Shown here in pieces: positions 1 to 64,000 of a DNA stretch of 64,000 bases. How positions within the stretch are numbered: the stretch's first letter is position 1; every line of letters starts with the position of its first letter. The translations under genes were made by a program, and so were the position numbers. The notes beneath the pieces are model-generated. The model had not been told where the DNA came from. It ran no database searches and was given only the letters and a program-made list of their open reading frames with translations. Origin of the DNA: an uncultured Leptospira sp. (GTDB lineage: Bacteria > Spirochaetota > UBA4802 > JAGODF01). The stretch spans positions 4,185 through 68,184 of the forward strand of contig CAZCYH010000008.1 of the NCBI GenBank assembly GCA_964502925.1, read 5' to 3'.

Positions 1-89
1 TCGATGCGCGAAAGATCCGCTTGATGAAGATATTATTGTGGAATCGCGTTGACAGATAATGGCGAATATTGTAGGTATACAGCGCAGCT

Positions 90-2339
90 GTGCAACATGA
101 GGTGAGAGGGAATTTCATGAAAGCGTTTTATCTTATTGCGGAAAAAATCAGCTATACCTTTGCCGTGGCCTTTTTCACTATTTTTGGTGGCTGGATGGGG
201 GCGGTGTTCGGATATTACCTCGGCACCTCCTACACGCTCATTTATTACGATATAATAACTTCCGATGTATTGCGATGGCTGCCGCTTTGCGTTCTCATCC
301 CCACATTGCTTCATTATACACATTATGGTATTCTTACACCAATAAAAATCCCCGCTCTCCAGAAACCCCTGCGCGTCATCAACCGCAATATTCAGGGCGA
401 TAAAATGAGAGAAAACCTATCCGATCAGGAACTCAAGGAGCTCTATCACGCGTTCTGCGATCTTCCGCTGTGGAATGCGCTTGCTGCGGGTTCCTATGGC
501 ACGATGTGTGGGATTGTTCTCATGGGATTTTTCTATCTGGATCATACGCTGGCGGGGACGTTTACGCCGGTACTCATGAAGGTGCTTATGAAGATGGGCT
601 TGATTGCGGTGGCGATTGTAATAATTCTCTACAGCATGTCGACCTATCTCATTACGGAAATCATCACAAGCAGGGAGCGCGCGCTCTGTTTCAACGAGCT
701 TTTCAAACGGCAGATCATCCAGAGGCCGAGGGTTCTGGTAAACCTGCGGGTGAAGTTTTCTTTCTTCGTCGTCCTTTTAGTTATTGCGCTTCTTACGTTT
801 GCGGCACTGACACAAAAGAGCATTTTTTACGGCGAATATGATATTTTTGCTTCGATAATTTATATCATCGTATCGGTGCTCGCGGGGATATTCCTCATGT
901 TTTTCAATACCCGTTCAATCTTGCAGATTTTACGAGAGATGGGCCGTGTGGCCGGCGCGATTTCTTCAGGGGGTGAGGCTGAATTCCGTTTGCATTCCCT
1001 GGATACCGAATTTTCGAATATCGAATACTCTGTGCTTGAAATGTCAAAGGAAATTTTCGATTTTAGACGGAATCTCGAACAGCAGGTGGAGCAGCGCACG
1101 CTTGAACTTCAGAATGTGCTTACCGACCTCAAAGAAAGGGACGACCTCATACAAAAGCAGCTCGATATGGCCAGCATCATCCAGCGCAGCATTCTGCCCG
1201 GCCACATTGACGAATGGCTGGAAATAAAATTTTCCGTGCGCTACATTGCAATGGAAAAAATCGGCGGGGACTTCTACGATGTGTACCAGCTTCGCGACAA
1301 TAAAATGGGGCTCCTTGTGGCCGACGTTTCCGGTCACGGCATCCCCGCTGCGCTGGTGACCACAATGGCGAAGATTTCATTCGGGAACGCTTGCACAAAA
1401 TTCGATTCACCGCGCCGTATTTTCCAGGAGGTCAATCAGAATATTCTTGATCACGTGAAGACGCAGGATTACCTCACCGCTTTTTTTATAGTCATCGACG
1501 AGGAATACAATGTGACCTACGCGAATGCCAGCCACCAGAAGGCGCTTCTGGTGCGGACAGAGGAAGGGAAAATTGAACACCTCGATACCAATGGGCTCTT
1601 CATAGGTGCTATCGAAGAAGCGCGTGAAACATACGAGGAGAAGACAACGCGCCTCTCCTACGGCGATAAAATCATTCTCTATACGGACGGCATTCCCGAA
1701 GCGACGAATCTTTCACGGGAGGAATACTCCAACGAGCGTTTCGAAGAGGTGGTGCTTAAAAATAGGCATCTTTCGCTTGAGGATTTTACCAGTTTTATCA
1801 TTGAAGACGTGCAGAGATTCGTAGGCAACGCACCGGTCGAGGACGATATCACGCTGCTCGTGCTTGAATTGGTGCGCGATGAAGCGGTTGACCTCGTGAA
1901 ACAGTCAAGAAAGCTTGCGGATGACCAGAAAATATACGAAGCAATCGAAGTGCTTGAAAGGGGGCTTGCGGTGTTTAAGGACAATCGCAAAATCATCTAT
2001 AATCTCGCGAAATATTATTTCAAGGTGAACAATTACGGAAAGACGGTGGAATACACCGGCCATTATCTGAAGCAGGACAAGAAAAACAAATACGCGTATT
2101 ATTTGGGCGGCGCGGCGTTTTATCAGATGTTCGACTACAAGAACGCGGCTGATTTTTTGGAAAATGCCGTGCGCATTGATCCCAATTTCGTAAATGCGCA
2201 TCTTGCACTTGGGATGGTATATAAAAAGAAAGGGGATCTCGGTGAGGCACTCAGGTCATTTGAACGGGTGCTCGCACTCGAGCCCGACAATAGAATCGCG
2301 CAGTACGAAGCTGGAATGCTTCGGAAGAAAGCGAAATGA
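90..2339 (+). CDS. Membrane-anchored PP2C/SpoIIE-family Ser/Thr phosphatase (RsbU-like) with C-terminal TPR repeats
   Basis: 749-aa ORF. The N-terminal ~330 aa contain several long hydrophobic segments (polytopic membrane sensor). This is followed by a coiled-coil/HAMP-like segment. The PP2C/SpoIIE core shows the hallmark GGDFYDV...LLVADVSGHGIPAALVTT...YTDGIPEA motifs. The C-terminal ~130 aa are TPR-like (AAFYQMFDYKNAADFLENAVRIDPNFVNAHLALGMVYKKKGDLGEALRSFERVLALEP). An alternative start at ATG 117 (MKAFY...) is possible. Confidence 0.8.
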   Translation: MQHEVRGNFMKAFYLIAEKISYTFAVAFFTIFGGWMGAVFGYYLGTSYTLIYYDIITSDVLRWLPLCVLIPTLLHYTHYGILTPIKIPALQKPLRVINRNIQGDKMRENLSDQELKELYHAFCDLPLWNALAAGSYGTMCGIVLMGFFYLDHTLAGTFTPVLMKVLMKMGLIAVAIVIILYSMSTYLITEIITSRERALCFNELFKRQIIQRPRVLVNLRVKFSFFVVLLVIALLTFAALTQKSIFYGEYDIFASIIYIIVSVLAGIFLMFFNTRSILQILREMGRVAGAISSGGEAEFRLHSLDTEFSNIEYSVLEMSKEIFDFRRNLEQQVEQRTLELQNVLTDLKERDDLIQKQLDMASIIQRSILPGHIDEWLEIKFSVRYIAMEKIGGDFYDVYQLRDNKMGLLVADVSGHGIPAALVTTMAKISFGNACTKFDSPRRIFQEVNQNILDHVKTQDYLTAFFIVIDEEYNVTYANASHQKALLVRTEEGKIEHLDTNGLFIGAIEEARETYEEKTTRLSYGDKIILYTDGIPEATNLSREEYSNERFEEVVLKNRHLSLEDFTSFIIEDVQRFVGNAPVEDDITLLVLELVRDEAVDLVKQSRKLADDQKIYEAIEVLERGLAVFKDNRKIIYNLAKYYFKVNNYGKTVEYTGHYLKQDKKNKYAYYLGGAAFYQMFDYKNAADFLENAVRIDPNFVNAHLALGMVYKKKGDLGEALRSFERVLALEPDNRIAQYEAGMLRKKAK

Positions 2340-2412
2340 TCTTTACTACGTGGATGGGTGGTATTTGTTGAGCGGTTTTGCATCGCAGTTTTTCGCGCAT
2401 ATACGCACGCGG

Positions 2413-3216
2413 TTGATTATTGTATGTAGCACATTTCTATTCGCATATCGCCGCCTTTTTTATCGATATTTCCCGATTGCCGTTTTTATTGCGCTTTCCC
2501 TTGCGCCTGCCTCATCTCAGGATGAGCGGAAAATCGAACTTACCGCGCAGGAAATGATTGCACGCGCCGATCGGGTGCTCGATTATCCGCAGGGCATCAT
2601 CCGGGGGCGGCTCATGCACATCATGCCAACGGGCAAGACCTATAAGGTCGATATCACCGGATATATCGATAAATCCGATTATCTTTTTTCTTTCAGCACT
2701 GCGGATCGCGGAGAACAGCTAAAAGTGCTTTTCAACTTCGGCGGTGAAGAAATCTGGGTCTATAATATGCTGTCCACGAAGCTTTTCCATAAAACGGGAA
2801 TCGATAAGTACGAGCCAGTTGTCGCGACGAATTTTTCATTCATCGATTTTTCAAACGCGGATTTGCAGAGCAACTATACCGCAAAAATAGCAGGCACCGC
2901 GGTAATAAAGGAACAGGAAACCTACCGCCTCTCGCTGACCCCGATTTTTCGAGGCGGGGCGTACGGCAATCTGACGGTGTATGTATCGAAGGGTACGTAT
3001 TTCCCGCTGCGAATTGATTATCACGATATTGACGGCGTGATTTTCAAAACTCTTTCAATTGTCGAGGTTGCAAAGGTAGGCTCAAGAAATTTTCCTGTGC
3101 GCTACGATATGCTCGATATCCGTAAAGGCACGCTGACCATGCTCACTTTTCACGGATTTGAGGAAAATATAAAATTCGACAAAAAAATATTTTTTCATCA
3201 GACGCTGGGGAAATAG
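2413..3216 (+). CDS. LolA-like outer-membrane lipoprotein-sorting family protein (putative); start codon uncertain
   Basis: The track ORF 2194-3216 overlaps the end of the upstream gene, so a later start is needed. A TTG at 2413 precedes a signal-peptide-like segment (RRLFYRYFPIAVFIALSLAPASSQ). The mature part has the LolA-like/DUF-type 'sorting protein' look (ARADRVLDYPQG..., beta-rich, about 250 aa). The family assignment is from pattern memory only. Confidence 0.5.
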   Translation: MIIVCSTFLFAYRRLFYRYFPIAVFIALSLAPASSQDERKIELTAQEMIARADRVLDYPQGIIRGRLMHIMPTGKTYKVDITGYIDKSDYLFSFSTADRGEQLKVLFNFGGEEIWVYNMLSTKLFHKTGIDKYEPVVATNFSFIDFSNADLQSNYTAKIAGTAVIKEQETYRLSLTPIFRGGAYGNLTVYVSKGTYFPLRIDYHDIDGVIFKTLSIVEVAKVGSRNFPVRYDMLDIRKGTLTMLTFHGFEENIKFDKKIFFHQTLGK

Positions 3217-3218
3217 CG

Positions 3219-3947
3219 ATGCCGCAGTTTTTTGTTACCGTGCCATCTGGAGAAACGCGTTGCCGCATCGAAGGTCCGGATTTTGACCATCTGATGAAGG
3301 TCCGCCGCGTACGCGCCGGCGATGAAGTAACCCTGAGAAATTCCGATGGATCGCTCCTTCGCGGCAGGGTGATGGAAATATTTGACAGCTCGATGGCCAT
3401 CGAGATACTTGACCGAAAGGAGGCGGATGATCGCGTTTGCGCTTTCACTCTCGGGGTCGGTATTCTTAAAGGATGGAAATTCGATCTTGTCATTCAGAAA
3501 GCGGTTGAAATTGGAGTTACCACGATCGTTCCTTTGGTTACGGAACGTTCCGTGCCCCATATTCAAGGGAAAGAAGATAAAAAACTTGCGCGATGGACTA
3601 AAATTGCGCGGGAAGCTTCGAAGCAGTCTTTTCGTTTGCAGATTCCGGGTATCGCGATGCCGTGCGATTTTCATACGTTTATTGCGAGCGCACGGGCTGG
3701 AGATAAATTCATCGCGCATCCGCATGATGATGCGGCCGAGTTGAAAGCGTTGATGAAAACGACCGACCGCTCCGATAAAATCACACTCGTAATTGGACCG
3801 GAGGGCGGGTTTTCTGAAAAGGAATTGGATGCCGCAGTTAGGGCAGGATTTAAAGCGTTCAGGGTTGGCACGAACTGCATGCGAGCGGAAACCGCGGCGA
3901 TTGTGCTTCCTGCGATCTTCATGTACGAATGGAGTGGATATGTGTAA
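3219..3947 (+). CDS. rsmE: 16S rRNA (uracil1498-N3)-methyltransferase RsmE
   Basis: 242 aa. N-terminal PUA-like segment (MPQFFV...GDEVTLRNSDG), then a SPOUT core with typical RsmE blocks (GILKGWKFDLVIQKAVEIGVTTIVPLVTERSV; LVIGPEGGFSEKE). The end overlaps thiS by 8 nt. Confidence 0.85.
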   Translation: MPQFFVTVPSGETRCRIEGPDFDHLMKVRRVRAGDEVTLRNSDGSLLRGRVMEIFDSSMAIEILDRKEADDRVCAFTLGVGILKGWKFDLVIQKAVEIGVTTIVPLVTERSVPHIQGKEDKKLARWTKIAREASKQSFRLQIPGIAMPCDFHTFIASARAGDKFIAHPHDDAAELKALMKTTDRSDKITLVIGPEGGFSEKELDAAVRAGFKAFRVGTNCMRAETAAIVLPAIFMYEWSGYV

Positions 3948-4140
3948 AATAACCGTCAATGGAAGAGAAATCGTATTTTATAAAAAAACAGTCAGCGATC
4001 TCATCAATCAGTATAAGATGGATCCGAAAAAAATCGTTGTGGAACGCAATGGCGAAATCGTGCACCGCGAAGCCTATAGCGCAACAGAACTCAAAGAGGG
4101 CGATGTGATTGAAATTGCCCGTTTTGTGGGCGGAGGATGA
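3940..4140 (+). CDS. thiS: Sulfur-carrier protein ThiS
   Basis: 66 aa, MCKITVNGREI...IEIARFVGGG, ending in the diagnostic Gly-Gly. The in-frame ATG at 3940 lies inside the longer track ORF 3793-4140. It sits immediately upstream of thiE. Confidence 0.75.
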   Translation: MCKITVNGREIVFYKKTVSDLINQYKMDPKKIVVERNGEIVHREAYSATELKEGDVIEIARFVGGG

Positions 4141-4149
4141 TGCGCGCGG

Positions 4150-5214
4150 ATGATTAAGGCAATGGATGAACTGCATGCCGCAATTGATGCAAACTTCAAC
4201 CGCTCGATGGAAGGCCTGCGGGTGTGCGAAGATGTGTGCCGCTTTGTTCTGCACGATGAAATTCTTTCCACGCGGGCGAAGGAATATCGGCATGTGCTGG
4301 CAGAGCTTTCATCTCTGTGGATGAAAATAGATCTGCTTTCCGCAAGGGATATTGCCACTGACCCGATTAAGTTTGTGCACCTGGAAGAAACAACGCAGAA
4401 GGGAAATGATAATCCGATTGAAGTGCTCTTTCTTCGAAATATCCGCCGCGCGATTGAAGCCGTTCGCTCAATCGAAGAATGCGCACGAATCGATAATAAA
4501 GATCATGGCAATTTTCAATCGCTGCGCTTTCAGCTCTACGCCTTTGAGGCGGAAGTGGTCGATGCGATAACCCGAAAGCATATCCAGCGGAAATTTCATA
4601 ATGCTCTTTATGCGATCTTAGAACCCACCTTTGCCGGCGAAGATCTGCGCGCTGCTGCCGCTGCGCTCATCGAAGGCGGCGCGCGCGTCATCCAGCTTCG
4701 AATGAAGCATGCGCCGACAAAGGAGATAATGGAGCATGCCCGCATCATCGGTCCTATCTGCAAAAAAAAAGGAGTGGTGTTCATCATCAACGACAGGCCT
4801 GACATCGCCCGCTGCGTCGATGCGGACGGCGTGCACGTGGGCCAGGATGATATGCCGGTTGCGGATGCGCGAAGGATTGTAGGCGTGGGTAAGATTGTGG
4901 GGAAATCAACGCATTCCCTTAAACAGGCGCGCGAGGCGCAAAAGGAATTTCCCGATTATATTGCCATCGGGCCAGTGTTCGACACCGCGAGCAAGGATGG
5001 GAGCATGCTGCGCGGAATCGGAATAGATGCGGTGCGGATGGTGGCGCACGAATCGAATGTGCCGGTGGTGGCGATTGGAGGAATAACACCCGATGTCGTG
5101 GATGCGCTGAAAGATGCGGGAAGCACGTGCCCGGCAGTGATGTCTGCCCTTTTCAGTGGCGATGTCGTTCGCAATGCTCGCGAGTTTACCGCAAAACTAT
5201 CAGAAAATACGTAA
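4150..5214 (+). CDS. thiE: Thiamine-phosphate synthase ThiE with an uncharacterised ~150-aa N-terminal extension
   Basis: The C-terminal ~205 aa align block by block with ThiE (VIQLRMKH...FIINDRPDIARCVDADGVHVGQDDMP...IGPVFDTASK...VVAIGGITPDVV). The first ~150 aa (MIKAMDELHAAIDANFNRSMEGLRVCEDVCRF...) match nothing I can name. Confidence 0.8.
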   Translation: MIKAMDELHAAIDANFNRSMEGLRVCEDVCRFVLHDEILSTRAKEYRHVLAELSSLWMKIDLLSARDIATDPIKFVHLEETTQKGNDNPIEVLFLRNIRRAIEAVRSIEECARIDNKDHGNFQSLRFQLYAFEAEVVDAITRKHIQRKFHNALYAILEPTFAGEDLRAAAAALIEGGARVIQLRMKHAPTKEIMEHARIIGPICKKKGVVFIINDRPDIARCVDADGVHVGQDDMPVADARRIVGVGKIVGKSTHSLKQAREAQKEFPDYIAIGPVFDTASKDGSMLRGIGIDAVRMVAHESNVPVVAIGGITPDVVDALKDAGSTCPAVMSALFSGDVVRNAREFTAKLSENT

Positions 5215-5216
5215 TT

Positions 5217-5486
5217 ATGAGCAATGGCCTTGATGAGAGATTATCCCGATTGAGAAGCGAAGTGGCATTCCGACGCGCCTTCTGGTATGATGTCCGCTCG
5301 AAAATTCGCCTGCGAAAAAATGAATTGCTCACAATGGGATTTGAGAAATCTGTGGTTCGTAAGGATCGCGAATATAAGCGATTGCAAAAACAAAGGAAAT
5401 GCCTTTCAAAGGAGATCCGCCACCTTGAACAGAAGATCAACAGGACGATCGCGCGGCAGGAGAAAAAAGACAGCAACAAGGAATAG
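5217..5486 (+). CDS. Hypothetical small basic coiled-coil protein (89 aa)
   Basis: ATG at 5217, 2 nt after the thiE stop, with an open frame to 5486. The product is Lys/Arg/Glu-rich (…KDREYKRLQKQRKCLSKEIRHLEQKINRTIARQEKK…). No clear SD and no recognisable domain. It could be a real small gene or read-through noise. Confidence 0.3.
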   Translation: MSNGLDERLSRLRSEVAFRRAFWYDVRSKIRLRKNELLTMGFEKSVVRKDREYKRLQKQRKCLSKEIRHLEQKINRTIARQEKKDSNKE

Positions 5487-5532
5487 CGCGAAAAGGGATA
5501 CACGCGCCGAAATAATCTATCCGGCATACTGC

Positions 5533-6780
5533 ATGCCCGATGGTTCCGTGATTGAAGAGCCGCGCTATCGTCCCGCGTTTCGTACCGGTCGGTCAATAGT
5601 TCCGGTGGACCAAAACGAGCTTATTCCGCTTCCTTTCGGGAGCGTTCTTTTTTCTCTTCCGGGTCGTTTCCCGATATTTTACAATACGCGGGGCGAAGAA
5701 GTTATTGTCAAAACAGCATCCGGTTCGTCGCAGGAAATTTCCGCAGCCTCGGCGTTTGTAAGTTCCGGATATCTTCGCACCTATTTGCCCGCCTACGTGA
5801 AATCCGATTCCGCGCCGCCGCTTTCGCTGTGGGCTTATGCAGGTCTGGTAATTAAAAATGGCACATTCTGGGTTCCTGCGCTTCGAATTGATGAAGATCC
5901 CCGGTCGGATGCGCAGCTTCATCAAAACGATGACGAACTTCACCGAAACATAAAGGAAATGAAATTTTTCCTTAAGAGAAACAGGCTTGCATCGCAGCTT
6001 GCCCATTGTGCCACCGAATACCGCTGCCTCTGCGCCCGGAATTTTTTTCTGAGCCGTTTTGAAGCGCCCGTGCCGACAAGCCCTGCGTGCAATGCGAGAT
6101 GTATTGGCTGTTTATCGAAGCAGGAGGAAAGCGGGTTTTGCTCATCACAGGAGAGGCTCTCGTTTGCTCCAGCGCCGGAAGAAATTGCTGAGGTGATTCT
6201 CTATCATTTCGAACGTGTCGATGCCGCAGTGGCGAGCTTCGGCCAGGGCTGTGAAGGCGAGCCGCTTTTGCGCGGAAAAGACCTTGCGCGCGCTATTGCA
6301 CTGGTGCGTGAGAAGACGCCGCGTGGGACCATCAACCTGAATACCAATGGTTCCAGGCCAGACGAAGTGAAGCGCCTCATCGATGCGGGACTCGATTCAA
6401 TCCGCATTAGCCTGAACTCGCCCACGGAGGAATATTATACACGCTATTTCCGGCCTCAAGGGTATTCTTATAGCGATGTCATTCGTTCAATTGATATTGC
6501 ACTCGATGCGGGGATTTTCGTGTCGATCAATCTTTTCTTTTTGCCCGGGTTTACGGACATGGAATCGGAAGTGGATTCATTATTTGCGTTTCTAAAAAAG
6601 TTTCCCGTGTCGATGATACAGGCGCGCAATCTCAACATCGATCCCGACCTGTATCTTGATTCCATTGGATTTTGTGAATCAAAACCATTGGGTATCCGTT
6701 CGCATCTGTCGATGCTTTCTGCCGGTTTTCCGAAAATGAAAATTGGATACTACAATCCGCCAAAGGAGAGATTTCAATGA
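5533..6780 (+). CDS. Radical SAM protein with an uncharacterised ~170-aa N-terminal domain
   Basis: CX3CX2C motif CNARCIGC at nt 6088-6111. A typical radical-SAM core follows (GCEGEPLL, TINLNTNGSRPDEVKRLIDAGLDSIRISLNSP). The start is chosen at ATG 5533. The upstream part of the track ORF (from 5287) overlaps the 5217 ORF and reads as low-complexity R/K junk. The stop overlaps the cooC start (ATGA at 6777-6780). Confidence 0.7.
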   Translation: MPDGSVIEEPRYRPAFRTGRSIVPVDQNELIPLPFGSVLFSLPGRFPIFYNTRGEEVIVKTASGSSQEISAASAFVSSGYLRTYLPAYVKSDSAPPLSLWAYAGLVIKNGTFWVPALRIDEDPRSDAQLHQNDDELHRNIKEMKFFLKRNRLASQLAHCATEYRCLCARNFFLSRFEAPVPTSPACNARCIGCLSKQEESGFCSSQERLSFAPAPEEIAEVILYHFERVDAAVASFGQGCEGEPLLRGKDLARAIALVREKTPRGTINLNTNGSRPDEVKRLIDAGLDSIRISLNSPTEEYYTRYFRPQGYSYSDVIRSIDIALDAGIFVSINLFFLPGFTDMESEVDSLFAFLKKFPVSMIQARNLNIDPDLYLDSIGFCESKPLGIRSHLSMLSAGFPKMKIGYYNPPKERFQ

Positions 6781-7550
6781 AAATCGCAATCACGGGCAAA
6801 GGCGGCGTTGGCAAGACAAGCATTGCCGCGGCAATCGCGCTCATTCTGGCAGAACGCGGGCACAGGGTTCTGGCGGTCGATGCCGATCCCGACACGAACC
6901 TTGCCTCAGCGCTCGGCATTCCCTATGCTGAGCATGGCGGGATACGAACCATTGCGCTGGAAAAAGAGCTTATTGAAGAGCGAACAGGTGCACGCGCTTC
7001 TGGTGGGATCTTTAAGCTGAACCCTGAGGTTTCCGATATCGCCGAAAAATTTGCCTTCCGCTATCGAAACGTTGATCTTGTGGTGCTCGGTGCCGTGCGT
7101 ACCGGAGGTGGTGGATGCGCATGCCCCGAAAGCGCGTTTCTGCGTTCTTTAGTGCAGGAACTGGTTTTGAGAAGGGATGAACATCTCGTGCTCGATATGG
7201 AGGCCGGCATTGAGCATCTTGGAAGGGCTACCGCACGGGGCGTGGATGCATGTATCGCGGTTGCGGAACCCGGCGCGCGGTCCATCGCAACAGTCCGGCG
7301 CATCGCGCAGATGGCAGAACAGATCGGCATCATGCGCACATACGTTATTATCAATGCTATCAGAAACGCCGGGGACGCGGGATTTTTAAAAGCGGGACTT
7401 TCCGATTTTGAGATAGTAGGGGAAATACCGTATCATGAAGCGATACGCGACAATGACAGAGATGGCCGGGCGGTGATCGATGAGTTGCCCGATGAAATTC
7501 GATCATATTTTGACGCGCTTGTCGAACGACTTTTAGTAAAATTTTCTTGA
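6777..7550 (+). CDS. cooC: CooC/AcsF-family Ni-insertion ATPase (CODH/ACS maturation), copy 1
   Basis: 257 aa. Deviant Walker A ITGKGGVGKTS, then DADPDTNL, and a C-x-C metal motif (GGGCACPES). Translationally coupled to the upstream radical SAM gene. Confidence 0.9.
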   Translation: MKIAITGKGGVGKTSIAAAIALILAERGHRVLAVDADPDTNLASALGIPYAEHGGIRTIALEKELIEERTGARASGGIFKLNPEVSDIAEKFAFRYRNVDLVVLGAVRTGGGGCACPESAFLRSLVQELVLRRDEHLVLDMEAGIEHLGRATARGVDACIAVAEPGARSIATVRRIAQMAEQIGIMRTYVIINAIRNAGDAGFLKAGLSDFEIVGEIPYHEAIRDNDRDGRAVIDELPDEIRSYFDALVERLLVKFS

Positions 7551-7689
7551 CCGATAATCCCTTTTCTTTAGCGTGAAAACCCCGGACGCGCCCGCAGCCT
7601 CAGTCCGACCGCACGAGTTCGGTGAGCAAAACTACATGCGTGTAATCACTATAATGCTGTCCGATGAATTATCCGGCAAGGAGATCGAT

Positions 7690-8742
7690 ATGAAAGAAAG
7701 ATTTTTAGCTACTGCCATTGGAAGCTTTCCCCACGATGATGCAAAAAAAGCGGTGGATATTATCCTTGAAACAATGCCCGAAGCGCCGGTATGGCCGCAG
7801 CTTCCGAAAATCGGACTCACCGAGCAGATGGAGATTCAGTATTCGGAAGGCATGCCGAGCGCGATTATCGATTCCGAAAAGGGACGAATGTATTTCGATA
7901 CCTCCGGCGATTACTCTGAAGAGCTTGCTGCTTTTTATGAGTCGTATATGAATGCGGTCGAAGGTGACGGCGATCTCTCGGCTTTTGTGATATCGCCGAA
8001 ATATTCAAGGGGTATTTATGAACTTAATTCCCGGCTTTCGCAGGATGGAAAAAAATATTCCTATGTGAAGGTGCATACCACCGGACCCTGTTCATTTTCG
8101 CTTACCGTGGTTGATGAACAGAAGCGAGCGATTTACTATAATGAAGAATTTCGCGATGTGGTGGTGAAAGCGCTTTCTATGAAGTGCCGATGGCAAATTC
8201 GAACATTCGCCCCTCTGGCGGAAAAAATCATCTGCTTCATTGATGAGCCCATCCTTTCGGCATTCGGTTCATCGACCTATATTTCTGTCAAACGCGACGA
8301 TGTGGTATCGCTCATCCGTGAAATGGTAGATGCCATTCACGCCGAAGGGGGAATTGCCGGTGTGCACTGCTGCGGCAATACCGAGTGGCCAATTCTCATC
8401 GAAGCCGGCGTGGATATCCTGAATTTAGACGCCTATCTGTATGGCGACACAATTGCGCTGTATCCCGAAGCGGTGAACAACTTTATTGCGCGCGGCGGAA
8501 CGATTGCCTGGGGAATTGTTCCAACCTCGGTGAGCATTCGAAATGAAAGCGCAGCTTCTCTGGAAAAGCGATTTGATGAGCTCGTGGCGCATCTTTCAAA
8601 GAAAAGCGGTATCGCTTCCGATGTGCTCTATGAACGCGCGATAATCACACCGTCATGCGGGACGGGCTCTATGAGCGTTGATGATGCCGAGCGGGTCTTT
8701 CACACGTTACATGAGCTTTCGAACGCGCTAAAAAAGCGTTAA
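7690..8742 (+). CDS. MetE-C-terminal-like (UroD/MetE superfamily, 'core-MetE'-like) zinc methyltransferase
   Basis: 350 aa from ATG 7690 (AAGGAG RBS 7 nt upstream; the track ORF starts earlier at 7573). Blocks resemble the cobalamin-independent methionine synthase catalytic barrel: CFIDEPIL (cf. IQIDEPA), GVHCCGN (His-x-Cys Zn ligands), and TPSCGTGS (distal Cys ligand). Confidence 0.7.
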   Translation: MKERFLATAIGSFPHDDAKKAVDIILETMPEAPVWPQLPKIGLTEQMEIQYSEGMPSAIIDSEKGRMYFDTSGDYSEELAAFYESYMNAVEGDGDLSAFVISPKYSRGIYELNSRLSQDGKKYSYVKVHTTGPCSFSLTVVDEQKRAIYYNEEFRDVVVKALSMKCRWQIRTFAPLAEKIICFIDEPILSAFGSSTYISVKRDDVVSLIREMVDAIHAEGGIAGVHCCGNTEWPILIEAGVDILNLDAYLYGDTIALYPEAVNNFIARGGTIAWGIVPTSVSIRNESAASLEKRFDELVAHLSKKSGIASDVLYERAIITPSCGTGSMSVDDAERVFHTLHELSNALKKR

Positions 8743-8753
8743 GGCGTAAGATC

Positions 8754-9503
8754 ATGTCCTATACCATCGCGATAACCGGCAAGGGCGGTACGGGCAAGAC
8801 GACCATCGCTGCGCTCATCGTTGTGGCAATGACACGGGCGGGCAAACGTCCGGTGCTGGCAGTGGATGCCGATCCCAATGCCTGTCTCGATGTGGCGCTG
8901 GGTGTTGAAGCGAAAAACACGGTGGGGCAATTGCGCGAGGATGCGCGAATACTTGCATCGGAGCATCCCGATATTTCAAAGCGCGAGCTTTTAGAGTTGA
9001 AGATTTCCGAAAGCCTAGTGGAAGGTGAGGATTTTGATCTCATTGCGATGGGGCGACCGGAAGGGCCGGGATGCTATTGCTACGCGAACAATGTGCTGCG
9101 CGAGGTACTGAAAGAAGTTTCTGATAATTATCCATATGTAGTTATCGACAATGAAGCGGGGCTTGAAAATCTCTCGCGCAGAATTGTGCGCCGCGTGGAC
9201 GCGCTTTTAGTGGTGGGGGAGCCGTCGCGAAACGGTATCGCGACGCTGCATCGGATACAGGCGCTTGCCGCAGAAATGAATATTGAATATGGGAAGCTCA
9301 TTGCGGTGATAAACCGGGTATATGAGGTAAAAAAATCCTATGATGACGTGAAGAAGGAAATGGGAGCGGACGGAATTGTTCTTCTGCCTCATGATGATGA
9401 AATACGAATGTTGAACGAAGCGGGAAGAAGTTTTTTTTCGCTACCGGAAAAAAATGCGGTATATCAAAAGGTGCGCGATGAGATCGTGGCGCCAGTAAAA
9501 TAA
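8754..9503 (+). CDS. cooC: CooC/AcsF-family Ni-insertion ATPase, copy 2
   Basis: 249 aa. ITGKGGTGKTT Walker A, DADPNACLD, and a C-x-C motif (GPGCYCYAN). It is paralogous to copy 1. Two paralogs are the usual pattern where one serves CODH and one serves ACS. Confidence 0.9.
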   Translation: MSYTIAITGKGGTGKTTIAALIVVAMTRAGKRPVLAVDADPNACLDVALGVEAKNTVGQLREDARILASEHPDISKRELLELKISESLVEGEDFDLIAMGRPEGPGCYCYANNVLREVLKEVSDNYPYVVIDNEAGLENLSRRIVRRVDALLVVGEPSRNGIATLHRIQALAAEMNIEYGKLIAVINRVYEVKKSYDDVKKEMGADGIVLLPHDDEIRMLNEAGRSFFSLPEKNAVYQKVRDEIVAPVK

Positions 9504-9522
9504 CTTCAAGAAGCGTGAAGGC

Positions 9523-11472
9523 ATGGAAAAGGAAAAGAAAAGAGCACAAGACCGCGCAGTCGATTCTGCATCAATAGCCATTATCGAGAAAGCGGAGAAG
9601 GATAATGTTCGCGTGAGCTTTTTCCGCATGGATGAGCAGGGAGCCCAGTGTGGCTTCGGGACAAGCGGCGTGTGCTGCCGCATCTGCCACATGGGGCCGT
9701 GCCGCATCAGCGCGAAAGCAAAATTCGGCGTCTGCGGTGCCGATGCGGATACCATCGTCGCGCGCAATTTTCTTCGCGAGGTGGCGGCAGGATGCGCCGC
9801 ACATTCAGATCACGCGCGGCATCTGGTACTGCTTCTGAAAAAGGTCGCGCAGGGGAAAGCGGGCAATTATGCGCTCAAAGATCGCGATGCGCTGCATCGC
9901 GTGGCGAAAAAATACGGCGTAGCCATTGAGCAGAGAAATGACGCCGAAATTGCCTCTGAACTTGCCGATGTCCTTCTTGGGGAATTCACCGCGCAGGAGG
10001 AACATTTAAAAACGCTGAAACTTGCGCCGGAAAAACGCCAGAGGTTGTGGGAAAAACTGGAAGTTGAGCCGCATGGAGTGGACCGGATGATTGTGGAATC
10101 GCTTCACCGCACGCACATGGGCGTCGATCACGACTACGCGCATATTCTGATGCACGCGTTTCGCGCGTCACTATCCGACGGGTGGGGCGGCTCGCGCATC
10201 GCGAGCCAGGTTTCCGACATCCTCTTCGGTACGCCAGCGCCCGTGCGCTCGATGGCGAATTTAGGGGTGCTTGGAGAGCGTACAGTGAACGTGGTGGTGC
10301 ACGGGCATGAGCCCGCGCTTTCCGAAATGCTTGCGGCTGCTTCAAAAGATCCCGAAATCATTGAGGCGGCAAAAAAGGTGGGGGCGGAAGGCATCACGCT
10401 TGCGGGAATCTGCTGTACCGCCAATGAAATTCTCATGCGCCACGGGATTCCCGTCGCGGGAAATTTTCTTCAACAGGAGCTGGCAGTCGTCACAGGTGTG
10501 GTTGAGGCGCTCATCATCGATGTGCAATGCTGTATGCCGGGACTGGCTGAGGTGGCGGCATCATACCATACCGAAATCATTTCTACCAGCGATATTGCGC
10601 ACACAGTGGGAGCAGTTTCCGTCCAGTTCACCGCAGAAGAAGCCTATGATGGCGCAAAACGCATTCTTCTACGCGCTATAGAAAATTTTGTGCGCAGAGA
10701 TTCATCGAAAGTGTTCATACCGAAAGAAGCGAAACCCCTTGTCGCGGGCTTCAGCGTGGAAGCCATCCGCTACATGCTCGGCGGACGATTCCGTGCTTCG
10801 TATCGGCCACTCAACGACGCCATCATGCAGGGGAGAATTCGGGGCGTGGCGGGCATTGTGGGATGCAATAATCCCAAGCAGAAACTGGATGAGTACATCG
10901 ATACACTCACCGAGGAACTTCTTAAGCGAAATGTGCTGGTGCTCAAAACCGGATGCGCGGCAATCGCCTCGGCGAAGGCGGGCTATCTCACGCCGGAGAC
11001 TGCGCTGCGGCAGGCAGGGGCGGGGCTGCGCGAAGTCTGCGAAGCAATCGGCATGCCGCCGGTTTTGCATATGGGAAGCTGTGTGGACAATTCGCGCATT
11101 TTAGAGGCTGCCACTGAAATCGTATTTGAAGGCGGTTTGGGCGATGATCTGTCGATGATTCCCGCGGTTGGAGTGGCGCCGGAATGGATGAGTGAGAAGG
11201 CCATTGCCATCGCCATGTATTTCGTGGCATCGGGAATTGATGTGATACTCGGCCATCCCTTTTATATTTCCGGCTCAAAGAACGTGATGCGCTTTTTGAA
11301 TGAAGAATCGAAAAATATTTTTGGTGCGTCATTTCATGTGTACGATGATCCATGTGAGGCGGCGGATGCGATTATGGAAATCATTGAGCGGAAGCGCGAC
11401 GCGCTCGGCATCAACCAGCGCACGGAACGGAAACTTTTCGATATGAAGGACAGGAGGCAGCTCAGTGTCTAA
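9523..11472 (+). CDS. cooS: Ni-dependent carbon monoxide dehydrogenase catalytic subunit (CooS/AcsA)
   Basis: 649 aa. N-terminal D/B-cluster cysteine motifs (QCGFGTSGVCCRICHMGPCRI...FGVCGAD). Hybrid-cluster-fold blocks run throughout (VHGHEPALSEM, TLAGICCTANE, HMGSCVDNSR). Confidence 0.95.
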   Translation: MEKEKKRAQDRAVDSASIAIIEKAEKDNVRVSFFRMDEQGAQCGFGTSGVCCRICHMGPCRISAKAKFGVCGADADTIVARNFLREVAAGCAAHSDHARHLVLLLKKVAQGKAGNYALKDRDALHRVAKKYGVAIEQRNDAEIASELADVLLGEFTAQEEHLKTLKLAPEKRQRLWEKLEVEPHGVDRMIVESLHRTHMGVDHDYAHILMHAFRASLSDGWGGSRIASQVSDILFGTPAPVRSMANLGVLGERTVNVVVHGHEPALSEMLAAASKDPEIIEAAKKVGAEGITLAGICCTANEILMRHGIPVAGNFLQQELAVVTGVVEALIIDVQCCMPGLAEVAASYHTEIISTSDIAHTVGAVSVQFTAEEAYDGAKRILLRAIENFVRRDSSKVFIPKEAKPLVAGFSVEAIRYMLGGRFRASYRPLNDAIMQGRIRGVAGIVGCNNPKQKLDEYIDTLTEELLKRNVLVLKTGCAAIASAKAGYLTPETALRQAGAGLREVCEAIGMPPVLHMGSCVDNSRILEAATEIVFEGGLGDDLSMIPAVGVAPEWMSEKAIAIAMYFVASGIDVILGHPFYISGSKNVMRFLNEESKNIFGASFHVYDDPCEAADAIMEIIERKRDALGINQRTERKLFDMKDRRQLSV

Positions 11473-14400
11473 GATCATCAGCAGTGCGGCCATTGATGGT
11501 GCCATCGCGTGGGTTGCGCGCGCGGAAAAGAAACTGGATGAAGTTATCCTGACTAAGGGAGAAGATGCTGCGGTTGCTTTCCCTGATACAGCCTACTATC
11601 TTCCCATTATTTATTCGTTTACCGGGAAAAAAGTTGCGACGCTTGCCCACTGCCGAGAGGTGTTGCGGGAGGCGAAAGAACTCTTGCCGCAAAGGCCTTC
11701 AGAACATGTGTGGCTGCCGTATCTGGGAAACGCGCTTGATGCGGGCGTGGCAGCGCTTTTTGCCTGCGAAATAATCGAAGCGTGCAAATATCTCATTGGA
11801 CCAAATCCGGTTGAAGGCATCTGGCTCGGTGCCGCGAACGATATCATCATGCGGGAGCGGGGAGTGGAATTCGTGGACGGGACCGCGCCTGGATTTGCAG
11901 CGGTAACCGGCGCAGCACCCTCGAATGACATTGCGGTGAAGATTGCGCGCGAACTTCAGGAAAAAAATCTCTATGTGTTTATGGCCGGCTCCACAAATGG
12001 AAGACAATTTGCAGAGCAGCTTGCCGAAGAAGGGGTGCAGCTCGGATGGGAGACGCGGCTTGTTCCCTATGGCAGGGATGTGTCGGCGCTGGTGTATGCG
12101 CTCGGTTTTGCAAACCGTGCAGCGCTTTCGTTTGGAGGAGTCAGGCCCGGAGATTATGCGGGCAATCTGCGCTATAATAAAAACCGCATCATGGCCTTTG
12201 TCCTTGCCTTTGATGAAGTCGATGCCGATAAATACGCTCTTGCTGCAGGTGCCATCAACTACGGCTTTCCGGTGATTGCCGATACTGCCATCCCGCAGAT
12301 TCTTCCTACTGGCGTGTGCACCTACGAGCACGTGGTGTCATCGGTTCCCTATGAGAAAATAGTGGAGCGCGCGCTTGAAGTGCGCGGCTGCAAGGTGAAA
12401 ATCACCAGAGTGCCCATTCCCGTTCCATACGGCCCCGCTTTCGAAGGCGAGCGGATACGCAAACAGGACACGCATGCGGAATTCGGCGGGAATATCACCA
12501 CCGCATTTGAATTCGTCACCATGGTGGGTATGGACGAAATCGAAGATGGCGAAATTGAAATCATCGGCAAAGACATCGACGAAATAGAAGCTGGGAGCGC
12601 ACTGCCGCTCGGCATATGGGTTGAGGTGGCGGGAAGAAAGATGCAGCCGGATTTTGAATCAATCTTAGAGCGGCAAATCCATCATCTCATCAACGGCGCA
12701 GAAGGCATCTGGCACATGGGGCAGCGCGATATCGTATGGACGCGCGTCTCGAAAAGCGGATTTGCCAGAGGCCTGCGGTTGCGGCATTATGGCGAAATTC
12801 TTCATGCGCAGTTTCTTTCCAATTATCCTGCCATTGTCGATAAAGTCAAAGTGACGCTCATCACCGATGCAGAAGAAGCGGAGCGGCGCGTTGCAATTGC
12901 CCGGAAGGTATATCGGGAGCGCAATCAGCGCCTTGCTTCAATGACCGATGAATCCGTCGATACATTTTATTCGTGTCTTCTCTGCCAGAGCTTTGCGCCG
13001 AACCACGTATGCGTCATCACCCCTGAACGGCTGGGCCTCTGCGGTGCGTACAACTGGCTCGACGGAAAAGCGGCATACGAAATCGACGAAACCGGGCCGA
13101 ATCAGCCGGTGAAGAAAGGCACGGTCATCGATCCGGGCCGGGGAATTTTCACCGGCGTCGATGAGTACGTCTATTCCAATTCGCATAAAAAAGTCGAAAG
13201 TTTCAGCATGTATTCCATCATGCACAATCCCATGACCAGCTGCGGCTGTTTTGAAGTGATTCTTGCCTACGTGCCCGAGTGCAATGGTGTGATGGCAGTC
13301 AACCGCGAGTACACCGGCGATACGCCCGTTGGAATGACCTTCTCCACGCTTGCGGGCAATGTGGGCGGGGGCATGCAGACGCCGGGCTTCATGGGCTGCG
13401 GCAAGGTGTATCTCACATCGAAAAAATTTGTTTATGCAGAGGGAGGGCATAAACGCCTGGTGTGGATGACCACTGATCTGAAGCAGATGGTGGGCGATGA
13501 CATGAAAAAGCTTTTCGCAGAATTGGGGCTTGATGGCCTTTTTGAGAAAATTGCTGATGAAACCATATCGGCGAACCCCGCAGAAATACGACAATTCATG
13601 GAAAAAAATGAGCATCCCGCGCTCGAAATGGACGATATGGCTCTCTATGCCGAAATGGAGAGCACGCCCCGGGAGACAATTGTCCCTGAGAAAGAAGAAG
13701 CGGGTGAGATAAAAAAAGCGCAAGAGGTGCATGATGAAACGGTGCATCCAGTAAGCGAAACGCGCACGATGCCGCACTCTGTGGATGTGGAGGCACTGAA
13801 GAGAGAACTCTTTGCCGAGCTTCGTGATGAAATGAAGAAAGCCATCACGAAGGAAGTGGTATCGGAGATCATCAGCGTTTTAGAGGAAAAGTTTCTTGGC
13901 GCAAAACGGCCTGCTTCACCGGGTAATGTTTCCGTGGAAGAAAAAAGAGATCAGGTGCCTTTAAGCGAATCCGGGCATCCGCATCCGAAACCGTCTGAAA
14001 GAATTTCCGCGATTCAATCCTTTCCGATTCCAAAAGAATCCTTCAGCGGCGCGGTGCACCGTGTGAAAATTGGTGCCACGAAAGCGGAAGGCGGCACGCG
14101 GGGACGAACGTATGAAATCGGCGGCGCGAATACCATGCCCTTCCATCACTGGGAAGGCATTATGCCGAACCGTCCGCTTATGGCGATGGAAGTCTTCGAC
14201 CGGGTTGGAGAGAAATATCCACAGGCACTCAAAGACGTCTGGGGTGAATTATTATTAGATCCGGTGCGCATGGCAAAGGCGTGCGTGGAAAAATATGGTG
14301 CGGATCTCATAAGCGTGCGTCTTGATGGCACGCATCCCGAGCGCGGAAATTATTCTCCCGAAGATTCGCTTAAGCTGGTGAAATCGGTTCTTGCGGCAGT

Positions 14401-14980
14401 GGATGTGCCGCTTGTCATTACGGGGCACAATCACTATGAAAAGATGAATGCGGTGATGAAGGAAATCGCCGCGGGGTGTGCTGGTGAAAATCTGCTTTTG
14501 AACTGGGCAGAGCAGGACAATTATCGTGTGATAGCAGGCGCCGCGATAGCGTACGGGCATACGGTGGTGGCGCAAAGCCCCATTGATGTGAATATTTCCA
14601 AGCAGCTCAACATTTTGCTTACGGGAATGGACGTGCCTATTAATCGCATCGTCGTCGATCCGCTCACCGGCGCGATGGGTTACGGTATCGAATACACCTA
14701 TTCCGTAATGGAGCGCATTCGCCTCACGGGCCTCGGCGGCGACGCAATGCTGCTTTCGCCCATGATTGTGTCCCCTGGACAGGAATGCGCCCGCATCAAG
14801 GAACTGCGCGCCGAAGAGATAGAGTTTCCTTCCTGGGGCGATCTGAAAAAGCGCGCGGCGCTGTGGGAACTTTCCACCGCCACGGCATTGCTCTATGCCG
14901 GGGCTGATATCCTCATCATGTATCATCCTGAAGCCGCGGGTGCTTTGAAAAAATCAATCATGCAGCTTATGGAGAAGTAA
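11465..14980 (+). CDS. acsB: Acetyl-CoA synthase (AcsB/CdhC, A-cluster subunit) fused to a C-terminal CFeSP small-subunit-like (AcsD/CdhD-like) TIM-barrel domain
   Basis: 1171 aa. GTG start overlaps the cooS stop. The AcsB part (about aa 1-720) is bacterial-type with a long N-terminal domain. It carries the [4Fe4S] ligand block CLLCQSFAPNHVCVITPERLGLCGA and the proximal-Ni Cys-Gly-Cys motif MTSCGCFE. An Asp/Glu/Lys-rich linker of about 130 aa follows. The last ~310 aa (…LISVRLDGTHPERGNY…VPLVITGHNHYEKMNAVMKEIAAG…VVDPLTGAMGYGIEYTYSVMERIR…) resemble the CdhD/AcsD corrinoid-protein TIM barrel. Confidence 0.9.
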   Translation: MSKIISSAAIDGAIAWVARAEKKLDEVILTKGEDAAVAFPDTAYYLPIIYSFTGKKVATLAHCREVLREAKELLPQRPSEHVWLPYLGNALDAGVAALFACEIIEACKYLIGPNPVEGIWLGAANDIIMRERGVEFVDGTAPGFAAVTGAAPSNDIAVKIARELQEKNLYVFMAGSTNGRQFAEQLAEEGVQLGWETRLVPYGRDVSALVYALGFANRAALSFGGVRPGDYAGNLRYNKNRIMAFVLAFDEVDADKYALAAGAINYGFPVIADTAIPQILPTGVCTYEHVVSSVPYEKIVERALEVRGCKVKITRVPIPVPYGPAFEGERIRKQDTHAEFGGNITTAFEFVTMVGMDEIEDGEIEIIGKDIDEIEAGSALPLGIWVEVAGRKMQPDFESILERQIHHLINGAEGIWHMGQRDIVWTRVSKSGFARGLRLRHYGEILHAQFLSNYPAIVDKVKVTLITDAEEAERRVAIARKVYRERNQRLASMTDESVDTFYSCLLCQSFAPNHVCVITPERLGLCGAYNWLDGKAAYEIDETGPNQPVKKGTVIDPGRGIFTGVDEYVYSNSHKKVESFSMYSIMHNPMTSCGCFEVILAYVPECNGVMAVNREYTGDTPVGMTFSTLAGNVGGGMQTPGFMGCGKVYLTSKKFVYAEGGHKRLVWMTTDLKQMVGDDMKKLFAELGLDGLFEKIADETISANPAEIRQFMEKNEHPALEMDDMALYAEMESTPRETIVPEKEEAGEIKKAQEVHDETVHPVSETRTMPHSVDVEALKRELFAELRDEMKKAITKEVVSEIISVLEEKFLGAKRPASPGNVSVEEKRDQVPLSESGHPHPKPSERISAIQSFPIPKESFSGAVHRVKIGATKAEGGTRGRTYEIGGANTMPFHHWEGIMPNRPLMAMEVFDRVGEKYPQALKDVWGELLLDPVRMAKACVEKYGADLISVRLDGTHPERGNYSPEDSLKLVKSVLAAVDVPLVITGHNHYEKMNAVMKEIAAGCAGENLLLNWAEQDNYRVIAGAAIAYGHTVVAQSPIDVNISKQLNILLTGMDVPINRIVVDPLTGAMGYGIEYTYSVMERIRLTGLGGDAMLLSPMIVSPGQECARIKELRAEEIEFPSWGDLKKRAALWELSTATALLYAGADILIMYHPEAAGALKKSIMQLMEK

Positions 14981-15076
14981 GGGAAATAATTATCATTTAT
15001 AGTTATACTACAAATGAGCCTGAAGGTAATTTCATGTTGTGATTGATAATTTTAGAAAAGCAGGTAGCACAGCGCA

Positions 15077-15991
15077 ATGCTTCACGCATATAAAATAGCA
15101 AACGGTGCGATAGTCCCAGCGAACGAGGAATCGGCGCCGATACTGGTGTATATCAACCCCACTATTGAAGAAAAGGATCTTCTGGTGGGAAATTACAATA
15201 TCGATTCGCACACCCTGCAGTCCGCGCTCGACCCCGATGAGCTTTCCCGGCTGGAGTTTGAGCCCGATCATGCCGCCGTCATTCTCAAACGCCCGCAGAA
15301 TTATTCTGCTGCCGATGAATTCCTTTTTAAAGTTTCATCAATCGGCATTTTCTGGTACCGGGAGCGCGTCATCATTCTCCTCATGGAAGATATACAGCTT
15401 TTCGACGGCAAAATTTTCTCGAAAGTGAATTCAATCGGCGATCTGGTGCTGAAAATTATATTGCGCATTATCTATCATTATATCGATCACCTGAAAGTTA
15501 TCAACATGATTTCCGATTCGCTCGAGCAGAAAATCAATACCTCCATGCGCAATAAATATCTCATCAATCTTTTCACGCTCGAAAAAAGTTTGGTCTATTA
15601 TCTCAATGCCATCAATTCGAATGCGACAGTGATAGAGCGCATAAAAAACAATCGCGCGCGCCTTGCGCTTGAAAATGAGCAGATTGAAATGCTGGACGAT
15701 ATCATCATCGAAAATACGCAGTGCCAGAAACAGGCGGAAATCTATTCGAACATTCTTGCCGGCCTCATGGACGCGCGCGTCTCAATCGTCAGCAACAATC
15801 TCAATATCCTCATGAAAACCTTAAACCTCATCACCATCGCCATCATGGTGCCTACCTTCGTGGTGAGTGCGTTTTCCATGAACGTGGCGATTCCCATGCA
15901 GCACTATCCGCATGCCTTCTGGATCATCATGGCGCTTGCGCTTATATCTGTGCTGACGTTTATGTTCTTCTGGCGCCTCAAAAAGTGGTGA
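15077..15991 (+). CDS. CorA-family divalent-metal (Mg/Co/Ni) transporter with a non-canonical SMN motif in place of GMN
   Basis: 304 aa. A soluble N-terminal CorA-like domain, then two C-terminal TM helices separated by FSMNVAIP at the position of the canonical YGMNF. Basic C-terminus (WRLKKW). Confidence 0.7.
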   Translation: MLHAYKIANGAIVPANEESAPILVYINPTIEEKDLLVGNYNIDSHTLQSALDPDELSRLEFEPDHAAVILKRPQNYSAADEFLFKVSSIGIFWYRERVIILLMEDIQLFDGKIFSKVNSIGDLVLKIILRIIYHYIDHLKVINMISDSLEQKINTSMRNKYLINLFTLEKSLVYYLNAINSNATVIERIKNNRARLALENEQIEMLDDIIIENTQCQKQAEIYSNILAGLMDARVSIVSNNLNILMKTLNLITIAIMVPTFVVSAFSMNVAIPMQHYPHAFWIIMALALISVLTFMFFWRLKKW

Positions 15992-16010
15992 GCGTATTTT
16001 TTTGTACGCG

Positions 16011-17102
16011 TCACAGGCTTTTTTGCGGGTGCCGTAAAATGTGCAGTGCGGTCGCTTTGAATGAAGCGGTTACCGTGCTTTTTTCTTGTAATCCGAGCTC
16101 GGAAAGTGAGTGCGGCGTGATATATGCAATGAGCTTAAATCCGCAATCGAGCGAAACGCGCACATGCGTGCCTGCATGAGTGATGCTGCATACCTTTGCC
16201 TCGAATGAATTGCGCATGCTGCTAGATGCATTTTTATCTTTTGAAATAACGATATGCTCGGGGCGTATTCCGAGTGTTACCATTTTGCCTTTATGCGCTG
16301 CGCCTGAAACTTCAATTGCTCTGCCGGAAACCTCGACAGTAAAACCGCCATTAAAAACATCAACGACGGTTCCGGAAAGAATTGTTTCAACACCCATGAA
16401 CGATGCAATGAATTCATCGGCGGGATTGCTGATGATGTCAGCCGGAAAGCCTTCTTGAATCACGCGGCCATTTCTCAGCACCACAATCCTGTCGGCCAGA
16501 CGAAGCGTTTCGTCGCGATCGTGGCTGATAAATATGACACCGCATTGGACATGGCGCAGCATTTTTTCGAAATCATCAAGCATGGAATCGCGGGCCAATG
16601 TATCGAGCGCTGAAAACGGTTCGTCCATGAGCAGGAGTTTTGGCTTTAGTATCAGGGAACGCGCGAGGGATACACGGCGCGCTTCTCCTGCAGAAAGAGT
16701 GTGTGAGCGGCGATGAAGCAGATGCGCAATGCCGAACATATCGGCGAACTCATGTACTTTTCGTTTGATTTCACTGGCAGGCAATTTTCGAATTTTCAAA
16801 CCGAGTGCGATGTTCTCACCTGCCGTTGTGTTCAAAAGCAAAGGTTCCTGAAAGAGCATGGTGATGGATTTTCGACGATCGTACAGAGCGCGGATATCAT
16901 GAATTGGAATTTCGTCGAATATGAGATCAAGCTCGCGTACTTTAATAAGGCCAGCAAGTGCCAGAAGCAGTGTAGTTTTTCCCGCGCCATTGTGCCCGAT
17001 AATTGCGATGCTTTCGCCGACGTGAAGGCGGATATTATTGACCGAAAGTGTGAATTGGCCAATTTGCGCCGTTATTTTTTGAATATCGAGCAGCGATTTC
17101 AT
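16011..17102 (-). CDS. tupC: ABC transporter ATP-binding subunit with C-terminal TOBE/Mop domain (tungstate/molybdate type, TupC/ModC-like)
   Basis: 363 aa. Walker A GHNGAGKTT, signature LSAGEARRVSLARS, Walker B LLLMDEP. A C-terminal ~110-aa TOBE-like beta domain is present. Confidence 0.8.
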   Translation of the reverse strand: MKSLLDIQKITAQIGQFTLSVNNIRLHVGESIAIIGHNGAGKTTLLLALAGLIKVRELDLIFDEIPIHDIRALYDRRKSITMLFQEPLLLNTTAGENIALGLKIRKLPASEIKRKVHEFADMFGIAHLLHRRSHTLSAGEARRVSLARSLILKPKLLLMDEPFSALDTLARDSMLDDFEKMLRHVQCGVIFISHDRDETLRLADRIVVLRNGRVIQEGFPADIISNPADEFIASFMGVETILSGTVVDVFNGGFTVEVSGRAIEVSGAAHKGKMVTLGIRPEHIVISKDKNASSSMRNSFEAKVCSITHAGTHVRVSLDCGFKLIAYITPHSLSELGLQEKSTVTASFKATALHILRHPQKSL

Positions 17103-17104
17103 GG

Positions 17105-17803
17105 TTATTTCATGCGTCCTTTTTGCTGCACATACGACAGGAAATAGTTCACGGCAAAAGAAAGAACCAGCAGAATGATGCCGAACGCAATGGCAGTGTC
17201 GAAATTTCCGCGCGATGTTTCCATCACGGTGGCGGTGGTGAGTACGCGGGTTGAACCTTTGATGTTGCCGCCCACCATCATTGAGGCGCCCACTTCGCTT
17301 ATCACGCTTCCAAAACCTGCCATAATTGCCGCAAGAAGTGGCAGGCGTGCCTGACGGTAGAGGATGAAAAGCGACTGCAGGTGTGAAGCGCCGAGTGCAA
17401 AAATTTGAAGGCGAAAATTTTTTGGTACCTGCTGCAGCGCCGAAAGCGTTATGCCCGTCACCATAGGGGTGGCGATGAGCACCTGCGCAATAATGATGGC
17501 AAGAGGTGTATAGAGGATTTCAAAATCGCCGAACACTCCCCCGCGCCAGAGCATAAGCGTGGTGAAAAGCCCTACTACCACAGGGGGAACGCCCATGCCG
17601 GTGTTGACAAGACCGACCACAAAGGTTCGACCGGGAAATTCGTTGAGCGCAATTGCACTGCCGATGGCGATGCCGATGATTGAACTGATGATGGTGGATG
17701 TAATCGTCACCTCGAGTGTGAGAAAAAGCACCTCGTAGACTTCGCGATCGAACGATGCGATGAGGGCAATAGCTTTTTGTAATCCTTCAAGAATGAGTTC
17801 CAT
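17105..17803 (-). CDS. tupB: ABC transporter permease (TupB/ModB-like)
   Basis: 232 aa polytopic membrane protein with an EAA-like loop region (…GASMMVGGNIKGSTRVLTTAT…). It is adjacent to the ATPase and the binding-protein gene. Confidence 0.8.
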   Translation of the reverse strand: MELILEGLQKAIALIASFDREVYEVLFLTLEVTITSTIISSIIGIAIGSAIALNEFPGRTFVVGLVNTGMGVPPVVVGLFTTLMLWRGGVFGDFEILYTPLAIIIAQVLIATPMVTGITLSALQQVPKNFRLQIFALGASHLQSLFILYRQARLPLLAAIMAGFGSVISEVGASMMVGGNIKGSTRVLTTATVMETSRGNFDTAIAFGIILLVLSFAVNYFLSYVQQKGRMK

Positions 17804-17805
17804 GG

Positions 17806-18681
17806 TTATTTCCGATCGTTCTTATATATTGGAATAAAGAGAGATTCGCCAAATGTTTTTTTCCCGAATTGGGCGATGATGTTTTGTGCTCCTGGTGAAA
17901 ACAGGTAGTCTGCGAATAATTGTGCTTCCTTCGATCTGATACGAGGAAACCGGGTCGGATTGATTTCAATAACAGAATATTCATTGAATAGCATTTCTTC
18001 GTTTTCCCACACAATTGTAAGGGATAGATTTCTTTTAAGAACAGCCCAGGTTGCTGAATCGGTCAGCGTATAGCCGTTTTTTTCCGATGCAATCGAAAGA
18101 GTTTCTCCCATGCCCAAACCCGTTTCCTGATACCATGTACGACCATCAGGCATTATAGCAGCTTTTTTCCAGATTTCGCGCTCCGCATAATGCGTGCCGG
18201 AATTATCTCCGCGGGAAATGAAAATCGCTTCCTTCTGGATGATTGCGCGGAATGCATCGGTTGGCGTAATTGCGCGGTGTATCTGTGCAGGATCATTCGG
18301 AGGGCCGACGATTATAAAAGAATTTTTCATCAATCCCCGGCGTCGGATTCCATAGCCCTCATTCATGAAGCGCTCTTCTTCGGCTGGCGAATGTGCAAGG
18401 AGAATATCGGCTTCGCCGCGCTTTCCGAGAGCCATGGCTTTGCCTGATCCAACCGCAATCACTTTTACCCTGATGCCGTGTTCCTGTTCAAAAGGGGGAA
18501 TGAGTTCATCCAGAATACCACTGTCCTGCACGCTGGTGGTGGTAGCAAGTATGATGGAAGGCTTTTTCGTGCAGGAGCAAAATGCGATCGAAGTAATAAA
18601 TAGTGCACCGAAAGCAATTATATGACGCAAATAGGGAACACGGGAAAATTCAATATGTGTAGCGCCGTGGCTGGTGTTCAT
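17806..18681 (-). CDS. tupA: Periplasmic oxyanion-binding protein, TupA-like (tungstate/molybdate)
   Basis: 291 aa. Signal peptide/lipobox (FCSC). The mature protein has the TTTSVQDSGILDEL block characteristic of TupA-type tungstate binders. PBP fold look (…VIAVGSGKAMALGKRGEADILLAHSP…). Confidence 0.7.
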   Translation of the reverse strand: MNTSHGATHIEFSRVPYLRHIIAFGALFITSIAFCSCTKKPSIILATTTSVQDSGILDELIPPFEQEHGIRVKVIAVGSGKAMALGKRGEADILLAHSPAEEERFMNEGYGIRRRGLMKNSFIIVGPPNDPAQIHRAITPTDAFRAIIQKEAIFISRGDNSGTHYAEREIWKKAAIMPDGRTWYQETGLGMGETLSIASEKNGYTLTDSATWAVLKRNLSLTIVWENEEMLFNEYSVIEINPTRFPRIRSKEAQLFADYLFSPGAQNIIAQFGKKTFGESLFIPIYKNDRK

Positions 18682-18880
18682 ATAACAACCTTGAGATTAA
18701 AGGAATATACCTATGATGTGACTTTTTTATGTCAAGAGATTTCGATGATGCTACAGGTTACTTCAATTGCGTAAAAAATTACACTGCACTGACGATAATA
18801 AAAACGCTTTACAGTTCGCACAATCGTATGCATAATGATCGTACATGGGAAACTGCCATATCAACGAAAAGGAAACGATA

Positions 18881-19630
18881 ATGAAAATAACATCGATAGC
18901 GCGCGCAACGTTTGTGTGTGGAATTACCGTCTTTGTGCTGATTGTGGTAATGGCTTCTGTTGGCGGCAATCCACGCCCCGCGGTTTTTCCGAACGCACAT
19001 GGCTATACCGCAGCGATGTATTGGTTTGAACGCGTGGAAAGCGTGCAGGATCTTTTTTTCGCGCTCGGTAAGGCGGGGACTGCCGAAGGTATGCGCATAC
19101 GACAGGCAATGGATGCCGTCAATACAATCGATTTTGCGTTTATGATTGCCTATTCGGCTTTTTTTGCGTCCCTCTACCTGTTATTTTCATTGCGCGTGAA
19201 GCATAAGGATGCACGGATCTCTTTTAACAATATCTGGATGATTGCTGGCATTGTTTTGTCGATTCTCATGCTTTTTGGCGATATTTTCGAAAACATCCAG
19301 TTGTTGAAGCTCACGAAATTCTCAAACGAAGCGGAAGTGGATATCAATGTCATTGCGCATCTGATGTTTTTCACAAGGCTAAAGTGGTTTGCAATTTTTT
19401 TTGCAAGCATCGGCTTTTCTATACTCTGCGCGATTTCCGCATGGCATAACCGTTGGTGGTATCTGCTTTCGCTTGTCTATGTCGCATCAGGCGTCATCGG
19501 GTTTATGTCGTTCTTTGTGCCGGGATATGCCGCCTGGCTTGAACTTTCTGCAAATGTGATGGGTGCGGGATGGCTGATTTCAACACTTCACGCGGGTTAT
19601 GTTGCGCTGAGAAAAAATGCGAAACTATAG
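18881..19630 (+). CDS. Hypothetical polytopic membrane protein
   Basis: ATG 18881 with an AAGGAAA RBS (the track ORF starts at 18845). About 6 hydrophobic helices. No recognisable family. Confidence 0.5.
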   Translation: MKITSIARATFVCGITVFVLIVVMASVGGNPRPAVFPNAHGYTAAMYWFERVESVQDLFFALGKAGTAEGMRIRQAMDAVNTIDFAFMIAYSAFFASLYLLFSLRVKHKDARISFNNIWMIAGIVLSILMLFGDIFENIQLLKLTKFSNEAEVDINVIAHLMFFTRLKWFAIFFASIGFSILCAISAWHNRWWYLLSLVYVASGVIGFMSFFVPGYAAWLELSANVMGAGWLISTLHAGYVALRKNAKL

Positions 19631-19653
19631 CAGCATCGGATTCATCATAGAAA

Positions 19654-20826
19654 TCACGCATGCTGCGATTCAATAAGCCTTCTGAAATATCTGCAGTTTT
19701 CAACCAGGTCATTGCTGTGCCGGAAAAGTCCGCCGCCCACTAAATAGATGACATCATCTCCGTAAAGCTGTAGCATTTCAGGAATACGTTCCATCGTCAT
19801 GCCGCCGCCAGGGGTGGGAAAAATTGGCCGCATGCTTCCAAGCTCTTCGGTGCATGCACGCACAATTGCCGCACAGTCCTTGCGGCTGAAAGAAAATCGT
19901 CCCCCGAAGTTCGGGTAGATGGTGGCATCGGCGCCTGCGATGCGGCACAGAGTTCCGAACAGGCAGGAGGGCGAGATGCCGTTTTGGTTGATTGCAAATG
20001 ATCCCACAAATGCAGGATGCGCAATCAGGGGAAGCTCGATCTTTTCATGGGCGGCTAGCATGCGCATGGCATCGAAACCGACAAGTCCAGGTGCAATTAA
20101 AAGTGCGCCTGCGCCATATTCCTTCGCAAACATTGCGCGCTCAAGTAGTTCGTCGCACGGTGCGGTGATATTCGGCGCGTAGATGGCATTGCCCCCTGTT
20201 TTTGCATTCGCGTTATAAATCGATTCGGCGCAGCGGGAGACGCGCTCTTTGAAGCAGGCAAAGGGCTGATTGGTAAGCCCGTGATCGTCCTTGATGATAT
20301 CGATGCCGCCAAGCGCGAATTGGTAGGCAAGCTCAGCCAATCCTTTCGATGAAAGCCCCATGGGTTTGAGTGCGGTGGCAAGCAGCTGCCCTGATTGGCG
20401 ATGCAACATATTTCGCAAGCCTGAAATTCCGAATCGCGGACCGGTGAACATTTTCAAAAGCGCCGGTGGAAGCTCTACGCGTTCAAGCCGTATGCCGGGT
20501 TTGAGGCTGATATTCCCGAAAAGTACGTTTAGAAGTTGTGTGAACTCGCACGCGGTAATATCGACGGAAAAGCTTATGAGCGCATAATACGCACCATCTA
20601 TTTGTTCAAAGCGTTCGATGCGTCCAAATACTGAATTGCGGATAAAACCGTTCGGAATGAGATCTTCTGGAAATTCAATCGTCTGCTTAATGCAGATATC
20701 CGCAGCGTGTTCGCGCGCTTCGTGCTCGTTGCCGGCAAGGCGATAGAGTGCAAAAAAGCGTTCCGTGGAATCACTGGAAACAGTGTGTGCGGCAATGAAC
20801 TCGTGAAAGAACTCTTTGCTGTTCAC
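19654..20826 (-). CDS. RubisCO large-subunit-like protein (form IV RLP-type; KDDH instead of KDDE)
   Basis: 390 aa. RubisCO large-chain blocks: LKPMGLSSKG (cf. KPKLGLS), GGIDIIKDDH (cf. GGLDFTKDDE; the carbamylated Lys and Asp are kept, but Glu is replaced by His), LIAHPAF (cf. HIHRAMHAV; Arg295 replaced), and LVGGGLFRHSND (cf. GGGTLGHPWG). The start overlaps the upstream transketolase-C stop by 4 nt. Confidence 0.85.
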   Translation of the reverse strand: MNSKEFFHEFIAAHTVSSDSTERFFALYRLAGNEHEAREHAADICIKQTIEFPEDLIPNGFIRNSVFGRIERFEQIDGAYYALISFSVDITACEFTQLLNVLFGNISLKPGIRLERVELPPALLKMFTGPRFGISGLRNMLHRQSGQLLATALKPMGLSSKGLAELAYQFALGGIDIIKDDHGLTNQPFACFKERVSRCAESIYNANAKTGGNAIYAPNITAPCDELLERAMFAKEYGAGALLIAPGLVGFDAMRMLAAHEKIELPLIAHPAFVGSFAINQNGISPSCLFGTLCRIAGADATIYPNFGGRFSFSRKDCAAIVRACTEELGSMRPIFPTPGGGMTMERIPEMLQLYGDDVIYLVGGGLFRHSNDLVENCRYFRRLIESQHA

Positions 20827-21830
20827 AGCGCCTCGGCGTTTACGCTTCCCGATATTTCAGAAAGGCGGATTTCAGCAAGCTCGTCTTCAGTGATGCGAAA
20901 AGATGCGCCAAGTATTGCTTCGATGTTGCGTACAAGTGCCATTGCGTCGAGGCCGTATTCTTTTTTCAAATAGGGCAGGCTTGCGCCGTGGGCGAAGGTA
21001 TCACGCAGTCCGATGCGCACGAGCTTTTTGCCGATGCCATGCTCGGCCATCATTTCCGCAACGGCGCTTCCAAGTCCGCCGATGGTGGTATGATTTTCCA
21101 TGGTGATGACGCCACAGCGCGCCTTATCGATTGCGTCTAATACGAGTGGATCATTGAATGGTTTCAGCGTGGCGATGTGCAGATGGGAAATTGAAACGCC
21201 GCGAAGTTTGAGTGCCTCTGTTGCACGCAGCGCCTCTTCCGTGCAGATGCCCGAAGAAAAGAGTGCAATGTCGCTGCCGCGCGAGATGACGCGCGCTTTA
21301 CCGAAGATGAGGGGATTGTCGTCACCGAAAAGCTTTGGTATTTCACCGCGCAGCATTCGGACATACACTGGTCCTTGAATGGATGCGGCTACATCCAGAA
21401 TCGTTTTGACATCGGTAGCGTCACCAGTTTCAAGCACAGTCATGTTGGGAAGAGAACGCATTACTGCAATGTCTTCAATTGCCTGATGCGTCGCTCCGCC
21501 CGGGGTGGTAATGCCAGGAAGAAAGCCGAACATTTTGACGGGAAGATTCGGATACGCGACCGACATTGCAATCTGATCAAACGCGCGGCGATAGATAAAC
21601 ACCGCGAAGGTATGTACCAGCGGCAAAAATCCCTCGCGCGCCAATCCCCCCGCAAATGAAAGCATATTCTGCTCGGCAATGCCCATGGAAAGAAAGCGAT
21701 CGGGATAGGTCTCGCGAAAAAGGTCGATTTCAGTGGAACTCGTGAGATCGGCCGAAAGTACCAGCGCTTCGGGATGATCTTTCGCCCATTTAACTAAATT
21801 TTTCGCATGTACTTTGCTTGCAATTTCCAT
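20823..21830 (-). CDS. Transketolase, C-terminal subunit (split transketolase)
   Basis: 335 aa. Pyrimidine-binding/C-terminal domain blocks (GIAEQNMLSFAGGLAREGFLPLVHTFAVF; PGITTPGGATHQAIEDIAVMRSLPNMTVL). Confidence 0.85.
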   Translation of the reverse strand: MEIASKVHAKNLVKWAKDHPEALVLSADLTSSTEIDLFRETYPDRFLSMGIAEQNMLSFAGGLAREGFLPLVHTFAVFIYRRAFDQIAMSVAYPNLPVKMFGFLPGITTPGGATHQAIEDIAVMRSLPNMTVLETGDATDVKTILDVAASIQGPVYVRMLRGEIPKLFGDDNPLIFGKARVISRGSDIALFSSGICTEEALRATEALKLRGVSISHLHIATLKPFNDPLVLDAIDKARCGVITMENHTTIGGLGSAVAEMMAEHGIGKKLVRIGLRDTFAHGASLPYLKKEYGLDAMALVRNIEAILGASFRITEDELAEIRLSEISGSVNAEAL

Positions 21831-21835
21831 GATAA

Positions 21836-22771
21836 TTATTCAATAGTATTAAAAAATGAAAGCTTTTGCTCGAACTCTTTTCGCTCCTGTTCGGATGAAA
21901 AGCGCACGTAGTGAAATTTCGGCGCGCGCGACCGCAAAAACTCCATATCCCTGCACGGATCGGTATCGCACAGCACGATTGTGGGTTTATCATCCGCGAT
22001 GCGTGTGCCGCATTCGATGAGTTTATCGATATTATGCCCGTCAATTCTAAACACGCGCATGCCGAACGCTTCAAGCCGTGTGTGCAATGGCTCAATGTTC
22101 ATCACATGTTCAACCCTGCCATCGCACTGGTGGCCGTTGATATCGACAAAGATGAGTATGTTGTGAAGCTTGTGAAAGACAATTGCCTGAATTGCTTCCC
22201 ATGTCTGGCCAATCTGAAATTCGCCATCGGACATAAAGAGCACATTTCGGCCTGTTTCTCCTTTGCGCTTCCGCGCCATGGCGATACCAGCAACCTGGCT
22301 GATTCCCTGGCCGAGAGAGCCGGTCATGATTTCCATTCCCGGCGAATGTTCCGCGCCGATCATCTCTAAAATGCCGCCGTCGCGGTTGAATTCTTCGAGT
22401 GCGTGTTCATCCATGCGTCCGGCTTCGATGAGCGCGGCGTACATCACAAGTGAATATTGCGACGGCGAAAGATAAAATCGGTCGAGTTCTGGCGATTTGT
22501 TGCCGTGGAATGCCGCGCCGGTTTTGTACTGCGGATTGGAATTGCCCGGCACGCCGGGGAATTTCCATGGAGCAAGCGCCATATCGAGTGGTGATAACCG
22601 AAGAATGGCGCCGTACAGCGAGGCAAAAATTTCGGCGGAAGAACATGCCTGGCATAAATAGCCGCCGTTGTTTTTAACAGTATGTTCAAGCACGCGGCGA
22701 CGTATTCCCTGCGCCATTTGAGAAATGCGAGAGGTTTTCATTTGCAGATGGTGTGATGATGAAGCATTCAT
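21836..22771 (-). CDS. Transketolase, N-terminal (TPP-binding) subunit (split transketolase)
   Basis: 311 aa. TPP-binding blocks (GGYLCQACSSAEIFASLY; GSLGQGISQVAGIAMARK; FMSDGEFQIGQTWEA). A 5-nt gap separates it from the C-terminal subunit gene. Confidence 0.85.
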   Translation of the reverse strand: MNASSSHHLQMKTSRISQMAQGIRRRVLEHTVKNNGGYLCQACSSAEIFASLYGAILRLSPLDMALAPWKFPGVPGNSNPQYKTGAAFHGNKSPELDRFYLSPSQYSLVMYAALIEAGRMDEHALEEFNRDGGILEMIGAEHSPGMEIMTGSLGQGISQVAGIAMARKRKGETGRNVLFMSDGEFQIGQTWEAIQAIVFHKLHNILIFVDINGHQCDGRVEHVMNIEPLHTRLEAFGMRVFRIDGHNIDKLIECGTRIADDKPTIVLCDTDPCRDMEFLRSRAPKFHYVRFSSEQERKEFEQKLSFFNTIE

Positions 22772-22923
22772 ATTAATGCGGCAGATTAAAAATACTTTGA
22801 TATGAAATCAAGTGAAAATCATTTTGTATTTAGCAGTGATGAATGGCAAACAAAAAAAGATTGAAAAATATCCATAAGATGCACAGGCTGTTTTTAGGTT
22901 AAATTATGCAATAGGAATTTGAT

Positions 22924-23772
22924 ATGCCAGAAATAAAAAAACAGGCAATTGGCGATGTTTCAATCGATTATTTAGATTATCCCGCTGATGGACCCACTGT
23001 CGTCATGCTGCATGCCACCGGTTTTCTGCCGTGGCTCTGGCATCCTATCGCGCGCGAACTGCAGAAAAATTTCAGAGTGATCGCGCCATATTTTTGCGAT
23101 CAGCGGCACGCCGAGCCGGAAGAGGGCCTGGAATGGATGCTCATTGCCGATGACCTGTGCGCCTTCTGCCGGGAGTTAAATATCGAAAGACCTTTATTGG
23201 TGGGCCATTCGATGGGCGCTACTGTCATGACGCTTGCCGAAGCCATGCACGGGCCGGTTGCGAGTAAAATGATTCTCATTGAGCCTATATTCCTTCCGCA
23301 AGATTTATATAGAATTAATATCACAATTGAACAGCATCCGCTGGCCGCAAAATCCATAAAGCGCAAGAATTTCTGGCACAATCGCGAGGAAGCAAGAGCA
23401 TATTTGCACTCAAAAAAAATCTTCAAAAAGTGGACGGATGAGATGCTCGATCTGTATATTGAATATGGAATGGTGGAAGGAGAAACTGGAGGACTTACGC
23501 TTGCGTGTCATCCGCGGCGCGAAGCAGCACTTTTCATGGGTTCGACGAAGTATGATCCCTGGCCACTCCTTTCGAAGGTACAGTGCCCGGTGTTGGTGCT
23601 CGAGGGGGAGGAGAGCGAAAATCGTGCATTTATTGATTTAAAAAAGGCTGTTTCCATGTTTCCACATGGTGCATACCGTATGATTTCAGGATCAGGGCAT
23701 TTAATTCCGATGGAAAAACCGGAAGAGATTATTGCAATAATTTTGGGTTTCGCAACAGATAGTGCGATATAA
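22924..23772 (+). CDS. Alpha/beta-hydrolase fold protein
   Basis: 282 aa. Nucleophile elbow VGHSMGA, HG oxyanion-hole region (VVMLHATGF), and a C-terminal GSGHLIPMEKPEE block with the His. Confidence 0.75.
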   Translation: MPEIKKQAIGDVSIDYLDYPADGPTVVMLHATGFLPWLWHPIARELQKNFRVIAPYFCDQRHAEPEEGLEWMLIADDLCAFCRELNIERPLLVGHSMGATVMTLAEAMHGPVASKMILIEPIFLPQDLYRINITIEQHPLAAKSIKRKNFWHNREEARAYLHSKKIFKKWTDEMLDLYIEYGMVEGETGGLTLACHPRREAALFMGSTKYDPWPLLSKVQCPVLVLEGEESENRAFIDLKKAVSMFPHGAYRMISGSGHLIPMEKPEEIIAIILGFATDSAI

Positions 23773-23848
23773 GGCCATTGGAGTCTGGCAAAAAAGGGAT
23801 GTGCTGCCATGCACAAGTTGCCGATATTGGAGTATGAAGGTTTAGAAC

Positions 23849-24682
23849 ATGCCTGCGGACAACAACATTAGAAATACGCTCGTTGAGATTGAAAGCGCGG
23901 TATATGCGGCGCTCTTATATGATTTTTTGGAGCCGGAGAAAATTGAAAAATCAATCAAGGCGGTTGATGATCTTTTGAAAAGTAGTGATTCTCTGAACCT
24001 CTGCGAAAATTATTTCAAATCTTCTGGCGAGGGAAATGTCCTGTATTTTATTTCAAATATTCTTTACAATCTTAAAACTAAAAGCCAACTCGTGCTTACG
24101 CCGGACGTGCTTAAATGGCTTGGTAGTGTGTGGAAAAATTTTTTAAGCAGAAACAAGGTGTATCAGGAGCAATTCACGTTTTTTAAAGACCAGAAGTCGA
24201 AGTTCGAAAAGTATTTTGGAACAGGGGGGCTGGTCCACAAGATCGACAATGTGCATGTTGTGACGCAGGATTTTCTGGTGGAATCGGAAGATGAAAATAC
24301 GCCGCTACGAAAGCTCGAACGATTTTACAAGACATTTGCAGAAATTATGTCGTGGATGAAGCCTACCTACTACTTCATGCTCGATTATTATTATGAATGG
24401 CAGTCTCGCAGCTCAACAAGCGTGAATGAAAATCTTCAAAAAAAACTCGAAACCTTAAAAGTTTTTGGGTATGAAGGATATACCTATGGAGCCATTGCAA
24501 ATGCCGTCTGTCAGTCGCTGGCAATTCTTGAGGCCATGTATTTGGTTTTGAAAAAAAAGAAGACCTCGAGGCAGATTTTCAGCATCGATGGCAAAAGCCG
24601 CCTTCTTTCGATCTCCGAAATATACGATGTCTACCGCGATAAATTTTTAGAAGCACAAAACGAGCTTGCCCGCTTAAAATAA
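23849..24682 (+). CDS. Hypothetical protein (AT-rich, K/F/Y-rich; no recognisable domain)
   Basis: 277-aa ORF with a clean frame. Its composition is visibly more AT-rich than neighbouring genes. It is followed by a strong structured terminator region. Confidence 0.5.
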   Translation: MPADNNIRNTLVEIESAVYAALLYDFLEPEKIEKSIKAVDDLLKSSDSLNLCENYFKSSGEGNVLYFISNILYNLKTKSQLVLTPDVLKWLGSVWKNFLSRNKVYQEQFTFFKDQKSKFEKYFGTGGLVHKIDNVHVVTQDFLVESEDENTPLRKLERFYKTFAEIMSWMKPTYYFMLDYYYEWQSRSSTSVNENLQKKLETLKVFGYEGYTYGAIANAVCQSLAILEAMYLVLKKKKTSRQIFSIDGKSRLLSISEIYDVYRDKFLEAQNELARLK

Positions 24683-24708
24683 GGGAACTTCTAAAAACTG
24701 TTTTAAAG

Positions 24709-24812
24709 GCTGTGCCCTTGTGGGCACAATATATAGGTAAAAACCGCTTTCTTTTGATACTAATTTTAAGGATGAAAGCGGTTTTTAGAGGTGCCCATAA
24801 TATATTTTTTTG
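24709..24812 (+). terminator. Compound stem-loop / intrinsic terminator-like structure downstream of the 23849-24682 gene
   Basis: A perfect hairpin TGTGCCC-TTGT-GGGCACA sits at 24711-24728. A 13-bp stem AAAAACCGCTTTC…GAAAGCGGTTTTT (24740-24785) follows. Then GTGCCC (24791-24796), which can alternatively pair with GGGCAC (24722-24727), is followed by a T-run ATAATATATTTTTTTGTTTTTG. Confidence 0.35.
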
Positions 24813-25038
24813 TTTTTGATTAATTTGCAACTTTACTGCGAATAAAACCCATCCGAGCTTATTATTAATGTCACATAACGATTTTCGTCATTTTCGATAT
24901 AAAATTTTTGGTTTATAATAAAAAATTACTTGTTTATGATTGAATATAATATAATTCTTTATTACATTTTTCATGCGATTGTATATTAATCATAATGAAC
25001 AAATGTAAAAAAAATCAAAACAGGGCAAGGGTAGGGAA

Positions 25039-26547
25039 ATGGCGGCTTCTGTGATTGCGCAGAAAACATCTCAGTTGTCGGAAAAATTCGATGCTGGGGA
25101 ACCGGTTGTTTTAAGCTTTTATTATCATAACAAGTTCAATGTACAATTTTTAAACTCGTTCATCACGAAAATTCTTTCGCGCAACAATATGCTGTACCTG
25201 CGTGATACGATTCTTTCCGTGCTCAAAGAGCTGATTGTGAACGCGGTGAAAGCAAATTCGAAACGTTTGTTCTTCTCCTCTCAGAATCTCAATGTGAAAG
25301 ACATACACGATTATACCGAAGGCATGAAGGATTTCAAAGCCTATATAATCGATAAGAAATCTCTCATAGAAGATGAACTTCGCAACAGCGATTTGCGCGT
25401 AAAGGTCTATTTCAAAAAGAATGACGGTGAATTTCAGATTTTCGTGCGCAACGATTGTAGTATGCTTCCTGATGAAGCCGAGCGGGTCAGATCGCGGATC
25501 GAAAAAGCCAAGCAATACAGCGATTTTGCCGAAGTGTACGAAGATATGACTGACGATTCCGAGGGCGAGGGCCTCGGTCTTTTGCTTTCGGTGCTTTTTC
25601 TAAAAAATTCCGGCATCAATCCCGATTACCTGAAAATCGTTTCAATGGAAAAGTACACCCAGGCTTCATTCGTTGTTCCAAAAGTTTTAAAGACCGATGC
25701 CCAGAAAACTCGCGTTCAGCTTAAGATCATGGAGGAAGTCGAAGACCTCCCGTCATTTCCTGAAAATATTCTTGAGCTGATCCGCATGTGCAAAAAGAAC
25801 GATGTTTCAATTAAAGAAATTGCAGAAAGGATAATGCAGGATCCCGCTCTCTCCGCATCCGTGCTCAGGCTATCAAACTCTGCAGGGTTTATCACGCGCA
25901 AGCGCATTGACAGCGTTTTTGAAGCTGTCAACATTATCGGATTGAAGAATTTAAATATGATTTTAATCGCTTCGAGTGCCAGAAGCATCATGTCGACCCG
26001 ATACTCATCTTTCAGGGAAGTGTGGAATCACTGCAACCGTGTGGCGTTTTATGCTCGCACTATCGCTCTCCGCAAAGGTTATACAAAGATTGCGGAACAT
26101 GCGTTTTTGGCAGGTCTTTTACATGATCTTGGGAAAATCATTCTCCTCTCGACGACGGCGCGGCTTGCCGAGTGGATTGCCGATATGACAAAAAACCGTG
26201 AAATGCGCACTTCGACGGTGATCGAAGAAATATCCATTGGTATGAGCCATTCCGCAATCGGAGCCGCGGTAGCGGAGAAATGGAACCTTCCGCACTACAT
26301 CATTGAATCGATTAAACAACATCATTCGCCTCTTTGCTCGGATCCGGCGTTTTCCGACATCGTTTTGATAGTTTATATGGCAAATACCATAGCGGGCATA
26401 GAAGCAGGGAAGTATGAATATCCCTATCTCGAAGATGATGTTCTAGAAATGTTCGATCTTCAGGACGAAGGTGCGATTGAAGCCTTCCATGAGGAGATCA
26501 AGCAACAGTACGAGGAACATATGTCAGTTGCCCTCAGCGCCTCATAG
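25039..26547 (+). CDS. Signal-transduction protein with N-terminal GHKL/anti-sigma-factor-like ATPase-like domain and C-terminal HDOD domain
   Basis: 502 aa. The N-terminus has an N-box-like block (LKELIVNAVKANS) and a G-box-like block (DDSEGEGLGL). The middle has HDOD signatures (LPSFPENILELIRMC…IMQDPALSASVLRLSNSAGF…GLLHDLGKIIL). Confidence 0.75.
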   Translation: MAASVIAQKTSQLSEKFDAGEPVVLSFYYHNKFNVQFLNSFITKILSRNNMLYLRDTILSVLKELIVNAVKANSKRLFFSSQNLNVKDIHDYTEGMKDFKAYIIDKKSLIEDELRNSDLRVKVYFKKNDGEFQIFVRNDCSMLPDEAERVRSRIEKAKQYSDFAEVYEDMTDDSEGEGLGLLLSVLFLKNSGINPDYLKIVSMEKYTQASFVVPKVLKTDAQKTRVQLKIMEEVEDLPSFPENILELIRMCKKNDVSIKEIAERIMQDPALSASVLRLSNSAGFITRKRIDSVFEAVNIIGLKNLNMILIASSARSIMSTRYSSFREVWNHCNRVAFYARTIALRKGYTKIAEHAFLAGLLHDLGKIILLSTTARLAEWIADMTKNREMRTSTVIEEISIGMSHSAIGAAVAEKWNLPHYIIESIKQHHSPLCSDPAFSDIVLIVYMANTIAGIEAGKYEYPYLEDDVLEMFDLQDEGAIEAFHEEIKQQYEEHMSVALSAS

Positions 26548-26620
26548 GGCAGCGTAGTCGCGCGGTATCCCGTTTCATAATTTCCCATATTTTCATCAAG
26601 AATTCAGGTCGAGATAATAC

Positions 26621-27817
26621 TTGACGGGTGGCGGGTTACGTATTCTGCTTGCAGGCGATCTCTCATACTGCCGGTCATGGTACGCGTTTAAGATTATGGA
26701 TGAAATCCGCTATACATTGGTAGTAAACAGGGGACGTGATGAAGGCTTCGATGTTCGCGAGCTTCCCAAGGAGGATTTCATCCGCGAAACCGCACGACTG
26801 CTCCCCAAACCTAAAAGAATATTTTGTGGCCTTGGCGATTTTCTTGAGATCGGAGACTACAACAATCTTCTGGATTCCATTTTTTTTGAGAAGGAAGCGG
26901 TGAAATTTGAGGCTTTGCTTGATCGCATCAACAGAAAAATGAGCGAAAAAGGCAGTATCCCCTCGTCGTTTCTTAAACTTGCGGTGTATTTTCCGGATTT
27001 TCTTTTAAAAAATGTACCCACTTTTTGCGCTTCAACCATCGGCAAAAAATCGCGCCTCACGCCCGGAGCGCGAAACTTAATTAAATATCTTCAAGATTAC
27101 CCAATTATTTTTCTCACCGCGATGCCCTATGAAATCGCGATTGAATTTGTCCGCAGAGTGGGACTTGACAGTGAGAATCTTATTTCTACAGTATATCGCA
27201 CAATGCAGGATGATCACAGGCGGACTCTGTATGCGGGCGGCATTAAGCGTTTTATTTCCGGGGACCGCAAAAGCCTGGAAATTGAAAAGCGTATGGCATC
27301 GGAGAATCTTGGGGAAACCGATGTCGTTTACATGGGAAGAGGCGAAGCCGGCGTGAAGACGTTTCATACGGTCAATTCGATTGCGTTCAACCCTTCGGAT
27401 TCAATCATTCCTGTGTCAAAAATAACCCTCTACGGTTCTTCACTCGAATCGCTGCTGGTTCTCTTTAATTTCGAGGGTGAACTGGACAGGTATCTTCTTT
27501 CGAACCAGTACGAAGAATTTCTCCCCTCTCTGGTCGTTTATTCCGAAAAGCGGGAAAAATCTTCCGCACTCATAGAGCTGGAGAAGGAACACCGGCAGTT
27601 GCAAAACAATATCATTGGCCAGAGGATAGAATACGAAGGGGAAAGCTATTATTCAGTTGAAAGGGACATCGAAGTTGAGTTTAGCGCATCAACTTTCGAT
27701 ATTAAAAAAGTGCGGGAAGAAATCAGCACACGTATGGAGCGATATCATCAGAATCCGGACGAATTTGCCAATAAAGTTTATGTGATGGCGAGGGAGCGGT
27801 ATTGGTCGCTTATTTAA
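26621..27817 (+). CDS. Hypothetical protein (possibly HAD-like; weak)
   Basis: 398-aa ORF. The start may be at MDEIRY (26696). Only a weak HAD-like look (IIFLTAMPYEIAIEFVRRVGLD). Confidence 0.45.
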   Translation: MTGGGLRILLAGDLSYCRSWYAFKIMDEIRYTLVVNRGRDEGFDVRELPKEDFIRETARLLPKPKRIFCGLGDFLEIGDYNNLLDSIFFEKEAVKFEALLDRINRKMSEKGSIPSSFLKLAVYFPDFLLKNVPTFCASTIGKKSRLTPGARNLIKYLQDYPIIFLTAMPYEIAIEFVRRVGLDSENLISTVYRTMQDDHRRTLYAGGIKRFISGDRKSLEIEKRMASENLGETDVVYMGRGEAGVKTFHTVNSIAFNPSDSIIPVSKITLYGSSLESLLVLFNFEGELDRYLLSNQYEEFLPSLVVYSEKREKSSALIELEKEHRQLQNNIIGQRIEYEGESYYSVERDIEVEFSASTFDIKKVREEISTRMERYHQNPDEFANKVYVMARERYWSLI

Positions 27818-27902
27818 GTGCCTTTCAATGAGGAGCTGCTGGGAATGTATTTGGTTTTCTTGGTGTTTAATCAATACCTTTCATTGACCGATAATAAAGT
27901 AT

Positions 27903-30473
27903 ATGAATATGTCCCCCAAAAAGAAAATCCTTTACGAATATATCGATCCGCTATCATTAGGCGGCGTTTTTGAGAAGAAAACGTTTTATCAGTCGATCAT
28001 CAGCCGCCTGAAAGGGGAATCGATCAGCAAGGTATTCGTCATCACCCCGCGCGTTGGCGATCCATATGCCTATCTGCGATTTGTGCACTCGCTCGAACAA
28101 AAAGGTTTTTCCGTCCGAAGCGTCTATCTCAATGCGCTCTCGTTTGATGTGTTTCATTACGTGGAAAAAATCGCAAAAGAGGTTAAAACGGAGCTCTCTC
28201 AAAGCGGATGCATGGTGCTGTCGTACGGATCGCCGTATGCTTCCGCACTCACAGGTGCGCTTTTCATCACAATGGGAAGGGATGCGGACACGGCAATTGC
28301 CCGAATTGAAGCATCCAAAACATTTGGGGATGTGAATCTCGAAGTCCGGCGTTTCCTCTATGATTTCGCTCGCTACTGGGGGTTGTCAAAGGAAATAAAG
28401 GAGCGGGAAACGTTTCGTGAACATGGATATAATCCCGCTTCTGACTCGTCGATGGTTGGGGCATTATCTCAGCCCCAGCCGGATATAAAAAAAGATAATG
28501 TGCTTTCTGGCCATGAAGTCGCGATTCCTTTACAGTTTCCGGAAAAAGGGGCAGTTCCACAGAAACAAGCAGCACAACAAACACCTCCACATCAGAGTGC
28601 TGCGCCGTCATTTATGCCTTCAAAGCGCCCGTTCTATACTTCCCTACGCTTTAAACTGATTTCCGTCATTTCATCAGTGATTGTGCTTTCGCTTTCCGGG
28701 ATGATTTTCCTTGCAACCTACTATTTTAAGGGCGATAATCGCATCCGCGTGCAGCAGAGCAATTTGGACATCGCGAAGATAATGGCGTTGAAGGTCCGAT
28801 CCGATTTTCTTTCGGTCATCGATATTTCCAAAGCCATCACTAATGAAATGCTCGCACGGCAGGCCAATACTTCCGATTCGCTCAGCTCTTCCGAAAAAAC
28901 ATTTCTGTTCAATGGTATTGCGATGAACGGCCCAGGCCCTGAAAAAATATCACTGATTAAAACATCGTTTAACAAAGACCTGCTTGAGGAACTGCAGATC
29001 GATAAAAATGCCATCGAGTCGCTAAATGATGTTCATGCAAAAAATTTTACGCGCGCATTCGGGGGAGATATTGTAGTTGAAAACGCTTCAGCGCCCTTGC
29101 GATTTCCGGTTATCGCGCTTGCATATCCCATACGCTTAAAAGGAAAATCAACTATTGATTCAATTGCCATAAACTACATTCGCCTCGATAAGATACTTCT
29201 GACATTCAAAGGAGAAGATCGAATTGGGTATGTGTTCATGGTGAATGAGCGGGGAGATGTGATAGCCCACCAGGATGGCGAAGAGGTTCTTGCCGGAAGG
29301 AATTATATAGCGCTTCCAATCGTAAAGGAAATGCTTAAAAGCCCGCAGACCAATGGTCAGATTCGATATAAGGATGAGACAGGAAAATATTTCCTGGGTT
29401 CGTTCTGGAAAATCGGTGTGGGAGGATGCGGTATCATCTCGACCGTTGAGGAAGATGTTGCATTGCGGCAGGTGTATGACATGCAAAGGCGAAACCTGTA
29501 TCTCATGGTAATCGTCCTGACGCTTGTTATCATGATCGTATTTTTCTTCGGAACGCGTATCACCGAACCCATTATCCGCCTGGTGGAGGCGACAAAGCGC
29601 ATCAAGGAGGGGCAGTATCGCGTCGATGTTTCTGTTGCGGGAAAAGATGAAATCGCCGAACTCACACAGTCGTTTGTCGAAATGGGCATTGGCCTTGAAG
29701 AGCGAGAAAAAATGAAAGACGCGTTCGGCAAATTTGTCAATAAGGAAGTCGCTGAGAAGGTGTTGAAAGGAGAGCTTCGGTTAGGCGGGGAACGAAAAAA
29801 CGCCGCTGTTTTCTTTTCCGATATCCGTTCATTTACCGCGATTTCTGAAAAATTAGCCCCAGAGGAGGTCGTTGAATTCTTAAATGAATACATGACACGG
29901 ATGGTCAATTGCGTAAATAATACCAACGGTGTGGTGGACAAGTTCAACGGCGATGCGATTATGGCGATCTGGGGCGCACCGGTCTCACACGGAAACGACA
30001 CTGAAAACGCGGTAAACGCGGCACTCATGATGCGGCATGAACTTATGATTTTCAATCAGGGAAGAGGAACTGAAAAAAAACCGATTATAAAAATCGGTTG
30101 CGGAATAAATTACGGTCCGGTGCTGGCCGGCCAGATCGGATCAGAGGACAGAATGGAATACACCGTCATTGGCGATACGGTGAATCTGGCATCGCGGATC
30201 GAAGCGCTTAATAAACCATTCGGAACCGACATACTTATAAGCGAGGATGCATACCAGCAGGTGCGGGACATCTATCATGTGGAGCCGATGCAAAAAATAA
30301 AAGTCAAAGGGAAATCGGCACCTCAGCAGATTTACGCCGTACTCGGAAGAAAAACCGACCAGGTGGCCCCGAAGTCCCTACAAGAGCTGAGAGATCTGCT
30401 TGGTATAGACATTAAAGGAAAGCCTGCCACTGCGGTCGAGGAAGAAGTGAAGTATGAAATCCTTGAGCAGTAA
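27903..30473 (+). CDS. Membrane sensor adenylate/guanylate cyclase (class III) with periplasmic sensor domain and HAMP
   Basis: 856 aa. Cytoplasmic N-terminal ~240 aa, a TM helix, a periplasmic ~250-aa domain, a second TM helix (LYLMVIVLTLVIMIVFFF), and HAMP (IIRLVEATKRIKEGQYRVDVSVAGKDEIAELTQSF). The class III cyclase core has canonical blocks (AAVFFSDIRSFTAISEKL; FNGDAIMAIWGAP; YTVIGDTVNLASRIE). Confidence 0.85.
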   Translation: MNMSPKKKILYEYIDPLSLGGVFEKKTFYQSIISRLKGESISKVFVITPRVGDPYAYLRFVHSLEQKGFSVRSVYLNALSFDVFHYVEKIAKEVKTELSQSGCMVLSYGSPYASALTGALFITMGRDADTAIARIEASKTFGDVNLEVRRFLYDFARYWGLSKEIKERETFREHGYNPASDSSMVGALSQPQPDIKKDNVLSGHEVAIPLQFPEKGAVPQKQAAQQTPPHQSAAPSFMPSKRPFYTSLRFKLISVISSVIVLSLSGMIFLATYYFKGDNRIRVQQSNLDIAKIMALKVRSDFLSVIDISKAITNEMLARQANTSDSLSSSEKTFLFNGIAMNGPGPEKISLIKTSFNKDLLEELQIDKNAIESLNDVHAKNFTRAFGGDIVVENASAPLRFPVIALAYPIRLKGKSTIDSIAINYIRLDKILLTFKGEDRIGYVFMVNERGDVIAHQDGEEVLAGRNYIALPIVKEMLKSPQTNGQIRYKDETGKYFLGSFWKIGVGGCGIISTVEEDVALRQVYDMQRRNLYLMVIVLTLVIMIVFFFGTRITEPIIRLVEATKRIKEGQYRVDVSVAGKDEIAELTQSFVEMGIGLEEREKMKDAFGKFVNKEVAEKVLKGELRLGGERKNAAVFFSDIRSFTAISEKLAPEEVVEFLNEYMTRMVNCVNNTNGVVDKFNGDAIMAIWGAPVSHGNDTENAVNAALMMRHELMIFNQGRGTEKKPIIKIGCGINYGPVLAGQIGSEDRMEYTVIGDTVNLASRIEALNKPFGTDILISEDAYQQVRDIYHVEPMQKIKVKGKSAPQQIYAVLGRKTDQVAPKSLQELRDLLGIDIKGKPATAVEEEVKYEILEQ

Positions 30474-32604
30474 TGCATTGGTATTTACCGTTGGGACAAT
30501 CATAATCGCGGTCTTCTCCGCGCTTTTTTACATTGATGTGCACAGAAGGATTGACGTTGGCGACGCGAAAGTGATAGGCACGGTTACTTTTAAAAAACGG
30601 GTCGCGCAGCGAAGATATTCGCGTCAGGTGGTGTGGGAAGATCTTGAGCGCACCGAACCTATCTACAACAACGATACAATCCGAACCGGCGATAGATCGG
30701 AAGCAGTTGTCCGGATCAACGACGGTACGGAATTCACCCTCAATGAAAACAGTATGGTTCTTCTTGCTCTCGGCGGGGAGGGTCTTGATCTGGAATTTAA
30801 TCAGGGCTCTATCACCGCCAAGCGCGACGAGCTTTCCGGCGAGCCGATGGGCAAGGTGCGCATCAAAGCCGGTGATGCTTCTGTATCGTTCGATAAAAGT
30901 ACGATAAATATTTCAAAAGGCAAAGATGATACTATCAATTTAGTCGTCGATAAGGGAAGCGCCGTGGTGACAACCAATGCAGGGGAAAAAACCGTTGCAG
31001 AGGATTATCGAGCAACCGTTCTTTTGAAAACTGCAGCGGTATCGGTCGAGAAGCAGAAGTTGGTTCTCCTTTCACCTCCTTCAGGGAGCGTGTTCCCGGC
31101 AAAGGGTCCTGAAGCTCCAATTGGTTTTTCGTGGAAAAAGCTCCCCGAAGAAGGCGATTATTCCATCGATATCGAGCCCCAGGATGCGGCGGCAGGTGGA
31201 AATATTTCAAGAAAAACAACGGGCAATTCCCTCGTTTTTCCGCTTCAGAGTGGAAGTTACAAATGGAATGTGCGCTATCGATCGCGCACTGGCACAGAGG
31301 AAACGAGTGAAACAAGAAGCTTTATTATACTGCCGTATGAAACGATTGCCGCAATATCTCCAGCCGATAACGCCGTCTATTTCTATAAAAACAAGCCCCC
31401 GCTGGTGCATTTTAAATGGTCGCCGAGTTCTGCGGCATCAGGATATGTTCTTTCTATTTATAACGATGCCGATCTGAAGTCCAAATTAACTGAAATCGGG
31501 ACGCTTGCAACGGCTGTTTCCCTCGATACGATCCCTGAGGGGACCTGGTATTGGAAAGTCGATGCCTCGAGCGGGATTTCCGGTGTAGGAACTGTTGCTT
31601 CATCGGCAACGCGAAAAATGAGTATTGCAAAGCGAAGTATGCTTCCGCCGCCAGAGCCGCTTGTTCCGCGACCAGGCATGCGGTTCTGGAAAAAAGCCGT
31701 TTTGGAAAAACCCATACGCTTTTCCTGGCGCAATGATCCGGAAATTTCTACTGCCGAAATTACTATTGCACGTGATCCCGAATTTACAAAAATTTTTCAT
31801 CGCGAAACAAAAAAAACATCATTTTTGTCACTCAAAAAGGATATACCCAGTGGAAACTATTTCTGGAAGGTTCGCGGTGTGATGGATGATACTACCTATA
31901 CGGAAGATTCCCCTGCATGGAACTTCTCCGTGACGGAAGAAGTGTTATTGGAGCTGTTGTCACCTGTCGATCGTCAGATCATTGTACCTAAAGACGAAGA
32001 TGATTTAGTGAACGTCCGATTTTCCTGGAAGTATGTGGATTATGACGGAGCATTTACCCTTCAGATTGCAGGTGATGGAGAGTTCAAAAACATTATAGCG
32101 GAAAAGTCGCTTAAAGGATTCTTTGCCGAAATTCCCGACCTTCGGCGCGGCATGTATCACTGGCGGGTGATTATGAATGATGAAGATGGATCCGTGATGA
32201 TGAAAAGCGCACACAGATCGTTCGTGATAGAAGACCGTCTTCGTGCGCCGATTCCCCTTGCGCCCATCAACAACACGACCATCGATATGGCGAATAAAAA
32301 AAGTTTGTCGTTTCGCTGGCAACCCGTCGCGGGTGCGGATCTGTATCGCCTTGAGCTTTTTATGCTGAAAGACGGACGAGAGTACCGTATTATGAATCGC
32401 ACGACAAAAACACCATACTATGAAATGGATGAAATGTACAGGCTCGATGAGTCAAAATTCATGTGGATGCTACGAGCCTATGACATGCAGGACGGCAAAA
32501 TCCTTCGCGCAAGCCCCGGCGCGAAATACTACTTCGATATTGTCCTGAGTAAAAAGATGAAAAAACCGGTGATTCGCGTTCCAAAAATAATAATGGTGGA
32601 ATGA
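30454..32604 (+). CDS. FecR-domain protein with multiple tandem Ig/FN3-like repeats (membrane-anchored, periplasmic)
   Basis: 716 aa. N-terminal TM helix, then a FecR-like domain (YNNDTIRTGDRSEAVVRINDGTEFTLNENSMVLL). At least five ~90-aa repeats follow, each with a W…W…Y.W.V pattern (e.g. FSWKKLPEEGDYSIDIE…GSYKWNVRY; FSWRNDPEIS…GNYFWKVRG). The start overlaps the cyclase gene end by 20 nt. Confidence 0.7.
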   Translation: MKSLSSNALVFTVGTIIIAVFSALFYIDVHRRIDVGDAKVIGTVTFKKRVAQRRYSRQVVWEDLERTEPIYNNDTIRTGDRSEAVVRINDGTEFTLNENSMVLLALGGEGLDLEFNQGSITAKRDELSGEPMGKVRIKAGDASVSFDKSTINISKGKDDTINLVVDKGSAVVTTNAGEKTVAEDYRATVLLKTAAVSVEKQKLVLLSPPSGSVFPAKGPEAPIGFSWKKLPEEGDYSIDIEPQDAAAGGNISRKTTGNSLVFPLQSGSYKWNVRYRSRTGTEETSETRSFIILPYETIAAISPADNAVYFYKNKPPLVHFKWSPSSAASGYVLSIYNDADLKSKLTEIGTLATAVSLDTIPEGTWYWKVDASSGISGVGTVASSATRKMSIAKRSMLPPPEPLVPRPGMRFWKKAVLEKPIRFSWRNDPEISTAEITIARDPEFTKIFHRETKKTSFLSLKKDIPSGNYFWKVRGVMDDTTYTEDSPAWNFSVTEEVLLELLSPVDRQIIVPKDEDDLVNVRFSWKYVDYDGAFTLQIAGDGEFKNIIAEKSLKGFFAEIPDLRRGMYHWRVIMNDEDGSVMMKSAHRSFVIEDRLRAPIPLAPINNTTIDMANKKSLSFRWQPVAGADLYRLELFMLKDGREYRIMNRTTKTPYYEMDEMYRLDESKFMWMLRAYDMQDGKILRASPGAKYYFDIVLSKKMKKPVIRVPKIIMVE

Positions 32605-32605
32605 A

Positions 32606-33709
32606 ATGCGTGTGATGAAGAAACATGCGCTGATTTATTTTATTGCGGGCATTGCGCTTCCATTTTCGCTGCATTCGCAGACGAATGATGTGCTGCTTCG
32701 CGAGGGCGATGAAATGTATAGGGCGGGAAAGTACGAACAGGCGGCGGAATCCTGGAAACGAGCGCTCGAATTGGATCCGAAAAATTTGGAAGCGAAGCAA
32801 AAGCTTAATAAGCTCTATTCGGAAAAATATGAATCTGATAAAGAGCACTATGAGAAAACGATCAAGGAATTTTCTTCAAAAAAACAGTCTTTATTGCTCA
32901 ATCAGAAAAAAGAGGTAACAATCGACTGGGATGCCGTGGAGGGTGTGACAAAATATCTTGTGCAGATTAAAGATAAAAGCGGCGCGCTTCTGGTCGATAA
33001 TACGGTATTGGAAAATAGAATCACTTTTTCGCTTACCCCCGGCGATTACATGGCTCGGGTTGGTGCGTTCAATATCTTCGATAAAATTGGTGCGTGGTCG
33101 GACTGGACTGAGTTAAAGATTGTCACAAAAGATTCTCAGGATGCAATTCCCTTCACTGGTGCAATAGACCACGGCTTCATTTTTGCGGCCGGCTATTTGT
33201 ACAGTTTTATGGTATCGGATTACAGCGATATGTATGAATCTTCACCCGAAGGGTGGATTTTACGGCTCGGATATCAGATGAAGCGGCTTTCAGTATTTGA
33301 ATCAATGCCGGTGCTGAGAAGCATGCATCTTGAATGTGAACTTGCACGTCGAACTTTCACGAACAGGGATAATAGATCAAGTTATGATCTCACTTTCGAC
33401 GTGAATTCTGTGATCATGAATATTGCATACGTTTCCGATTTTCGTTTTCCGGTGAATGTAGCCCTCCGTGTGGGAGGCGGTGCCACCTTCTCCCGGCAAA
33501 GCATAAAGATTAATGACCCCACGGTAACGCTTGGCACTCCTTCCAGGGTTTCTACCACAGACCCCTGTTATCACTTTTCCGCATCGGCGATTATCGATGC
33601 CGGTCTGTCGCTGTTCATTGAAGCAGGAGTCGGGATATTCTGGGTGGATTACATTGAAATAGACATGAAATCGGTATCGCTGTTCTGTCTGGTTGGGATT
33701 CATATTTAG
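32606..33709 (+). CDS. Secreted TPR + FN3-like + putative C-terminal beta-barrel protein
   Basis: 367 aa. Signal peptide, a TPR unit (YRAGKYEQAAESWKRALELDPKNLEAKQKL), and one FN3-like repeat homologous to those of the upstream gene (VTIDWDAVEGVTKYLVQIKD…GDYMARVGAF). The beta-rich C-terminal half has alternating hydrophobics. Confidence 0.55.
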   Translation: MRVMKKHALIYFIAGIALPFSLHSQTNDVLLREGDEMYRAGKYEQAAESWKRALELDPKNLEAKQKLNKLYSEKYESDKEHYEKTIKEFSSKKQSLLLNQKKEVTIDWDAVEGVTKYLVQIKDKSGALLVDNTVLENRITFSLTPGDYMARVGAFNIFDKIGAWSDWTELKIVTKDSQDAIPFTGAIDHGFIFAAGYLYSFMVSDYSDMYESSPEGWILRLGYQMKRLSVFESMPVLRSMHLECELARRTFTNRDNRSSYDLTFDVNSVIMNIAYVSDFRFPVNVALRVGGGATFSRQSIKINDPTVTLGTPSRVSTTDPCYHFSASAIIDAGLSLFIEAGVGIFWVDYIEIDMKSVSLFCLVGIHI

Positions 33710-33850
33710 CACAATGTCCTCTTAAAAAAATAATTGATTTATTTACCCCTTCGGAGGTATGTGTCGGAAATTCAATGCCGTTTCATCATTGAAGGCGAGT
33801 GAGTTATCTTTCTGCGATTGACGGCTGGAGAAAAAATTTAGGGAGGAACT

Positions 33851-34225
33851 ATGCGTACCATTATTTTAGCACTATCTGTTATAGCGGTTTTCGGTGTGAT
33901 TGTATCCTGTGCGGGAAAATTCGATAATACGGTGTGGGAATGCAAATACGAGTATAAGGAATATCAGGATAAAATGTCAGGAACAAATGTTCTTGAATTT
34001 TTACCGGGCAACAGGGTCAAAGGAACGTTTTCCAATCCCGGCCCTCTTCTGCCCAGTGTGTATGTGTATAATTATACCATAGATGGGGATAAAATCATCT
34101 GCAATCATCCTGATGTTGATATGCGAGTTTTTTTAATCAAAGATGGAAAGCTTGAATCAGAAGACGGCCATTGTCTGTATGTGCAAAAGCAGGCATCAGC
34201 CGATTCAGAAAAAGCGGGCAAATAG
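33851..34225 (+). CDS. Small lipoprotein (paralog pair member 1)
   Basis: GGGAGG RBS. Signal peptide with a lipobox (VIVSC). TVWEC motif shared with the next gene. Confidence 0.55.
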   Translation: MRTIILALSVIAVFGVIVSCAGKFDNTVWECKYEYKEYQDKMSGTNVLEFLPGNRVKGTFSNPGPLLPSVYVYNYTIDGDKIICNHPDVDMRVFLIKDGKLESEDGHCLYVQKQASADSEKAGK

Positions 34226-34259
34226 TGCAGTGCACATCATTTACCGGTACGGAAGCTGG

Positions 34260-34643
34260 ATGAAGTTTTACCCGGCAATTGCAGTGTTACTATGTCTTGC
34301 GGTATGCAGTTGTTCTCGTTTGTCAAACTGCGATTTTGAAGGAACGGTATGGGAGTCACGGCAGGTCGATTTCGATCCTGCTGTTGGCTCTGTAGAGCTT
34401 GTGCTTTCATTGGAATTTATTGATTCGCGTATGTTTTTACTCAAACGGGCGGAACGGTGGGTGAGTAAAAAAGAATCGGTAAAAACACCTTTGCCCGAAG
34501 ACACTGAGGTGTCGGGCGAATATCGCGTTGAAAGCAATGCTATTTATCTCTCGTTTGCAGACGGAAGTTCACTTGCGTTCAGCTACAAGGACGGCAAGAT
34601 AATTTCACATGATGAATCCCGCACTTTTGTAAAAGCCCGCTGA
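34260..34643 (+). CDS. Small lipoprotein (paralog pair member 2)
   Basis: In-frame ATG 34260 inside the track ORF 34143-34643. Signal peptide plus lipobox (LAVCSC). A GTVWES motif parallels gene 1. Confidence 0.5.
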   Translation: MKFYPAIAVLLCLAVCSCSRLSNCDFEGTVWESRQVDFDPAVGSVELVLSLEFIDSRMFLLKRAERWVSKKESVKTPLPEDTEVSGEYRVESNAIYLSFADGSSLAFSYKDGKIISHDESRTFVKAR

Positions 34644-34679
34644 ATTTATGCGCATCATTATTAGGTAAAGAGGGCGTGA

Positions 34680-34907
34680 ATGATGTCATTGTTAAAGCTT
34701 TTGACTCCCCGAAGCGTGTTCGTTCTGAAATATCTTTTTTTTATCATCGGTTGCTTCCTTTTTGTTTCCGGCTTCTTCGATCTATTAAACGGACGCTTTA
34801 AAAGCGGCATTCTTGAAGTAATCGGTGGCGGGGTTTCCATACGTCTCGCGGCATTTCTTTTCAGTTTGAGAATGCAGCGGGGAAATGATGCGGATAATAA
34901 TAACTAA
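34680..34907 (+). CDS. Hypothetical small membrane protein (75 aa)
   Basis: One or two hydrophobic helices. No recognisable family. Confidence 0.35.
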   Translation: MMSLLKLLTPRSVFVLKYLFFIIGCFLFVSGFFDLLNGRFKSGILEVIGGGVSIRLAAFLFSLRMQRGNDADNNN

Positions 34908-34943
34908 GCAATATTAGTCCATAAGGAAAAAATATAGAAGGGG

Positions 34944-35279
34944 TTGGCAGCGCTTATGGCAGAGCGAAGAAAAGCGGAACGATTTCCGGTTGATAAGGAC
35001 TATTACTTTTATCCTTTCAACAGAAGCAAAGTGTATGCATGCAAAGTGCGTAATCTATCTGCATCTGGCGCGTGCATTATATCAAAAAAAAATCTGACTC
35101 CCCATGAGATAATTTTTCTTCATATTACGGGCACAAGAGGCGTACAGTTTAAATCAGAAGTTGTATGGGCGCGGGATGGGCTCTATGGGCTCTCGTTTTT
35201 ATTAGAAAACAGCGAGGATCTTGATAATATCAGCTTTGTGATGAATACGGTATCAAAAAAAATTAATGCTTCATCCTGA
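34944..35279 (+). CDS. PilZ-domain protein (putative c-di-GMP receptor)
   Basis: 111 aa. An RxxxR motif (ERRKAER) is followed ~25 aa later by N.SxSGA (VRNLSASGACIIS), the PilZ D/NxSxGG signature. Confidence 0.6.
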   Translation: MAALMAERRKAERFPVDKDYYFYPFNRSKVYACKVRNLSASGACIISKKNLTPHEIIFLHITGTRGVQFKSEVVWARDGLYGLSFLLENSEDLDNISFVMNTVSKKINASS

Positions 35280-35467
35280 TTTTCGTTCGACGGCCGTTTT
35301 CCCCATTCCGCAATTGTAACCTGTAAAATGCTCTATCTGAAAAATATTTAATCCAATACAGTTCTTTTTATTGACAGATGATGTGCCAAAAATATAGATT
35401 ATCGTCGGTCTGATTGCATGACTGGTTGCTTGAAAGTGTCATTGAAAAAAATAAAGGAGCGTCAAAC

Positions 35468-35857
35468 ATGCCAAGCGGAGAGGAACTTTTCATTCTGGAG
35501 TATAATCAGAAAGACGACATCATGATAGGAAGAGTAGAATGCGTAAAGGTTGATCGTGCGGAGGCGGATGCCATCTACAACCATTATGTTGGCAAGGTGA
35601 GCGAATACCCGAATTACAGGGATTTCATTCTCGATGTTCGGAAAATTGAAAGCGTTACCGATCCTGCAATTGGGGTGCTCATGAAAGGGCTTGAGCTGAT
35701 GAAGAAAAGCAGTTCCTATGCCATCCTTTTGATGACGGAAGCCCTTCTGCAAGACATTATGCTTCGCCATCCCGAAATGTTCGATTTTTATGCCGTTTTT
35801 CATACACTTGATGATGCCGTAGCCTACATTCATAAACGCCGTGCAGAGGAAAAGTAG
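35468..35857 (+). CDS. STAS-like (anti-sigma-factor-antagonist-like) protein, putative
   Basis: ATG 35468 with an AAAGGAG RBS (the track ORF starts at 35414). About 129 aa with SpoIIAA-like alternating pattern (ILDVRKIESVTDPAIGVLMKGLELMKK). Weak assignment. Confidence 0.4.
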   Translation: MPSGEELFILEYNQKDDIMIGRVECVKVDRAEADAIYNHYVGKVSEYPNYRDFILDVRKIESVTDPAIGVLMKGLELMKKSSSYAILLMTEALLQDIMLRHPEMFDFYAVFHTLDDAVAYIHKRRAEEK

Positions 35858-35887
35858 CCGTCCGATAAACTTTCTGGGGAGGAAGGA

Positions 35888-36352
35888 ATGTTTACAATTC
35901 GCGATGCCTATCTTCGGGATATTGAAAAGATAATTGAGTACAGAATGAAGCTTCTGTATGAACTCGGTAAGGTTGAAAAAGAAGAAGGTACCAGCAAACT
36001 GCGAGATGCGACGAGAAGTTATTTTATAAATAAAATTCAGACCGGAGAATTTCGGGTATGGATTGCGGAAAGTGCCGGTACTATCATCGGAATGACCTGC
36101 ATACAGTTCATAGAACATCCGCCCATTTATGAAAATATCGGGGGAATTGAGGCGCACGTGATGGATGTCTATACCATGCACGAATGGAGGGGGAAGGGCG
36201 TGGCCACCGCGATTCTCGAAAAGGTAATCGAACACGCGAAACAAAATAACGCGAAACGGATTGTGCTCAACACCATTGGAACTGATACGAGAATATACGA
36301 AAAGCTCGGATTTACTCCCATAACAGGCGCGATGGAACTCTTTTTGCAGTAG
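35888..36352 (+). CDS. GNAT-family N-acetyltransferase
   Basis: 154 aa. GGGAGGAAGG RBS. Acetyl-CoA-binding motif (HEWRGKGVATAILEKVIEHAK). Confidence 0.8.
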   Translation: MFTIRDAYLRDIEKIIEYRMKLLYELGKVEKEEGTSKLRDATRSYFINKIQTGEFRVWIAESAGTIIGMTCIQFIEHPPIYENIGGIEAHVMDVYTMHEWRGKGVATAILEKVIEHAKQNNAKRIVLNTIGTDTRIYEKLGFTPITGAMELFLQ

Positions 36353-36357
36353 CGGGA

Positions 36358-37356
36358 TCAGTGATAATTTTTGAGTGCTTGCGCTAGTTCTTCGCGTATT
36401 GATTGCGCAAGAAAATCGGGTTCCAGCACCTTCACGCTTTTGCCCCACGAAAGAATCCACTTTCTTACTTCAATAATCGAGTTCGTGATGAAAGATAATC
36501 GCATGCTCCCATCGTCATGTTCAACCATGGTCTGATTGCGGTGCCACTCTCTTTCCCGCACAAATGGTGCAGCTGATGTATCAAAATGCAGCACCACTTT
36601 ATATTCTTCCGACTCAGTCATGATGCCGAAATTGGGGCCCATGTACTTTTCAAAGCTGAATGAAGATGGATAATCGAAGGTTTTTTCATGCATCTCTGCC
36701 TGCTCAATGCGCGAAACAGCGAATTTCAGTATGTCATTCCTTCGATGGCAGTAGCCGATGAGATACCATTCGCCCCGGTAATTAGCCATGTGATAGGGGT
36801 CAACCTCCCGTTTCGTTTTTTCCTTCCCCGGCGATCTGTGGGTAATATGTATCGTTTTCTGGAGCCTGAGTGCATCGGAGAGAATATCCCATATACGTGC
36901 ATCAATTTTCGTGCGCCGTTCGGGCAGAAATGAGTATTTCGTATCAAGCCAGGAAACTTTTATGCTGATTTTTTCAGGAAGCAGGGAGATGATTCGGTCG
37001 AAAATGCTTTTTAATTTTTCATATACGGGAGTGTTTTCATAGAGGGATAAAGCTTTTTCGGCTATCATGAGGGCGAATAAATCGCTCTCTCTCACATTAA
37101 TATCGGGCAAGCGATATCCAGATTCGGAATAATAATATCCTTTTTTTGATTCATTATATTCAATTGGCGCGCCAAGCATATCTTTCATGTAGCCGATATC
37201 TCTCTGGATAGTTCGAATGCTCGTTTCGTATTCCTTTGCCATGGTGACGCAGTTGGGATAGCCACCTTCCCTGAGTTTTTTATCGATATATAAAATTCTG
37301 GCATATTGAGGTTTGAATTTTTTCATAAAAAATTCCTTTTTTATAACCCCGGACAC
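36358..37356 (-). CDS. WYL-domain transcriptional regulator (HTH + WYL + C-terminal extension; YafY/PafBC-like)
   Basis: 332 aa. N-terminal wHTH (ILYIDKKLREGGYPNCVTMAKEYETSIRTIQRDIGYMKD). A central WYL-type domain (VDPYHMANYRGEWYLIGYCHRRNDILKFAVSRI) and a C-terminal WCX-like part. It is divergent from ssb. Confidence 0.8.
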   Translation of the reverse strand: MSGVIKKEFFMKKFKPQYARILYIDKKLREGGYPNCVTMAKEYETSIRTIQRDIGYMKDMLGAPIEYNESKKGYYYSESGYRLPDINVRESDLFALMIAEKALSLYENTPVYEKLKSIFDRIISLLPEKISIKVSWLDTKYSFLPERRTKIDARIWDILSDALRLQKTIHITHRSPGKEKTKREVDPYHMANYRGEWYLIGYCHRRNDILKFAVSRIEQAEMHEKTFDYPSSFSFEKYMGPNFGIMTESEEYKVVLHFDTSAAPFVREREWHRNQTMVEHDDGSMRLSFITNSIIEVRKWILSWGKSVKVLEPDFLAQSIREELAQALKNYH

Positions 37357-37571
37357 TATTTGTCGGGGGTGTCATTGTATGTTTTTAGTGTACCGTAAGC
37401 GATGTGTGATGCAAGTTTTATTTCATCACAACGGCACGGTAAAAGACCAGCTTTTGGGATTTTACATCACGGATCTAAATTGCTGCAGATCGGCGAGGGA
37501 ATTAGGAACCGCATGTCTAAATCCGGCAAAAGGTGGTAAAAAATCAACTATTAATTTAAAAGGAGTTACCT

Positions 37572-37907
37572 ATGAACACTGTATGTCTGGGCGGAAGGTT
37601 GGTCAGGGATCCCGAATTGAAAACGACGGTTAACGGCAAGTCCCTCTGTACCTTTACTATCGCCAATGAAGTCCGATTCGGCGATAAAAAAAAGACCTGT
37701 TTTTTTCGTGTGACTTCCTGGGGAAATCAGGCGAATGTCATTGCGCAGTATTTCAAAATGGGACAGCAAATATTTCTGAAGGGTAGGCTGGATCAAAATA
37801 CGTGGAAGGATGCTGCCGGCGCAAACCGCAGTGAAGTAAGCATCATTTTGGAAACTTTCGATTTTGGTCAGAAACCGCTGAAAAGCGATGAAGCCAAAGT
37901 CGCATGA
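37572..37907 (+). CDS. ssb: Single-stranded DNA-binding protein (short form, no acidic C-terminal tip)
   Basis: 111 aa. OB-fold SSB N-terminus (MNTVCLGGRLVRDPELKTTVNGKSLCTFTIANEVRF…FFRVTSWGNQANV). It ends …KSDEAKVA without the DDDIPF-type tail. AAAAGGAG RBS. Confidence 0.8.
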   Translation: MNTVCLGGRLVRDPELKTTVNGKSLCTFTIANEVRFGDKKKTCFFRVTSWGNQANVIAQYFKMGQQIFLKGRLDQNTWKDAAGANRSEVSIILETFDFGQKPLKSDEAKVA

Positions 37908-37946
37908 TGTACATGTAATAACCTTAACCTTTATCCCTTCATTTCG

Positions 37947-37971
37947 GGCCGCACATGCGGCCTTTTTCTTT
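37947..37971 (+). terminator. Rho-independent terminator downstream of ssb
   Basis: GGCCGC-ACAT-GCGGCC hairpin followed by TTTTTCTTT. Confidence 0.7.
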
Positions 37972-38037
37972 GGTGCGCCCGGAATGAGCAGATTTGCGTC
38001 CGTGAAAAGAAAAAACGGAAATTGCTTGATAGCGTAC

Positions 38038-38066
38038 TTGACAAAAAATATTATTTGTAATAATAT
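38038..38066 (+). promoter_or_regulatory. Putative sigma70-type promoter upstream of the 38112 gene
   Basis: TTGACA at 38038-38043, a 17-nt spacer, then an A/T-rich -10 candidate (TAATAT/ATAATA). It lies about 45 nt upstream of the start codon. Confidence 0.3.
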
Positions 38067-38111
38067 ATTATTGATTTGTGCAGCGAAAAATAAAGAAGCG
38101 GGGGAAATATC

Positions 38112-39356
38112 ATGAAGAAGCTCATCGTTATCGTTCTGGCTGTATTTTTACTTTTGCTGGGTGCCGTTATTGCCTGGTCGACGATCAAATTTAATTCATT
38201 CAGTTTCAGTGAGGCAGCGATTGCGCTGGATGAAAAATCGCTCGGGTATTATTTGGATAGTTACGAACGTTCCCGCGATGCGTTCAGAAAAGTTTCCGAT
38301 GACATCGGAAAAAAATACAAGAATGTGAAACGCCTCACCCTTGCTGTACCATCGAATATTTCTGAGGGCTTAACGGTAGACGTCCTGTACATTCCTCAAA
38401 GCAAAGGACGAAAACGGCTTTTGGTATTGTCATCCGGTGTTCACGGTGTGGAGGGATTTGTGGGCAGCGCGATTCAGCGAATGTTTATCGATGATTTCAT
38501 CACTGCGGATTTGCTACATTCAATGGGAGTGCTCATCATACACGGGATGAATCCCTACGGATTCAAACACTATCGGCGGGTGACCGAGAACAACATAGAC
38601 CTCAATCGCAACTGTGATACCGATGAGGCCCTTTATGCAACAAAGAATGAAGGATACCCCAAAGTATATCCCCTCATAAATCCAAAGGGTTCTGTTGACA
38701 CGTCCGCATTTGGAAACAGATTTTTTCACATAAAAGCAATCAGCAATATCCTCAAGACTTCGATGCAAACCCTCCGGCAGGCGATTTTGCAGGGTCAATA
38801 TGAATACCCGCAAGGAGTGTATTTCGGTGGAAAACAGCCGGAGGCGCAGGTGAAACTCGTCTCAAAAGAACTCGGTCCAATTTTGCGACAATATTCTATA
38901 GTGCTCAATATCGATTTGCATACGGGCTATGGCGAAAGGGGCGTTTTGCATCTGTTTCCCAATCCTATCGAAGATAAGAACATCAAGGCGAAAGTTGAGA
39001 ATGTGTTCAAAGGATTTTCAATAGACTGGGGCGATACAGGGAGCTTTTATACCACCACCGGCGATTTTTCGACATTTTTGGGCAAGCTCATTCCCGGAAA
39101 CACGTATCTGCCTATGACGTTTGAGTATGGTACCATGAATAGCAATACCACTCTCGGCGCGATAAAATCACTGCATGTGACGATTCTTGAAAATCAGGGG
39201 CATCATTTCGGGTATGCCTCCAAAGCGGATGAAGTACGGGTAAAATCGAATTTTCTGGAGATGTACTATCCCACATCTCCCTCATGGCGGATGAAGGTGA
39301 TGGAGGACACCAAGAAGGTGATGCAAATCGCACTTGAGAATTTCAAAAGCATGTGA
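38112..39356 (+). CDS. Zinc carboxypeptidase-like protein (M14 / succinylglutamate-desuccinylase-aspartoacylase-like fold), membrane-anchored
   Basis: 414 aa. N-terminal TM/signal anchor. Zn-site-like blocks (SSGVHGVEGFVGS; IHGMNPYGF; DLHTGYGE). Confidence 0.5.
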   Translation: MKKLIVIVLAVFLLLLGAVIAWSTIKFNSFSFSEAAIALDEKSLGYYLDSYERSRDAFRKVSDDIGKKYKNVKRLTLAVPSNISEGLTVDVLYIPQSKGRKRLLVLSSGVHGVEGFVGSAIQRMFIDDFITADLLHSMGVLIIHGMNPYGFKHYRRVTENNIDLNRNCDTDEALYATKNEGYPKVYPLINPKGSVDTSAFGNRFFHIKAISNILKTSMQTLRQAILQGQYEYPQGVYFGGKQPEAQVKLVSKELGPILRQYSIVLNIDLHTGYGERGVLHLFPNPIEDKNIKAKVENVFKGFSIDWGDTGSFYTTTGDFSTFLGKLIPGNTYLPMTFEYGTMNSNTTLGAIKSLHVTILENQGHHFGYASKADEVRVKSNFLEMYYPTSPSWRMKVMEDTKKVMQIALENFKSM

Positions 39357-39429
39357 TTGCGAAATTACAGCGATTACAGATGAGTCAAATTTGACGGTGT
39401 GTTTTTTGCCGGAAGTATATCGATGATAA

Positions 39430-41517
39430 TCACGAAAAAAACACTCGTGCATCAACTATTGAAACGCCTCTTCCTTGTTCGTGAACAATTACCGGATTGA
39501 GGTCGATTTCTCGTATTTCCGTGTGATGTGATACAAGGTGAGCTACTCTACAGATGATAGCGGCAAACGCATCAATATCGAGCGGAGGTGTGCCCCTGAA
39601 TCCGCTAAAAAGCTTATACGACTTGAGCTGTTGTAGCATATCGAGGGCGATATTTTTCGTAATCGGCGCAAGGCGGATTGCACGGTCTTTGAAAAGCTCC
39701 ACGTAAATACCTCCAAGCCCCGCTATCACAATAGGCCCGAATGCATCATCCTGCTTTCCGCCCACGATGAATTCATGCCCTTTTGGTGCCATCTCCTGTA
39801 AGAGAAAGCCTTCGATTCGTGGATGTTTCGGCATGGAAGCAATAGCATTGTGCATATCGATCATGGCGTTTTTAACTTCCTGTGCGCTGGTGAGGTTAAT
39901 GCGCACGCCGCCGATGTCGGATTTGTGAGATGCATCGCGCGATAATAATTTCAGTGCCGTGGGGTAGGTGATCTCTGCGGTATCGATATCATTAGCTGAT
40001 GTAATTATTTTTCCGGAAATCGGTAGTATTCCCGCCGCTTCGCAGATTTTTAAAGCTTCATGGGTCAGAGGTATGCGGTTTTCATTATCGCAAAGAGTTT
40101 TTATATCTTTAATTATCGCATCATTGATCTTAAAAGATGGTTCCTCCCCCCGATTGTCGCGCAATGTCCTTCTCCTGTGATAATACAGTGAGCCCCATAG
40201 TGCAGTTGCGGCCTGAAGCGGCGAAGTGAATGTCGGAAACGGATGGTTCATGGAAATGTCCAAAATTTCCTGCGCGTCCGAGATGAGCGTCACCGCAACT
40301 GGCTTCTGATGCTGGCGGACAAGATCGCTTACGCCGCTTAAAAAGGTTCTCGACATCTCTGCCTCATAGCTCGACTGGTAGAGATGGTTGAATATGATGC
40401 CGTCCACGCCCGGCAGTTTCATCGTTTCTTCGAGTATTTTCGTAAAGATGGTATAATCGAAAATCTCGCCTAAATCGAGCGGATTTTGATGGGCAATAAT
40501 GTTGGTGTCGTAGAGCGTTTTGATTTTTTCAATAAATTCTTCTGGAAACTCAATGAGTTCGAACCCATACTTTGCGCACGCATCGACCGTTATGACTGCG
40601 TGACCGCCTGAGCGTGAAAGTACCGCGACGCGATTGCCTTTCATCACAGGCAGCATGAGCGTTTTTGCGGCAATAACCAGCTCATCTTCACTTTTCACGC
40701 GGATGACTGCCGCCTGATGAAGTGCCGAGCCCACCACATCGTCGCTTGCGGAAAGCGCCGCGGTGTGTGATTGCGCGATTCTGGCGCTCATGGGCGACCT
40801 GTTTGATTTCTGCACCACGATCGGCTTATCGGATTTCATTGCAGCATTATAAAAATCTCGCCCGCGGGTGAATCCTTCCAGATATATTAAAATCGCGTTT
40901 GTTGAGGGATCGCTGATAAAATATTCAAGGCAGTCAACTTCATCGATATCGAGCTTGTTGCCGACAGCGACGAATTTGTTAAAGAAAATGTGGTTTTCAT
41001 TACAAATGCGCATGTAGGTATCACCCACGCCGCCGCTTTGCGATACGATTGAAATATTTCCAGATTTCAGAGCTTTTTTAAATATCGCAAACGGCATGAA
41101 AAGCTGATTTTCCGTATTGATGGTCCCGATGCAGTTTGGGCCAATTACGCGCATGCCGTATTTTCTGGCAATTGTGAGCACTTCCTCTTCAAGGTTTTTT
41201 TTCTCTTTTGAGAATTCGGTAAAACCGCCCGATTCAATCACAATATGTTTGATGCCTTTTTTGCCGCAATCTTCCATGAAGCCTGGAACGGTCTGAGCCG
41301 GTGTGATGATGATCGCGACATCGGGAATTTCAGGAATATCTGCTACACTGCTGAAAACCGGCCTCCCCTGAAGCGTTCCAGCCTCTTTTCCCACGCCATA
41401 GACGCGCCCCTTGAAGCCCAAATTGATGTTGCTAATCATGATGATGTGGCCAAGATTGATTCTTTTCAGAGAGACGCCAATGACGACGATGCTTTCGGGA
41501 TAGAAAAATTTTTTCAT
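39430..41517 (-). CDS. acd: Acetyl-CoA synthetase (ADP-forming), fused alpha/beta (NDP-forming acyl-CoA synthetase family)
   Basis: 695 aa from ATG 41517 (MKKFFYPESIVVIGVS…, a classic ACD N-terminus; the track ORF starts 14 codons earlier). CoA-binding and succinyl-CoA-synthetase-like domains are followed by an ATP-grasp (…EIREIDLNPVIV…). Confidence 0.85.
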   Translation of the reverse strand: MKKFFYPESIVVIGVSLKRINLGHIIMISNINLGFKGRVYGVGKEAGTLQGRPVFSSVADIPEIPDVAIIITPAQTVPGFMEDCGKKGIKHIVIESGGFTEFSKEKKNLEEEVLTIARKYGMRVIGPNCIGTINTENQLFMPFAIFKKALKSGNISIVSQSGGVGDTYMRICNENHIFFNKFVAVGNKLDIDEVDCLEYFISDPSTNAILIYLEGFTRGRDFYNAAMKSDKPIVVQKSNRSPMSARIAQSHTAALSASDDVVGSALHQAAVIRVKSEDELVIAAKTLMLPVMKGNRVAVLSRSGGHAVITVDACAKYGFELIEFPEEFIEKIKTLYDTNIIAHQNPLDLGEIFDYTIFTKILEETMKLPGVDGIIFNHLYQSSYEAEMSRTFLSGVSDLVRQHQKPVAVTLISDAQEILDISMNHPFPTFTSPLQAATALWGSLYYHRRRTLRDNRGEEPSFKINDAIIKDIKTLCDNENRIPLTHEALKICEAAGILPISGKIITSANDIDTAEITYPTALKLLSRDASHKSDIGGVRINLTSAQEVKNAMIDMHNAIASMPKHPRIEGFLLQEMAPKGHEFIVGGKQDDAFGPIVIAGLGGIYVELFKDRAIRLAPITKNIALDMLQQLKSYKLFSGFRGTPPLDIDAFAAIICRVAHLVSHHTEIREIDLNPVIVHEQGRGVSIVDARVFFS

Positions 41518-41705
41518 GTCGGAAGCTCCATGTGGTAATATGCATCCCGGCAGTAGCAATAATCGCAGTATGACGAGTCCGATTGCACACCTGGAAATGA
41601 ATTGCGTTCACACCGTTATAATAATTTTCTGCAATCTGCCGCGTTGATAACACAGTGGGTGGCGCATAATATATGTCAACAATAAATGTTGGTTTGTTCA
41701 GCAAC

Positions 41706-43529
41706 TCATGTTTCGATTCGGTAGTGCGATTTGATTTGATCCAAAACCGCTCTTTCCTCTTCAGTAATGGTGTTATCAGCTAATGCAGCTTTTTCCATCA
41801 GCCGATAGATTTTTGCAATCTTTGATGGATTTTCCGGCATGCGAATGCTGAGCTGACCGCTTTGTGCCATCTGGAAAAATGGATCTAATTTTGATTCATT
41901 ATAACCCCATTTTCTGGCAAGTCTTCGCGCAAATTCCTTCTCTTCATCCTGAAAGGCGCCATCCGCCGCCATGATGACCATCACGTTGTTAAACGCGAAA
42001 TCCCGCACATCCATGAGTTTGTCTAAGAGTTTCACATCCTTTTGATATGAAAAATTATCGATGTTTGTATTCACATATTCTTCGTAGTGCCCGGGGGAGA
42101 GGATATCGAGCACAATCCATTCTCCTTTGGTGCTATTGAGAGCCGAACCGCAGTAGGCACAGGTGATCGAAAGAGAATTTTCCACAGGGGCGCCGCATGA
42201 AGCGCATTGGTGTGCGTATATTGAGCCCTTTGACGGAGTGAAGTTTTTATCTCGCCCCAGAAGCATCACCTCGGTTCTGGATGTTACCGCGTAATCAATT
42301 TTTTCAATGGATTTTGCGCTCAGGCGGATCCGCTGAAAGGATGATTTGATTGCGACAGACAATATGTTTTTGGTGCCATCATCCGAAACGCCGATGAGCG
42401 TCACGTCGTGTAAATATAAACGATTGTAAGCTATTTTTTCATCTTTCACTAATTCAGAAGAAAACTTCTGGAAAAACTCATCGCTGACGAACCGTCGCAT
42501 CACAGCCGGATCTTTGAAAGCGCATGCTGTGAGTATCTGAAGATAGCCATTGCTCGCCTTGTCTTCAATGAGCTGTACCGCGAAATCTTCGTTTTCGTCG
42601 ATGAGGCTTCGGATTTTTTCCGTGAGAGCAGGAGACTTTGAAAGCCGCGGGTTGGCAGTGATGTAGTCGTCCGCCTGCGTGATTTCCGAAAGGACCCAGT
42701 CGTATTCGCCGGAGTTGGTGATGGTGTTGCATGAGGGGCACTGGCTGAGCTCGCCCATGTCAGGGGGAAGCGGCGAGCCGCAATTGGGACAATCGTACGT
42801 AAAGTACATATCTTTTCGTGGTTTGTCGCGCTTTTTTAAAAACGACCAGAATTCCACGAATTCTTCATAGCCACCGGTATTCAACGATGAATCCAATTCG
42901 CTCACGAATCTGTCGTGCAATGAAGCGTGGATGGCAGTGTGTACGATATCGTACAGTCCGTCGCTTTCAACGCGGTCGATGTACACATTTTTTATGTTGA
43001 TGTCGGAGATGATGTTTTTTTGTTTGAGAAGGGACATCATTTTGAATTGTGTATTGAAACGCTGATACACACCGTCGGAGATGAAGTGGCGTATTTCCGA
43101 AACATTCTGTTTTTCCCATGCTTTCTGGACCTTGATAAATGTTTCCCGCACAGCCCGTTTGAAAAGCTCTTCATCGAAGTCGGGATTGGCTGCGATGAAA
43201 CGGTCATATCCTTTTACTTTTTTTATCGGTTCACCCGAGGGAAGCTGGTTTAAAATCGTTTGTTCTTTAATTTTTTTCTGGGACATTCGTGTGACGATAA
43301 TAAATCCTACAGTTACGCCGCCGCCAACAATGACATTAAAAGGGAAGGGAAGTTCGATGATGATGCGAATGAGGATATAGATGAGCGTGCCAAGCCCTTC
43401 ACCGCCACCATCACCTCCGCCGAAATCACCGCCACCGCCTGCACGCGCATAAAGGGCTGCAAAAGTACATGCGAAGATGCAGCACGCAAGTAGCGAAATC
43501 CAGGTATATTTTCTAATGTTCATCATCAC
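41706..43529 (-). CDS. Membrane protein with Gly-rich N-terminus, two Tim44-like domains each followed by a Cys4 zinc ribbon, and a C-terminal TerB-like domain
   Basis: 607 aa. TM helix, a GGGGDFGGGDGGGEG tract, and a second TM helix. A Tim44-like/NTF2-like block (FKRAVRETFIKVQKAWEKQNVSEIRHFISDGVYQRF) and a second copy follow. Two ribbons are present (CPNCG…CPSCN; CASCG…CAYCG). The C-terminal TerB-like part is VMVIMAADGAFQDEEKEFARRLA…ITEEERAVLDQI. Confidence 0.6.
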   Translation of the reverse strand: MMMNIRKYTWISLLACCIFACTFAALYARAGGGGDFGGGDGGGEGLGTLIYILIRIIIELPFPFNVIVGGGVTVGFIIVTRMSQKKIKEQTILNQLPSGEPIKKVKGYDRFIAANPDFDEELFKRAVRETFIKVQKAWEKQNVSEIRHFISDGVYQRFNTQFKMMSLLKQKNIISDINIKNVYIDRVESDGLYDIVHTAIHASLHDRFVSELDSSLNTGGYEEFVEFWSFLKKRDKPRKDMYFTYDCPNCGSPLPPDMGELSQCPSCNTITNSGEYDWVLSEITQADDYITANPRLSKSPALTEKIRSLIDENEDFAVQLIEDKASNGYLQILTACAFKDPAVMRRFVSDEFFQKFSSELVKDEKIAYNRLYLHDVTLIGVSDDGTKNILSVAIKSSFQRIRLSAKSIEKIDYAVTSRTEVMLLGRDKNFTPSKGSIYAHQCASCGAPVENSLSITCAYCGSALNSTKGEWIVLDILSPGHYEEYVNTNIDNFSYQKDVKLLDKLMDVRDFAFNNVMVIMAADGAFQDEEKEFARRLARKWGYNESKLDPFFQMAQSGQLSIRMPENPSKIAKIYRLMEKAALADNTITEEERAVLDQIKSHYRIET

Positions 43530-43924
43530 GTTTTCCCTGGATTATTGATTCCGCGCCGCGATGTTGTTGTTGCGTATATGCCTCCGCGCGATGTCCACGT
43601 TATCTCAACGGTGAGCCATTCAGGTTCAATCGCATTATATAGCGCGGTTGCGATTTCGTCGGTGACATATTCCTGCCAGATTTTTTTGTTTCTCCAGAGT
43701 CGAAGATATTCGCGTACCGATTTGCTTTCGAGCAGTTTCCCGCGCGGAGCGTAGCGAATGGTGAGCGTGCCCTGATCGTGGCGCTCTGAAAGGGGGCAGA
43801 GGCTCTGGAATTCCGGATAGACCCACTGCACTTCAAGATTGTTCGCATCGGTAGGTATTGTGTCGAATGAATAATTTTCAATTCTTTCGACAGGCGCCTC
43901 GCTCGCGCGAGAATAATCCGTCAT
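43526..43924 (-). CDS. queF: NADPH-dependent 7-cyano-7-deazaguanine reductase QueF (type I)
   Basis: 132 aa. Catalytic Cys region (EFQSLCPLS), the QueF motif ESKSVREYL, and a T-fold. The stop overlaps the downstream gene start by 4 nt. Confidence 0.85.
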   Translation of the reverse strand: MTDYSRASEAPVERIENYSFDTIPTDANNLEVQWVYPEFQSLCPLSERHDQGTLTIRYAPRGKLLESKSVREYLRLWRNKKIWQEYVTDEIATALYNAIEPEWLTVEITWTSRGGIYATTTSRRGINNPGKT

Positions 43925-43950
43925 TGCATGCCTCCTCGTAGATGATTGTC

Positions 43951-45498
43951 TCAGCGATTCCTGTCAATTTTTATCAGGTACCAGCCGCTTCCGCGCTTGC
44001 TGAAAATTTTAATCTGCACCCTGCCGGGATTATCGATTGTGAGTGCATCGCCGGGAATGGAACCTGTCGCTTTTCCAGTTGAACGCCCATCGTTGAAGAC
44101 TTCGAAATCGAAATCGACATTCTGAGCATGGTAGATGGTGTAGGTCGAATTGAAGCCTTCCTGCCCGCCAAGAAGATAATAATCGATATCGCTTTGATTA
44201 TCCAGTTCTCCGAAGATAGCCATATCGGAAGACTGAGTTGCGTCTTCCGGGGTATTATTCGGTTCTTTTTCCGCTGCACCTCCCGGAGAAATAATTATGG
44301 TGTATTTTCCCCTGCCACTCACGCGGTACACGCGGAGATGGCAGACGCCGGGAATAGCTCCAGAGACGGTATCGGCCTGTGATGAGGAATGGGCAGATGC
44401 AACGGTTGTATCATCGCTGAAGACATCGAAGTTGAAATCAGCATCCTGGCCGTGAATGATGGTTATTGCGGCGAAGGTGCCCTCCTGACCGGAAAGGCGG
44501 TACCAATCTTCCGCGTCGTTTTCATCAAGCTCGCCCTCGATGATGATGGTGCCAACCTTATCTGCGCTGGCACGCGCGTTGTTGGGTTCTCTCTCGCTGG
44601 CGCCCTGAGAGGTAACAGCCGGATTGGAAGTGACCGATGAAAGAGCCCTTTCGACAGCAGGGATGCCCTCACGCGGGTCTATGGGTAAAAAAAACGATAG
44701 GTCGGTGTACTGGGGAGGCATCTGGCCGATTGTCCAGTTGGGGTATGTGCTTTCAATAACGTAGTAATTTTTTCCCCTGTATTCAATTGAAACACCGTCA
44801 GCGCCTGGGAGGTTGATGGCGGCCATTGCATGATGATACCGGTAGGAATCGAGGACCACCGCATCATATCCACACTCGATGAAGAGCAATACCATAAGAA
44901 GCGATTTTGTGTCACAGTCGCCCGCGCCGTGCCAGCCATTGGTCCTATCCGGAGGAGGCGGGCCTTCCTGCCCCTTTCCGCGCTCAAGAAGCACTCTGGC
45001 CGGAGAGTAAATGCCTATTCCCGGTGGTATGTAGTAGTGCATCGACTGAACGAAACGCGCAATCACATAAACAAGCTGAATATCATTAAGGTTCTGCTCC
45101 TGTTTAATGCGCTTGAAAACATCTGCAAGCCTGGAAATGACAGGACGGTTGAGGCGATACATGCTGTGATAAATGCATTTCCAGTATGAAAGGAGAAAAT
45201 TCCTGTCTGTGCGGTCGAGTGCAAAAAGGCGTCCCTCGGAATTTACGAGGCTTTCCCTGTCGATCTCCTTGAGCAGCGCTTCGGCTGAAGTGATGTCGGC
45301 TTCGGATACGGAAAAATCGATTCTATATGGGCTATCCGTGCTGAATGTGTAATAGCGAATGCTTTCAGCATGAGTGTCAGTCTGCGGAATGTTCACCTGC
45401 TGAGGAATTTTTGTTTCCGGCTGTTTTTGCGTAAATTCGATTTTTATGCATCCGCCGAGAAGAGTCAGAAGCATTGCAGCACACGCAGTTTTTTTCAT
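43951..45498 (-). CDS. Lipoprotein with putative papain/transglutaminase-like core and two C-terminal PPC (pre-peptidase C-terminal) domains
   Basis: 515 aa. Signal peptide with lipobox (LLGGC). A Cys-centred block (GAGDCDTKSLLMVLLFIECGYD…YHHAMA) is present. Two ~80-aa repeats match PPC (EREPNNARASADKVG…DWYRLSGQEGTFAAITIIHGQDADFNFDVF and EKEPNNTPEDATQ…DYYLLGGQEGFNSTYTIYHAQNVDFDFEVF). Confidence 0.55.
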   Translation of the reverse strand: MKKTACAAMLLTLLGGCIKIEFTQKQPETKIPQQVNIPQTDTHAESIRYYTFSTDSPYRIDFSVSEADITSAEALLKEIDRESLVNSEGRLFALDRTDRNFLLSYWKCIYHSMYRLNRPVISRLADVFKRIKQEQNLNDIQLVYVIARFVQSMHYYIPPGIGIYSPARVLLERGKGQEGPPPPDRTNGWHGAGDCDTKSLLMVLLFIECGYDAVVLDSYRYHHAMAAINLPGADGVSIEYRGKNYYVIESTYPNWTIGQMPPQYTDLSFFLPIDPREGIPAVERALSSVTSNPAVTSQGASEREPNNARASADKVGTIIIEGELDENDAEDWYRLSGQEGTFAAITIIHGQDADFNFDVFSDDTTVASAHSSSQADTVSGAIPGVCHLRVYRVSGRGKYTIIISPGGAAEKEPNNTPEDATQSSDMAIFGELDNQSDIDYYLLGGQEGFNSTYTIYHAQNVDFDFEVFNDGRSTGKATGSIPGDALTIDNPGRVQIKIFSKRGSGWYLIKIDRNR

Positions 45499-45538
45499 GA
45501 CCTCCTCCTTGGGCAGTGATATGATGCGTGAAAAGGCA

Positions 45539-46189
45539 TTATTTCAGCTCGCCGGATGGGGCAGTTTGTTCAGCATGTGCGATTATCGTCGCATTGCCAT
45601 GATGGACACGCGCATGCAATGTGGGCCATTCCATGCGAAGTTCCGTTCTCGGCGAGCTGGAAACTTCCGGAAGGGGTATGATCCCCTTTAGCAGTTTGCC
45701 GATGCCGGGCTTGAGAATCAGCGCCATGGAGATGACAAACACGGAAAGAAAGATCGCAACTGCCTGGTTGTTTTTCTTGATTTCAGCGAACTCGTCCACG
45801 CTGGTGGTGAGGATGGTGAAAAATTTCATCGATAGCCAGAGCACAAAAAAAGAAATAATGATGGAAAGCGCAAAGTGAATAAACATAACAATGTATATTT
45901 TAATTTTAAACATTGCCGTTGTCGGGCCGACGTAATTGAAAATATTGTTTTTGAACGCTTCCATCGCTGCGCCCACGGACTCTTCTATGAACAGCGCAAC
46001 GGAAAAAATGATCGCGGCGTTTATGAGCGCCACGGCGATGTTGTTTTGCCGCATTTCGGCCATGTCGTCAATGTCGCGCGTTAGGGCGTTGAAGACTTTG
46101 ACGAAAAGGAATAGCGTAACAGTGCCGAAAACGAGTGAAATAAGGACATACACGAGACCATAAAGGAAGATGTCAAGCTGAGTGGTCAT
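45539..46189 (-). CDS. DUF350-type membrane protein (two repeats)
   Basis: 216 aa. Two internal repeats, each with a TM helix and a DEIxxxNxAVA block (DIDDMAEMRQNNIAVAL; DEFAEIKKNNQAVAI). Confidence 0.55.
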   Translation of the reverse strand: MTTQLDIFLYGLVYVLISLVFGTVTLFLFVKVFNALTRDIDDMAEMRQNNIAVALINAAIIFSVALFIEESVGAAMEAFKNNIFNYVGPTTAMFKIKIYIVMFIHFALSIIISFFVLWLSMKFFTILTTSVDEFAEIKKNNQAVAIFLSVFVISMALILKPGIGKLLKGIIPLPEVSSSPRTELRMEWPTLHARVHHGNATIIAHAEQTAPSGELK

Positions 46190-46366
46190 GGGTAAAACCT
46201 CCGTACAGGTGATATTTCTAACTGGTATTGCGTAATATTAGGCCTGTGTTTTCCGTTTCGTCAATCATAAAATTTTTTTATCTATATTGTATAAAAATAA
46301 ATACTTGAAAATAATATGAATAATTTTCATTATTCCAAAAAACAATTCAGTTGTTCAGGAAAACTC

Positions 46367-48526
46367 ATGAAAGCATTTGATGAGCTCCCAATCGCTGGTG
46401 AAAACGCACGAGTCTTGCCGAGGGGCGGATATCTGGTCGATACTCCCGGCGGATATGTGCAGTTCGGCTCACCTCCCGAAACAATAAAGGATACGATGTT
46501 TTTCGAAAAAGGCGTACCGACCGTGTTCGTGCTTCCTTCGCGGCTGTTCAACTGGATAAAAGGCATCAGCGTTGCGGAAATTGAATTTCCTGTGTACTAT
46601 AATTTCTTTATTAAAAAAAGAAAGACACTGGTAATCTGCACAAAAGACCAGCTCAATAATATCAAACGTGTGCTTCAGGAATCACTTTTTGGGCCGCGCA
46701 ATCTCGATGTGAGCAAAGATTTTGTTATCGCTGATGGCATATCCGTTGTACCAGACTTAAAGAAAGAGATGGATTTCTTTCGAAATAATCTGAAACTGTC
46801 GGACCTCATCACCTTCGGTGCTTTTCAGGGAAATCACTATACTGGTGATGATCTCCGCATTGAATCAAATGATGGGAATTTTATCGTCTATTATGATAAG
46901 AAGCGCATTGCAGTGGTGCCGGGACAGATTGCATACACGCCGACATATTTAATCGGCGAACGCCTTCCAGAGCCATATCTGCCACCTCTTTTCAGCATCA
47001 CCTGCCTGGGACCAAGCCACGGCTTTGATCCGAATGAAAACACCTCCGGATTCATCATCTGGCTCAATCATCAGGGGATTATGGTGGACCCTCCGGTCAA
47101 CTCGACTGAGTGGCTCGAGGATTCGAATGTCAATCCCAAACTCATAGACAGCATCATCCTCACGCACTGCCATGCCGACCACGACGCGGGGACATTTCAA
47201 AAGATTCTTGAAGAAGGAAAGGTGACCATTTATACCACCGAGACCGTCATGATGAGTTTTTTGAGAAAATATTCTGCGCTTTCCGGCGTTGCGGTCTCCT
47301 ATCTCATGAAGCTGTTCGATTTTCATCCGGTTCGCATCGGACAGCCGGTGTATATTCATAATGGCCGATTCGATATGTTCTATGCGCTTCACTCTATTCC
47401 CACTATTGGTTTCAGGATGGAATTTCAGGATCAGAGTTTCGTGTATTCTTCCGATCACAATAACGATCCCGAAGTGCACCGGCTTCTTTTTGAAACTGGA
47501 AGAATTAGCAAAGAGCGTTATGATGAGCTTTCGAATTTTCCGTGGAATTCAAAAGTCATTTATCACGAAGCGGGGATTCCACCGCTGCATACGCCTGTGA
47601 AGTATTTAGACTCACTTCCTGATGACATAAAAAAGAGGATTGTGGTGTATCATATCGCACAGAAGGATTTTCCCGAACAGAGCCTTCTTAGGCTTGCGAA
47701 ATTCGGCATAGAAAAAACGCTGACCTTTGAAACCTCGCCGCCGCCCTATCAGGAAGGATGGAAAATTTTGGGGCTTTTGAAACACCAGGACTTTTTCCAC
47801 GATCTGCCGATTGAGAAGGCACAGGAGTTTCTGGGAATTGTCGAGAAAGAAAAATACAAAAAAGGGGAACTCATCATCAAAAAAGGCACAAAAGGAGATA
47901 AGTTCTACATCATTTATTCTGGCAATGTATCCGTCGAAAGCGGAAACCTCGAACAGAAAAAAATTTACGGAACATACGAATATTTCGGCGAGGTGGCGCT
48001 GGTCACCGAACAGAATCGGGCAGCTGATGTGATTGCCGAAACCGATGTGACGCTGTATGCCATTCCCCGGGATAAATTTTTGAATTTCATCATCGGAACG
48101 GAATTTGAGAAGGTGCTCCAGAAACTCGCGCGCATACGCACAAGCGAAACCTGGAATCTATTATCGACAAGCCCATTTTTCCGCCTCTGTACTGCGTCAC
48201 AGAAGACATGGCTTGAATCGATGTTCATACCGATTGAGCGCACCGAAAGAGGGGTGATTCTCAAGGAAGGGCGACCGATTGATTATATGTATATCATCCG
48301 CAGCGGAGAAGTGAAAGTAAGTAAAAAAGGCAGAGATGTGGCGGTGTTAAAAAAAGGAGATTTCATTGAAACCCTCATGAATGTCCACAGCGGAAAACCT
48401 GCGCGCTATACCTATTCGCACGACGGACCTGTTTCTCTCTACGCGATGCCAAGGGATGAAATGTACCGCTTTGCGGAAAAAAATCCGGGCCTTCTCATGA
48501 AGCTCACCTATGAGTTTGCCGAATAG
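46367..48526 (+). CDS. Metallo-beta-lactamase-fold (class II cNMP-phosphodiesterase-like) enzyme fused to two CAP-type cyclic-nucleotide-binding domains
   Basis: 719 aa from ATG 46367 (AGGAAAA RBS). A ~200-aa unknown N-domain. MBL core with CLGPSHGFDPNENTSGFIIW (class II PDE-like start), the LTHCHADHDAG HxHxDH motif, and a distal HEAG…H. Two cNMP-binding domains follow (GELIIKKGTKGDKFYIIYSGNV…FGEVALV… and ILKEGRPIDYMYIIRSGEV…). Confidence 0.75.
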   Translation: MKAFDELPIAGENARVLPRGGYLVDTPGGYVQFGSPPETIKDTMFFEKGVPTVFVLPSRLFNWIKGISVAEIEFPVYYNFFIKKRKTLVICTKDQLNNIKRVLQESLFGPRNLDVSKDFVIADGISVVPDLKKEMDFFRNNLKLSDLITFGAFQGNHYTGDDLRIESNDGNFIVYYDKKRIAVVPGQIAYTPTYLIGERLPEPYLPPLFSITCLGPSHGFDPNENTSGFIIWLNHQGIMVDPPVNSTEWLEDSNVNPKLIDSIILTHCHADHDAGTFQKILEEGKVTIYTTETVMMSFLRKYSALSGVAVSYLMKLFDFHPVRIGQPVYIHNGRFDMFYALHSIPTIGFRMEFQDQSFVYSSDHNNDPEVHRLLFETGRISKERYDELSNFPWNSKVIYHEAGIPPLHTPVKYLDSLPDDIKKRIVVYHIAQKDFPEQSLLRLAKFGIEKTLTFETSPPPYQEGWKILGLLKHQDFFHDLPIEKAQEFLGIVEKEKYKKGELIIKKGTKGDKFYIIYSGNVSVESGNLEQKKIYGTYEYFGEVALVTEQNRAADVIAETDVTLYAIPRDKFLNFIIGTEFEKVLQKLARIRTSETWNLLSTSPFFRLCTASQKTWLESMFIPIERTERGVILKEGRPIDYMYIIRSGEVKVSKKGRDVAVLKKGDFIETLMNVHSGKPARYTYSHDGPVSLYAMPRDEMYRFAEKNPGLLMKLTYEFAE

Positions 48527-48534
48527 CAGGGTGG

Positions 48535-49638
48535 ATGAAGGTGCCAAACCGCTGCAGTATTCTGCTTATTGCCTTTGCATGTGCCTGCACAGTATTTTTG
48601 CAGACTAACGATGCGGAGTCCTCACGCGAAACCAAAAGCAGGCATACGGCAAAAAGGCAGCACCATTCTGAAGCGCATAAAGTTTTCGGCACGAAAAAAA
48701 TACTTTTGTTTTCAAAAACTGAAGTGCAAGTGCCAAAAAATTTTCAACTGCACAAACCATCGCACCAGACGTTTTATGGAACTGATTTCAAACTTGATGT
48801 TTTTTCCCGATCATTTGCACGCGGTGAAGCAGTTTGGTGCGAAGTGGTGCCGTCTTCGGAAGCGCGGAATTCTCTTTCAGTGGAAATCGCCTTTGAAGAT
48901 CAAAAGATACCTCTTGTAAAAAAATCATGGGGTTATGCGGGTATTTTCGCCATACCGCCTGACTCGACAAATGTATGGGCGAATATCAATATCACAGTGC
49001 TCTGTGAAGGCAGAAAAGAAGAATATCATTTCCCCTTTAAAATAACAGAGGTGCAGTTTCCTGTGTATAAAAAAGCGCTGCAGCTTGGAGAGTATTCGGA
49101 TGCGGATGTATTTAAAAAAAAGCCCTGGCTGAAGGAAAAAATCGAGAATGAAATGGCAAAGAAAAAGAAAATATTTTCAAACATTTCACCATATTTGTTT
49201 CTGCCACAGCTTTCTCATCCGAGAGATTATCATAAAATCACTTCGACCTTTTATGCCAGAAGGCTTTATGAACGATACGAAATTGAGAATGGGAAAAAAA
49301 TTATTCGTCGGGCAATGGTATCACCTCATCTGGGCCTCGATGTATGGGGGCCGATAGGTGCACCAGTGTACGCGATGGCGGATGGTAGTGTGGTGCTGGC
49401 CGAAGAAATGTTTTATGAAGGGAATCAGGTGATTATAGACCACGGGGGTGGTGTTTTCACGCGCTATATGCATTTGAGTGAAATTCTTGTACGTGTGGGT
49501 GATGGGGTTCGTGCAGGCAATCCCATTGGAAAAGTCGGTGCTTCAGGCATGGTAACCGGACCGCATTTGCATGTGGGTATTGTAATCAGGGGGGTGTATG
49601 TCGATCCCATGAGCTTACTGTATCTCCCGGTACGATGA
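48535..49638 (+). CDS. M23-family metallopeptidase (LytM-like), secreted
   Basis: 367 aa. Signal peptide. C-terminal M23 blocks (HLGLDVWGPIGAPVYAMADGSVVLA; IIDHGGGVFTRYMHLS; GMVTGPHLHVGIV). Confidence 0.8.
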   Translation: MKVPNRCSILLIAFACACTVFLQTNDAESSRETKSRHTAKRQHHSEAHKVFGTKKILLFSKTEVQVPKNFQLHKPSHQTFYGTDFKLDVFSRSFARGEAVWCEVVPSSEARNSLSVEIAFEDQKIPLVKKSWGYAGIFAIPPDSTNVWANINITVLCEGRKEEYHFPFKITEVQFPVYKKALQLGEYSDADVFKKKPWLKEKIENEMAKKKKIFSNISPYLFLPQLSHPRDYHKITSTFYARRLYERYEIENGKKIIRRAMVSPHLGLDVWGPIGAPVYAMADGSVVLAEEMFYEGNQVIIDHGGGVFTRYMHLSEILVRVGDGVRAGNPIGKVGASGMVTGPHLHVGIVIRGVYVDPMSLLYLPVR

Positions 49639-49769
49639 GAAAAGCGGAGTATGCCAAAGTTCAAAGAATTGCAATATCGAGAATCAATTTGCTGAAGCAA
49701 TATTTTTATGCTTGAAGATTCGCAGTCGTTTTTGTACAATGAGAAATACCGCATAAAAGGAATATGTAT

Positions 49770-50522
49770 ATGAGAACAATCGCCATATCGAACAATAAGG
49801 GCGGAGTGGGGAAGACGACCAGCACGGTGAATATCGCAGCGGCTCTTCAAATTTTGGGCCATAAAGTGCTGGTCATCGATATCGATCACCAGGCGCAATC
49901 GACATATCATCTGGGGATCGATCCGAACAAAGTACAATATTCAGTGTATGATGTAATGAGTGGCGAGGTGGATTATAATAAAATAATCGTGGATCGAAAC
50001 GGACTTTTTGTTCTGCCGGCAAATACATCTCTTCGTAATATTGAATTTCTCCCAGTTCCCGCAAAGGAATTTCTGCTTCGCGAAGCACTCGAAGGCATAA
50101 ACGGATACGATTATGTGCTCATAGACTGCCCGCCTTCGCTCGGAGTGTTGACGCTGAATGCCCTCTCATTTTCAATGGAAGTAATCATCCCTCTACAGGT
50201 GCAGTTTCTGCCTTTTCATGGAATGTACAATCTCTTTGAAGCGCTCGATATGGTGAAAAAACGCTTGAACCGAAATATTCAGGTTTGCGGTATTATCGGA
50301 ACGATGTTCAGTCCGAAGAAAGAAATCAATAGGGAAGTGCTTGAGGAAACAGAAAAACGGTTGCCGGGAAAACTTTTTAAAACGCTGATTCGAGAGCATA
50401 CAGCTCTGCAGGAAGCTCCAAGCTGGGGGAAAACCATTTTCGAATACAAGCCCGAAAGCCCCGGCGCAAAGGACTACATGAATCTTGCAAAAGAAATCGT
50501 AGAACGAAGTACTGAGCAATGA
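49770..50522 (+). CDS. ParA/Soj-family ATPase (orphan; no parB seen)
   Basis: About 250 aa. Deviant Walker A SNNKGGVGKTTSTVNIAAAL, LVIDIDHQAQST, and LIDCPPSLG. Confidence 0.85.
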   Translation: MRTIAISNNKGGVGKTTSTVNIAAALQILGHKVLVIDIDHQAQSTYHLGIDPNKVQYSVYDVMSGEVDYNKIIVDRNGLFVLPANTSLRNIEFLPVPAKEFLLREALEGINGYDYVLIDCPPSLGVLTLNALSFSMEVIIPLQVQFLPFHGMYNLFEALDMVKKRLNRNIQVCGIIGTMFSPKKEINREVLEETEKRLPGKLFKTLIREHTALQEAPSWGKTIFEYKPESPGAKDYMNLAKEIVERSTEQ

Positions 50523-50566
50523 AATTGAGGCGGCTGAGAAGAATATCGAAATATTGAGAGGAAAAG

Positions 50567-50749
50567 ATGGCTTCGGGGAAACAGGAACTTTTACAGGTAC
50601 TGCATTCGGCACATGCCGAGGTAGAGCGCTTCGTAGTTGATGCAGAACGCCGCGATTTTGATGCGGTGAGTATCGATTATGCAATGCGCGTGCTTGCGGA
50701 TATTGAAGAGAAGTTGCGATTGTGCATTGAGAAAGCCGAAAGCCTCTGA
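50567..50749 (+). CDS. Hypothetical small helical protein (60 aa)
   Basis: GAGAGGAAAAG RBS. An acidic helical peptide with no identifiable family. It lies immediately downstream of the ParA-like gene. Confidence 0.35.
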   Translation: MASGKQELLQVLHSAHAEVERFVVDAERRDFDAVSIDYAMRVLADIEEKLRLCIEKAESL

Positions 50750-50791
50750 TATGCAATTCAACTGTATTTTTCTCAGATAACAAAGACTATC

Positions 50792-51598
50792 ATGGATGGA
50801 AATTCTATTCTTCGCGCATTTGCACTCACCACGCTGGCGGGTCTTTCAACCGGCATCGGTAGCGCTATTTCCGTGGTGGCTCATCGAACAAATAAAAAAT
50901 TCCTCTCTCTCGCTCTCGGTTTTTCCGCAGGGGTTATGATTTATATTTCTTTTGTTGAAATTTTGGCAGAGTCGCGAAACGCAATCGCAGAAGTTGTTGG
51001 TGTCTCGAAGGCAGGATGGTATGCAACTGCAGCATTTTTCGGCGGCATCTGTATCATCGCCCTTATCGACAGGCTTGTTCCTGAAGCTGAGAATCCGCAT
51101 GAAATGCGCATGGTTGAAGATATATGCGATTCAGGCTGTAAAGAGCACAGGTTGATGCGCATGGGAATTCTCTCCGCGCTGGCAATCGCGATTCATAATT
51201 TTCCGGAGGGGATTGTTACGTTTATTACTTCAATAAATGATGCATCGCTTGGACTCGCAATTGCAATTGCGATTGCCATTCACAATGTTCCCGAAGGCAT
51301 TGCAGTTGCGGTTCCCATATATTTTGCCACCGGAAGCCGTAAAAAGGCGTTTTTCTACTCGTTTTTATCCGGAATTTCAGAACCAGTAGGCGCATTGCTT
51401 GCCTTTGCCGTACTTTTTATTTTTTTTAACAAGCTTATGATTGGCGCATTTATGGGAATGGTTGCGGGCATTATGGTGTTTATATCGCTCGACGAGCTTC
51501 TACCAGCCGCGCGGGAATACGGGGAGCCGCACAGAGCCATTTATGGTCTGGTGTTTGGCATGCTCGTGATGGCGGTGAGCCTTCTTCTCCTCCATTGA
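50792..51598 (+). CDS. zupT: ZIP-family zinc transporter ZupT
   Basis: 268 aa. HNFPEGIVTF and HNVPEGIAVAVPIY metal-binding motifs. About 8 TM helices. Confidence 0.85.
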   Translation: MDGNSILRAFALTTLAGLSTGIGSAISVVAHRTNKKFLSLALGFSAGVMIYISFVEILAESRNAIAEVVGVSKAGWYATAAFFGGICIIALIDRLVPEAENPHEMRMVEDICDSGCKEHRLMRMGILSALAIAIHNFPEGIVTFITSINDASLGLAIAIAIAIHNVPEGIAVAVPIYFATGSRKKAFFYSFLSGISEPVGALLAFAVLFIFFNKLMIGAFMGMVAGIMVFISLDELLPAAREYGEPHRAIYGLVFGMLVMAVSLLLLH

Positions 51599-51741
51599 AA
51601 ATCCGTTTGCTTTTTTTTTCGCATTTCGCAGGTAGCATTACTTCCAGAAAGATTTTTCCTTCCCGGAAGACAATTCCGCCGCTATTTTTTCACGAATATT
51701 CATCAGTGAAGGATAGCGGCGGCAGGTCAATAGTAGGTCTT

Positions 51742-51846
51742 TTACTTGCTTTTCTTTGTAGTTTTTTTCGCAGTGCTCTTCTTTGCCGCAGTTTTCTTCG
51801 TAGTAGTTTTCTTTGCGGCTTTCTTCGTGGTTGTAGCTTTCGGCAT
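51742..51846 (-). CDS. Small lysine-rich basic protein, histone-H1-tail-like (34 aa; not in the supplied ORF track)
   Basis: Minus-strand ATG (complement of 51844-51846) with AAGGAG 6 nt upstream. It translates to MPKATTTKKAAKKTTTKKTAAKKSTAKKTTKKSK followed by a stop. The plus-strand 88-aa track ORF over the same DNA is a low-complexity artefact. Confidence 0.45.
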   Translation of the reverse strand: MPKATTTKKAAKKTTTKKTAAKKSTAKKTTKKSK

Positions 51847-51873
51847 GTCGGTCTCCTTTGAGTTTAATTAGAA

Positions 51874-51922
51874 AAATTAAACGTCTTTCTTTGAAATTAA
51901 ACGTCTTTCTTTGCTTTCTTTG
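51874..51922. repeat. Perfect 20-bp tandem direct repeat x2 (AAATTAAACGTCTTTCTTTG) plus partial third copy, in the upstream region of the small K-rich ORF
   Basis: Copy 1 at 51874-51893 and copy 2 at 51894-51913 are identical. CTTTCTTTG at 51914-51922 is a partial third copy. Confidence 0.8.
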
Positions 51923-51962
51923 TTTACTATCGGAAAGGGGCGAAAATTTTTCAATTACTTTT

Positions 51963-52655
51963 CTATTTTTCTAAAATAATGTTTTGCAATTCGTCTTCAT
52001 CGTCGTGTAATTTCGGAAAATGTTTCGCTAAAATTTTTCCGCACGCATCGATTGCGTCACAGATTCCACCGATTACATTCCCCTTTTTAATCTGGATTGC
52101 GAGAGCATCGGTGATATTTTTCCATTCTGAATTTGAAACGAGCCTTGAAATGCCCACATCGGCAATCACAGTGACGCGCTTTTCAAAAAGTGAAACGAAA
52201 ATGAGAAGGCCGTTTCGATCTTTTGTTTTATCCAGGCCGTGGAGTTTGAATGCGGTGTGCGATGTTTCCCTCACCTGCTCTGAAATTTCAGTGCGCGAAA
52301 GAAATATTTTTTTCAATGCAGGCACTTTTTTTGTAAGAAGAATGAAAATTGGGATAAAAAACAGAAAAACAATAAGAAAAACAACAAAAGACGCGAGTTG
52401 TTCTACAAGATAGGTGTGAAAAAAATCAAGAATTACTGTTGAAGGCCTTTCTATAAGCATTAAAGTGATTGTGATGACTGCGCTTATTGTGAGCGCATAG
52501 ACCAAGGAAGATAAAAAGGTTGCCGCAGGATATGGGGAACATGACGCGACGATCATCGGCACGATTTCTCCTGATGTAGCGCTTTCAGCTTTTTTTACTG
52601 CTGAAATGATGGTTTCCTGCTCTTCTTTCGAGAGCAATTGCGCATTTTTTTTCAT
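51963..52655 (-). CDS. TPM-domain (YgcG-like) membrane protein
   Basis: About 230 aa from ATG 52655 (MKKNAQLLSKEEQETIISAVKKAESATSGEIVPMIV, the typical TPM start). A TPM fold block (…RNGLLIFVSLFEKRVTVIADVGI…) precedes a C-terminal TM region. Confidence 0.7.
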   Translation of the reverse strand: MKKNAQLLSKEEQETIISAVKKAESATSGEIVPMIVASCSPYPAATFLSSLVYALTISAVITITLMLIERPSTVILDFFHTYLVEQLASFVVFLIVFLFFIPIFILLTKKVPALKKIFLSRTEISEQVRETSHTAFKLHGLDKTKDRNGLLIFVSLFEKRVTVIADVGISRLVSNSEWKNITDALAIQIKKGNVIGGICDAIDACGKILAKHFPKLHDDEDELQNIILEK

Positions 52656-52677
52656 TTTTCGCCTCGCATTCGTGTGA

Positions 52678-53577
52678 TCACCAGTCGCTTGATGCGCCGC
52701 CTCCGCCAAAATCGCCGCCACCGCCACTCCAGCTATCGCTTGAACTGCTGCTGTATGAGCTTGAACTCCAGGAATCGTCCGGGTATCCGCCGTATGATGA
52801 CGAACCTGATGAAGATTTAACTGAGTGTCCGATCATTCCAAAGATTAATCCCAAAATTCCACCCAGAAGCATTCCAGGAATTATCAGCACTGCATCAAAC
52901 GCGGTGCTGAGAAAAAGAAGAGGAGGTGTAAAAAAAGCTCCGGCGATGATTGCGGCATAATTTTTTCGATAACCAATTACAATGAGGGCTGCTATGAGCG
53001 CAATCCATCCAAAGATGCTGAAAACATCTCCAACAGATGTTCTGTTCTGGCGCGATGGCCGTCGTATTGGCGCGTCCGATGCCCGGTACTCGCCCCGCAC
53101 CGCCTGAATGATGCCATCAACTCCCTGAATGAAGCCCTGATCGAAGTTTCCTGCCTTAAAGTGCGGCCGCACTTCACGGTCTAAAATCTTCCCCGCCAGA
53201 ATATCGGTAAGCACGCCTTCAAGGCCATATCCCACTTCTATGCGCATTTTTCGATTTTCTTTTGCCACCAAAAAAATCACGCCATTGTTGAGTTTCTGCT
53301 GGCCGATTTTCCATTTTTTCGCCACTTCCATTGAATATTCTTCAATGGTGACGCCCTGCAGGTCAGTGACCGTGAGAATGGCTATTTGCGTGGAATCAGT
53401 TTGTTCGAGTTTTGCGAGTTTGGCATCAAGCTGCTGGCGCACGGGTGGGGAAATCATGTGTGCATAATCGTTCACTCTTCCTAAAAGTGGGGGGATTTCG
53501 AGAGCGAAAAGCGCACAGTGGATAAAGTTTAAAACGACGGACAACCCGAGCATGGTAGCGAAACGGCATTTCATCAT
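52678..53577 (-). CDS. TPM-domain (TLP18.3/Psb32/MOLO-1-like) protein with C-terminal TM helices and Gly/Ser-rich tail
   Basis: 299 aa. Signal peptide. TPM blocks (VNDYAHMISPPVRQQLDAKLAKLEQTDSTQIAILTV; NNGVIFLVAKENRKMRIEVGYGLEGVLTD). The tail reads SSSGSSSYGGYPDDSW…GGGGDFGGGGASSDW. Confidence 0.8.
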   Translation of the reverse strand: MMKCRFATMLGLSVVLNFIHCALFALEIPPLLGRVNDYAHMISPPVRQQLDAKLAKLEQTDSTQIAILTVTDLQGVTIEEYSMEVAKKWKIGQQKLNNGVIFLVAKENRKMRIEVGYGLEGVLTDILAGKILDREVRPHFKAGNFDQGFIQGVDGIIQAVRGEYRASDAPIRRPSRQNRTSVGDVFSIFGWIALIAALIVIGYRKNYAAIIAGAFFTPPLLFLSTAFDAVLIIPGMLLGGILGLIFGMIGHSVKSSSGSSSYGGYPDDSWSSSSYSSSSSDSWSGGGGDFGGGGASSDW

Positions 53578-53586
53578 TGTGCAATC

Positions 53587-54180
53587 CTAAAATTGAACTT
53601 TCGGAGCCGCTTTCGAGCCTTCATCGGCTTTGAAATACTCTTTTTTCTCGAGTTTCAACAGAAGCGAATTGGTAATTGAATAGGGAAATTTTCGAATAGA
53701 ATAATTGAATGTTGCTACCGCATCGTTGTAGCGCTGTCGTGCCACAGAAATTCTGTTTTCCGTGCCTTCGAGCTGATGCTGAAGCCCTCGAAAATGCTCA
53801 TTTGCTTTGAGATCGGGATATTTTTCCACAATGACCATGAGTTTTGCCAGCGCCGCGGAAAGCTCGCCCTGCACGCGGGAAAAGGCGGCCATTGCCCTGG
53901 GGTCGGTTAACATCTCGGGGCGAAGCTGTATTGACGTTGCTTTCGCACGCGCTTCAATGACGGCCGTGAGCGTTTCTTTTTCGTGTTTTGCATAGCCTTT
54001 GACTACTTCGACGAGATTCGGAATGAGGTCGGCACGGCGCTGGAGCTGGGATTCAATGTCGGCCCATGCTTTCATCACCGCTTCTTCATTGGCCTGCATT
54101 ACGTTGTAGCCGCAGGAAGCGGAAAGTGCCACAGCGAGGCACGCAAGCATAATGGAAAAACTCCGTGTGAGTGATTTCAT
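53587..54180 (-). CDS. LemA-family protein
   Basis: 197 aa. N-terminal anchor plus the LemA core ([37 protein letters not shown]…[18 protein letters not shown]). Confidence 0.85.
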
Positions 54181-54291
54181 AGCACAATGACATCCTTTTT
54201 TTTAAGAATATTCGATATTTCTTTCACTCACTAATATACAATAGGAATATACAATTGTCAAGGGATGTTGCAAAATTGAATTAAAACAATT

Positions 54292-57219
54292 TCAATCTTC
54301 CATCACCTGCACAAGCGTGCGAAAGAGATTCGCATGTTCACGGAGTACCACTTCATTGCCCAGGGCGCACAGATACTCATCGCGCATAATTGCTTCAATG
54401 ACTTCGGCGAACGCAGAAATTTTTTGTGCATCACACGCGAGTACTTCATCGCGCTCCTTTTGCAGCATCTCCTGGGTTATTCCGCAAAGATGCATGCGCG
54501 CGGCCTTTTCCGCTTTCTCGCGTGGCGTGAGATGCCTGTCGAGCGTTGCGATGGTGCCGATGATGTAGCGCGTCATTTCCTTGCGATCTGCCCTGAAGGA
54601 GCGAAGATATGATGCTGCATTCTCATACACATCAATGGTTTCCGTAAGCCGTGGATCGCGATAGGAAGCAAAGGCGGCATTGCCGTTGCGCTGGAGTGAA
54701 ACAACCGCACCATACGCACCGCCCTGGACGCGAACGCGGTTCCAGAGATAATCCAGCCGAAGAATAGTGGCAAGGACATGCAACTCACCGGTAAATTGAA
54801 AACCCTTTGATATAAAATTCGCACCTTTCGCCACGTACTGCACCTGACTTTGTCCTAAGAGAAGCGCTTCATTTTTCGCATCAGGCGAGAAACTGCGTTG
54901 TAATATGCTGGATGGCGTTGATATCGGTATATGCATGAGGCTTGAAAAATGCTTCTGCGCGGCCTGCCGGCATGTTTCATCCGTCGTTATTGTCAGCAAA
55001 AGTTCATTGGTGTGAATGATGCAGTTTTGCGCTTTTTCGAGGTTTGTGAGCGTTTCATCGAAGCTTTTCTCGATCTGCTTTTCGAGCGCACAGAGGAATT
55101 TGTAGAATGATAGTCCCGATACACAGTCGTCATGGTGGTCGGCCGGTGAGAAGTACGAAAAAAGGCGTTTCATGGCTACCATATGCCCTTTATCGGTCAG
55201 CGACATTTCATAGCGGGATTTCATCTCTTTAACAATTTCTATGATGCGCTCACGGTCGGTGAAATCGCTTTCAAGTACTATTTCCGATATCAGGTCTGCA
55301 AGAGAAGCGATCTTATGTGTGAGCGCTTTGCCGCGAATGATGAGCCGCGGACTGAACTCGGTATTGGTACCCTGCAAAGAAAATGATTCGCAATAGCACG
55401 AAATACCGCCGGTATGGAGATTGATGAGACGGGCGAGATCCTCATAGCTGTGCTTCCGCGTACGAATTTTGCCCATCATCCCCGCAAGAAGGCCACCAAA
55501 GGGAAGCAATATCGTCTCTAAAGCGCTCATATCAAAATACAGGTGGAGATAAACAATGCCATTTGTAGCAATATCAGGCAAAAGAATTGTTCCATTTCTA
55601 AAAGGAACAAATTCTACGGGGATGATGTCAGTCTGAGGAGGAATATCAGATAAGTTTAAGCAGGGAAGGGTGGCTATCGCTTCAGGAGAATCGGGTTCGC
55701 TCTGACGCCGTTTCAGTTCATCGGCCATTTCTGCAATTGCGCATTTTTCCTTGTCTGAAAGTTTTTGTAGAACCGCAGTTAGCTTCTTTTCATCATCCTT
55801 ATCGCGTTCTTCTGCAAGCCCCTGCTTTGGCACCAGTGCAACGATTGCTGCATGAGAGTTTGAAAGAATATTGGTATCGATGAAATTTTCGAAGAAGTTA
55901 TCGCTCACTGACGTGCGGATTTTCAAAAGTGTTGCAGCAAAATCCAGATGTACAAGAGGATCATCGCAATACAGCCAGCTCGCCATGGACATAAAATGAT
56001 ACAAAAGCCCCTTCGGTATGCTCGGATGCTCGGCTTCTCTGAGCTGGAATTCGGTGTAGTTCAGCGTTGCTTCTATGAGTTCCCTGTCGATGCCATTTTT
56101 CACAAGGCCTTCGAGGGTTTCGCGAATAATGGATAAGAATTTCTCTTTGTGTGCAAGCTCGGTATTTTTTACAACAGTGCATAAAAATGGCTGAAGAATT
56201 TCAATTTCTGCGTGTCCCAGGACATCTTTCCCGATATTCGCTTTTAAGAGCGCTTTTTTAAGCGGGGAAGCTGAAGTGCCGAAGAGCAAATGCCTGATGA
56301 TGTCATAGCCTAAATACGTTACGGGATCGGTTACCTGGCCGGCGCATGTTGCATAGGCGAGGAATGTTCGTGCCTCTGGATCTTCGTTTCGTGATATTGG
56401 GTACTCAAATACTGCATCAACAGGTGTAGTAAACGGTGGTTGAGGGATGATGAGAGGCGAGCATTCTTTGTGCTCGAAATCCGCAAGATATTCTGAAATC
56501 AATGCAAGTTCGTGTTCGAGATTGCCATTTCCATAGAGATAGATATAACTGTTTGAAGGATGGTAGTACGTGCGATGAAATTGCAGAAATTTTTCCTGCG
56601 AAAGCGTAGAAATTGCATCCGGATCACCGCCGGATTCGAACGCGTAGCAGGTGGTGGGGTATAATAATTTCTGGATTTTCGAGAAAAGAATTCTTTCAGG
56701 GGAAGAAAACGCACCTTTCATTTCATTGTACACGACGCCGCTGATGATGAGCCTCTCGCTTTGATCGAACTCGTAATGCCAACCTTCCTGCATGAGCGTA
56801 AAAGGGTTTGCGTAGATGTTTGGAAAAAACACCGCATCGAGATACACGTCTATGAGATTGAGAAAATCTTTTTCATTTTTGCTTGCAACCGGATACATTG
56901 TCTTGTCGGGAAATGTCATCGCGTTGAGAAAAGTATTCAAAGAGCTTTTCAGAAGCTCCACGAATGGTTCCTTTGTGGGATATTTTCGTGATCCTGTAAG
57001 CACTGAGTGTTCAAGAATGTGAGGCAGGCCGGAATCGTCATCGGGAGGCGTGCGAAAAGCGATAGAGAAGACTTTGTTATCATCGATGTTGGCAAGCTTA
57101 AGAAGCCGTGCGCCTGTCTGCTGGTGTGAAAAAATGTAGGCGGTAGACTGAATCGAAGGTACATCGCGAACGGAAGAAAGAATAAAGCCGGAAAAATTCG
57201 TTCCTTCAGCGTAGTGCAT
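54292..57219 (-). CDS. M16-family zinc metallopeptidase, PreP/M16C-like (about 975 aa)
   Basis: ATG 57219 with an AAGGAG RBS 6 nt upstream (the track ORF starts 38 codons earlier). Inverted zinc motif HILEHSVLTGS (HxxEH) and downstream Glu (…YNEMKGA…). The length and the two-halves architecture are typical of M16C. Confidence 0.85.
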   Translation of the reverse strand: MHYAEGTNFSGFILSSVRDVPSIQSTAYIFSHQQTGARLLKLANIDDNKVFSIAFRTPPDDDSGLPHILEHSVLTGSRKYPTKEPFVELLKSSLNTFLNAMTFPDKTMYPVASKNEKDFLNLIDVYLDAVFFPNIYANPFTLMQEGWHYEFDQSERLIISGVVYNEMKGAFSSPERILFSKIQKLLYPTTCYAFESGGDPDAISTLSQEKFLQFHRTYYHPSNSYIYLYGNGNLEHELALISEYLADFEHKECSPLIIPQPPFTTPVDAVFEYPISRNEDPEARTFLAYATCAGQVTDPVTYLGYDIIRHLLFGTSASPLKKALLKANIGKDVLGHAEIEILQPFLCTVVKNTELAHKEKFLSIIRETLEGLVKNGIDRELIEATLNYTEFQLREAEHPSIPKGLLYHFMSMASWLYCDDPLVHLDFAATLLKIRTSVSDNFFENFIDTNILSNSHAAIVALVPKQGLAEERDKDDEKKLTAVLQKLSDKEKCAIAEMADELKRRQSEPDSPEAIATLPCLNLSDIPPQTDIIPVEFVPFRNGTILLPDIATNGIVYLHLYFDMSALETILLPFGGLLAGMMGKIRTRKHSYEDLARLINLHTGGISCYCESFSLQGTNTEFSPRLIIRGKALTHKIASLADLISEIVLESDFTDRERIIEIVKEMKSRYEMSLTDKGHMVAMKRLFSYFSPADHHDDCVSGLSFYKFLCALEKQIEKSFDETLTNLEKAQNCIIHTNELLLTITTDETCRQAAQKHFSSLMHIPISTPSSILQRSFSPDAKNEALLLGQSQVQYVAKGANFISKGFQFTGELHVLATILRLDYLWNRVRVQGGAYGAVVSLQRNGNAAFASYRDPRLTETIDVYENAASYLRSFRADRKEMTRYIIGTIATLDRHLTPREKAEKAARMHLCGITQEMLQKERDEVLACDAQKISAFAEVIEAIMRDEYLCALGNEVVLREHANLFRTLVQVMED

Positions 57220-57407
57220 GTGAGACTCCTTGGTTAGATATGAAAATATCATTTTAGCATTTATCCGATTAGTGCAATAAAAAAAAGAATAAGGTGGGTC
57301 GAAAAAATCAAGTAGTTCAATGCACTTGCGCAAAAAAATTTTATCTCCTCCCGCTTTTCATCGTATTAATGAATGAAGGGAAATGTTATTGCACGGAGGA
57401 ATATACC

Positions 57408-57890
57408 ATGTACATGAAAACCACCTACTGCATGACCGAAGAGGTGATTGCAAAGCTTGCGGAAGCAGAAAAGAAAACCGGACGCGACAGGATGGATTTG
57501 CTCGACTGGGCGATGCGGATTTTGATTCATGATTTTAAGAAGCTTCGAAAAAAATGGGATGGGACAATTGAATATCAGAAGAGAACCGATGAAGAAGGCA
57601 ATCCGATAAAAAAACACCGGGTGAAAGTGAAACTACTAAAGTTTGATAATCTGCTGATGCAGGATTTGCGGCGGTTTTGTTTTATGTCGATTTCGCTTCT
57701 CATTGCTATCGCCGTAGAAACCTACCTTGATGAGGTGGTGGCGTACTACTGTGCGAAGTACTATGAGGATGTTGCGGATAATTATCTCATCGGAAACTGG
57801 TCACTTCGGGAAAAATATACAGAAACGGGTACTTGCATCACCATCTGGTATGGGGTACCACCAAATTACATGGAAGAATACTTCGGATAA
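57408..57890 (+). CDS. Hypothetical protein (possible ribbon-helix-helix-like N-terminus)
   Basis: ATG 57408 with a GGAGGA RBS. 160 aa (MYMKTTYCMTEEVIAKLAEAEKKTGRDRMDLLDWAMRIL…). No firm family. Confidence 0.45.
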   Translation: MYMKTTYCMTEEVIAKLAEAEKKTGRDRMDLLDWAMRILIHDFKKLRKKWDGTIEYQKRTDEEGNPIKKHRVKVKLLKFDNLLMQDLRRFCFMSISLLIAIAVETYLDEVVAYYCAKYYEDVADNYLIGNWSLREKYTETGTCITIWYGVPPNYMEEYFG

Positions 57891-58090
57891 GCTCCGATTT
57901 GTCCTGAATTCACATCTTCTTTAACCAGATTTCGGTATCAGGCAGTTGTAGCTTTGTCTTTTGAAAGCGAAACTGTTAGTGAGGGATTTGTGCTAATATC
58001 ACTAATGGTACACCCCGAATTACATTACGACATGTAAGGAATTCGGCTATTCCAGCGCTGATTCATAGAATTGCTATCTAACAAAAACCA

Positions 58091-59467
58091 TTAAAACATG
58101 ATGTTTGCACCTACCATAATGAAGTTCCTGGGATTGTTGTTATCAGAGGCGTAGGCGCTGCCGGGCAAAAACAGCCCATAGTTAATAAACAATGCTAAAT
58201 CATAAAAGGCGCCCCAGCGCAGTGCGACATCGATTCCGTGGCCCACGTCGCGGTCGTCAAGCGGTGCTTCACCGGCATTAATTACACCGAATGAATAATA
58301 CTTCATATAGTAGGAATATTTAGCAATAAAGCTTACGCGCCTGACTGCAGGGGTCTGGCTGTTCCAGAATGGCGCCAGAGAAAAACCTGCGCGAAACACG
58401 TGGAGGTTTGCCAGAACAGGCCGAAGCCCATATCCCCCGTGGAACGTACCGAAGTACATGAAACCGTTGTCATCGCTGTTGGCGTTCGCATTTGGCACTG
58501 TGTAGCTTCCTCTATCCTTATCGCCCGAGCCGAATGCGTACTGGAATGAGAGTACGGGAAGGGTGGGCAGCGTCAGATAGATATCGACTCCGCAATTGAG
58601 CGCAATGGCGTTTATGTTTCTTTCCTCGGTAGAGTTTAATTTATAGCTTGTACCCGTCTCGTAGACAAATTCGGAGTAGTAATTGGCATATCCTCCCAGA
58701 TAGCCGCGAAGGCCCATTGCATAGTATTCGGCGTTGTATCTTGTTTTAACCGATGGGTCATCATCTGCGAAATCGATTTCAATGATGCTGAAGAAATAAA
58801 GGGTCTGATTCCAGAAACGTTTTTCCAGAAGGCCGCCCGTGAAGATGCGCTTTGCGCCGTCGGCGGTATCGCGCTCATTGAGATTATAGGGGTTTTCATT
58901 TTTATTGAGAAAGCCGGTATAGGCAAAGATGATGGAAATATCAGCTATTGGCGTAAAGAGATTCATTTCTCCGCCATCGCCGCGGCCATTCATCACAAGG
59001 CCGGTTCCTACGCTGAAATAGCGGCGTCCGGCTTCAATTTTGAAAATGTTATTATCGGTGTGGTATCGGAAAAAACCCAATTCGAGGTCAAAGGTGTTTT
59101 TTGAATCGTCTATGGTTTCTCCGGTGCTACCGAGCTCGTTTTTCACGAAAACTCCCTGATATTTATCCATGACGCGCAGGTAACACGAGATGTTTTGCCA
59201 GAGTCCGGCATCGAGCCAGGCGCGGATGGTTGTTTGCGTCATTCCAAGTCGGGAACTTCCTTCAATAGTATCCAGATAGAGGGGGGTGAGCCAGGCACCG
59301 TATCGCAGGCTGAAGGGACGCTGTTTTTCGGTCAGCATCTTCATATCCGCGTCGGTGATATAGCGGTTGAGCGATTCATCTCCGGTATTCTGCGCGGAAA
59401 GATAGTCTCTTGAAAATACAAACAAAAGTGCGGATATGCACAATAAATATACAATGGTTTTTTTCAC
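58091..59467 (-). CDS. Hypothetical outer-membrane beta-barrel protein
   Basis: 458 aa. Signal peptide and amphipathic beta-strand periodicity. C-terminal …GANIMF ending in an aromatic residue. Confidence 0.5.
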   Translation of the reverse strand: MKKTIVYLLCISALLFVFSRDYLSAQNTGDESLNRYITDADMKMLTEKQRPFSLRYGAWLTPLYLDTIEGSSRLGMTQTTIRAWLDAGLWQNISCYLRVMDKYQGVFVKNELGSTGETIDDSKNTFDLELGFFRYHTDNNIFKIEAGRRYFSVGTGLVMNGRGDGGEMNLFTPIADISIIFAYTGFLNKNENPYNLNERDTADGAKRIFTGGLLEKRFWNQTLYFFSIIEIDFADDDPSVKTRYNAEYYAMGLRGYLGGYANYYSEFVYETGTSYKLNSTEERNINAIALNCGVDIYLTLPTLPVLSFQYAFGSGDKDRGSYTVPNANANSDDNGFMYFGTFHGGYGLRPVLANLHVFRAGFSLAPFWNSQTPAVRRVSFIAKYSYYMKYYSFGVINAGEAPLDDRDVGHGIDVALRWGAFYDLALFINYGLFLPGSAYASDNNNPRNFIMVGANIMF

Positions 59468-59940
59468 TTATCGCCTCCTGCTTTTTCCGCGACTTTCCGT
59501 ACCACTTCCACCAGCTCGCCGCCGCTTAAAATATCCCATTCGCTACCACTTGATTCCATGATGCCTCCGGCAACACACGCGGTGACCGCATGGCGCTTCG
59601 TGTGAAATATCCTGTACATAAATGAATCGCCGAGATGCAGATATCGTGCCGCAAGAAGCGCAAGCAGCCCTCTGCGCAACGGGGCGTTTTCCTGAATCCC
59701 TTCGGGAAGGGGAATGCCTTTATTGCGAAGAAGGGCTACATTGTTCTGAAAATCGGGCCTGCGGGCGCCATAAAACATGGCGAAAAGACCCACCGCGTCT
59801 TTCACGCGTGCCATCGGCGCGTCGGCAATCTCATTGACAAACTCAATATCCGCCACGCTCTGAAATCCGCCTTCCTGCGCAATGAGCGGCAGAGATAAAA
59901 GCGCGATAAGAACGAACGCTGTTTTTTTTATCATGAGCAT
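59464..59940 (-). CDS. Hypothetical secreted protein
   Basis: 158 aa with a signal peptide (MLMIKKTAFVLIALLSLPLIAQE). The stop overlaps the downstream gene start. Confidence 0.45.
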   Translation of the reverse strand: MLMIKKTAFVLIALLSLPLIAQEGGFQSVADIEFVNEIADAPMARVKDAVGLFAMFYGARRPDFQNNVALLRNKGIPLPEGIQENAPLRRGLLALLAARYLHLGDSFMYRIFHTKRHAVTACVAGGIMESSGSEWDILSGGELVEVVRKVAEKAGGDK

Positions 59941-60085
59941 CCTCGCTTTATAATTTCATGCGGATTCGCACATCAAATATCCTTGGATGAAAAAAGTTAC
60001 CGAACAGTGTGCGGTAACTTTTTATATGAATAACGAATTTTTCACATTCCATCTGGTATGTGTTCTATGTTCAATGGTAGTTTCG

Positions 60086-60811
60086 TTATTGCCAGATCAG
60101 CTTAAATACCGCTTTCGCCTTTGCCTGATCGAGGGGTGTGGTGAATTTCCCTGGATTGGCGCCTGTATCAAAACCGAACTGCTCGAGCATGCTCTGCTCC
60201 TTGTCGGTCATGCTGTCCAGATAGAGCTTCACAAGGGTATTTCCCATGCGGTCGGAAAGCAGAAACTCAGGACGGGCCTGATCGGTCTTAAGCTGGAATA
60301 CGAGTTTGCCTTTAATCATATTGGCGATACCGTTTGCGTTTTCCGTTCCCACTGCGCCTTCGAGCACTTTCACTATCATGCCCGATTGAGGGCCGAAAGA
60401 AACTTCCTCTTCGGTGCCTCGTACGCTCGATGTTGCTACCGGAGTGGAGATCTTGAATTGCGTCCTGATTGCGGCGATCTTTTTTACCTTCACGTTGATG
60501 GCGCCGTATTTGAGGCCAAGATTCGTGTTCGATTCTTCTGAACTGGCCATGTTATGATTTATCCGCACCATGGAAAGCTGCCGAACGGTTATTTTGTTGC
60601 CATCGACATCCAGCACGACTGAAGAACCGGCTCCTGTACTGATTTTTGTTCCCAGTGCAAGTTTTTGATTTACTGCAAGCGGCTTCCATTGCTCGCTGTC
60701 CTTATACGCGGCTTTGCCGTTGATTTGTTCCACGGTGATAACCGCAAACGCGGGCATCAGCATGCAAAGGATAATACAAAAAGAAGCAATTGTACTGTAT
60801 TTGAATTTCAT
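60086..60811 (-). CDS. Secreted FecR-domain-like protein
   Basis: ATG 60811 with a GGAGGA RBS (MKFKYSTIASFCIILCMLMPAFA signal peptide). A FecR-like beta segment follows (GTKISTGAGSSVVLDVDGNKITVRQLSMV). Confidence 0.55.
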   Translation of the reverse strand: MKFKYSTIASFCIILCMLMPAFAVITVEQINGKAAYKDSEQWKPLAVNQKLALGTKISTGAGSSVVLDVDGNKITVRQLSMVRINHNMASSEESNTNLGLKYGAINVKVKKIAAIRTQFKISTPVATSSVRGTEEEVSFGPQSGMIVKVLEGAVGTENANGIANMIKGKLVFQLKTDQARPEFLLSDRMGNTLVKLYLDSMTDKEQSMLEQFGFDTGANPGKFTTPLDQAKAKAVFKLIWQ

Positions 60812-61134
60812 CGCATCCTCCTCGAGATTAGCATGTTTCATTCGTTTCAATTGATAATATCACCGCTTATCGATTATAATGAAAAAAAATATTATTACAA
60901 TGAAAATTATTTTCATTGGTTTGTTTTGCTGTCAAGATAATTATTTGCACTTTTATTAGTGCGAATAGTATAATACGCATCATGCGGAATATTCCTATGC
61001 CTCATGTGGGTATAAAGATATTTCCACATTGCGATGTGAAGTATTAGAAATTTAGCTCAGTTGTATTAAAAAATCCTTAAAGGGCTAACATTTTCAGGGA
61101 AAATGATAAAATTTTTTTTAAAAGTTTTCTTTGA

Positions 61135-61163
61135 TTGACAGTCATGCAGTGATTATATAATAT
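61135..61163 (+). promoter_or_regulatory. Putative sigma70-type promoter for the 61252 gene
   Basis: TTGACA at 61135-61140. TATAAT at 61156-61161 (15-nt spacer), or TAATAT at 61158-61163 (17-nt spacer). It sits inside a 400-nt AT-rich divergent intergenic region. Confidence 0.35.
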
Positions 61164-61251
61164 ATCATACGAGATAGTGTATGTGCGCGGAATGAAAAAT
61201 TTTAAGTTCAGATGGGTTTCCTTAAAAAAAATTTAAAACAGGAAAATTCTC

Positions 61252-62409
61252 ATGAAGGCAACATTGATTGTACGGTATTGCATCTCGATTGTAATAATAT
61301 TTCTTCTGCACAATATGCTTTATGCAACCACTTTTGAAATGCAGATTACTCCCGGAGACGCGCTGACGGCAGTGGGCCTCGATTTTTACGATTACCAGGC
61401 CGCTTCACAGCGGCTGACGGAATACCCGAACCTTTTTGCACATAAAAACAGCGAAGTGATACCCACAGGCCTTGCGATGGCAAATGTGCTCGGCTATCCA
61501 AACGGCAGGGCCATGATTGGCCAGTTTCCGCACTTTGAGCTTGGAATCGCCGCAGGCGTTTCGACCTATCAGCTTTTCCGCTACCATGATTACGATATCC
61601 ACAACCCGGAAATACCCGGCGGCGGCATCAATGGCGGCATTCACTTTGGTACTGGCATCGATGATCAGATGGACATCATGTTTAAAATTTTTGTCATAGG
61701 CTCGTATTATGTGTACGATAGAGAATTCAACCAGTCGGTGACGCACGATACTACGGTTGATAGAGAATACAATCTCAAAGTAACCGATAATAGCATCTAT
61801 TCTTTTGGTGTGAAAACACGCTACAATGTTCTGCGCCCGCAATCGCGCTCGTGGTTTGCTTTTGGAGGAGTTAACGTTAATCTGGCGTTCGATTACATGT
61901 CAGCGCGATTTGCTGCGAAAGGGAATTATACCACCACAAAAACCGTTGATCTCACCATACCGCTTATGATGGGCGATCCAATCCCGACCGAAATGATTGC
62001 GCAGGTTGCGGGAAGTACTGCAATTCAATGGCATTTTTTCTCGATAACGCCAGAGGTGATTACGTATTTCAACATGCTGTACGCGCTCAATCTCTATACC
62101 GGCTTTGCGCTTTCTATAAACAGAGGGGCGATAACTTTTGAATCCGATGCGCGCGGGACAATACGCAATACGGCAGATATAAAAGATCCCAACAATACAT
62201 CGATTACATTAGTTCCCGCAAATTCGACAATTGCTTCCGCGGTCTTACATGCCGACACGTCAATGACGCCGAATGTGCTTTTGCCGCGCTATATACTGGG
62301 ATTTGAATTTGATTTTGCGCTGGTGAAAATTACTCTTGAAGCGTCAACCGTGCTCATCAGCCCCACGCAGAGTTTCACGACACAGGTTGGCGTGCGGACG
62401 GAGATATAA
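61252..62409 (+). CDS. Hypothetical secreted/outer-membrane protein
   Basis: 385 aa. N-terminal signal/anchor, beta-rich. No recognisable family. Confidence 0.5.
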   Translation: MKATLIVRYCISIVIIFLLHNMLYATTFEMQITPGDALTAVGLDFYDYQAASQRLTEYPNLFAHKNSEVIPTGLAMANVLGYPNGRAMIGQFPHFELGIAAGVSTYQLFRYHDYDIHNPEIPGGGINGGIHFGTGIDDQMDIMFKIFVIGSYYVYDREFNQSVTHDTTVDREYNLKVTDNSIYSFGVKTRYNVLRPQSRSWFAFGGVNVNLAFDYMSARFAAKGNYTTTKTVDLTIPLMMGDPIPTEMIAQVAGSTAIQWHFFSITPEVITYFNMLYALNLYTGFALSINRGAITFESDARGTIRNTADIKDPNNTSITLVPANSTIASAVLHADTSMTPNVLLPRYILGFEFDFALVKITLEASTVLISPTQSFTTQVGVRTEI

Positions 62410-62474
62410 CGTTGCGTGTGGCATTCATAAGAGCACAAACGCGTGGCGGTAGTGGTAGTACTCCCGCGGTGATA

Positions 62475-64000
62475 TTATGGCCCGAATGTGGTAACATCAT
62501 CGTACAATAGATTGATACCTTCCCCGGCAGTTCTGTAATCTTCCCAGAAAAGGAGTGCGCCTGCGCCATTGTTGTATGGTACAAGCAGGATATTGCCCCA
62601 GTATTCGTTGAAATCATTGAGAACAAACGCCACGCCGTTTAAGTCAGTGCTGCTGGTATCAGCATACCATGTAATATCACGGGCACCAGTAGCAGCATTA
62701 ATCTTCATACCAAAAATGCCGCGGCCCGAGAATGATGCAAAGCGGTCATCTTCCCAGGAGATGATGGTATCAGCGCCATTTAAAAAGATTTTTGGATTTT
62801 GCTGTGTGCCCGTTGCACTGGAAATATAATATCCTGCCCAATTGGTAGTTCCTACACGACAACACCAGATATTGCCGCCGATGTTTGCAACCACGATGAC
62901 ATCATTGCCGCCAGCATAGGCCATATCGACCTGCGATGGTGCAGTCGGATTTCCGATTGCCTGGCCGTTTGCACCCCACTGGCGGGCGCCGCTTGTGTCG
63001 ATGCGCTGTACGCGCAGGGCGCCGGCAATTGAATAGAGCACCACAAGGCCGCCAGCATTGTCGCTTTGCACAATCTGAATGGTTTCGGCGGAAGCAATCT
63101 GAGTGTCGATCTCAACAGGTCCCCAGAGGGAGGTGCCGGTTCCGTCGAGCTTTCGTATCACAACCTGTGATGGTGTTGCTGTGTTATTATATATCACGAG
63201 TGCACTTCCCATGCCATCGGGAATGGCGGTGGGATTAGTTCCTGTGGCAATAGTCCATTCCGCTTTCAGCGTCACCGGCGCTGCACCGCCTTCGATATTT
63301 AAAATTTTTCCCTGAATATTGGTGCCGTTCTGCCACACGTATAGCACCCCGCGATGGCGATAGATTAGGTAGTAGTCGCCATTCGCAAAGGAAATTGAAT
63401 TGTGCGAAAGCGTAAGCGTGGTGGCTGCTACCGCTCTTACCATTGCATACGCATTAGTGGTGAAATTGTATACCACATCGCCAACCTGTACTTTTGCTGT
63501 AAAATCATTTGGAGCGTTATCAACTAATGAGCCAGCGCCGCCGCCATCGGCAACTCCGGCCTGAATGACGTGGGTGGCATTTGTATTTGCAAGTGCAAAG
63601 CGAATAATTTCATAATCTTCATTATTATCGGCAGTGCCAACATCAAAGATATCATCTGAGAGATCAAGTGAATGTTTTTTTACGCCGCCTGCTGCTACAG
63701 ACGTGATGTTTTTGTTGAATACATCTTCAAAGCTTATGACAATATCACCCGCAACGACCCCGCTGGAAGTAAAATCAGCAAGGCTATCGTATAGCGGATT
63801 AGCAGGCAAAGAATCGGCAGTGCCAGTGAGAAGTGTATTATATATGGTGTAGGGTGTTGTACCGGTTATCCCAATTGCAAAATCTATAGTAAACCGATAA
63901 AATTGATTAAGTGGATGAGCAGGGCTTTGAAAATAATCATCATAGATAATGTAGCTATCTCCGGTATCAAACGAAGCGGCACTTTTAAGAGTAAGCGCAG
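62475..64000 (-). CDS. Large secreted beta-rich repeat protein, 5' end outside window (partial)
   Basis: The track lists 62475-63809, but its M is a TTG. The same minus-strand frame has no stop between 63810 and 64000 (checked codon by codon). The gene therefore most likely starts beyond the window end. It is Gly/Thr/Asn/Ala-rich with repeated …W..G… beta-propeller-like blocks. Confidence 0.55.
   Translation of the reverse strand, partial: ALTLKSAASFDTGDSYIIYDDYFQSPAHPLNQFYRFTIDFAIGITGTTPYTIYNTLLTGTADSLPANPLYDSLADFTSSGVVAGDIVISFEDVFNKNITSVAAGGVKKHSLDLSDDIFDVGTADNNEDYEIIRFALANTNATHVIQAGVADGGGAGSLVDNAPNDFTAKVQVGDVVYNFTTNAYAMVRAVAATTLTLSHNSISFANGDYYLIYRHRGVLYVWQNGTNIQGKILNIEGGAAPVTLKAEWTIATGTNPTAIPDGMGSALVIYNNTATPSQVVIRKLDGTGTSLWGPVEIDTQIASAETIQIVQSDNAGGLVVLYSIAGALRVQRIDTSGARQWGANGQAIGNPTAPSQVDMAYAGGNDVIVVANIGGNIWCCRVGTTNWAGYYISSATGTQQNPKIFLNGADTIISWEDDRFASFSGRGIFGMKINAATGARDITWYADTSSTDLNGVAFVLNDFNEYWGNILLVPYNNGAGALLFWEDYRTAGEGINLLYDDVTTFGP

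Follow-up and report, generated by a model that had tools for sequence, protein, structure and literature searches.

Organization of the CODH/ACS locus

The window analysed here, a 64-kb stretch of DNA taken as a whole, carries seven co-oriented + strand ORFs at or near the positions that a sequence-only reading had given, and the gene set named there (radical SAM, cooC, MetE-like, cooC, cooS and acsB::acsD) is real. A radical SAM gene (5533..6780) is followed by a first cooC paralogue, C1 (cooC1, 6777..7550), by the gene of a predicted MetE-fold zinc-type methyltransferase from an uncharacterised CODH/ACS-linked family (7690..8742, 350 aa; MetE-like hereafter), by a second paralogue, C2 (cooC2, 8754..9503), by cooS (9523..11472) and by acsB::acsD (11465-14980), all on the + strand. 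The tight junctions claimed for this set were largely recovered, since the start of cooC1 overlaps the radical SAM stop via ATGA, 11 nt separate the MetE-like stop from cooC2 and 19 nt separate cooC2 from cooS, and the GTG start of acsB::acsD, placed after an AGGAGG site, lies in an 8-nt overlap with the cooS stop. The claim does not extend to the junction of cooC1 with the MetE-like gene, where a 139-nt + strand gap (7551..7689) is conserved in close relatives. The MetE-like start at ATG 7690, with an AAGGAG site 7 nt ahead, is supported by homologues. The gap could be the site of an internal promoter; it has no Rfam match and its fold is not unusually stable (z 0.5). Promoter and terminator scans of the operon stayed at background level, and the single transcription unit that had been proposed for these co-oriented genes is thus only plausible. 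The best explanation for the locus is a functional unit made of cooC1, MetE-like, cooC2, cooS and acsB::acsD.

The 649-aa cooS product is a Ni,Fe CO dehydrogenase catalytic subunit (CooS/AcsA) of the kind expected in a bacterial CODH/ACS, scoring 629.2 bits on TIGR01702 (cut-off 478) and 1.6e-161 on Prismane. Both CooC paralogues are CooC-family Ni-insertion ATPases, C1 matching CbiA, ArsA and related P-loop families and C2 matching AAA_31 and CbiA, and both have the features that define CooC/AcsF, that is a deviant Walker A (GKGGxGKT) with a CxC metal motif, in the form of GKGGVGKT and GCAC in C1 and of GKGGTGKT and GCYC in C2. In nearly all related loci C1 adjoins the MetE-like gene, on either side, while C2 is found immediately 5' of cooS or of Fd-FNOR-cooS. 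C1 is probably AcsF-like and serves ACS, and C2 is probably the CODH maturase.

The acsB::acsD gene encodes an intact 1171-aa protein with Pfam matches to CODH_A_N, CdhC, ACS_CODH_B_C and CdhD (PF18537, PF03598, PF19436 and PF03599 among them). Its AcsB part (aa 1-725; 11465..13639, +) is the acetyl-CoA synthase that bears the A-cluster. On NF040764 this part reaches 1031 bits, above the cut-off of 800, and the A-cluster motifs C504-x2-C-x8-C-x9-C and C593-G-C595 are invariant across 41 fusions. A charged linker of ~125 aa (aa 726-850; 13640..14014, +) tethers the AcsB part to the AcsD part (aa 851-1171; 14015..14980, +), a TIM barrel that is the small subunit of the corrinoid iron-sulfur protein (CFeSP). 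The AcsD part matches PF03599 (CdhD) and clears the NF003376 cut-off of 280 with 373 bits, but has just 243.8 bits against 430 on the acetogen-type model WLP_AcsD. Column conservation falls to 0.22-0.47 in the linker as compared to ~0.8 in the adjoining domains, with a mean of 0.79 in the AcsD part. An assembly artefact is ruled out as the origin of the fusion, since 48 full-length copies were found in other genomes and a public 1171-aa protein is 100% identical to it.

Genes flanking the cluster

The radical SAM ORF matches PF04055 with 75.6 bits (cut-off 29.5) behind a ~180-aa N-terminal region of unknown fold, and its CX3CX2C motif reads CNARCIGC; in the curated profile search no subfamily model reached its cut-off. 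A 415-aa database protein 100% identical to its product supports the start at 5533. Its membership in the operon, as first proposed, was not upheld. Among the related loci compared, the gene occurs in just five, all from Leptospirales, and a 63%-identical homologue has the same flank (LolA-like, RsmE, ThiE, small ORF, radical SAM) in a region without CODH/ACS, which places the radical SAM gene outside the module. The small 89-aa ORF ahead of it (5217..5486, +) has no Pfam match and belongs by synteny to the same conserved flank outside the CODH/ACS module, with an equivalent of 89 aa in locus L002 and one of 78 aa in L088, which is devoid of CODH/ACS.

On the 3' side, the gene of a CorA-type divalent-cation channel (15077..15991, +; PF01544 at 4.4e-34; dN/dS = 0.03) occupies the site held by acsC in relatives, and keeps that position in L002 and in locus L007. 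That this channel supplies Ni or Co is speculation on our part.

The MetE-like protein

The description of the 7690..8742 product as MetE-like was borne out by its fold, which is that of the catalytic barrel of MetE, and by a metal-site pattern that resembles the one of this barrel. Only one barrel is present, the second (N-terminal) folate-site barrel of MetE being missing. By profile its affiliation is less clear. As for Meth_synt_2, neither this nor another of the MetE models in Pfam was matched by any of 25 family members, even with E values as high as 1 allowed, whereas 23 of the 25 weakly match the archaeal methionine synthase model PRK00957 (best 5.7e-10); 16 match MtbA. The protein itself reaches the threshold of none of the curated methionine synthase models and has no sequence match in the PDB.

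Down to 31% identity, the residues H226, D247, C323 and D185, the last of them in the DEP motif, do not vary, and C228 hardly does; in the IGSxP motif G11 and P14 are invariant, and I10 and S12 nearly invariant. From their resemblance to known motifs, these residues may correspond to the MetE zinc ligands and homocysteine-binding motifs. The Cys-Cys pair of an HCCGN motif is also invariant within the subfamily. The same metal-site pattern is retained in distant relatives that have neither CooC nor ACS as a neighbour. The nearest relative outside the subfamily, 44% identical, is the third gene of a homocysteine-making HcyBio - NIL/ferredoxin - MetE-like operon, and a Carboxydothermus relative (35% identical) is annotated as methionine synthase.

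Among the closest known proteins are the core-MetE enzymes (Dehalococcoides mccartyi cbdbA481 and the PRK00957 type of methanogens), with which it has in common a ~350-aa single barrel of the MetE catalytic-domain fold, an apparently similar HxC...C metal pattern, in which an Asp is probably the fourth ligand, and a methyl-corrinoid as the expected donor. It differs from them in forming a separate, tightly conserved subfamily (24.6 bits on PRK00957 against a cut-off of 258) and in its location inside a CODH/ACS cluster, whereas the core-MetE gene of Dehalococcoides is found with SAM synthetase and SAH hydrolase genes; CODH, in the form of CooS, is present here, unlike in Dehalococcoides. As compared to MtaA, MtbA and MtsA of the URO-D superfamily, it is structurally closer to MetE than to MtaA, it has the MetE-type IGSxP and DEP positions, and its module is free of CoM-related genes.

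A conserved module in more than 15 phyla

In each of the 80 loci that were sampled, out of at least 563 species, the MetE-like gene was co-located with CODH/ACS, and MetE-like, CooC, CooS and AcsB::AcsD form one co-oriented block in those loci. The conserved module consists of MetE-like, an AcsF-type CooC, a second CooC, CooS, AcsB::AcsD, AcsC and RACo. It spans more than 15 phyla, with at least 563 species carrying it, and is frequent among MAGs whose labels name peat (SPRUCE), lakes or other anoxic habitats as their source. Pairwise identity within the CODH/ACS-linked MetE-like subfamily is at least 56%, with a mean of 0.66 that compares with 0.67 for CooS and 0.70 for AcsBD, and the pairwise distances of MetE-like correlate with the AcsBD ones (r = 0.67). 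Being conserved like the catalytic subunits and following the AcsBD distances, the MetE-like protein behaves as would fit a protein that docks on the complex. The possibility left by the earlier reading, that the ORF merely sits next to the operon, can be set aside given the 80 of 80 loci and this co-variation with AcsB::AcsD.

In locus L003 the CooC1 - MetE-like pair stays intact though ~4 kb from cooS-acsBD, and some modules without C1 still retain the MetE-like gene. A PF02574 homocysteine methyltransferase gene (242 bits) lies directly 5' of the MetE-like gene in ~16 loci (~20%), and ACT-Fhs holds that position in five Syntrophales-type loci.

The missing acsC, acsE and RACo

Neither acsC nor acsE had been seen in the window, and this was confirmed for the whole 64 kb, which also has no RACo and no fhs. 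Pfam scans of essentially all window ORFs of at least 150 aa outside the operon, apart from a small number nested in longer ORFs or overlapping them, gave no Pterin_bind (PF00809, AcsE), CdhD/FeS (AcsC) or S-methyl_trans. With the AcsC, RACo, DUF3786, Fhs and homocysteine methyltransferase sequences of related loci as queries, tblastn gave no match in the window. The absence of acsC beside the fusion is however a local peculiarity of this lineage, as AcsC, usually followed by RACo, lies immediately 3' of the fusion in ~37 of 42 related loci. The statement that the sole CFeSP-like piece is fused to ACS thus describes this lineage and not the cluster type. Loss of the adjacent acsC-RACo pair from the local copy of the module is the best explanation. 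In the lineage without an adjacent acsC, all operon genes have a dN/dS of 0.03-0.19, which indicates purifying selection, and acsC is therefore expected to be encoded elsewhere in the source genome. AcsE is not a recurrent neighbour of this cluster type in the 80 loci: the 25 Pfam families that occur most often in the 142 flanking genes, each with at least 3 proteins, do not include Pterin_bind.

In comparison with the canonical acs cluster of the Moorella thermoacetica/Carboxydothermus type (acsA/cooS, acsB, acsC, acsD, acsE, cooC, acsF and RACo), the module has in common CooS and AcsB above curated thresholds with intact A-cluster cysteines, two CooC-family ATPases, the AcsD domain and, in most relatives, AcsC and RACo. 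It departs from it in that AcsB and AcsD are one polypeptide with a variable linker, in the additional conserved MetE-fold gene with no recurrent AcsE and, in this window, in the lack of an adjacent acsC and RACo. It is a widespread and undescribed version of the cluster, where the gene of a predicted MetE-like zinc enzyme sits in place of the usual folate methyltransferase gene.

Proposed function and alternatives

We tentatively propose, on sequence grounds and at a little short of even chances, that the MetE-like protein is a methyl-CFeSP:homocysteine methyltransferase. In such a scheme CooS would interconvert CO2 and CO, and the AcsB domain would synthesize or cleave acetyl-CoA at its intact A-cluster, C1 loading nickel into ACS and C2 into CODH. 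The flexible linker would keep the AcsD domain on AcsB, and AcsD together with an AcsC encoded elsewhere would make up the CFeSP that the MetE-like protein would serve as methyltransferase. Within its single MetE-type barrel, the putative zinc site (H226, C228, D247, C323) would activate the thiol of homocysteine or a close analogue for the reaction CH3-Co(III)-CFeSP + homocysteine <-> Co(I)-CFeSP + methionine, and the methyl pool of ACS would be wired straight to methionine and SAM, without MetH or a classical MetE. Here the gene content, fold, conserved residues, synteny and co-inheritance are observed, and from them we infer that zinc is bound, that the substrate is a thiol, that CFeSP is the partner and which way the methyl group moves. 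The parts list is that of MetH spread over separate genes, i.e. the PF02574 enzyme where present, a barrel methyltransferase, a corrinoid carrier and a reductive activase, although the role of carrier falls to the CFeSP of ACS, a pterin-binding domain (PF00809) did not turn up and the window itself has no PF02574 gene by tblastn.

Single-barrel core-MetE enzymes use methylcobalamin and not methyl-folate as donor, and in Dehalococcoides the physiological donor has been suggested to be methyl-CFeSP (PMC7005905). The parallel with Dehalococcoides drawn in the sequence-only reading, in which the methyl of acetyl-CoA feeds methionine synthesis, gains independent support from the operon of the 44%-identical relative and from the PF02574 gene in ~16 loci. 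However, that same PF02574 enzyme makes a second homocysteine methylase look redundant, the ACT-Fhs genes in five loci point to folate C1 chemistry, and the lack of a recurrent AcsE would fit equally well a takeover of the AcsE job by the MetE-like protein.

The main rival is that the barrel is a non-orthologous replacement of AcsE which would pass the methyl of methyl-tetrahydrofolate to Co(I)-CFeSP; we regard it as rather unlikely. The MetE catalytic barrel binds methyl-tetrahydrofolate, and the module equals the canonical cluster one-for-one but for the presence of MetE-like and the lack of AcsE, Pterin_bind staying outside the most frequent flanking families. ACT-Fhs is immediately 5' in five loci, and loci with PF02574 have their genes in the order HcyMT - MetE-like - (CFeSP) - RACo, which mirrors that of the MetH modules, Hcy-Fol-Cob-Act. 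Yet a strict thiol-type metal site would be unexpected in a folate:cobalt transferase, as would the conserved homocysteine-type IGSxP and DEP positions, the nearest outside relative sits in a homocysteine-biosynthesis operon, AcsE may be encoded elsewhere, and the characterised single-barrel core-MetE enzymes do without methyl-folate (PMC7005905). The stronger claim that folate never reaches the CFeSP of this cluster type, whose only methyl port would be the MetE-fold enzyme, joined by PF02574 in the loci that have it, seems doubtful to us.

It is improbable that the protein works as an entry port for methylated thiols, loading CFeSP in the manner of MtsA or MtaA from a thioether or methylated thiol (methionine, methanethiol/DMS, methylmercaptopropionate or a CoM-like cofactor) for conversion by ACS to acetyl-CoA. 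The zinc-thiolate methyltransferases of this superfamily are reversible and the peat, lake and other anoxic MAGs would suit such a role, but neither a transporter nor a corrinoid protein dedicated to these compounds is conserved in the module, the amino-acid-binding-type motifs favour homocysteine, and demethylation of a thioether is energetically harder than that of a sulfonium or methylamine. Less probable again is an accessory or maturation factor acting with the CooC1 ATPase, for example as an A-cluster metal scaffold, instead of a methyltransferase. The almost constant adjacency of CooC1, the pair that persists in L003 and the invariant Cys-Cys pair of HCCGN would agree with it, but modules lacking C1 keep the MetE-like gene, the distant relatives with neither CooC nor ACS nearby keep the metal-site pattern, and both fold and motifs mark an enzyme active site. 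As for an ordinary housekeeping methionine synthase that lies next to CODH/ACS by chance and is not functionally coupled to CFeSP, relatives at 35-44% identity are indeed located away from acs genes; the subfamily itself is in the acs block at essentially every locus with enough flank, across more than 15 phyla, and co-varies with AcsBD, so that synteny already disfavours this possibility, to which we give very little credit.

The undescribed version of the CODH/ACS cluster points to a direct link between the methyl of acetyl-CoA and methionine. If the doubtful stronger claim, with the MetE-fold enzyme as the only methyl port of the CFeSP, were true, hundreds of species in more than 15 phyla would exchange the CODH/ACS methyl directly with a thiol of the homocysteine/methionine type, and would thus have a folate-independent methyl branch leading from acetyl-CoA to the methyl groups of methionine and SAM or, in the reverse direction, from thiol-bound methyl groups to acetyl-CoA.

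Gene content and distribution of the module

The operon is best described as representing a CODH/ACS cluster type that is widespread and combines a tethered subunit of the corrinoid iron-sulfur protein (CFeSP) with an uncharacterised, putative methyltransferase of MetE fold. Its genes lie co-oriented on the forward strand, where a small ORF of 89 aa (5217-5486) and the gene of a 415-aa radical SAM protein (5533-6780; PF04055, 75.6 bits; CNARCIGC motif) precede cooC1 (6777-7550), which overlaps the radical SAM stop codon in an ATGA. The MetE-like gene (350 aa, 7690-8742) is followed after an 11-nt gap by cooC2 (8754-9503), then after 19 nt by cooS (9523-11472; TIGR01702, 629 bits against a cut-off of 478), and finally by the gene of the AcsB::AcsD fusion (1171 aa, 11465-14980), with a GTG start behind an AGGAGG site and an 8-nt overlap with the cooS stop. 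The start codons of the fusion and of the radical SAM protein are supported by full-length database proteins (1171 and 415 aa), 100% identical and encoded on a 92,863-nt NCBI contig. The sequence-only reading had the genes and layout mostly right, but not the start of the MetE-like gene or the gap before it: the homologues all begin with MKE(K/R)FLATAIGSFP and an AAGGAG site lies 7 nt upstream of the ATG at 7690, so that the gene spans 7690-8742 and leaves a gap of 139 nt after cooC1. Neither this gap nor the operon gave an Rfam match (gathering threshold or E <= 1), the gap had no unusual RNA fold (z-score 0.5), and promoter and terminator scans were uninformative, with counts at shuffle background. 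A TATAAT occurs in the gap at about 7646, without a well-spaced -35 element, and four Leptospirales loci (the window, L002, L007 and L008; window 7541-7700) agree at every position of the final 15 nt of cooC1 around the stop codon (ATTTTCTTGACCGAT).

Homologues of the MetE-like protein number in the thousands at about 60% identity, most of them unnamed or called 'hypothetical protein', and an exhaustive phmmer search gave 434 clusters (at 50% identity) at E <= 1e-30 and 2048 at E <= 1e-3. Scanning one genome per species confirmed relatives at no fewer than 563 matched stretches; the matches listed include Spirochaetota, Planctomycetota, Verrucomicrobiota, Acidobacteriota, delta-proteobacterial orders, Ignavibacteriota, Bacteroidota, Omnitrophota, KSB1, Lentisphaerota, Fibrobacterota, Bacillota and others, and the window's nearest relatives among them are metagenome-assembled genomes (MAGs) of Leptospirales, which makes an uncultured bacterium of this order its most likely source. 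Complete or near-complete sequences with the module include OY970063.1, OY787460.1, CAWBCK010000005.1 and CAVYML010000009.1. Clustering the ORFs of the best 80 of these at least 563 loci revealed the recurrent order [HcyMT or CooC-C1 or ACT-Fhs] - MetE-like - (C1) - C2 - [Fd-FNOR] - CooS - AcsB::AcsD - AcsC - RACo, where HcyMT is a homocysteine S-methyltransferase (PF02574) and RACo the CFeSP activase. Judged by gene order, the window operon is one copy of this widespread module. The two CooC-family ATPases are distinct orthologous paralogues (38% identity to each other), both of which have the deviant Walker A and the CxC motifs; C2 immediately precedes cooS in nearly all of the best 80 loci, and C1 adjoins the MetE-like gene.

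In one Spirochaetota MAG (L003/L033, JAKQUI010000077.1), the cooC1 and MetE-like genes are followed by a small glyoxalase-fold gene, and about 4 kb with two opposite-strand genes separate the pair from cooC2 - cooS - fusion, so that C1 and MetE-like keep together where the module divides. In a Planctomycetota MAG (L001, 4.6-Mb contig), a CRISPR-Cas locus (Cas1, Cas2, HNH/RuvC fragments) lies about 6 kb from the module, and the acs genes are broken into many short ORFs, probably through long-read frameshift errors.

The radical SAM gene had been counted as part of the system, wrongly so. Among the best 80 loci it is found in five Leptospirales loci only, in two of which unrelated genes stand between it and cooC, and on a 4.8-Mb contig a homologue of 63% identity has the same neighbourhood (LolA-like, RsmE, ThiD2-ThiE, small ORF, radical SAM) with unrelated genes and no CODH/ACS downstream. 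The module was evidently inserted beside this backbone, and synteny rules out the radical SAM protein as an operon component or maturase. Its ATGA overlap with cooC1 makes co-transcription likely in this lineage, and gives no reason to assume a function shared with the module.

The AcsB::AcsD fusion and the acsC slot

The last protein of the operon is, on its domain content, a true AcsB::AcsD fusion. It carries the Pfam domains CODH_A_N, CdhC, ACS_CODH_B_C and CdhD, and matches NF040764 (AcsB) over residues 10-725 with 1031 bits against 800 and NF003376 (delta subunit) over residues 853-1169 with 373 bits against 280; it retains the A-cluster cysteines (C504-x2-C-x8-C-x9-C and C593-G-C595), which are invariant in 41 fusions. 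Such fusions are the rule among the best 80 loci, with 48 full-length copies of 1107-1319 aa in other genomes, and comparison of the window with L002, one of its two closest relatives, shows purifying selection on every operon gene (dN/dS 0.03-0.19); together these results exclude an artefact of assembly or of a frameshift. Between the two well-conserved domains (about 0.8) runs a variable linker of some 125 aa with conservation 0.22-0.47, which would keep the CFeSP small subunit attached to ACS in a fixed ratio and recalls the tightly assembled archaeal ACDS complex. No description of an AcsB-AcsD fusion was found in the literature searched, an incomplete search that a prior account elsewhere may have escaped. 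As a natural tethered ACS-CFeSP, the fusion would be useful for structural work.

When essentially every window ORF of 150 aa or more outside the operon was scanned against Pfam, none matched the pterin-binding domain of AcsE, AcsC (FeS/CdhD) or a homocysteine S-methyltransferase domain, and tblastn of the window with AcsC, RACo, DUF3786, Fhs, HcyMT, CooF-like ferredoxin and FNOR taken from related loci gave no match. The absence of acsC had been treated as a feature of the system, wrongly so: an automatic count places AcsC immediately after the fusion in 32 of 42 loci, and in about 37 of 42 when ORF-calling artefacts are allowed for, the loci without it being the window, its two closest relatives L002 and L007, and two delta-proteobacterial loci. 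Since acsC is kept next to the fusion in relatives including a Leptospiraceae MAG (L006: cooC - MetE-like - cooC - cooS - fusion - acsC - RACo - DUF3786), its loss of adjacency here is a derived, lineage-specific rearrangement. The purifying selection on the operon genes speaks against a remnant in decay and favours an acsC at another place in the genome.

Directly 3' of the fusion, in the acsC slot of relatives, the window has a CorA-type cation channel gene (15077-15991) under very strong purifying selection (dN/dS 0.03), as do L002 and L007; that it supplies Ni or Co is speculation. Next to corA, also in L002, an ABC transporter of molybdate, tungstate or sulfate type is encoded on the reverse strand (16011-18681; TOBE-domain ATPase, permease and PBP_like_2 binding protein). 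Three further reverse-strand regions of the window may be mentioned. At 19654-22771 the gene of a RuBisCO-like protein of 390 aa, which has just the large-chain catalytic domain, precedes those of a transketolase split into an N-terminal and a Pyr/C-terminal half, a layout that recalls methylthio-sugar salvage or related pentose shunts. An ADP-forming acetyl-CoA synthetase (39430-41559; CoA_binding, Succ_CoA_lig and ATP-grasp_5 domains) is a possible acetate/ATP outlet or inlet for ACS acetyl-CoA, and at 35462-37356 two adjacent ORFs of 332 aa overlap by about 100 nt, one with WYL and WCX domains and the other without a Pfam match.

Identity of the MetE-like protein

The MetE-like protein matched no Pfam family, a scan of 25 family members likewise gave no relevant family, and neither its sequence nor its profile had a significant match in the PDB. 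In individual comparisons the values were 22.0 for MetE (1t7l), 21.5 for a single-barrel B12-independent methionine synthase (3rpd), 19.3 for 1ypx, 17.7 for the methylcobalamin:CoM methyltransferase MtaA (4ay7) and about 17 for uroporphyrinogen decarboxylases. The archaeal methionine synthase model PRK00957 was matched weakly by 23 of 25 members (best 5.7e-10, all far below the cut-off) and MtbA, also weakly, by 16 of 25. Down to 31% identity, G11 and P14 (IGSxP), E45, D185 (DEP motif), H226, D247 and C323 are invariant and C228 nearly so, positions that we take to be the homocysteine-binding motifs and the His/Cys/Cys plus acidic zinc ligands of the MetE family. The zinc site of cbdbA481 is given as HxCxnC plus Asp in the core-MetE paper (PMC7005905). 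The protein belongs to none of the curated MetE families; the label of a MetE-type zinc methyltransferase is nevertheless tenable at the level of the fold and of the conserved residues, which resemble the MetE active-site pattern.

Possible role of the MetE-like protein

Several clues from homology point to homocysteine as substrate and a methyl-corrinoid as co-substrate. Single-barrel core-MetE enzymes use methylcobalamin as methyl donor, not methyl-folate or methyl-H4MPT, and in Dehalococcoides the real donor was suggested, without evidence, to be methyl-CFeSP (PMC7005905). A 44%-identical relative (L090:6409-9110, Logan SRR21358377_17) is the third gene of the set HcyBio (PF01837) - NIL/4Fe-4S ferredoxin - MetE-like, by its gene content a homocysteine-biosynthesis operon ending in a putative methylase; a 35%-identical Carboxydothermus relative, encoded apart from the acs genes, bears the annotation methionine synthase, and the context of a 39%-identical relative was uninformative. 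Synteny and co-inheritance suggest CFeSP as that corrinoid. The MetE-like protein is conserved at the level of the catalytic subunits (mean pairwise identity 0.66, versus 0.67 for CooS and 0.70 for AcsBD) and its pairwise distances are correlated with the distances of AcsBD (r = 0.67), as expected of a co-inherited component docking on the complex; that it stands beside CODH/ACS by coincidence is highly improbable. Taken together, these clues lead us to favour, tentatively, a methyl-CFeSP:homocysteine methyltransferase. Such an enzyme would form a 'trans' methionine synthase, in which the corrinoid protein of ACS and its activase RACo would replace the B12 and activation modules of MetH, and its methyl group could be supplied by cleavage of acetyl-CoA, as in Dehalococcoides, or by the folate branch, provided that AcsE is encoded elsewhere.

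The main rival, rather doubtful in our view, is that the MetE-like protein replaces AcsE. Gene content would then agree one-for-one with canonical clusters, and Pterin_bind is absent from the 25 most frequent families (each with at least 3 proteins) in the 142 neighbouring ORFs of the 80 loci. Fhs adjacency also speaks for replacement: in five delta-proteobacterial/Syntrophales MAGs (L027, L041, L055, L076 and L082) an ACT-domain protein (179 aa) and Fhs are encoded directly upstream of the module on the same strand, abutting the MetE-like gene in four and cooC1 in L027, where the MetE-like gene was not called as an ORF. So does an apparent redundancy with PF02574, since in about 16 of the 80 loci the gene of a stand-alone, full-length homocysteine S-methyltransferase of this family (242 bits, about 298 aa) immediately precedes that of the MetE-like protein (for example L046:4683-5579, L056, L057, L071, L074, L081 and L086), and two different homocysteine-type methyltransferase barrels therefore stand beside CFeSP and RACo there; the window has no PF02574 gene. 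The conserved thiol-type metal site, however, argues against a replacement of AcsE. A loading port for methylthiols is unlikely, and a maturation factor associated with CooC1, the ATPase whose gene adjoins that of the MetE-like protein, very unlikely. The suggestion of a methyl route other than AcsE was sound as a suggestion, and the interpretation built on the operon finds support in part. No account of a MetE-like gene in acs clusters, or of the absence of acsE, was found in the literature as far as our incomplete search went.

Of the ancient enzyme systems, CODH/ACS is one of the best studied. Surveys usually take AcsA to AcsE as the five subunits that define the bacterial complex (e.g. PMC12827605) and would score the module as incomplete, although at least 563 species carry it. 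Should the MetE-fold protein receive its methyl group from CFeSP, it would be a genetically linked and widespread candidate for the Dehalococcoides route from acetyl-CoA via CFeSP to methionine, which was proposed but never shown and would become directly testable; if it replaces AcsE, it would be a new solution to the pterin-to-cobalt step. In either reading, a large family of 'hypothetical proteins' gains a specific hypothesis.

Follow-up and report, generated by a model that had tools for sequence, protein, structure and literature searches.

In our opinion the radical SAM gene whose stop codon overlaps cooC in the stretch of DNA analysed here (64,000 nucleotides, referred to as the window) encodes a stand-alone enzyme of a widespread, uncharacterised family, and it takes no part in CODH/ACS maturation. 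We put the probability of this reading at about 0.8. It is true that the gene stands directly upstream of cooC in at least five related genomes, and co-transcription of the two is plausible in this lineage. The comparative data nevertheless argue against a functional link.

Gene, start codon and domains

The maximal open reading frame of the gene on the forward strand runs from 5287 to 6780, with an ATG in frame at 5533. Both the preliminary description of this region, made from the sequence alone, and the database entry P0001 placed the start at that ATG, which gives a protein of 415 amino acids. We favour another start: most likely the gene begins at TTG 5425 and extends over 5425-6780 (+), with 451 amino acids, as comparison with relatives and a structure model both suggest. 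In an alignment of 40 homologs nearly all proteins start 5-35 residues ahead of the window's M5533, and the aligned homologs have in common a 'LAY.D' motif, the window counterpart of which, …IIYPAYC, lies directly ahead of ATG 5533. The nearest relatives (L082-L084) have a leucine at the position of ATG 5533; their genes start at the homologous TTG, and tcAAAGGAGAt precedes it. The window carries the same TTG at 5425, and a Shine-Dalgarno-like AAAGGAGA at 5408-5415 (+), 9 nt before this TTG, is kept in L082-L084. Furthermore, in an AlphaFold model of 5509-5916 the eight residues ahead of M5533 are predicted with confidence (block pLDDT 93) as the first β-strand. Hence the start at 5533 should probably be given up, and the database entry seems to place the start 36 codons off. 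The 451-aa form has about 220 amino acids ahead of the CX3CX2C motif. Residue numbers in this text (C159, C165, C186, C240 and so on) are counted from M5533.

A small ORF of 89 amino acids with a coiled coil and no Pfam family lies directly ahead of the radical SAM gene (5217-5486, +); its last 62 nt probably overlap the start of that gene. Homologs are found in the same position in L004 (4404-4916), L005, L081 (9700-9969), L082 (567-836), L086 (2185-2439) and L087. The protein has 84-89 amino acids in most relatives and about 170 in L004 and L005, and it carries the motif RKDREYK.L.K.KK.LSKEIRHLEQKINR.

By motif, profile and predicted fold the protein is a member of the radical SAM superfamily, and SAM cleavage is predicted for it. 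The preliminary description had read the CX3CX2C motif and a standard radical SAM core from the letters, and both stand. The motif, C-N-A-R-C-I-G-C at 6088-6111 (+), supplies the predicted ligands of the SAM-binding [4Fe-4S] cluster (C186, C190 and C193) and is 98% conserved among 138 homologs; the Pfam model Radical_SAM (PF04055) matches residues 181-344 with an E-value of 4.6e-21 and 76.2 bits (cutoff 29.5). The full-length structure model is confident (pLDDT 89.5, pTM 0.89), and the partial (β/α)6 TIM-barrel fold of the superfamily is present in it.

According to this model, residues 1 to about 120 are all-β, 127-172 are helical and 177-415 make up the α/β core. On the DNA this corresponds to a β-rich, family-specific N-terminal domain of about 11-12 strands (5509-5907, +), to a helical linker (5911-6048, +), recognised by the secondary structure of the model, with C159 (6007-6009) and C165 (6025-6027), and to the partial TIM-barrel core (6058-6777, +), where C240 (6250-6252) is located within the strand GQGCEGEP, the 'GGE' SAM-binding motif. 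Across 138 family members, whose identity to the window protein has a median of 40%, the only cysteines conserved to at least 98% are the three of CX3CX2C together with C159, C165 and C240. Conservation of C159 and C165 reaches 99%, and C167 shows none.

The N-terminal domain proper is about 125 amino acids long and is preceded by a short basic tail. The preliminary description had recognised no family in this part of the protein, and we agree: neither a sequence family nor a fold match was found for it, and the structure prediction that had been proposed there as a check yields a confident all-β domain with no known fold relative. A search with the N-terminal 183 residues among 1.8 billion representative proteins returned 310 clusters (counted at 50% identity) at E<=1e-3. 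Since the domain is N-terminal in every full-length match (about 400-460 aa), it seems, on this evidence, to exist only within this radical SAM family; the shorter matches are probably fragments. The N-terminal domain has a pI of about 10, and the core one of about 5.4. The basic tail is long in the window lineage, but its median length in the family is only 8 amino acids, and we therefore regard the tail as a weak hint of RNA binding.

Family size and classification

The family is a large one. With the window protein as query, 7,976 of 8,000 candidates scored at E<=1e-5, and the best 120 matches are 355-457 aa long, 59-100% identical to the query and cover 85-100% of it (at least 98% in all but two). 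Full-length members have about 430 amino acids, and identity between phyla is 40-45%. The family is present in at least 593 species-level genomes of a dozen or more phyla, with Spirochaetota, Desulfobacterota, Myxococcota, Bacteroidota, Planctomycetota, Omnitrophota, Elusimicrobiota, Acidobacteriota, Chloroflexota, NC10, KSB1 and Latescibacteria among the host groups.

Subfamily classification, a further check proposed earlier, leads to no named family. NCBIfam and Pfam give generic core matches only, and every named subfamily tested scores below its curated cutoff. For the MoaA models TIGR02666 and TIGR02668 the scores are 53.7 against 284 and 47.2 against 325, with the alignment confined to the core; for NifB (TIGR01290) 16.7 against 343.65; for NrdG2 31.9 against 131. 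The models for AhbC, AhbD, NirJ, TYW1 and viperin all fall far short of their cutoffs, and none of the NCBIfam models for LipA, BioB, MiaB and ThiH is matched; Pfam gives no LipA family either. The match to the NCBIfam model TIGR04311, 'putative metalloenzyme maturase', is faint, with 23 bits where 400 are required. In the PDB, searches by sequence and by profile found only the cores of NifB, MoaA and BlsE, the best solved structures being NifB 6y1x (E 2.5e-5) and MoaA 1tv7/2fb2 (E 5e-5).

Some sources name the homologs PFL-AE or NrdG. We do not accept that this is a glycyl-radical activating enzyme: such enzymes have about 200-260 amino acids, against 415-451 and an additional N-terminal domain here, and the HMM score is below cutoff.

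How does the protein compare with the better known enzymes? It shares with the MoaA/NifB branch the CX3CX2C motif in a 'CN.RC..C' context and the G.GEPLL strand. Unlike MoaA it has no C-terminal auxiliary-cluster cysteines, and unlike NifB it has no NifX-like or K-cluster motifs, so that the similarity to NifB is limited to the generic core; its N-terminal extension of about 170-210 amino acids is absent in both. The protein behaves like a generic core of the MoaA/NifB branch to which a private N-terminal module is joined. The likeness to LipA is of another kind and consists in extra invariant cysteines shortly ahead of CX3CX2C. However, neither the auxiliary motif CX4CX5C nor an HMM match of the LipA type was found. 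The arrangement here is C159-x5-C165 with a distant C240 in β2, a position which we take to be that seen in BioB; LipA lacks the N-terminal β-domain, and lipoylation genes are absent from the surroundings. Judged by its sequence, the family is a distinct radical SAM subfamily, marked by the unique N-terminal domain and by three extra invariant cysteines.

The CODH/ACS neighbourhood and rival explanations

The junction with cooC is indeed as the preliminary description had it. The stop codon of the radical SAM gene (TGA, 6778-6780) and the start codon of cooC (ATG, 6777-6779) overlap in an ATGA at 6777-6780 (+), which is also present in L081-L084 and not in L085 or L086, and a Shine-Dalgarno sequence for cooC, AAAGGAGA, can be read at 6762-6769 (+). 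The neighbour gene (6777-7550, +) encodes a P-loop ATPase of 257 amino acids, of the CbiA/MinD type, with CbiA/ArsA/ParA matches; given its GKGGVGKT and C-A-C (CxC) motifs it is CooC-like, again as described before. It is followed on the same strand by an unclassified ORF of 350-389 amino acids without a Pfam family (7573-8742, +), a second cooC paralogue (8754-9503, +), cooS (9523-11472, +) and an acsB-acsD fusion of 1171 amino acids (11465-14980, +), in which CdhC and the ACS C-terminal domain are joined to an acsD/CdhD domain. The fusion gene overlaps cooS by 8 nt. The ORF between the cooC paralogues is conserved in the same position in L081-L086 and has a weak NCBIfam match to cobalamin-independent methionine synthase (E 1e-5); this MetE-like protein may be a methyltransferase-like component of a compact CODH/ACS module. 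Neither acsC nor acsE was seen in the examined parts of the 64-kb window, so that, compared with a classical Wood-Ljungdahl cluster, the module seems to be incomplete. The CODH/ACS genes are slightly richer in GC (0.52-0.56 against 0.47-0.50), a difference that is not decisive for horizontal transfer.

Beyond the module, at 15077-18681, there is a CorA-type transporter gene, as in L081 and L082, and then, on the opposite strand, an ABC transporter with TOBE domains together with a PBP_like_2 binding protein; the two look like a system of the molybdate/tungstate type. Further on, at 19654-22771 (-), there is a gene for a 390-aa protein resembling the RuBisCO large subunit (PF00016), in which IKDDHG stands in place of KDDE; next to it is a split transketolase, the N-terminal and the pyrimidine/C-terminal halves of which are separate genes.

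The preliminary description took the overlap with cooC as a sign that the two genes are co-translated. How much does such an overlap mean in this genome? Upstream of the small ORF are genes for a LolA-like lipoprotein, rsmE (3219-3947), thiS (3940-4140) and thiD2-thiE (4150-5214), and from 2194 to 14980 the genes form one same-strand array with overlaps or tiny gaps throughout. The functionally unrelated rsmE, a 16S rRNA methyltransferase gene, and thiS overlap by 8 nt (3940-3947) and can serve as an internal control. Since the array is so tightly packed and unrelated genes overlap too, the 4-nt overlap between the radical SAM gene and cooC is weak evidence, and in this genome a functional link should not be deduced from overlapping genes alone. 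A scan for promoters and terminators gave counts at chance level.

Co-occurrence with cooC, cooS and acsB had also been proposed as a check, and within the neighbourhoods of homologs the outcome is negative. The window proteins were searched for around homologs at 80 loci from genomes, with 10 kb taken on either side, and at 80 from metagenomes, with 8 kb on either side. CooS, AcsB-AcsD, the MetE-like ORF and CooC2 are encoded at none of the 160 (0/80 genome, 0/80 metagenome), a count that refers to neighbourhoods of ±8-10 kb in host phyla many of which are anaerobes able to carry CODH elsewhere; for CooC1 there is one weak match (L023, 32% identity, 6 kb away). The homologs thus lack the conserved genomic association with cooS/acsB that would mark a maturation factor. 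Clustering of neighbour ORFs did not bring out any partner family in more than 16 of the 160 loci. The commonest neighbours (a PHP-domain protein at 16 loci, TyrS at 13, and Fur, a methyltransferase and a histidine kinase at 12 each) are all lineage-restricted, and Pfam finds Fur in 7 and PrmA in 4 of 75 genes immediately downstream, and EamA in 4 of 74 immediately upstream.

The closer relatives are also informative. At 83-84% identity (L081-L084) the CODH/ACS module lies downstream with the same 4-nt overlap as in the window. In L086 (74%) there is a gap of 170 nt between the radical SAM gene and the module, and in L085 (75%) an opposite-strand gene of 2.6 kb, encoding 865 amino acids, separates the radical SAM gene from cooC. 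In L087 (67%) and L003-L005 (59-62%) CODH genes are absent from the locus: asnC, 4HBT, dapA and dapB are downstream in L087 and an AsnC-type regulator in L003. The L087 genes were sought in the window for an insertion point, and no matches were found. These relatives at 59-67% identity do keep the upstream synteny of lolA-like gene, rsmE, thiS and small ORF, hence the radical SAM gene travels with the upstream block. Adjacency to CODH/ACS is confined to one sub-lineage with at least 74% identity (74-84%), and on these comparisons it seems to be due to a single juxtaposition.

The preliminary description suggested that the enzyme may be an accessory maturase or cofactor modifier of the C-cluster, the A-cluster or a corrinoid, co-translated with CooC. 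The ATGA overlap, shared with L081-L084, the presence of the module downstream in five related genomes and the faint TIGR04311 match would all be in keeping with this, but we consider it very improbable. Both L085 and L086 have an interrupted junction, the gene persists without the module in relatives at 59-67% identity, and CooS or AcsB is near none of the 160 homologous loci outside the sub-lineage. The similarity to NifB, with its score so far under the cutoff, concerns the generic core only. Moreover, family members with 40-45% identity are found in lineages labelled Bacteroidia, Chitinophagaceae, Myxococcota and Ktedonobacterales, in which CODH/ACS is not generally expected. As a result that would speak against a CODH role, the preliminary description named assignment to a well-known housekeeping family whose homologs never co-occur with CODH/ACS genes; the lack of co-occurrence in homolog neighbourhoods is what we find, whereas no named housekeeping family could be assigned. 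The published picture of CODH operons agrees with ours. A survey of 1,376 CODHs gives as recurrent neighbours CooC, CooT, CooJ, FeS proteins, genes of C1 pathways, regulators and transporters, and the term 'radical SAM' is not present in it (PMC13056359); nothing relevant came from searching the literature for radical SAM enzymes within CODH/ACS clusters. The CODH-ACS maturation machinery, as described in two papers (PMC6006190, PMC13056359), includes no radical SAM enzyme. With the set of CooC, CooT, CooJ and AcsF the window protein shares genomic adjacency and the 4-nt overlap only, in the window lineage alone, while its family is distributed independently of CODH/ACS neighbourhoods; by every tested criterion it is not a member of this set. 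A local variant, in which the enzyme was recruited into the CODH/ACS operon of this Spirochaetota lineage and aids Ni-Fe-S or corrinoid maturation, is less likely than a stand-alone enzyme, and we give it very little weight. If it were true, a radical SAM step would be added to Ni-Fe-S cluster assembly. Given that the comparative data argue against the link, the picture of CODH/ACS maturation remains unchanged.

Two further explanations start from the genes upstream, and we judge both to be improbable. The preliminary description had pointed to thiS-thiE, and one can imagine a ThiS-dependent sulfur insertion or thiamine enzyme, in which the thiocarboxylate feeds a cluster at C159/C165/C240 and the radical site inserts the sulfur. 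Indeed thiS is found 1-2 genes upstream in Spirochaetota relatives, even in those without thiE (L001, L004, L005), and of the three extra invariant cysteines two are N-terminal to CX3CX2C, like in LipA. But ThiS is adjacent only in Spirochaetota relatives. Outside this phylum the 160 loci contain 3 distant tblastn matches, two of them in opposite-strand thiS-thiE pairs, and small ORFs ending in GG within 4 kb at the 80 genome loci are ThiS-like in Spirochaetota only. Besides, thiS overlaps the unrelated rsmE as well, the LipA, BioB, MiaB and ThiH models are unmatched, and thiG, thiH and thiF were not found in the window. The small ORF invites a different thought, namely that the enzyme matures the small upstream protein, as in a RiPP-like or protein-modifying pair; this, too, has in our opinion hardly any chance of being correct. 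The small ORF does precede or overlap the radical SAM gene throughout the Spirochaetota relatives, and a different conserved ORF of 140 amino acids has the same position in Desulfobulbales. However, the two upstream proteins have no mutual BLASTP match at E<=0.01, neither is present at most of the 160 loci, and, because the enzyme is far more conserved than either of them, the fit to a co-evolving pair of enzyme and peptide is poor.

The Desulfobulbales loci have an arrangement of their own. The 140-aa protein (…KTIRAIDRKRERERR…) is encoded upstream of the radical SAM gene and a Fur-family regulator downstream (9528-9956 and 11388-11801 in L022; also in L031, L039, L048, L059, L066 and L077), and farther out follow tyrS and the gene for RNase Y, in opposite orientation.

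Possible chemistry and meaning of the family

If the protein is a stand-alone radical SAM enzyme, as we believe, the analogy with the superfamily suggests how it would work. The [4Fe-4S] cluster held by CX3CX2C would reductively cleave SAM to the 5'-deoxyadenosyl radical, which would then take a hydrogen atom from the substrate; the N-terminal domain, as the presumed substrate-recognition module, would bring that substrate into position. C159, C165 and C240 may bind an auxiliary Fe-S cluster, for which their LipA/BioB-like placement is suggestive, or they may be redox or H-atom relay residues. As to the locus, the enzyme gene belongs, in the window lineage, to a block of lolA-like gene, rsmE, thiS, in some cases thiE, and the small ORF; the compact module of cooC, the uncharacterised gene, cooC, cooS and acsB-acsD lies directly downstream only in this lineage, and the 4-nt overlap is, on this reading, a by-product of tight gene packing.

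What the substrate might be is more difficult to judge. Conservation over the full length across phyla (40-45% identity), taken together with the absence of a conserved gene partner, suggests a conserved cellular molecule. There are weak hints of a target in RNA or the translation apparatus, in which we place low confidence: the N-terminal domain is basic, and rsmE, prmA, tyrS, the RNase Y gene, rsmG/spoU-like genes and genes for PHP-domain proteins are among the neighbours, where they are recurrent yet lineage-restricted. Hence it is only as a tentative proposal, somewhat doubtful even to us, that we describe the family as an uncharacterised radical SAM class with a new-fold substrate domain, a three-cysteine auxiliary site and a conserved modification, possibly of RNA or the translation apparatus.

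Irrespective of the substrate, there remains a large and phylogenetically broad orphan subfamily of radical SAM enzymes, with three extra invariant cysteines and an N-terminal domain to which none of the solved folds is related. Work on enzyme discovery could reasonably take it up, yet it is one among many orphan radical SAM families.

Follow-up and report, generated by a model that had tools for sequence, protein, structure and literature searches.

The locus analyzed here raises the question of whether AcsB (acetyl-CoA synthase, ACS) and AcsD, the CFeSP small subunit and a separate chain in all structurally characterized systems (PDB 4DJD, 2H9A and 9FZY), as the sequence-only reading of this DNA had noted, are truly encoded as one polypeptide and, if so, how such a tethered enzyme might work. 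The gene in question is part of a 64-kb stretch of DNA, from now on referred to as the window, in which all features described here are located on the plus strand. The acsB::acsD fusion gene (11465..14980, stop codon included) is an uninterrupted open reading frame encoding 1171 aa with a GTG start codon, and an AGGAGG ribosome-binding site (11452..11457) is found 7 nt 5' of the GTG. Directly upstream lies acsA (9523..11472), the Ni-CODH partner gene, which encodes the 649 aa catalytic subunit (PF03063, E = 1.6e-161; TIGR01702, 629 bits at a cutoff of 478). The start of the fusion gene and the acsA stop codon (TAA, 11470-11472) overlap by 8 nt, as they do in four relatives (L001-L004), and based on this overlap the two genes are probably translationally coupled. 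Four Pfam domains were identified in the fusion frame, and the NCBIfam AcsB and delta-subunit models both score above their cutoffs. Together with matches to solved structures, this confirms that a single frame holds a complete bacterial AcsB, a linker and a bona fide AcsD, and that the proposed AcsB-AcsD single-polypeptide fusion is genuine.

The AcsB module (11492..13639, residues 10-725) is of the full-length bacterial type including the N-terminal A1 domain, with CODH_A_N (A1) at residues 21-110, CdhC at 318-471 and ACS_CODH_B_C at 483-725, and PF18537, PF03598 and PF19436 all present. The NCBIfam model NF040764 matches residues 10-725 with 1031 bits (cutoff 800) and covers profile positions 1-704 of 705. 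The A-cluster ligand region (12974..13249) contains the motifs FYSCLLCQSFAPNHVCVITPERLGLCG at residues 501-527 and SCGCFE at 592-597, so that all cysteine motifs previously quoted for a complete bacterial-type AcsB are indeed found. C504, C507, C516 and C526, assigned to the [4Fe-4S] cluster, and C593-G594-C595, assigned to the Ni site, are invariant across 60 homologues; we take these residues to be metal ligands from where they lie in the motifs and from what is established for Moorella ACS. The module is thus predicted to be a bacterial acetyl-CoA synthase with a Ni-Ni-[4Fe-4S] A-cluster. Its dN/dS is 0.05, this and all following dN/dS values being calculated for the window against its close relative L005.

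The C-terminal AcsD TIM-barrel domain (14021..14977, residues 853-1171, 319 aa) matches Pfam CdhD (PF03599) with an E-value of 1.5e-38 and the NCBIfam delta-subunit model NF003376 with 373 bits (cutoff 280) over profile positions 3-312 of 313. Among solved structures, the Moorella CFeSP small subunit 4DJD_D is matched over its residues 8-318 of 323 (E = 3.5e-94), followed by 2H9A_B (E = 2.5e-72) and 9FZY_E (E = 9.3e-57). What had been described as a domain resembling CdhD/AcsD is therefore a true AcsD scoring above a curated cutoff, not an unrelated TIM barrel, and is present here as the C-terminal domain of the AcsB polypeptide instead of a stand-alone chain. With the exception model NF040759 (WLP_AcsD) the domain scores 243.8, below the cutoff of 430, and it therefore belongs to another subfamily than the Moorella-type reference. 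AF2 modeling yielded a confident barrel (pLDDT 85-95 over residues 860-1170) in which strands and helices alternate as in the TIM-barrel fold. The full-length model is weak (mean pLDDT 66.8, pTM 0.39) and gives a confident placement neither to AcsD relative to ACS nor to the linker helix discussed below. The AcsD domain is under purifying selection (dN/dS 0.095) despite having no neighbouring acsC.

One trivial explanation would be that adjacent acsB and acsD genes were wrongly joined in the contig through an assembly error or frameshift. No evidence directly supports this; however, the family does show sequencing errors or real splits: in four relatives (L053, L067, L071 and L079) the frame is broken after AcsB and before the AcsD barrel, and in two others (L028 and L076) inside AcsB. 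Against it, 72 of the 85 independent sources examined, which represent more than 15 phyla, encode AcsB and AcsD without interruption in one frame, and more than 120 protein clusters at 90% identity (NCBI, JGI, ENA and Logan) have this architecture. Further, the junction bears a conserved helix under selection, and three assemblies of the window lineage are concordant, including L005 and L085/P0004, where the called gene is 1171 aa long and translates to P0004. An artefact is thus exceedingly improbable and this reading is effectively refuted.

The fusion was initially considered unusual, but it is not rare in sequence databases. The best 120 homologues are 1085-1247 aa long; PF19436, PF03598 and PF03599 are found in 120 of 120 and PF18537 in 119 of 120. 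A relative of a query consisting of linker helix and AcsD is present in at least 589 species genomes, with 67 of the best 80 being fused, and all species genomes listed for fusion relatives are metagenome-assembled. Judged by sequence, the fusion has been retained by uncultured anaerobes that belong to more than 15 phyla. No paper describing an AcsB-AcsD fusion was found in the literature searched. In a rough neighbour-joining tree calculated without support values, the fused forms make up one clade, and its sister clade encodes AcsA-AcsB-CooC-AcsD-AcsC as separate genes. The end of the sister-clade AcsB (...HPALSMPPLF) corresponds to the exact start point of the window's linker, and the sister AcsD begins at the barrel.

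The linker (residues 726-852, nt 13640-14020) comprises 127 aa, among them 26 D+E and 18 K+R, and its length varies between 105 and 197 aa across the family. The sequence-only reading, which had placed a charged linker of about 130 aa at nt ~13600-13990, was therefore close in length and position but not right about character, because a conserved helix at residues 776-812 means that the linker is not plainly charged. Segment 1 (13640..13789, residues 726-775) is variable, acidic, of low complexity and predicted to be disordered (pLDDT below 50), with a family-alignment identity of 0.10-0.20, about 25% gaps, a length of 31-115 aa across the family and a dN/dS of 0.24. It is followed by a conserved amphipathic helix of 37 aa (13790..13900, residues 776-812, EALKRELFAELRDEMKKAITKEVVSEIISVLEEKFLG). 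The alignment block of the helix is nearly gap-free, and each position of its hydrophobic stripe (775/778/782/786/790/794/798-799/802-803/806/810-811) is at least 90% hydrophobic. Segment 2 (13901..14020, residues 813-852) is again variable, Pro/Ser-rich and predicted to be disordered (pLDDT below 50), is 27-64 aa long across the family and has a dN/dS of 1.37, a noisy value because it is based on only 39 codons. In the AF2 model of the full-length fusion, a helix formed by residues 776-811 separates disordered stretches at 731-775 and 812-843. With a dN/dS of 0.078, the linker helix is under purifying selection and flanked by fast-evolving disordered segments.

These features bear on the possibility that the fusion is mechanistically inconsequential, a neutral or stoichiometry-fixing result of the loss of an intervening cooC, with the enzyme working like unfused CODH/ACS and CFeSP. 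Fusions of interacting partners are common, and given the sister order AcsB-CooC-AcsD, a simple deletion or relocation could yield the fusion. AcsD also appears to fuse readily, as suggested by other fusions in a representative library, namely MTHFR-(TPR)-AcsD (P0188 and P0179), AcsD-CODH (P0164) and a second AcsB-AcsD lineage (P0143). The latter shares 42% identity, falls into another clade of the tree and has an Ala/Pro-rich linker whose amphipathic segment is only loosely similar. Like the window fusion, these proteins join AcsD to Wood-Ljungdahl partners, but partners and domain order differ, and the literature searched contained no description of any of them. However, the linker is no random read-through, as its 37-aa helix is as constrained as the catalytic domains and is absent from the unfused sister clade, and the architecture has been retained while spreading over more than 15 phyla. 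We therefore regard an inconsequential fusion as quite improbable.

The absence of an adjacent acsC, on which the earlier suggestion of a streamlined complex was partly based, holds for the window: searches of ORFs of at least 150 aa with PF03599, PF04060 and B12-binding models detected no acsC, RACo or cobamide-binding protein in its 64 kb. Likewise, neither acsC nor RACo nor a gene for a cobamide-binding protein adjoins the fusion in the two closest relatives, L005 and L085. This absence is specific to the sub-lineage formed by the window, L005 and L085 and not a property of the fusion, since 63 of 67 relatives encode acsC no more than 3 kb downstream of the fusion (median gap 49 nt), usually followed by RACo and DUF3786. 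The AcsC of the nearest acsC-bearing relative is canonical over its full length (2H9A_A, E = 1.3e-101). No separate acsD is present in four Pfam-annotated neighbourhoods and no second AcsD-like family recurs in ORF clustering, so that, with acsC located downstream, it is the fused domain that represents the small subunit of CFeSP. These data argue against a streamlined complex lacking AcsC and for a tethered but otherwise canonical CFeSP.

We hypothesize that the single polypeptide made up of AcsB, the ~127-residue linker and AcsD carries out conventional methyl transfer from CFeSP to ACS, except that the docking subunit is tethered, a reading to which we assign a probability of about 75%. Based on the synteny seen in 63 of 67 relatives, the AcsD barrel would pair with a separately encoded AcsC, the subunit with the cobamide and a [4Fe-4S] cluster, to form a normal CFeSP; in the window lineage, the non-adjacent acsC would be encoded elsewhere in the genome. 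As CFeSP, in solved bacterial complexes, docks on ACS domains A1 and A3 through its small subunit during methyl transfer, fusing this subunit to ACS would hold the methyl carrier permanently near the A-cluster at a 1:1 stoichiometry, with any kinetic benefit of tethering following from a general argument about proximity. The disordered linker segments may leave CFeSP free to swing off for re-methylation and RACo reactivation, and ACS free to close when receiving CO from AcsA. The conserved helix is probably a docking or oligomerisation element.

The bacterial CODH/ACS and CFeSP of Moorella thermoacetica, Carboxydothermus hydrogenoformans and Clostridium autoethanogenum (PDB 4DJD, 2H9A/2YCL and 9FZY) contain the same domains as the window fusion, including all A-cluster ligands. 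The window also shares the adjacent acsA and cooC genes, and its relatives encode canonical AcsC and RACo. In contrast to these systems, a covalent linker of 105-197 aa that contains the conserved helix joins AcsD to the C-terminus of ACS, and the 10 kb around the clusters show no recurring acsE-like family. Further, the cluster includes a gene for a putative MetE-fold protein and, in the window, neither acsC nor RACo is adjacent. Cryo-EM structures of the C. autoethanogenum CODH/ACS-CoFeSP complex (PDB 9FZY) show CoFeSP anchored on ACS mainly by its small subunit, which docks on A1 and A3 (bioRxiv 10.1101/2024.08.05.606187), and this fits AcsD being the fusion partner here. In a model of the archaeal ACDS (CdhABCDE), the CdhD barrel contacts ACS A3, ACS and CoFeSP are tethered to each other through disordered termini, and assembly is mediated by a helix that precedes the barrel on its N-terminal side (2026 preprint, PMC13370988). 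The fused linker similarly contains a conserved helix upstream of the AcsD barrel with disorder on both sides. However, archaeal tethering is non-covalent and CdhC lacks A1, whereas the ACS of the fusion is of the bacterial AcsB type with A1. Archaeal delta-subunit models align with the barrel only (profile positions 102-425 of 442), so that homology between the linker and the N-terminal region of CdhD was not detected. That the linker helix might be functionally equivalent to the archaeal CdhD helix is a conjecture drawn from this analogy.

The remaining genes of the cluster bear on where the methyl group comes from or goes to. Upstream of acsA, a cooC/acsF-type P-loop ATPase (8754..9503) with CbiA, AAA_31 and NifH-like Pfam matches is, judging from its family, a probable Ni-insertion chaperone, and a second cooC-type P-loop ATPase is encoded at 6777..7550 (Pfam CbiA/ArsA/ParA). 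This family is found in 54 clustered loci with 94 members, typically two copies per cluster. In 52 of 56 clusters, the two cooC genes flank a gene for a conserved protein of putative MetE fold with a conserved H-x-C...C pattern, which may be a Zn-dependent methylcorrinoid/thiol methyltransferase. In the window, the gene covers 7690..8742 and, with M40 of the listed ORF (7573-8742) taken as the start, encodes 350 aa. The protein has no Pfam match, including PF01717, even at E <= 10, scores 24.8 bits with NF002119 (cutoff 258) and matched no solved MetE in a profile search of PDB sequences. The H-x-C...C pattern and a linkage to CoFeSP genes like that of mesB resemble the core methionine synthases MesA-MesD (PMC7857596) and the D. 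mccartyi core-MetE (PMC7005905). Unlike MesA-D, however, the protein lacks a PF01717, NF002119 or solved-MetE sequence match and is therefore not a demonstrable member of that group. Genes encoding PF02574 proteins (homocysteine-S-methyltransferase-like) are found in 21 of 39 clusters.

One could therefore imagine that the fusion operates in a methyl branch that does without folate, or at least without acsE, and in which the tethered CFeSP exchanges methyl groups with thiols or thioethers via the MetE-fold protein and, in many relatives, also the PF02574 protein. Besides the recurrence of these genes, it is in line with this that no acsE-like family recurs within 10 kb in ORF clustering of 84 loci and the window's first 26 kb, and that PF00809 (AcsE) was detected neither in the window nor in four Pfam-annotated neighbourhoods. 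A precedent is provided by MesB and MesC, core methionine synthases predicted to take their methyl group from CoFeSP, with mesB clustering with acsCD (Price et al. 2021, PMC7857596). However, these searches covered the loci and acsE could sit elsewhere in the genomes, Fhs (formate-THF ligase, recognized by eye) is encoded upstream in six Syntrophales loci and points to a folate branch there, and the MetE-fold protein itself has no sequence match to PF01717 or a solved MetE. Further, the proposal concerns neighbour genes, which the unfused sister clade shares, and does not require the fusion. The mechanistically different methyl-transfer complex considered in the sequence-only reading would likewise be a matter of these neighbour genes and not of the fusion. 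On balance we consider such a branch unlikely, and the same holds for its conceivable directions, namely from methylated sulfur compounds to acetyl-CoA or from the methyl group released by acetyl-CoA cleavage to methionine or another thiol acceptor.

A more far-reaching idea, which we put forward as a long shot, is that fusion, helix and the Pfam-less MetE-fold protein, joined in many relatives by PF02574 proteins, represent an unrecognized horizontally mobile module distributed among uncultured anaerobes of more than 15 phyla. Its tethered CFeSP would swap methyl groups with a thiol or thioether instead of, or besides, methyl-tetrahydrofolate via AcsE, and the helix would recruit the methyltransferase or build a higher-order complex. 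If true, this module would be the bacterial counterpart of the archaeal ACDS supercomplex.

Two further genes flank the cluster in the window. Upstream, a radical SAM protein (5287..6780; PF04055 at residues 263-426, with no Pfam match in the N-terminal 260 aa) overlaps the second cooC by 4 nt, and homologues are found in the same place in L005, L006 and L085. Its association with the cluster is limited to the Spirochaetota-like sub-lineage of the window and its membership in the system is therefore uncertain. Downstream, a CorA-family divalent-cation transporter (15077..15991; PF01544, E = 4.4e-34), for which a role in Ni/Co supply would be speculation, occupies the position where most relatives encode acsC, and a CorA gene is likewise located 3' of the fusion in L005 and L085.

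The acsB::acsD fusion gene (11465-14980, + strand) is a single open reading frame of 1171 aa with a GTG start and a ribosome-binding site (AGGAGG) at 11452-11457. Its start overlaps the stop codon end of the carbon monoxide dehydrogenase (CODH) gene acsA (9523-11472) by 8 nt, and the identical overlap is found in four relatives. Pfam domains identified in the protein are CODH_A_N (residues 21-110), CdhC (318-471), ACS_CODH_B_C (483-725) and CdhD (871-1152). Based on NCBIfam models, residues 10-725 belong to the AcsB equivalog NF040764 (1031 bits, cutoff 800) and residues 853-1169 to the delta-subunit subfamily NF003376 (373 bits, cutoff 280). This confirms the in-frame fusion of acetyl-CoA synthase (ACS, AcsB) with AcsD, the small subunit of CFeSP, proposed in the sequence-only reading. 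The AcsB cysteine motifs named there are likewise found in the sequence, with the key residues C504, C507, C516, C526 and C593-G594-C595 showing no variation among 60 homologues. An end-to-end alignment of residues 858-1169 was obtained with the solved CFeSP small subunits of Moorella (4DJD_D, E = 3.5e-94), Carboxydothermus (2H9A_B, E = 2.5e-72) and C. autoethanogenum (9FZY_E, E = 9.3e-57), and the C-terminal domain is therefore not an unrelated TIM barrel, the outcome named in that reading as a refutation. Both domains of the fusion are textbook families. An exact-sequence database look-up returned no record for either the window protein or its database homologue P0001.

An assembly artefact, also considered, was ruled out by the recurrence of the fused frame in public homologues and related loci. 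The best 120 database homologues, drawn from NCBI, JGI, ENA and Logan assemblies, are 1085-1247 aa long and share 67-93% identity with the fusion; PF19436, PF03598 and PF03599 were detected in all 120 and PF18537 in 119. Walking the frame at every locus revealed AcsB and AcsD in an unbroken common frame in 72 of 85 sources; 6 are truly unfused, in 4 the frame is interrupted somewhere from AcsB to the barrel of AcsD, and 3 are cut by contig ends. A species scan using the linker helix and AcsD as query, with one genome per species, yielded at least 589 relatives. The best 80 are metagenome-assembled genomes (MAGs) throughout and carry the names Spirochaetota, Acidobacteriota/Aminicenantes, Syntrophales, Victivallales, Bacteroidota, Clostridia, Planctomycetota, Verrucomicrobiota/Kiritimatiellia, Fibrobacterota/Chitinivibrionales, Ignavibacteriae, Latescibacterota, Hydrogenedentota, Myxococcota, Synergistaceae, Sumerlaeota and Zhuqueibacterota.

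The linker between the two domains (residues 726-852) is not uniform. Within the family, an acidic variable segment of 31-115 aa and a Pro/Ser-rich variable segment of 27-64 aa lie on either side of a central block of 37 residues (776-812) that is nearly free of gaps in the family alignment. This block displays a hydrophobic stripe at positions 775, 778, 782, 786, 790, 794, 798/799, 802/803, 806 and 810/811, each at least 90% hydrophobic, with K779, V799, I802, I803, L806 and F810 being almost invariant. AlphaFold2, run with a 60-sequence alignment, predicts disorder for residues 731-775, a helix for 776-811 and again disorder for 812-843, followed by the barrel at pLDDT 85-95. The full-length model is weak overall (pLDDT 66.8, pTM 0.39) and contains no usable inter-domain geometry for the AcsD domain or the helix, so no docking conclusion is drawn from it. 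Nei-Gojobori dN/dS values, calculated for the window against its relative L005 (93% identity), are 0.05 in AcsB, 0.078 in the helix and 0.095 in AcsD, compared with 0.24 in the pre-helix segment and 1.37 in the post-helix segment, the last being a noisy value from only 39 codons. The helix is thus under a constraint equal to that of the catalytic domains, with the flanking segments evolving much faster. Homology of the linker to the N-terminal region of archaeal CdhD was considered and rejected, as archaeal delta-subunit models aligned with the barrel only.

In a rough AcsD-domain tree (neighbour-joining, midpoint-rooted, without support values), all fused sequences from the loci form one clade. 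Its sister group (loci L078 and L080-L084) is unfused and has the order acsA-acsB-cooC-acsD-acsC. AcsB of the sister group ends (...HPALSMPPLF) at the point where the window linker starts (...HPALEMDDM...) and its AcsD starts at the barrel; the linker as a whole, helix included, is thus a feature of the fused clade only. It is plausible that the unfused sister order represents the ancestral state and that loss or relocation of cooC led to the fusion. Other AcsD fusions were seen in a library clustered at 50% identity. P0143 (1225 aa, 42% identity) represents a second AcsB-AcsD lineage which falls into a different clade and is probably independent of the window-type fusion, while P0188 and P0179 are of the type MTHFR-(TPR)-AcsD and P0164 is an AcsD-CODH (Prismane) protein. 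A further AcsD form in the group comprising these four and P0140-P0148 carries an unassigned C-terminal extension of ~210 aa.

The gene order in the window is thiE, a radical SAM gene (5287-6780, + strand), cooC (6777-7550), a gene encoding a MetE-fold protein (7690-8742), a second cooC (8754-9503), acsA, acsB::acsD and, immediately 3' of the fusion, corA, encoding a CorA-family cation transporter (15077-15991, + strand). No acsC, RACo or acsE and no cobamide-binding protein of any kind is encoded among window ORFs of at least 150 aa. The earlier remark that the fusion has no adjacent acsC, the gene for the CFeSP large subunit, thus holds for the window, where corA stands next to it instead, but is not typical of the fusion. 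Comparing 84 related loci via tblastn with reference proteins and ORF clustering showed the common family order to be (PF02574 gene), MetE-fold gene, two copies of cooC, acsA, acsB::acsD, acsC, RACo and DUF3786, with acsC located at most 3 kb downstream of the fusion in 63 of 67 evaluable loci (median gap 49 nt). The four loci without acsC nearby downstream are the window, L005, L002 and L030. The nearest relative with AcsC, L006, encodes a canonical full-length protein (E = 1.3e-101 to 2H9A_A). No separate acsD was found in four Pfam-annotated neighbourhoods and no second AcsD-like family recurred in the ORF clustering of related loci; the fused domain is therefore the CFeSP small subunit of such systems and would pair with AcsC.

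Throughout the window sub-lineage, consisting of the window, L005 and L085 (88% identity, from another sample), corA follows the fusion and occupies the slot taken by acsC-RACo-DUF3786 in most relatives, an arrangement that is stable there. A link between CorA and Ni/Co supply is only a guess. That AcsD has a low dN/dS in precisely this lineage speaks for a partner AcsC still being encoded elsewhere in the genome. A search for the missing gene via homologues of the L006 AcsC returned none assignable to the window's lineage; the two homologues checked, P0394 (85% identity to the L006 protein) and P0398 (67%), both lie directly 3' of a fusion-type gene, and it is this fusion-type gene that is truncated there. 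In a Spirochaetota MAG (L001, GCA_053578275.1), acsC 3' of the fusion is broken over several frames (14867-16209), with 220-aa and 59-aa pieces called as genes, and represents either a pseudogene or indel errors of a high-GC assembly. Promoter and terminator counts at 3.9-16.2 kb did not exceed those of shuffled controls and no operon boundaries are therefore claimed. The radical SAM gene shares 4 nt with the first cooC, and its product has the radical SAM domain at residues 263-426 and an N-terminal region of 260 aa without a Pfam match. Homologues in an equivalent position are confined to the Spirochaetota-like relatives L005, L006 and L085; in L085, the gene call gives a shorter product (415 aa), with an ORF of 89 aa ahead of it.

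Homologues of the MetE-fold protein (350 aa) begin at M40 of the mechanically listed ORF. No Pfam family matches it at a threshold as loose as E <= 10, and most sources annotate it as hypothetical. Its predicted structure is good (pLDDT 88), and the invariant residues H226, C227, C228 and C323 appear in the order that would be expected for a MetE-type H-x-C...C zinc site. Searching PDB sequences with the family profile gave only chance-level matches, so the MetE assignment is based on fold. The core methionine synthases MesB and MesC have been predicted to draw methyl groups from CoFeSP (Price et al., PMC7857596), and the MetE-fold protein may be a further family of this kind; a test of its sequence membership in the core methionine synthases was negative.

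Given this constant neighbour and clusters that have no acsE, the question arises of where methyl groups come from or go to. Organisms with fusion clusters may use a methyl source or sink that differs from the usual one, as would fit the presence of the MetE-fold gene in 52 of 56 clusters, PF02574 genes in 21 of 39 wide-flank relatives and the absence, in ORF clustering of related loci, of any recurrent acsE-like PF00809 family within 10 kb of fusion clusters. However, the unfused sister clade has identical neighbours, so this feature belongs to the wider cluster and not to the fusion, and six Syntrophales loci have an Fhs-like gene beside the cluster, which speaks for a folate branch in them. 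This 559-aa gene lies upstream of the cluster, at positions ~1-2.8 kb of the respective locus, in L010, L030, L035, L041, L050 and L054 (Syntrophales/Deltaproteobacteria) and was recognized by eye as what we take to be formate-tetrahydrofolate ligase (Fhs). The PF02574 genes are stand-alone homocysteine-S-methyltransferase-like genes (~295 aa) located at either end of fusion clusters, for example in L003 (17450-18337) and L004 (2878-3765 and 3996-4883); none is present in the window.

Within the Wood-Ljungdahl pathway, the step in which CFeSP passes its methyl group to ACS is the most transient and least understood, and to capture it structurally, loosely bound complexes had to be classified by cryo-EM. 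[quoted passage not shown] For the archaeal complex, a CdhD barrel touching A3 and modules tethered by disordered termini have been described (PMC13370988). We hypothesize, with a probability of roughly 75%, that the fusion represents a tethered CFeSP. Joined to the C-terminus of A3 by ~90 disordered residues and a ~5-nm helix, which may itself play a role, AcsD would be kept at 1:1 stoichiometry and high local concentration, and methyl transfer could benefit from this proximity. The slack should suffice for CFeSP to depart and be re-methylated and, by RACo, reductively reactivated, and ACS could still close over the CO tunnel. The chemistry of the fused enzyme is most likely the known one. 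The bacterial fusion would parallel the tether-based organisation proposed for archaeal ACDS.

No description of an AcsB-AcsD fusion was found in a full-text literature search, an earlier one being possible, and the available part of a phylogenetic survey covering ACS architectures, dated July 2026 (PMC13370988), does not mention it. New are the covalent architecture, the conserved linker helix, the breadth in uncultured anaerobes and the cluster context. Rather than a new type of enzyme, the fusion is a naturally tethered complex of practical use and a trap for annotation. Fusion proteins are labelled simply as 'beta' or 'alpha/beta' subunit in databases, so that acsD could be counted as absent when pathways are reconstructed automatically, possibly so in the Aminicenantes, Syntrophales, Victivallales and Spirochaetota carrying the fusion, which would understate the Wood-Ljungdahl capacity of sediments, peat and digesters. 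A natural single-chain ACS-AcsD also offers a ready tethered construct for structures and kinetics as well as independent evolutionary support for the small subunit as docking element.

Elsewhere in the window, in the region 19654-22771 (- strand), a RuBisCO large-chain-like protein of 390 aa matches the catalytic domain only, and its gene adjoins a split transketolase-like pair in which the N-terminal half and the pyrimidine/C-terminal half are encoded by separate genes. About 25 kb from the CODH/ACS genes, a 709-aa protein of the ADP-forming acetyl-CoA synthetase type (39430-41559, - strand) combines CoA_binding, Succ_CoA_lig and ATP-grasp_5 domains and could connect acetyl-CoA with acetate under formation of ATP.
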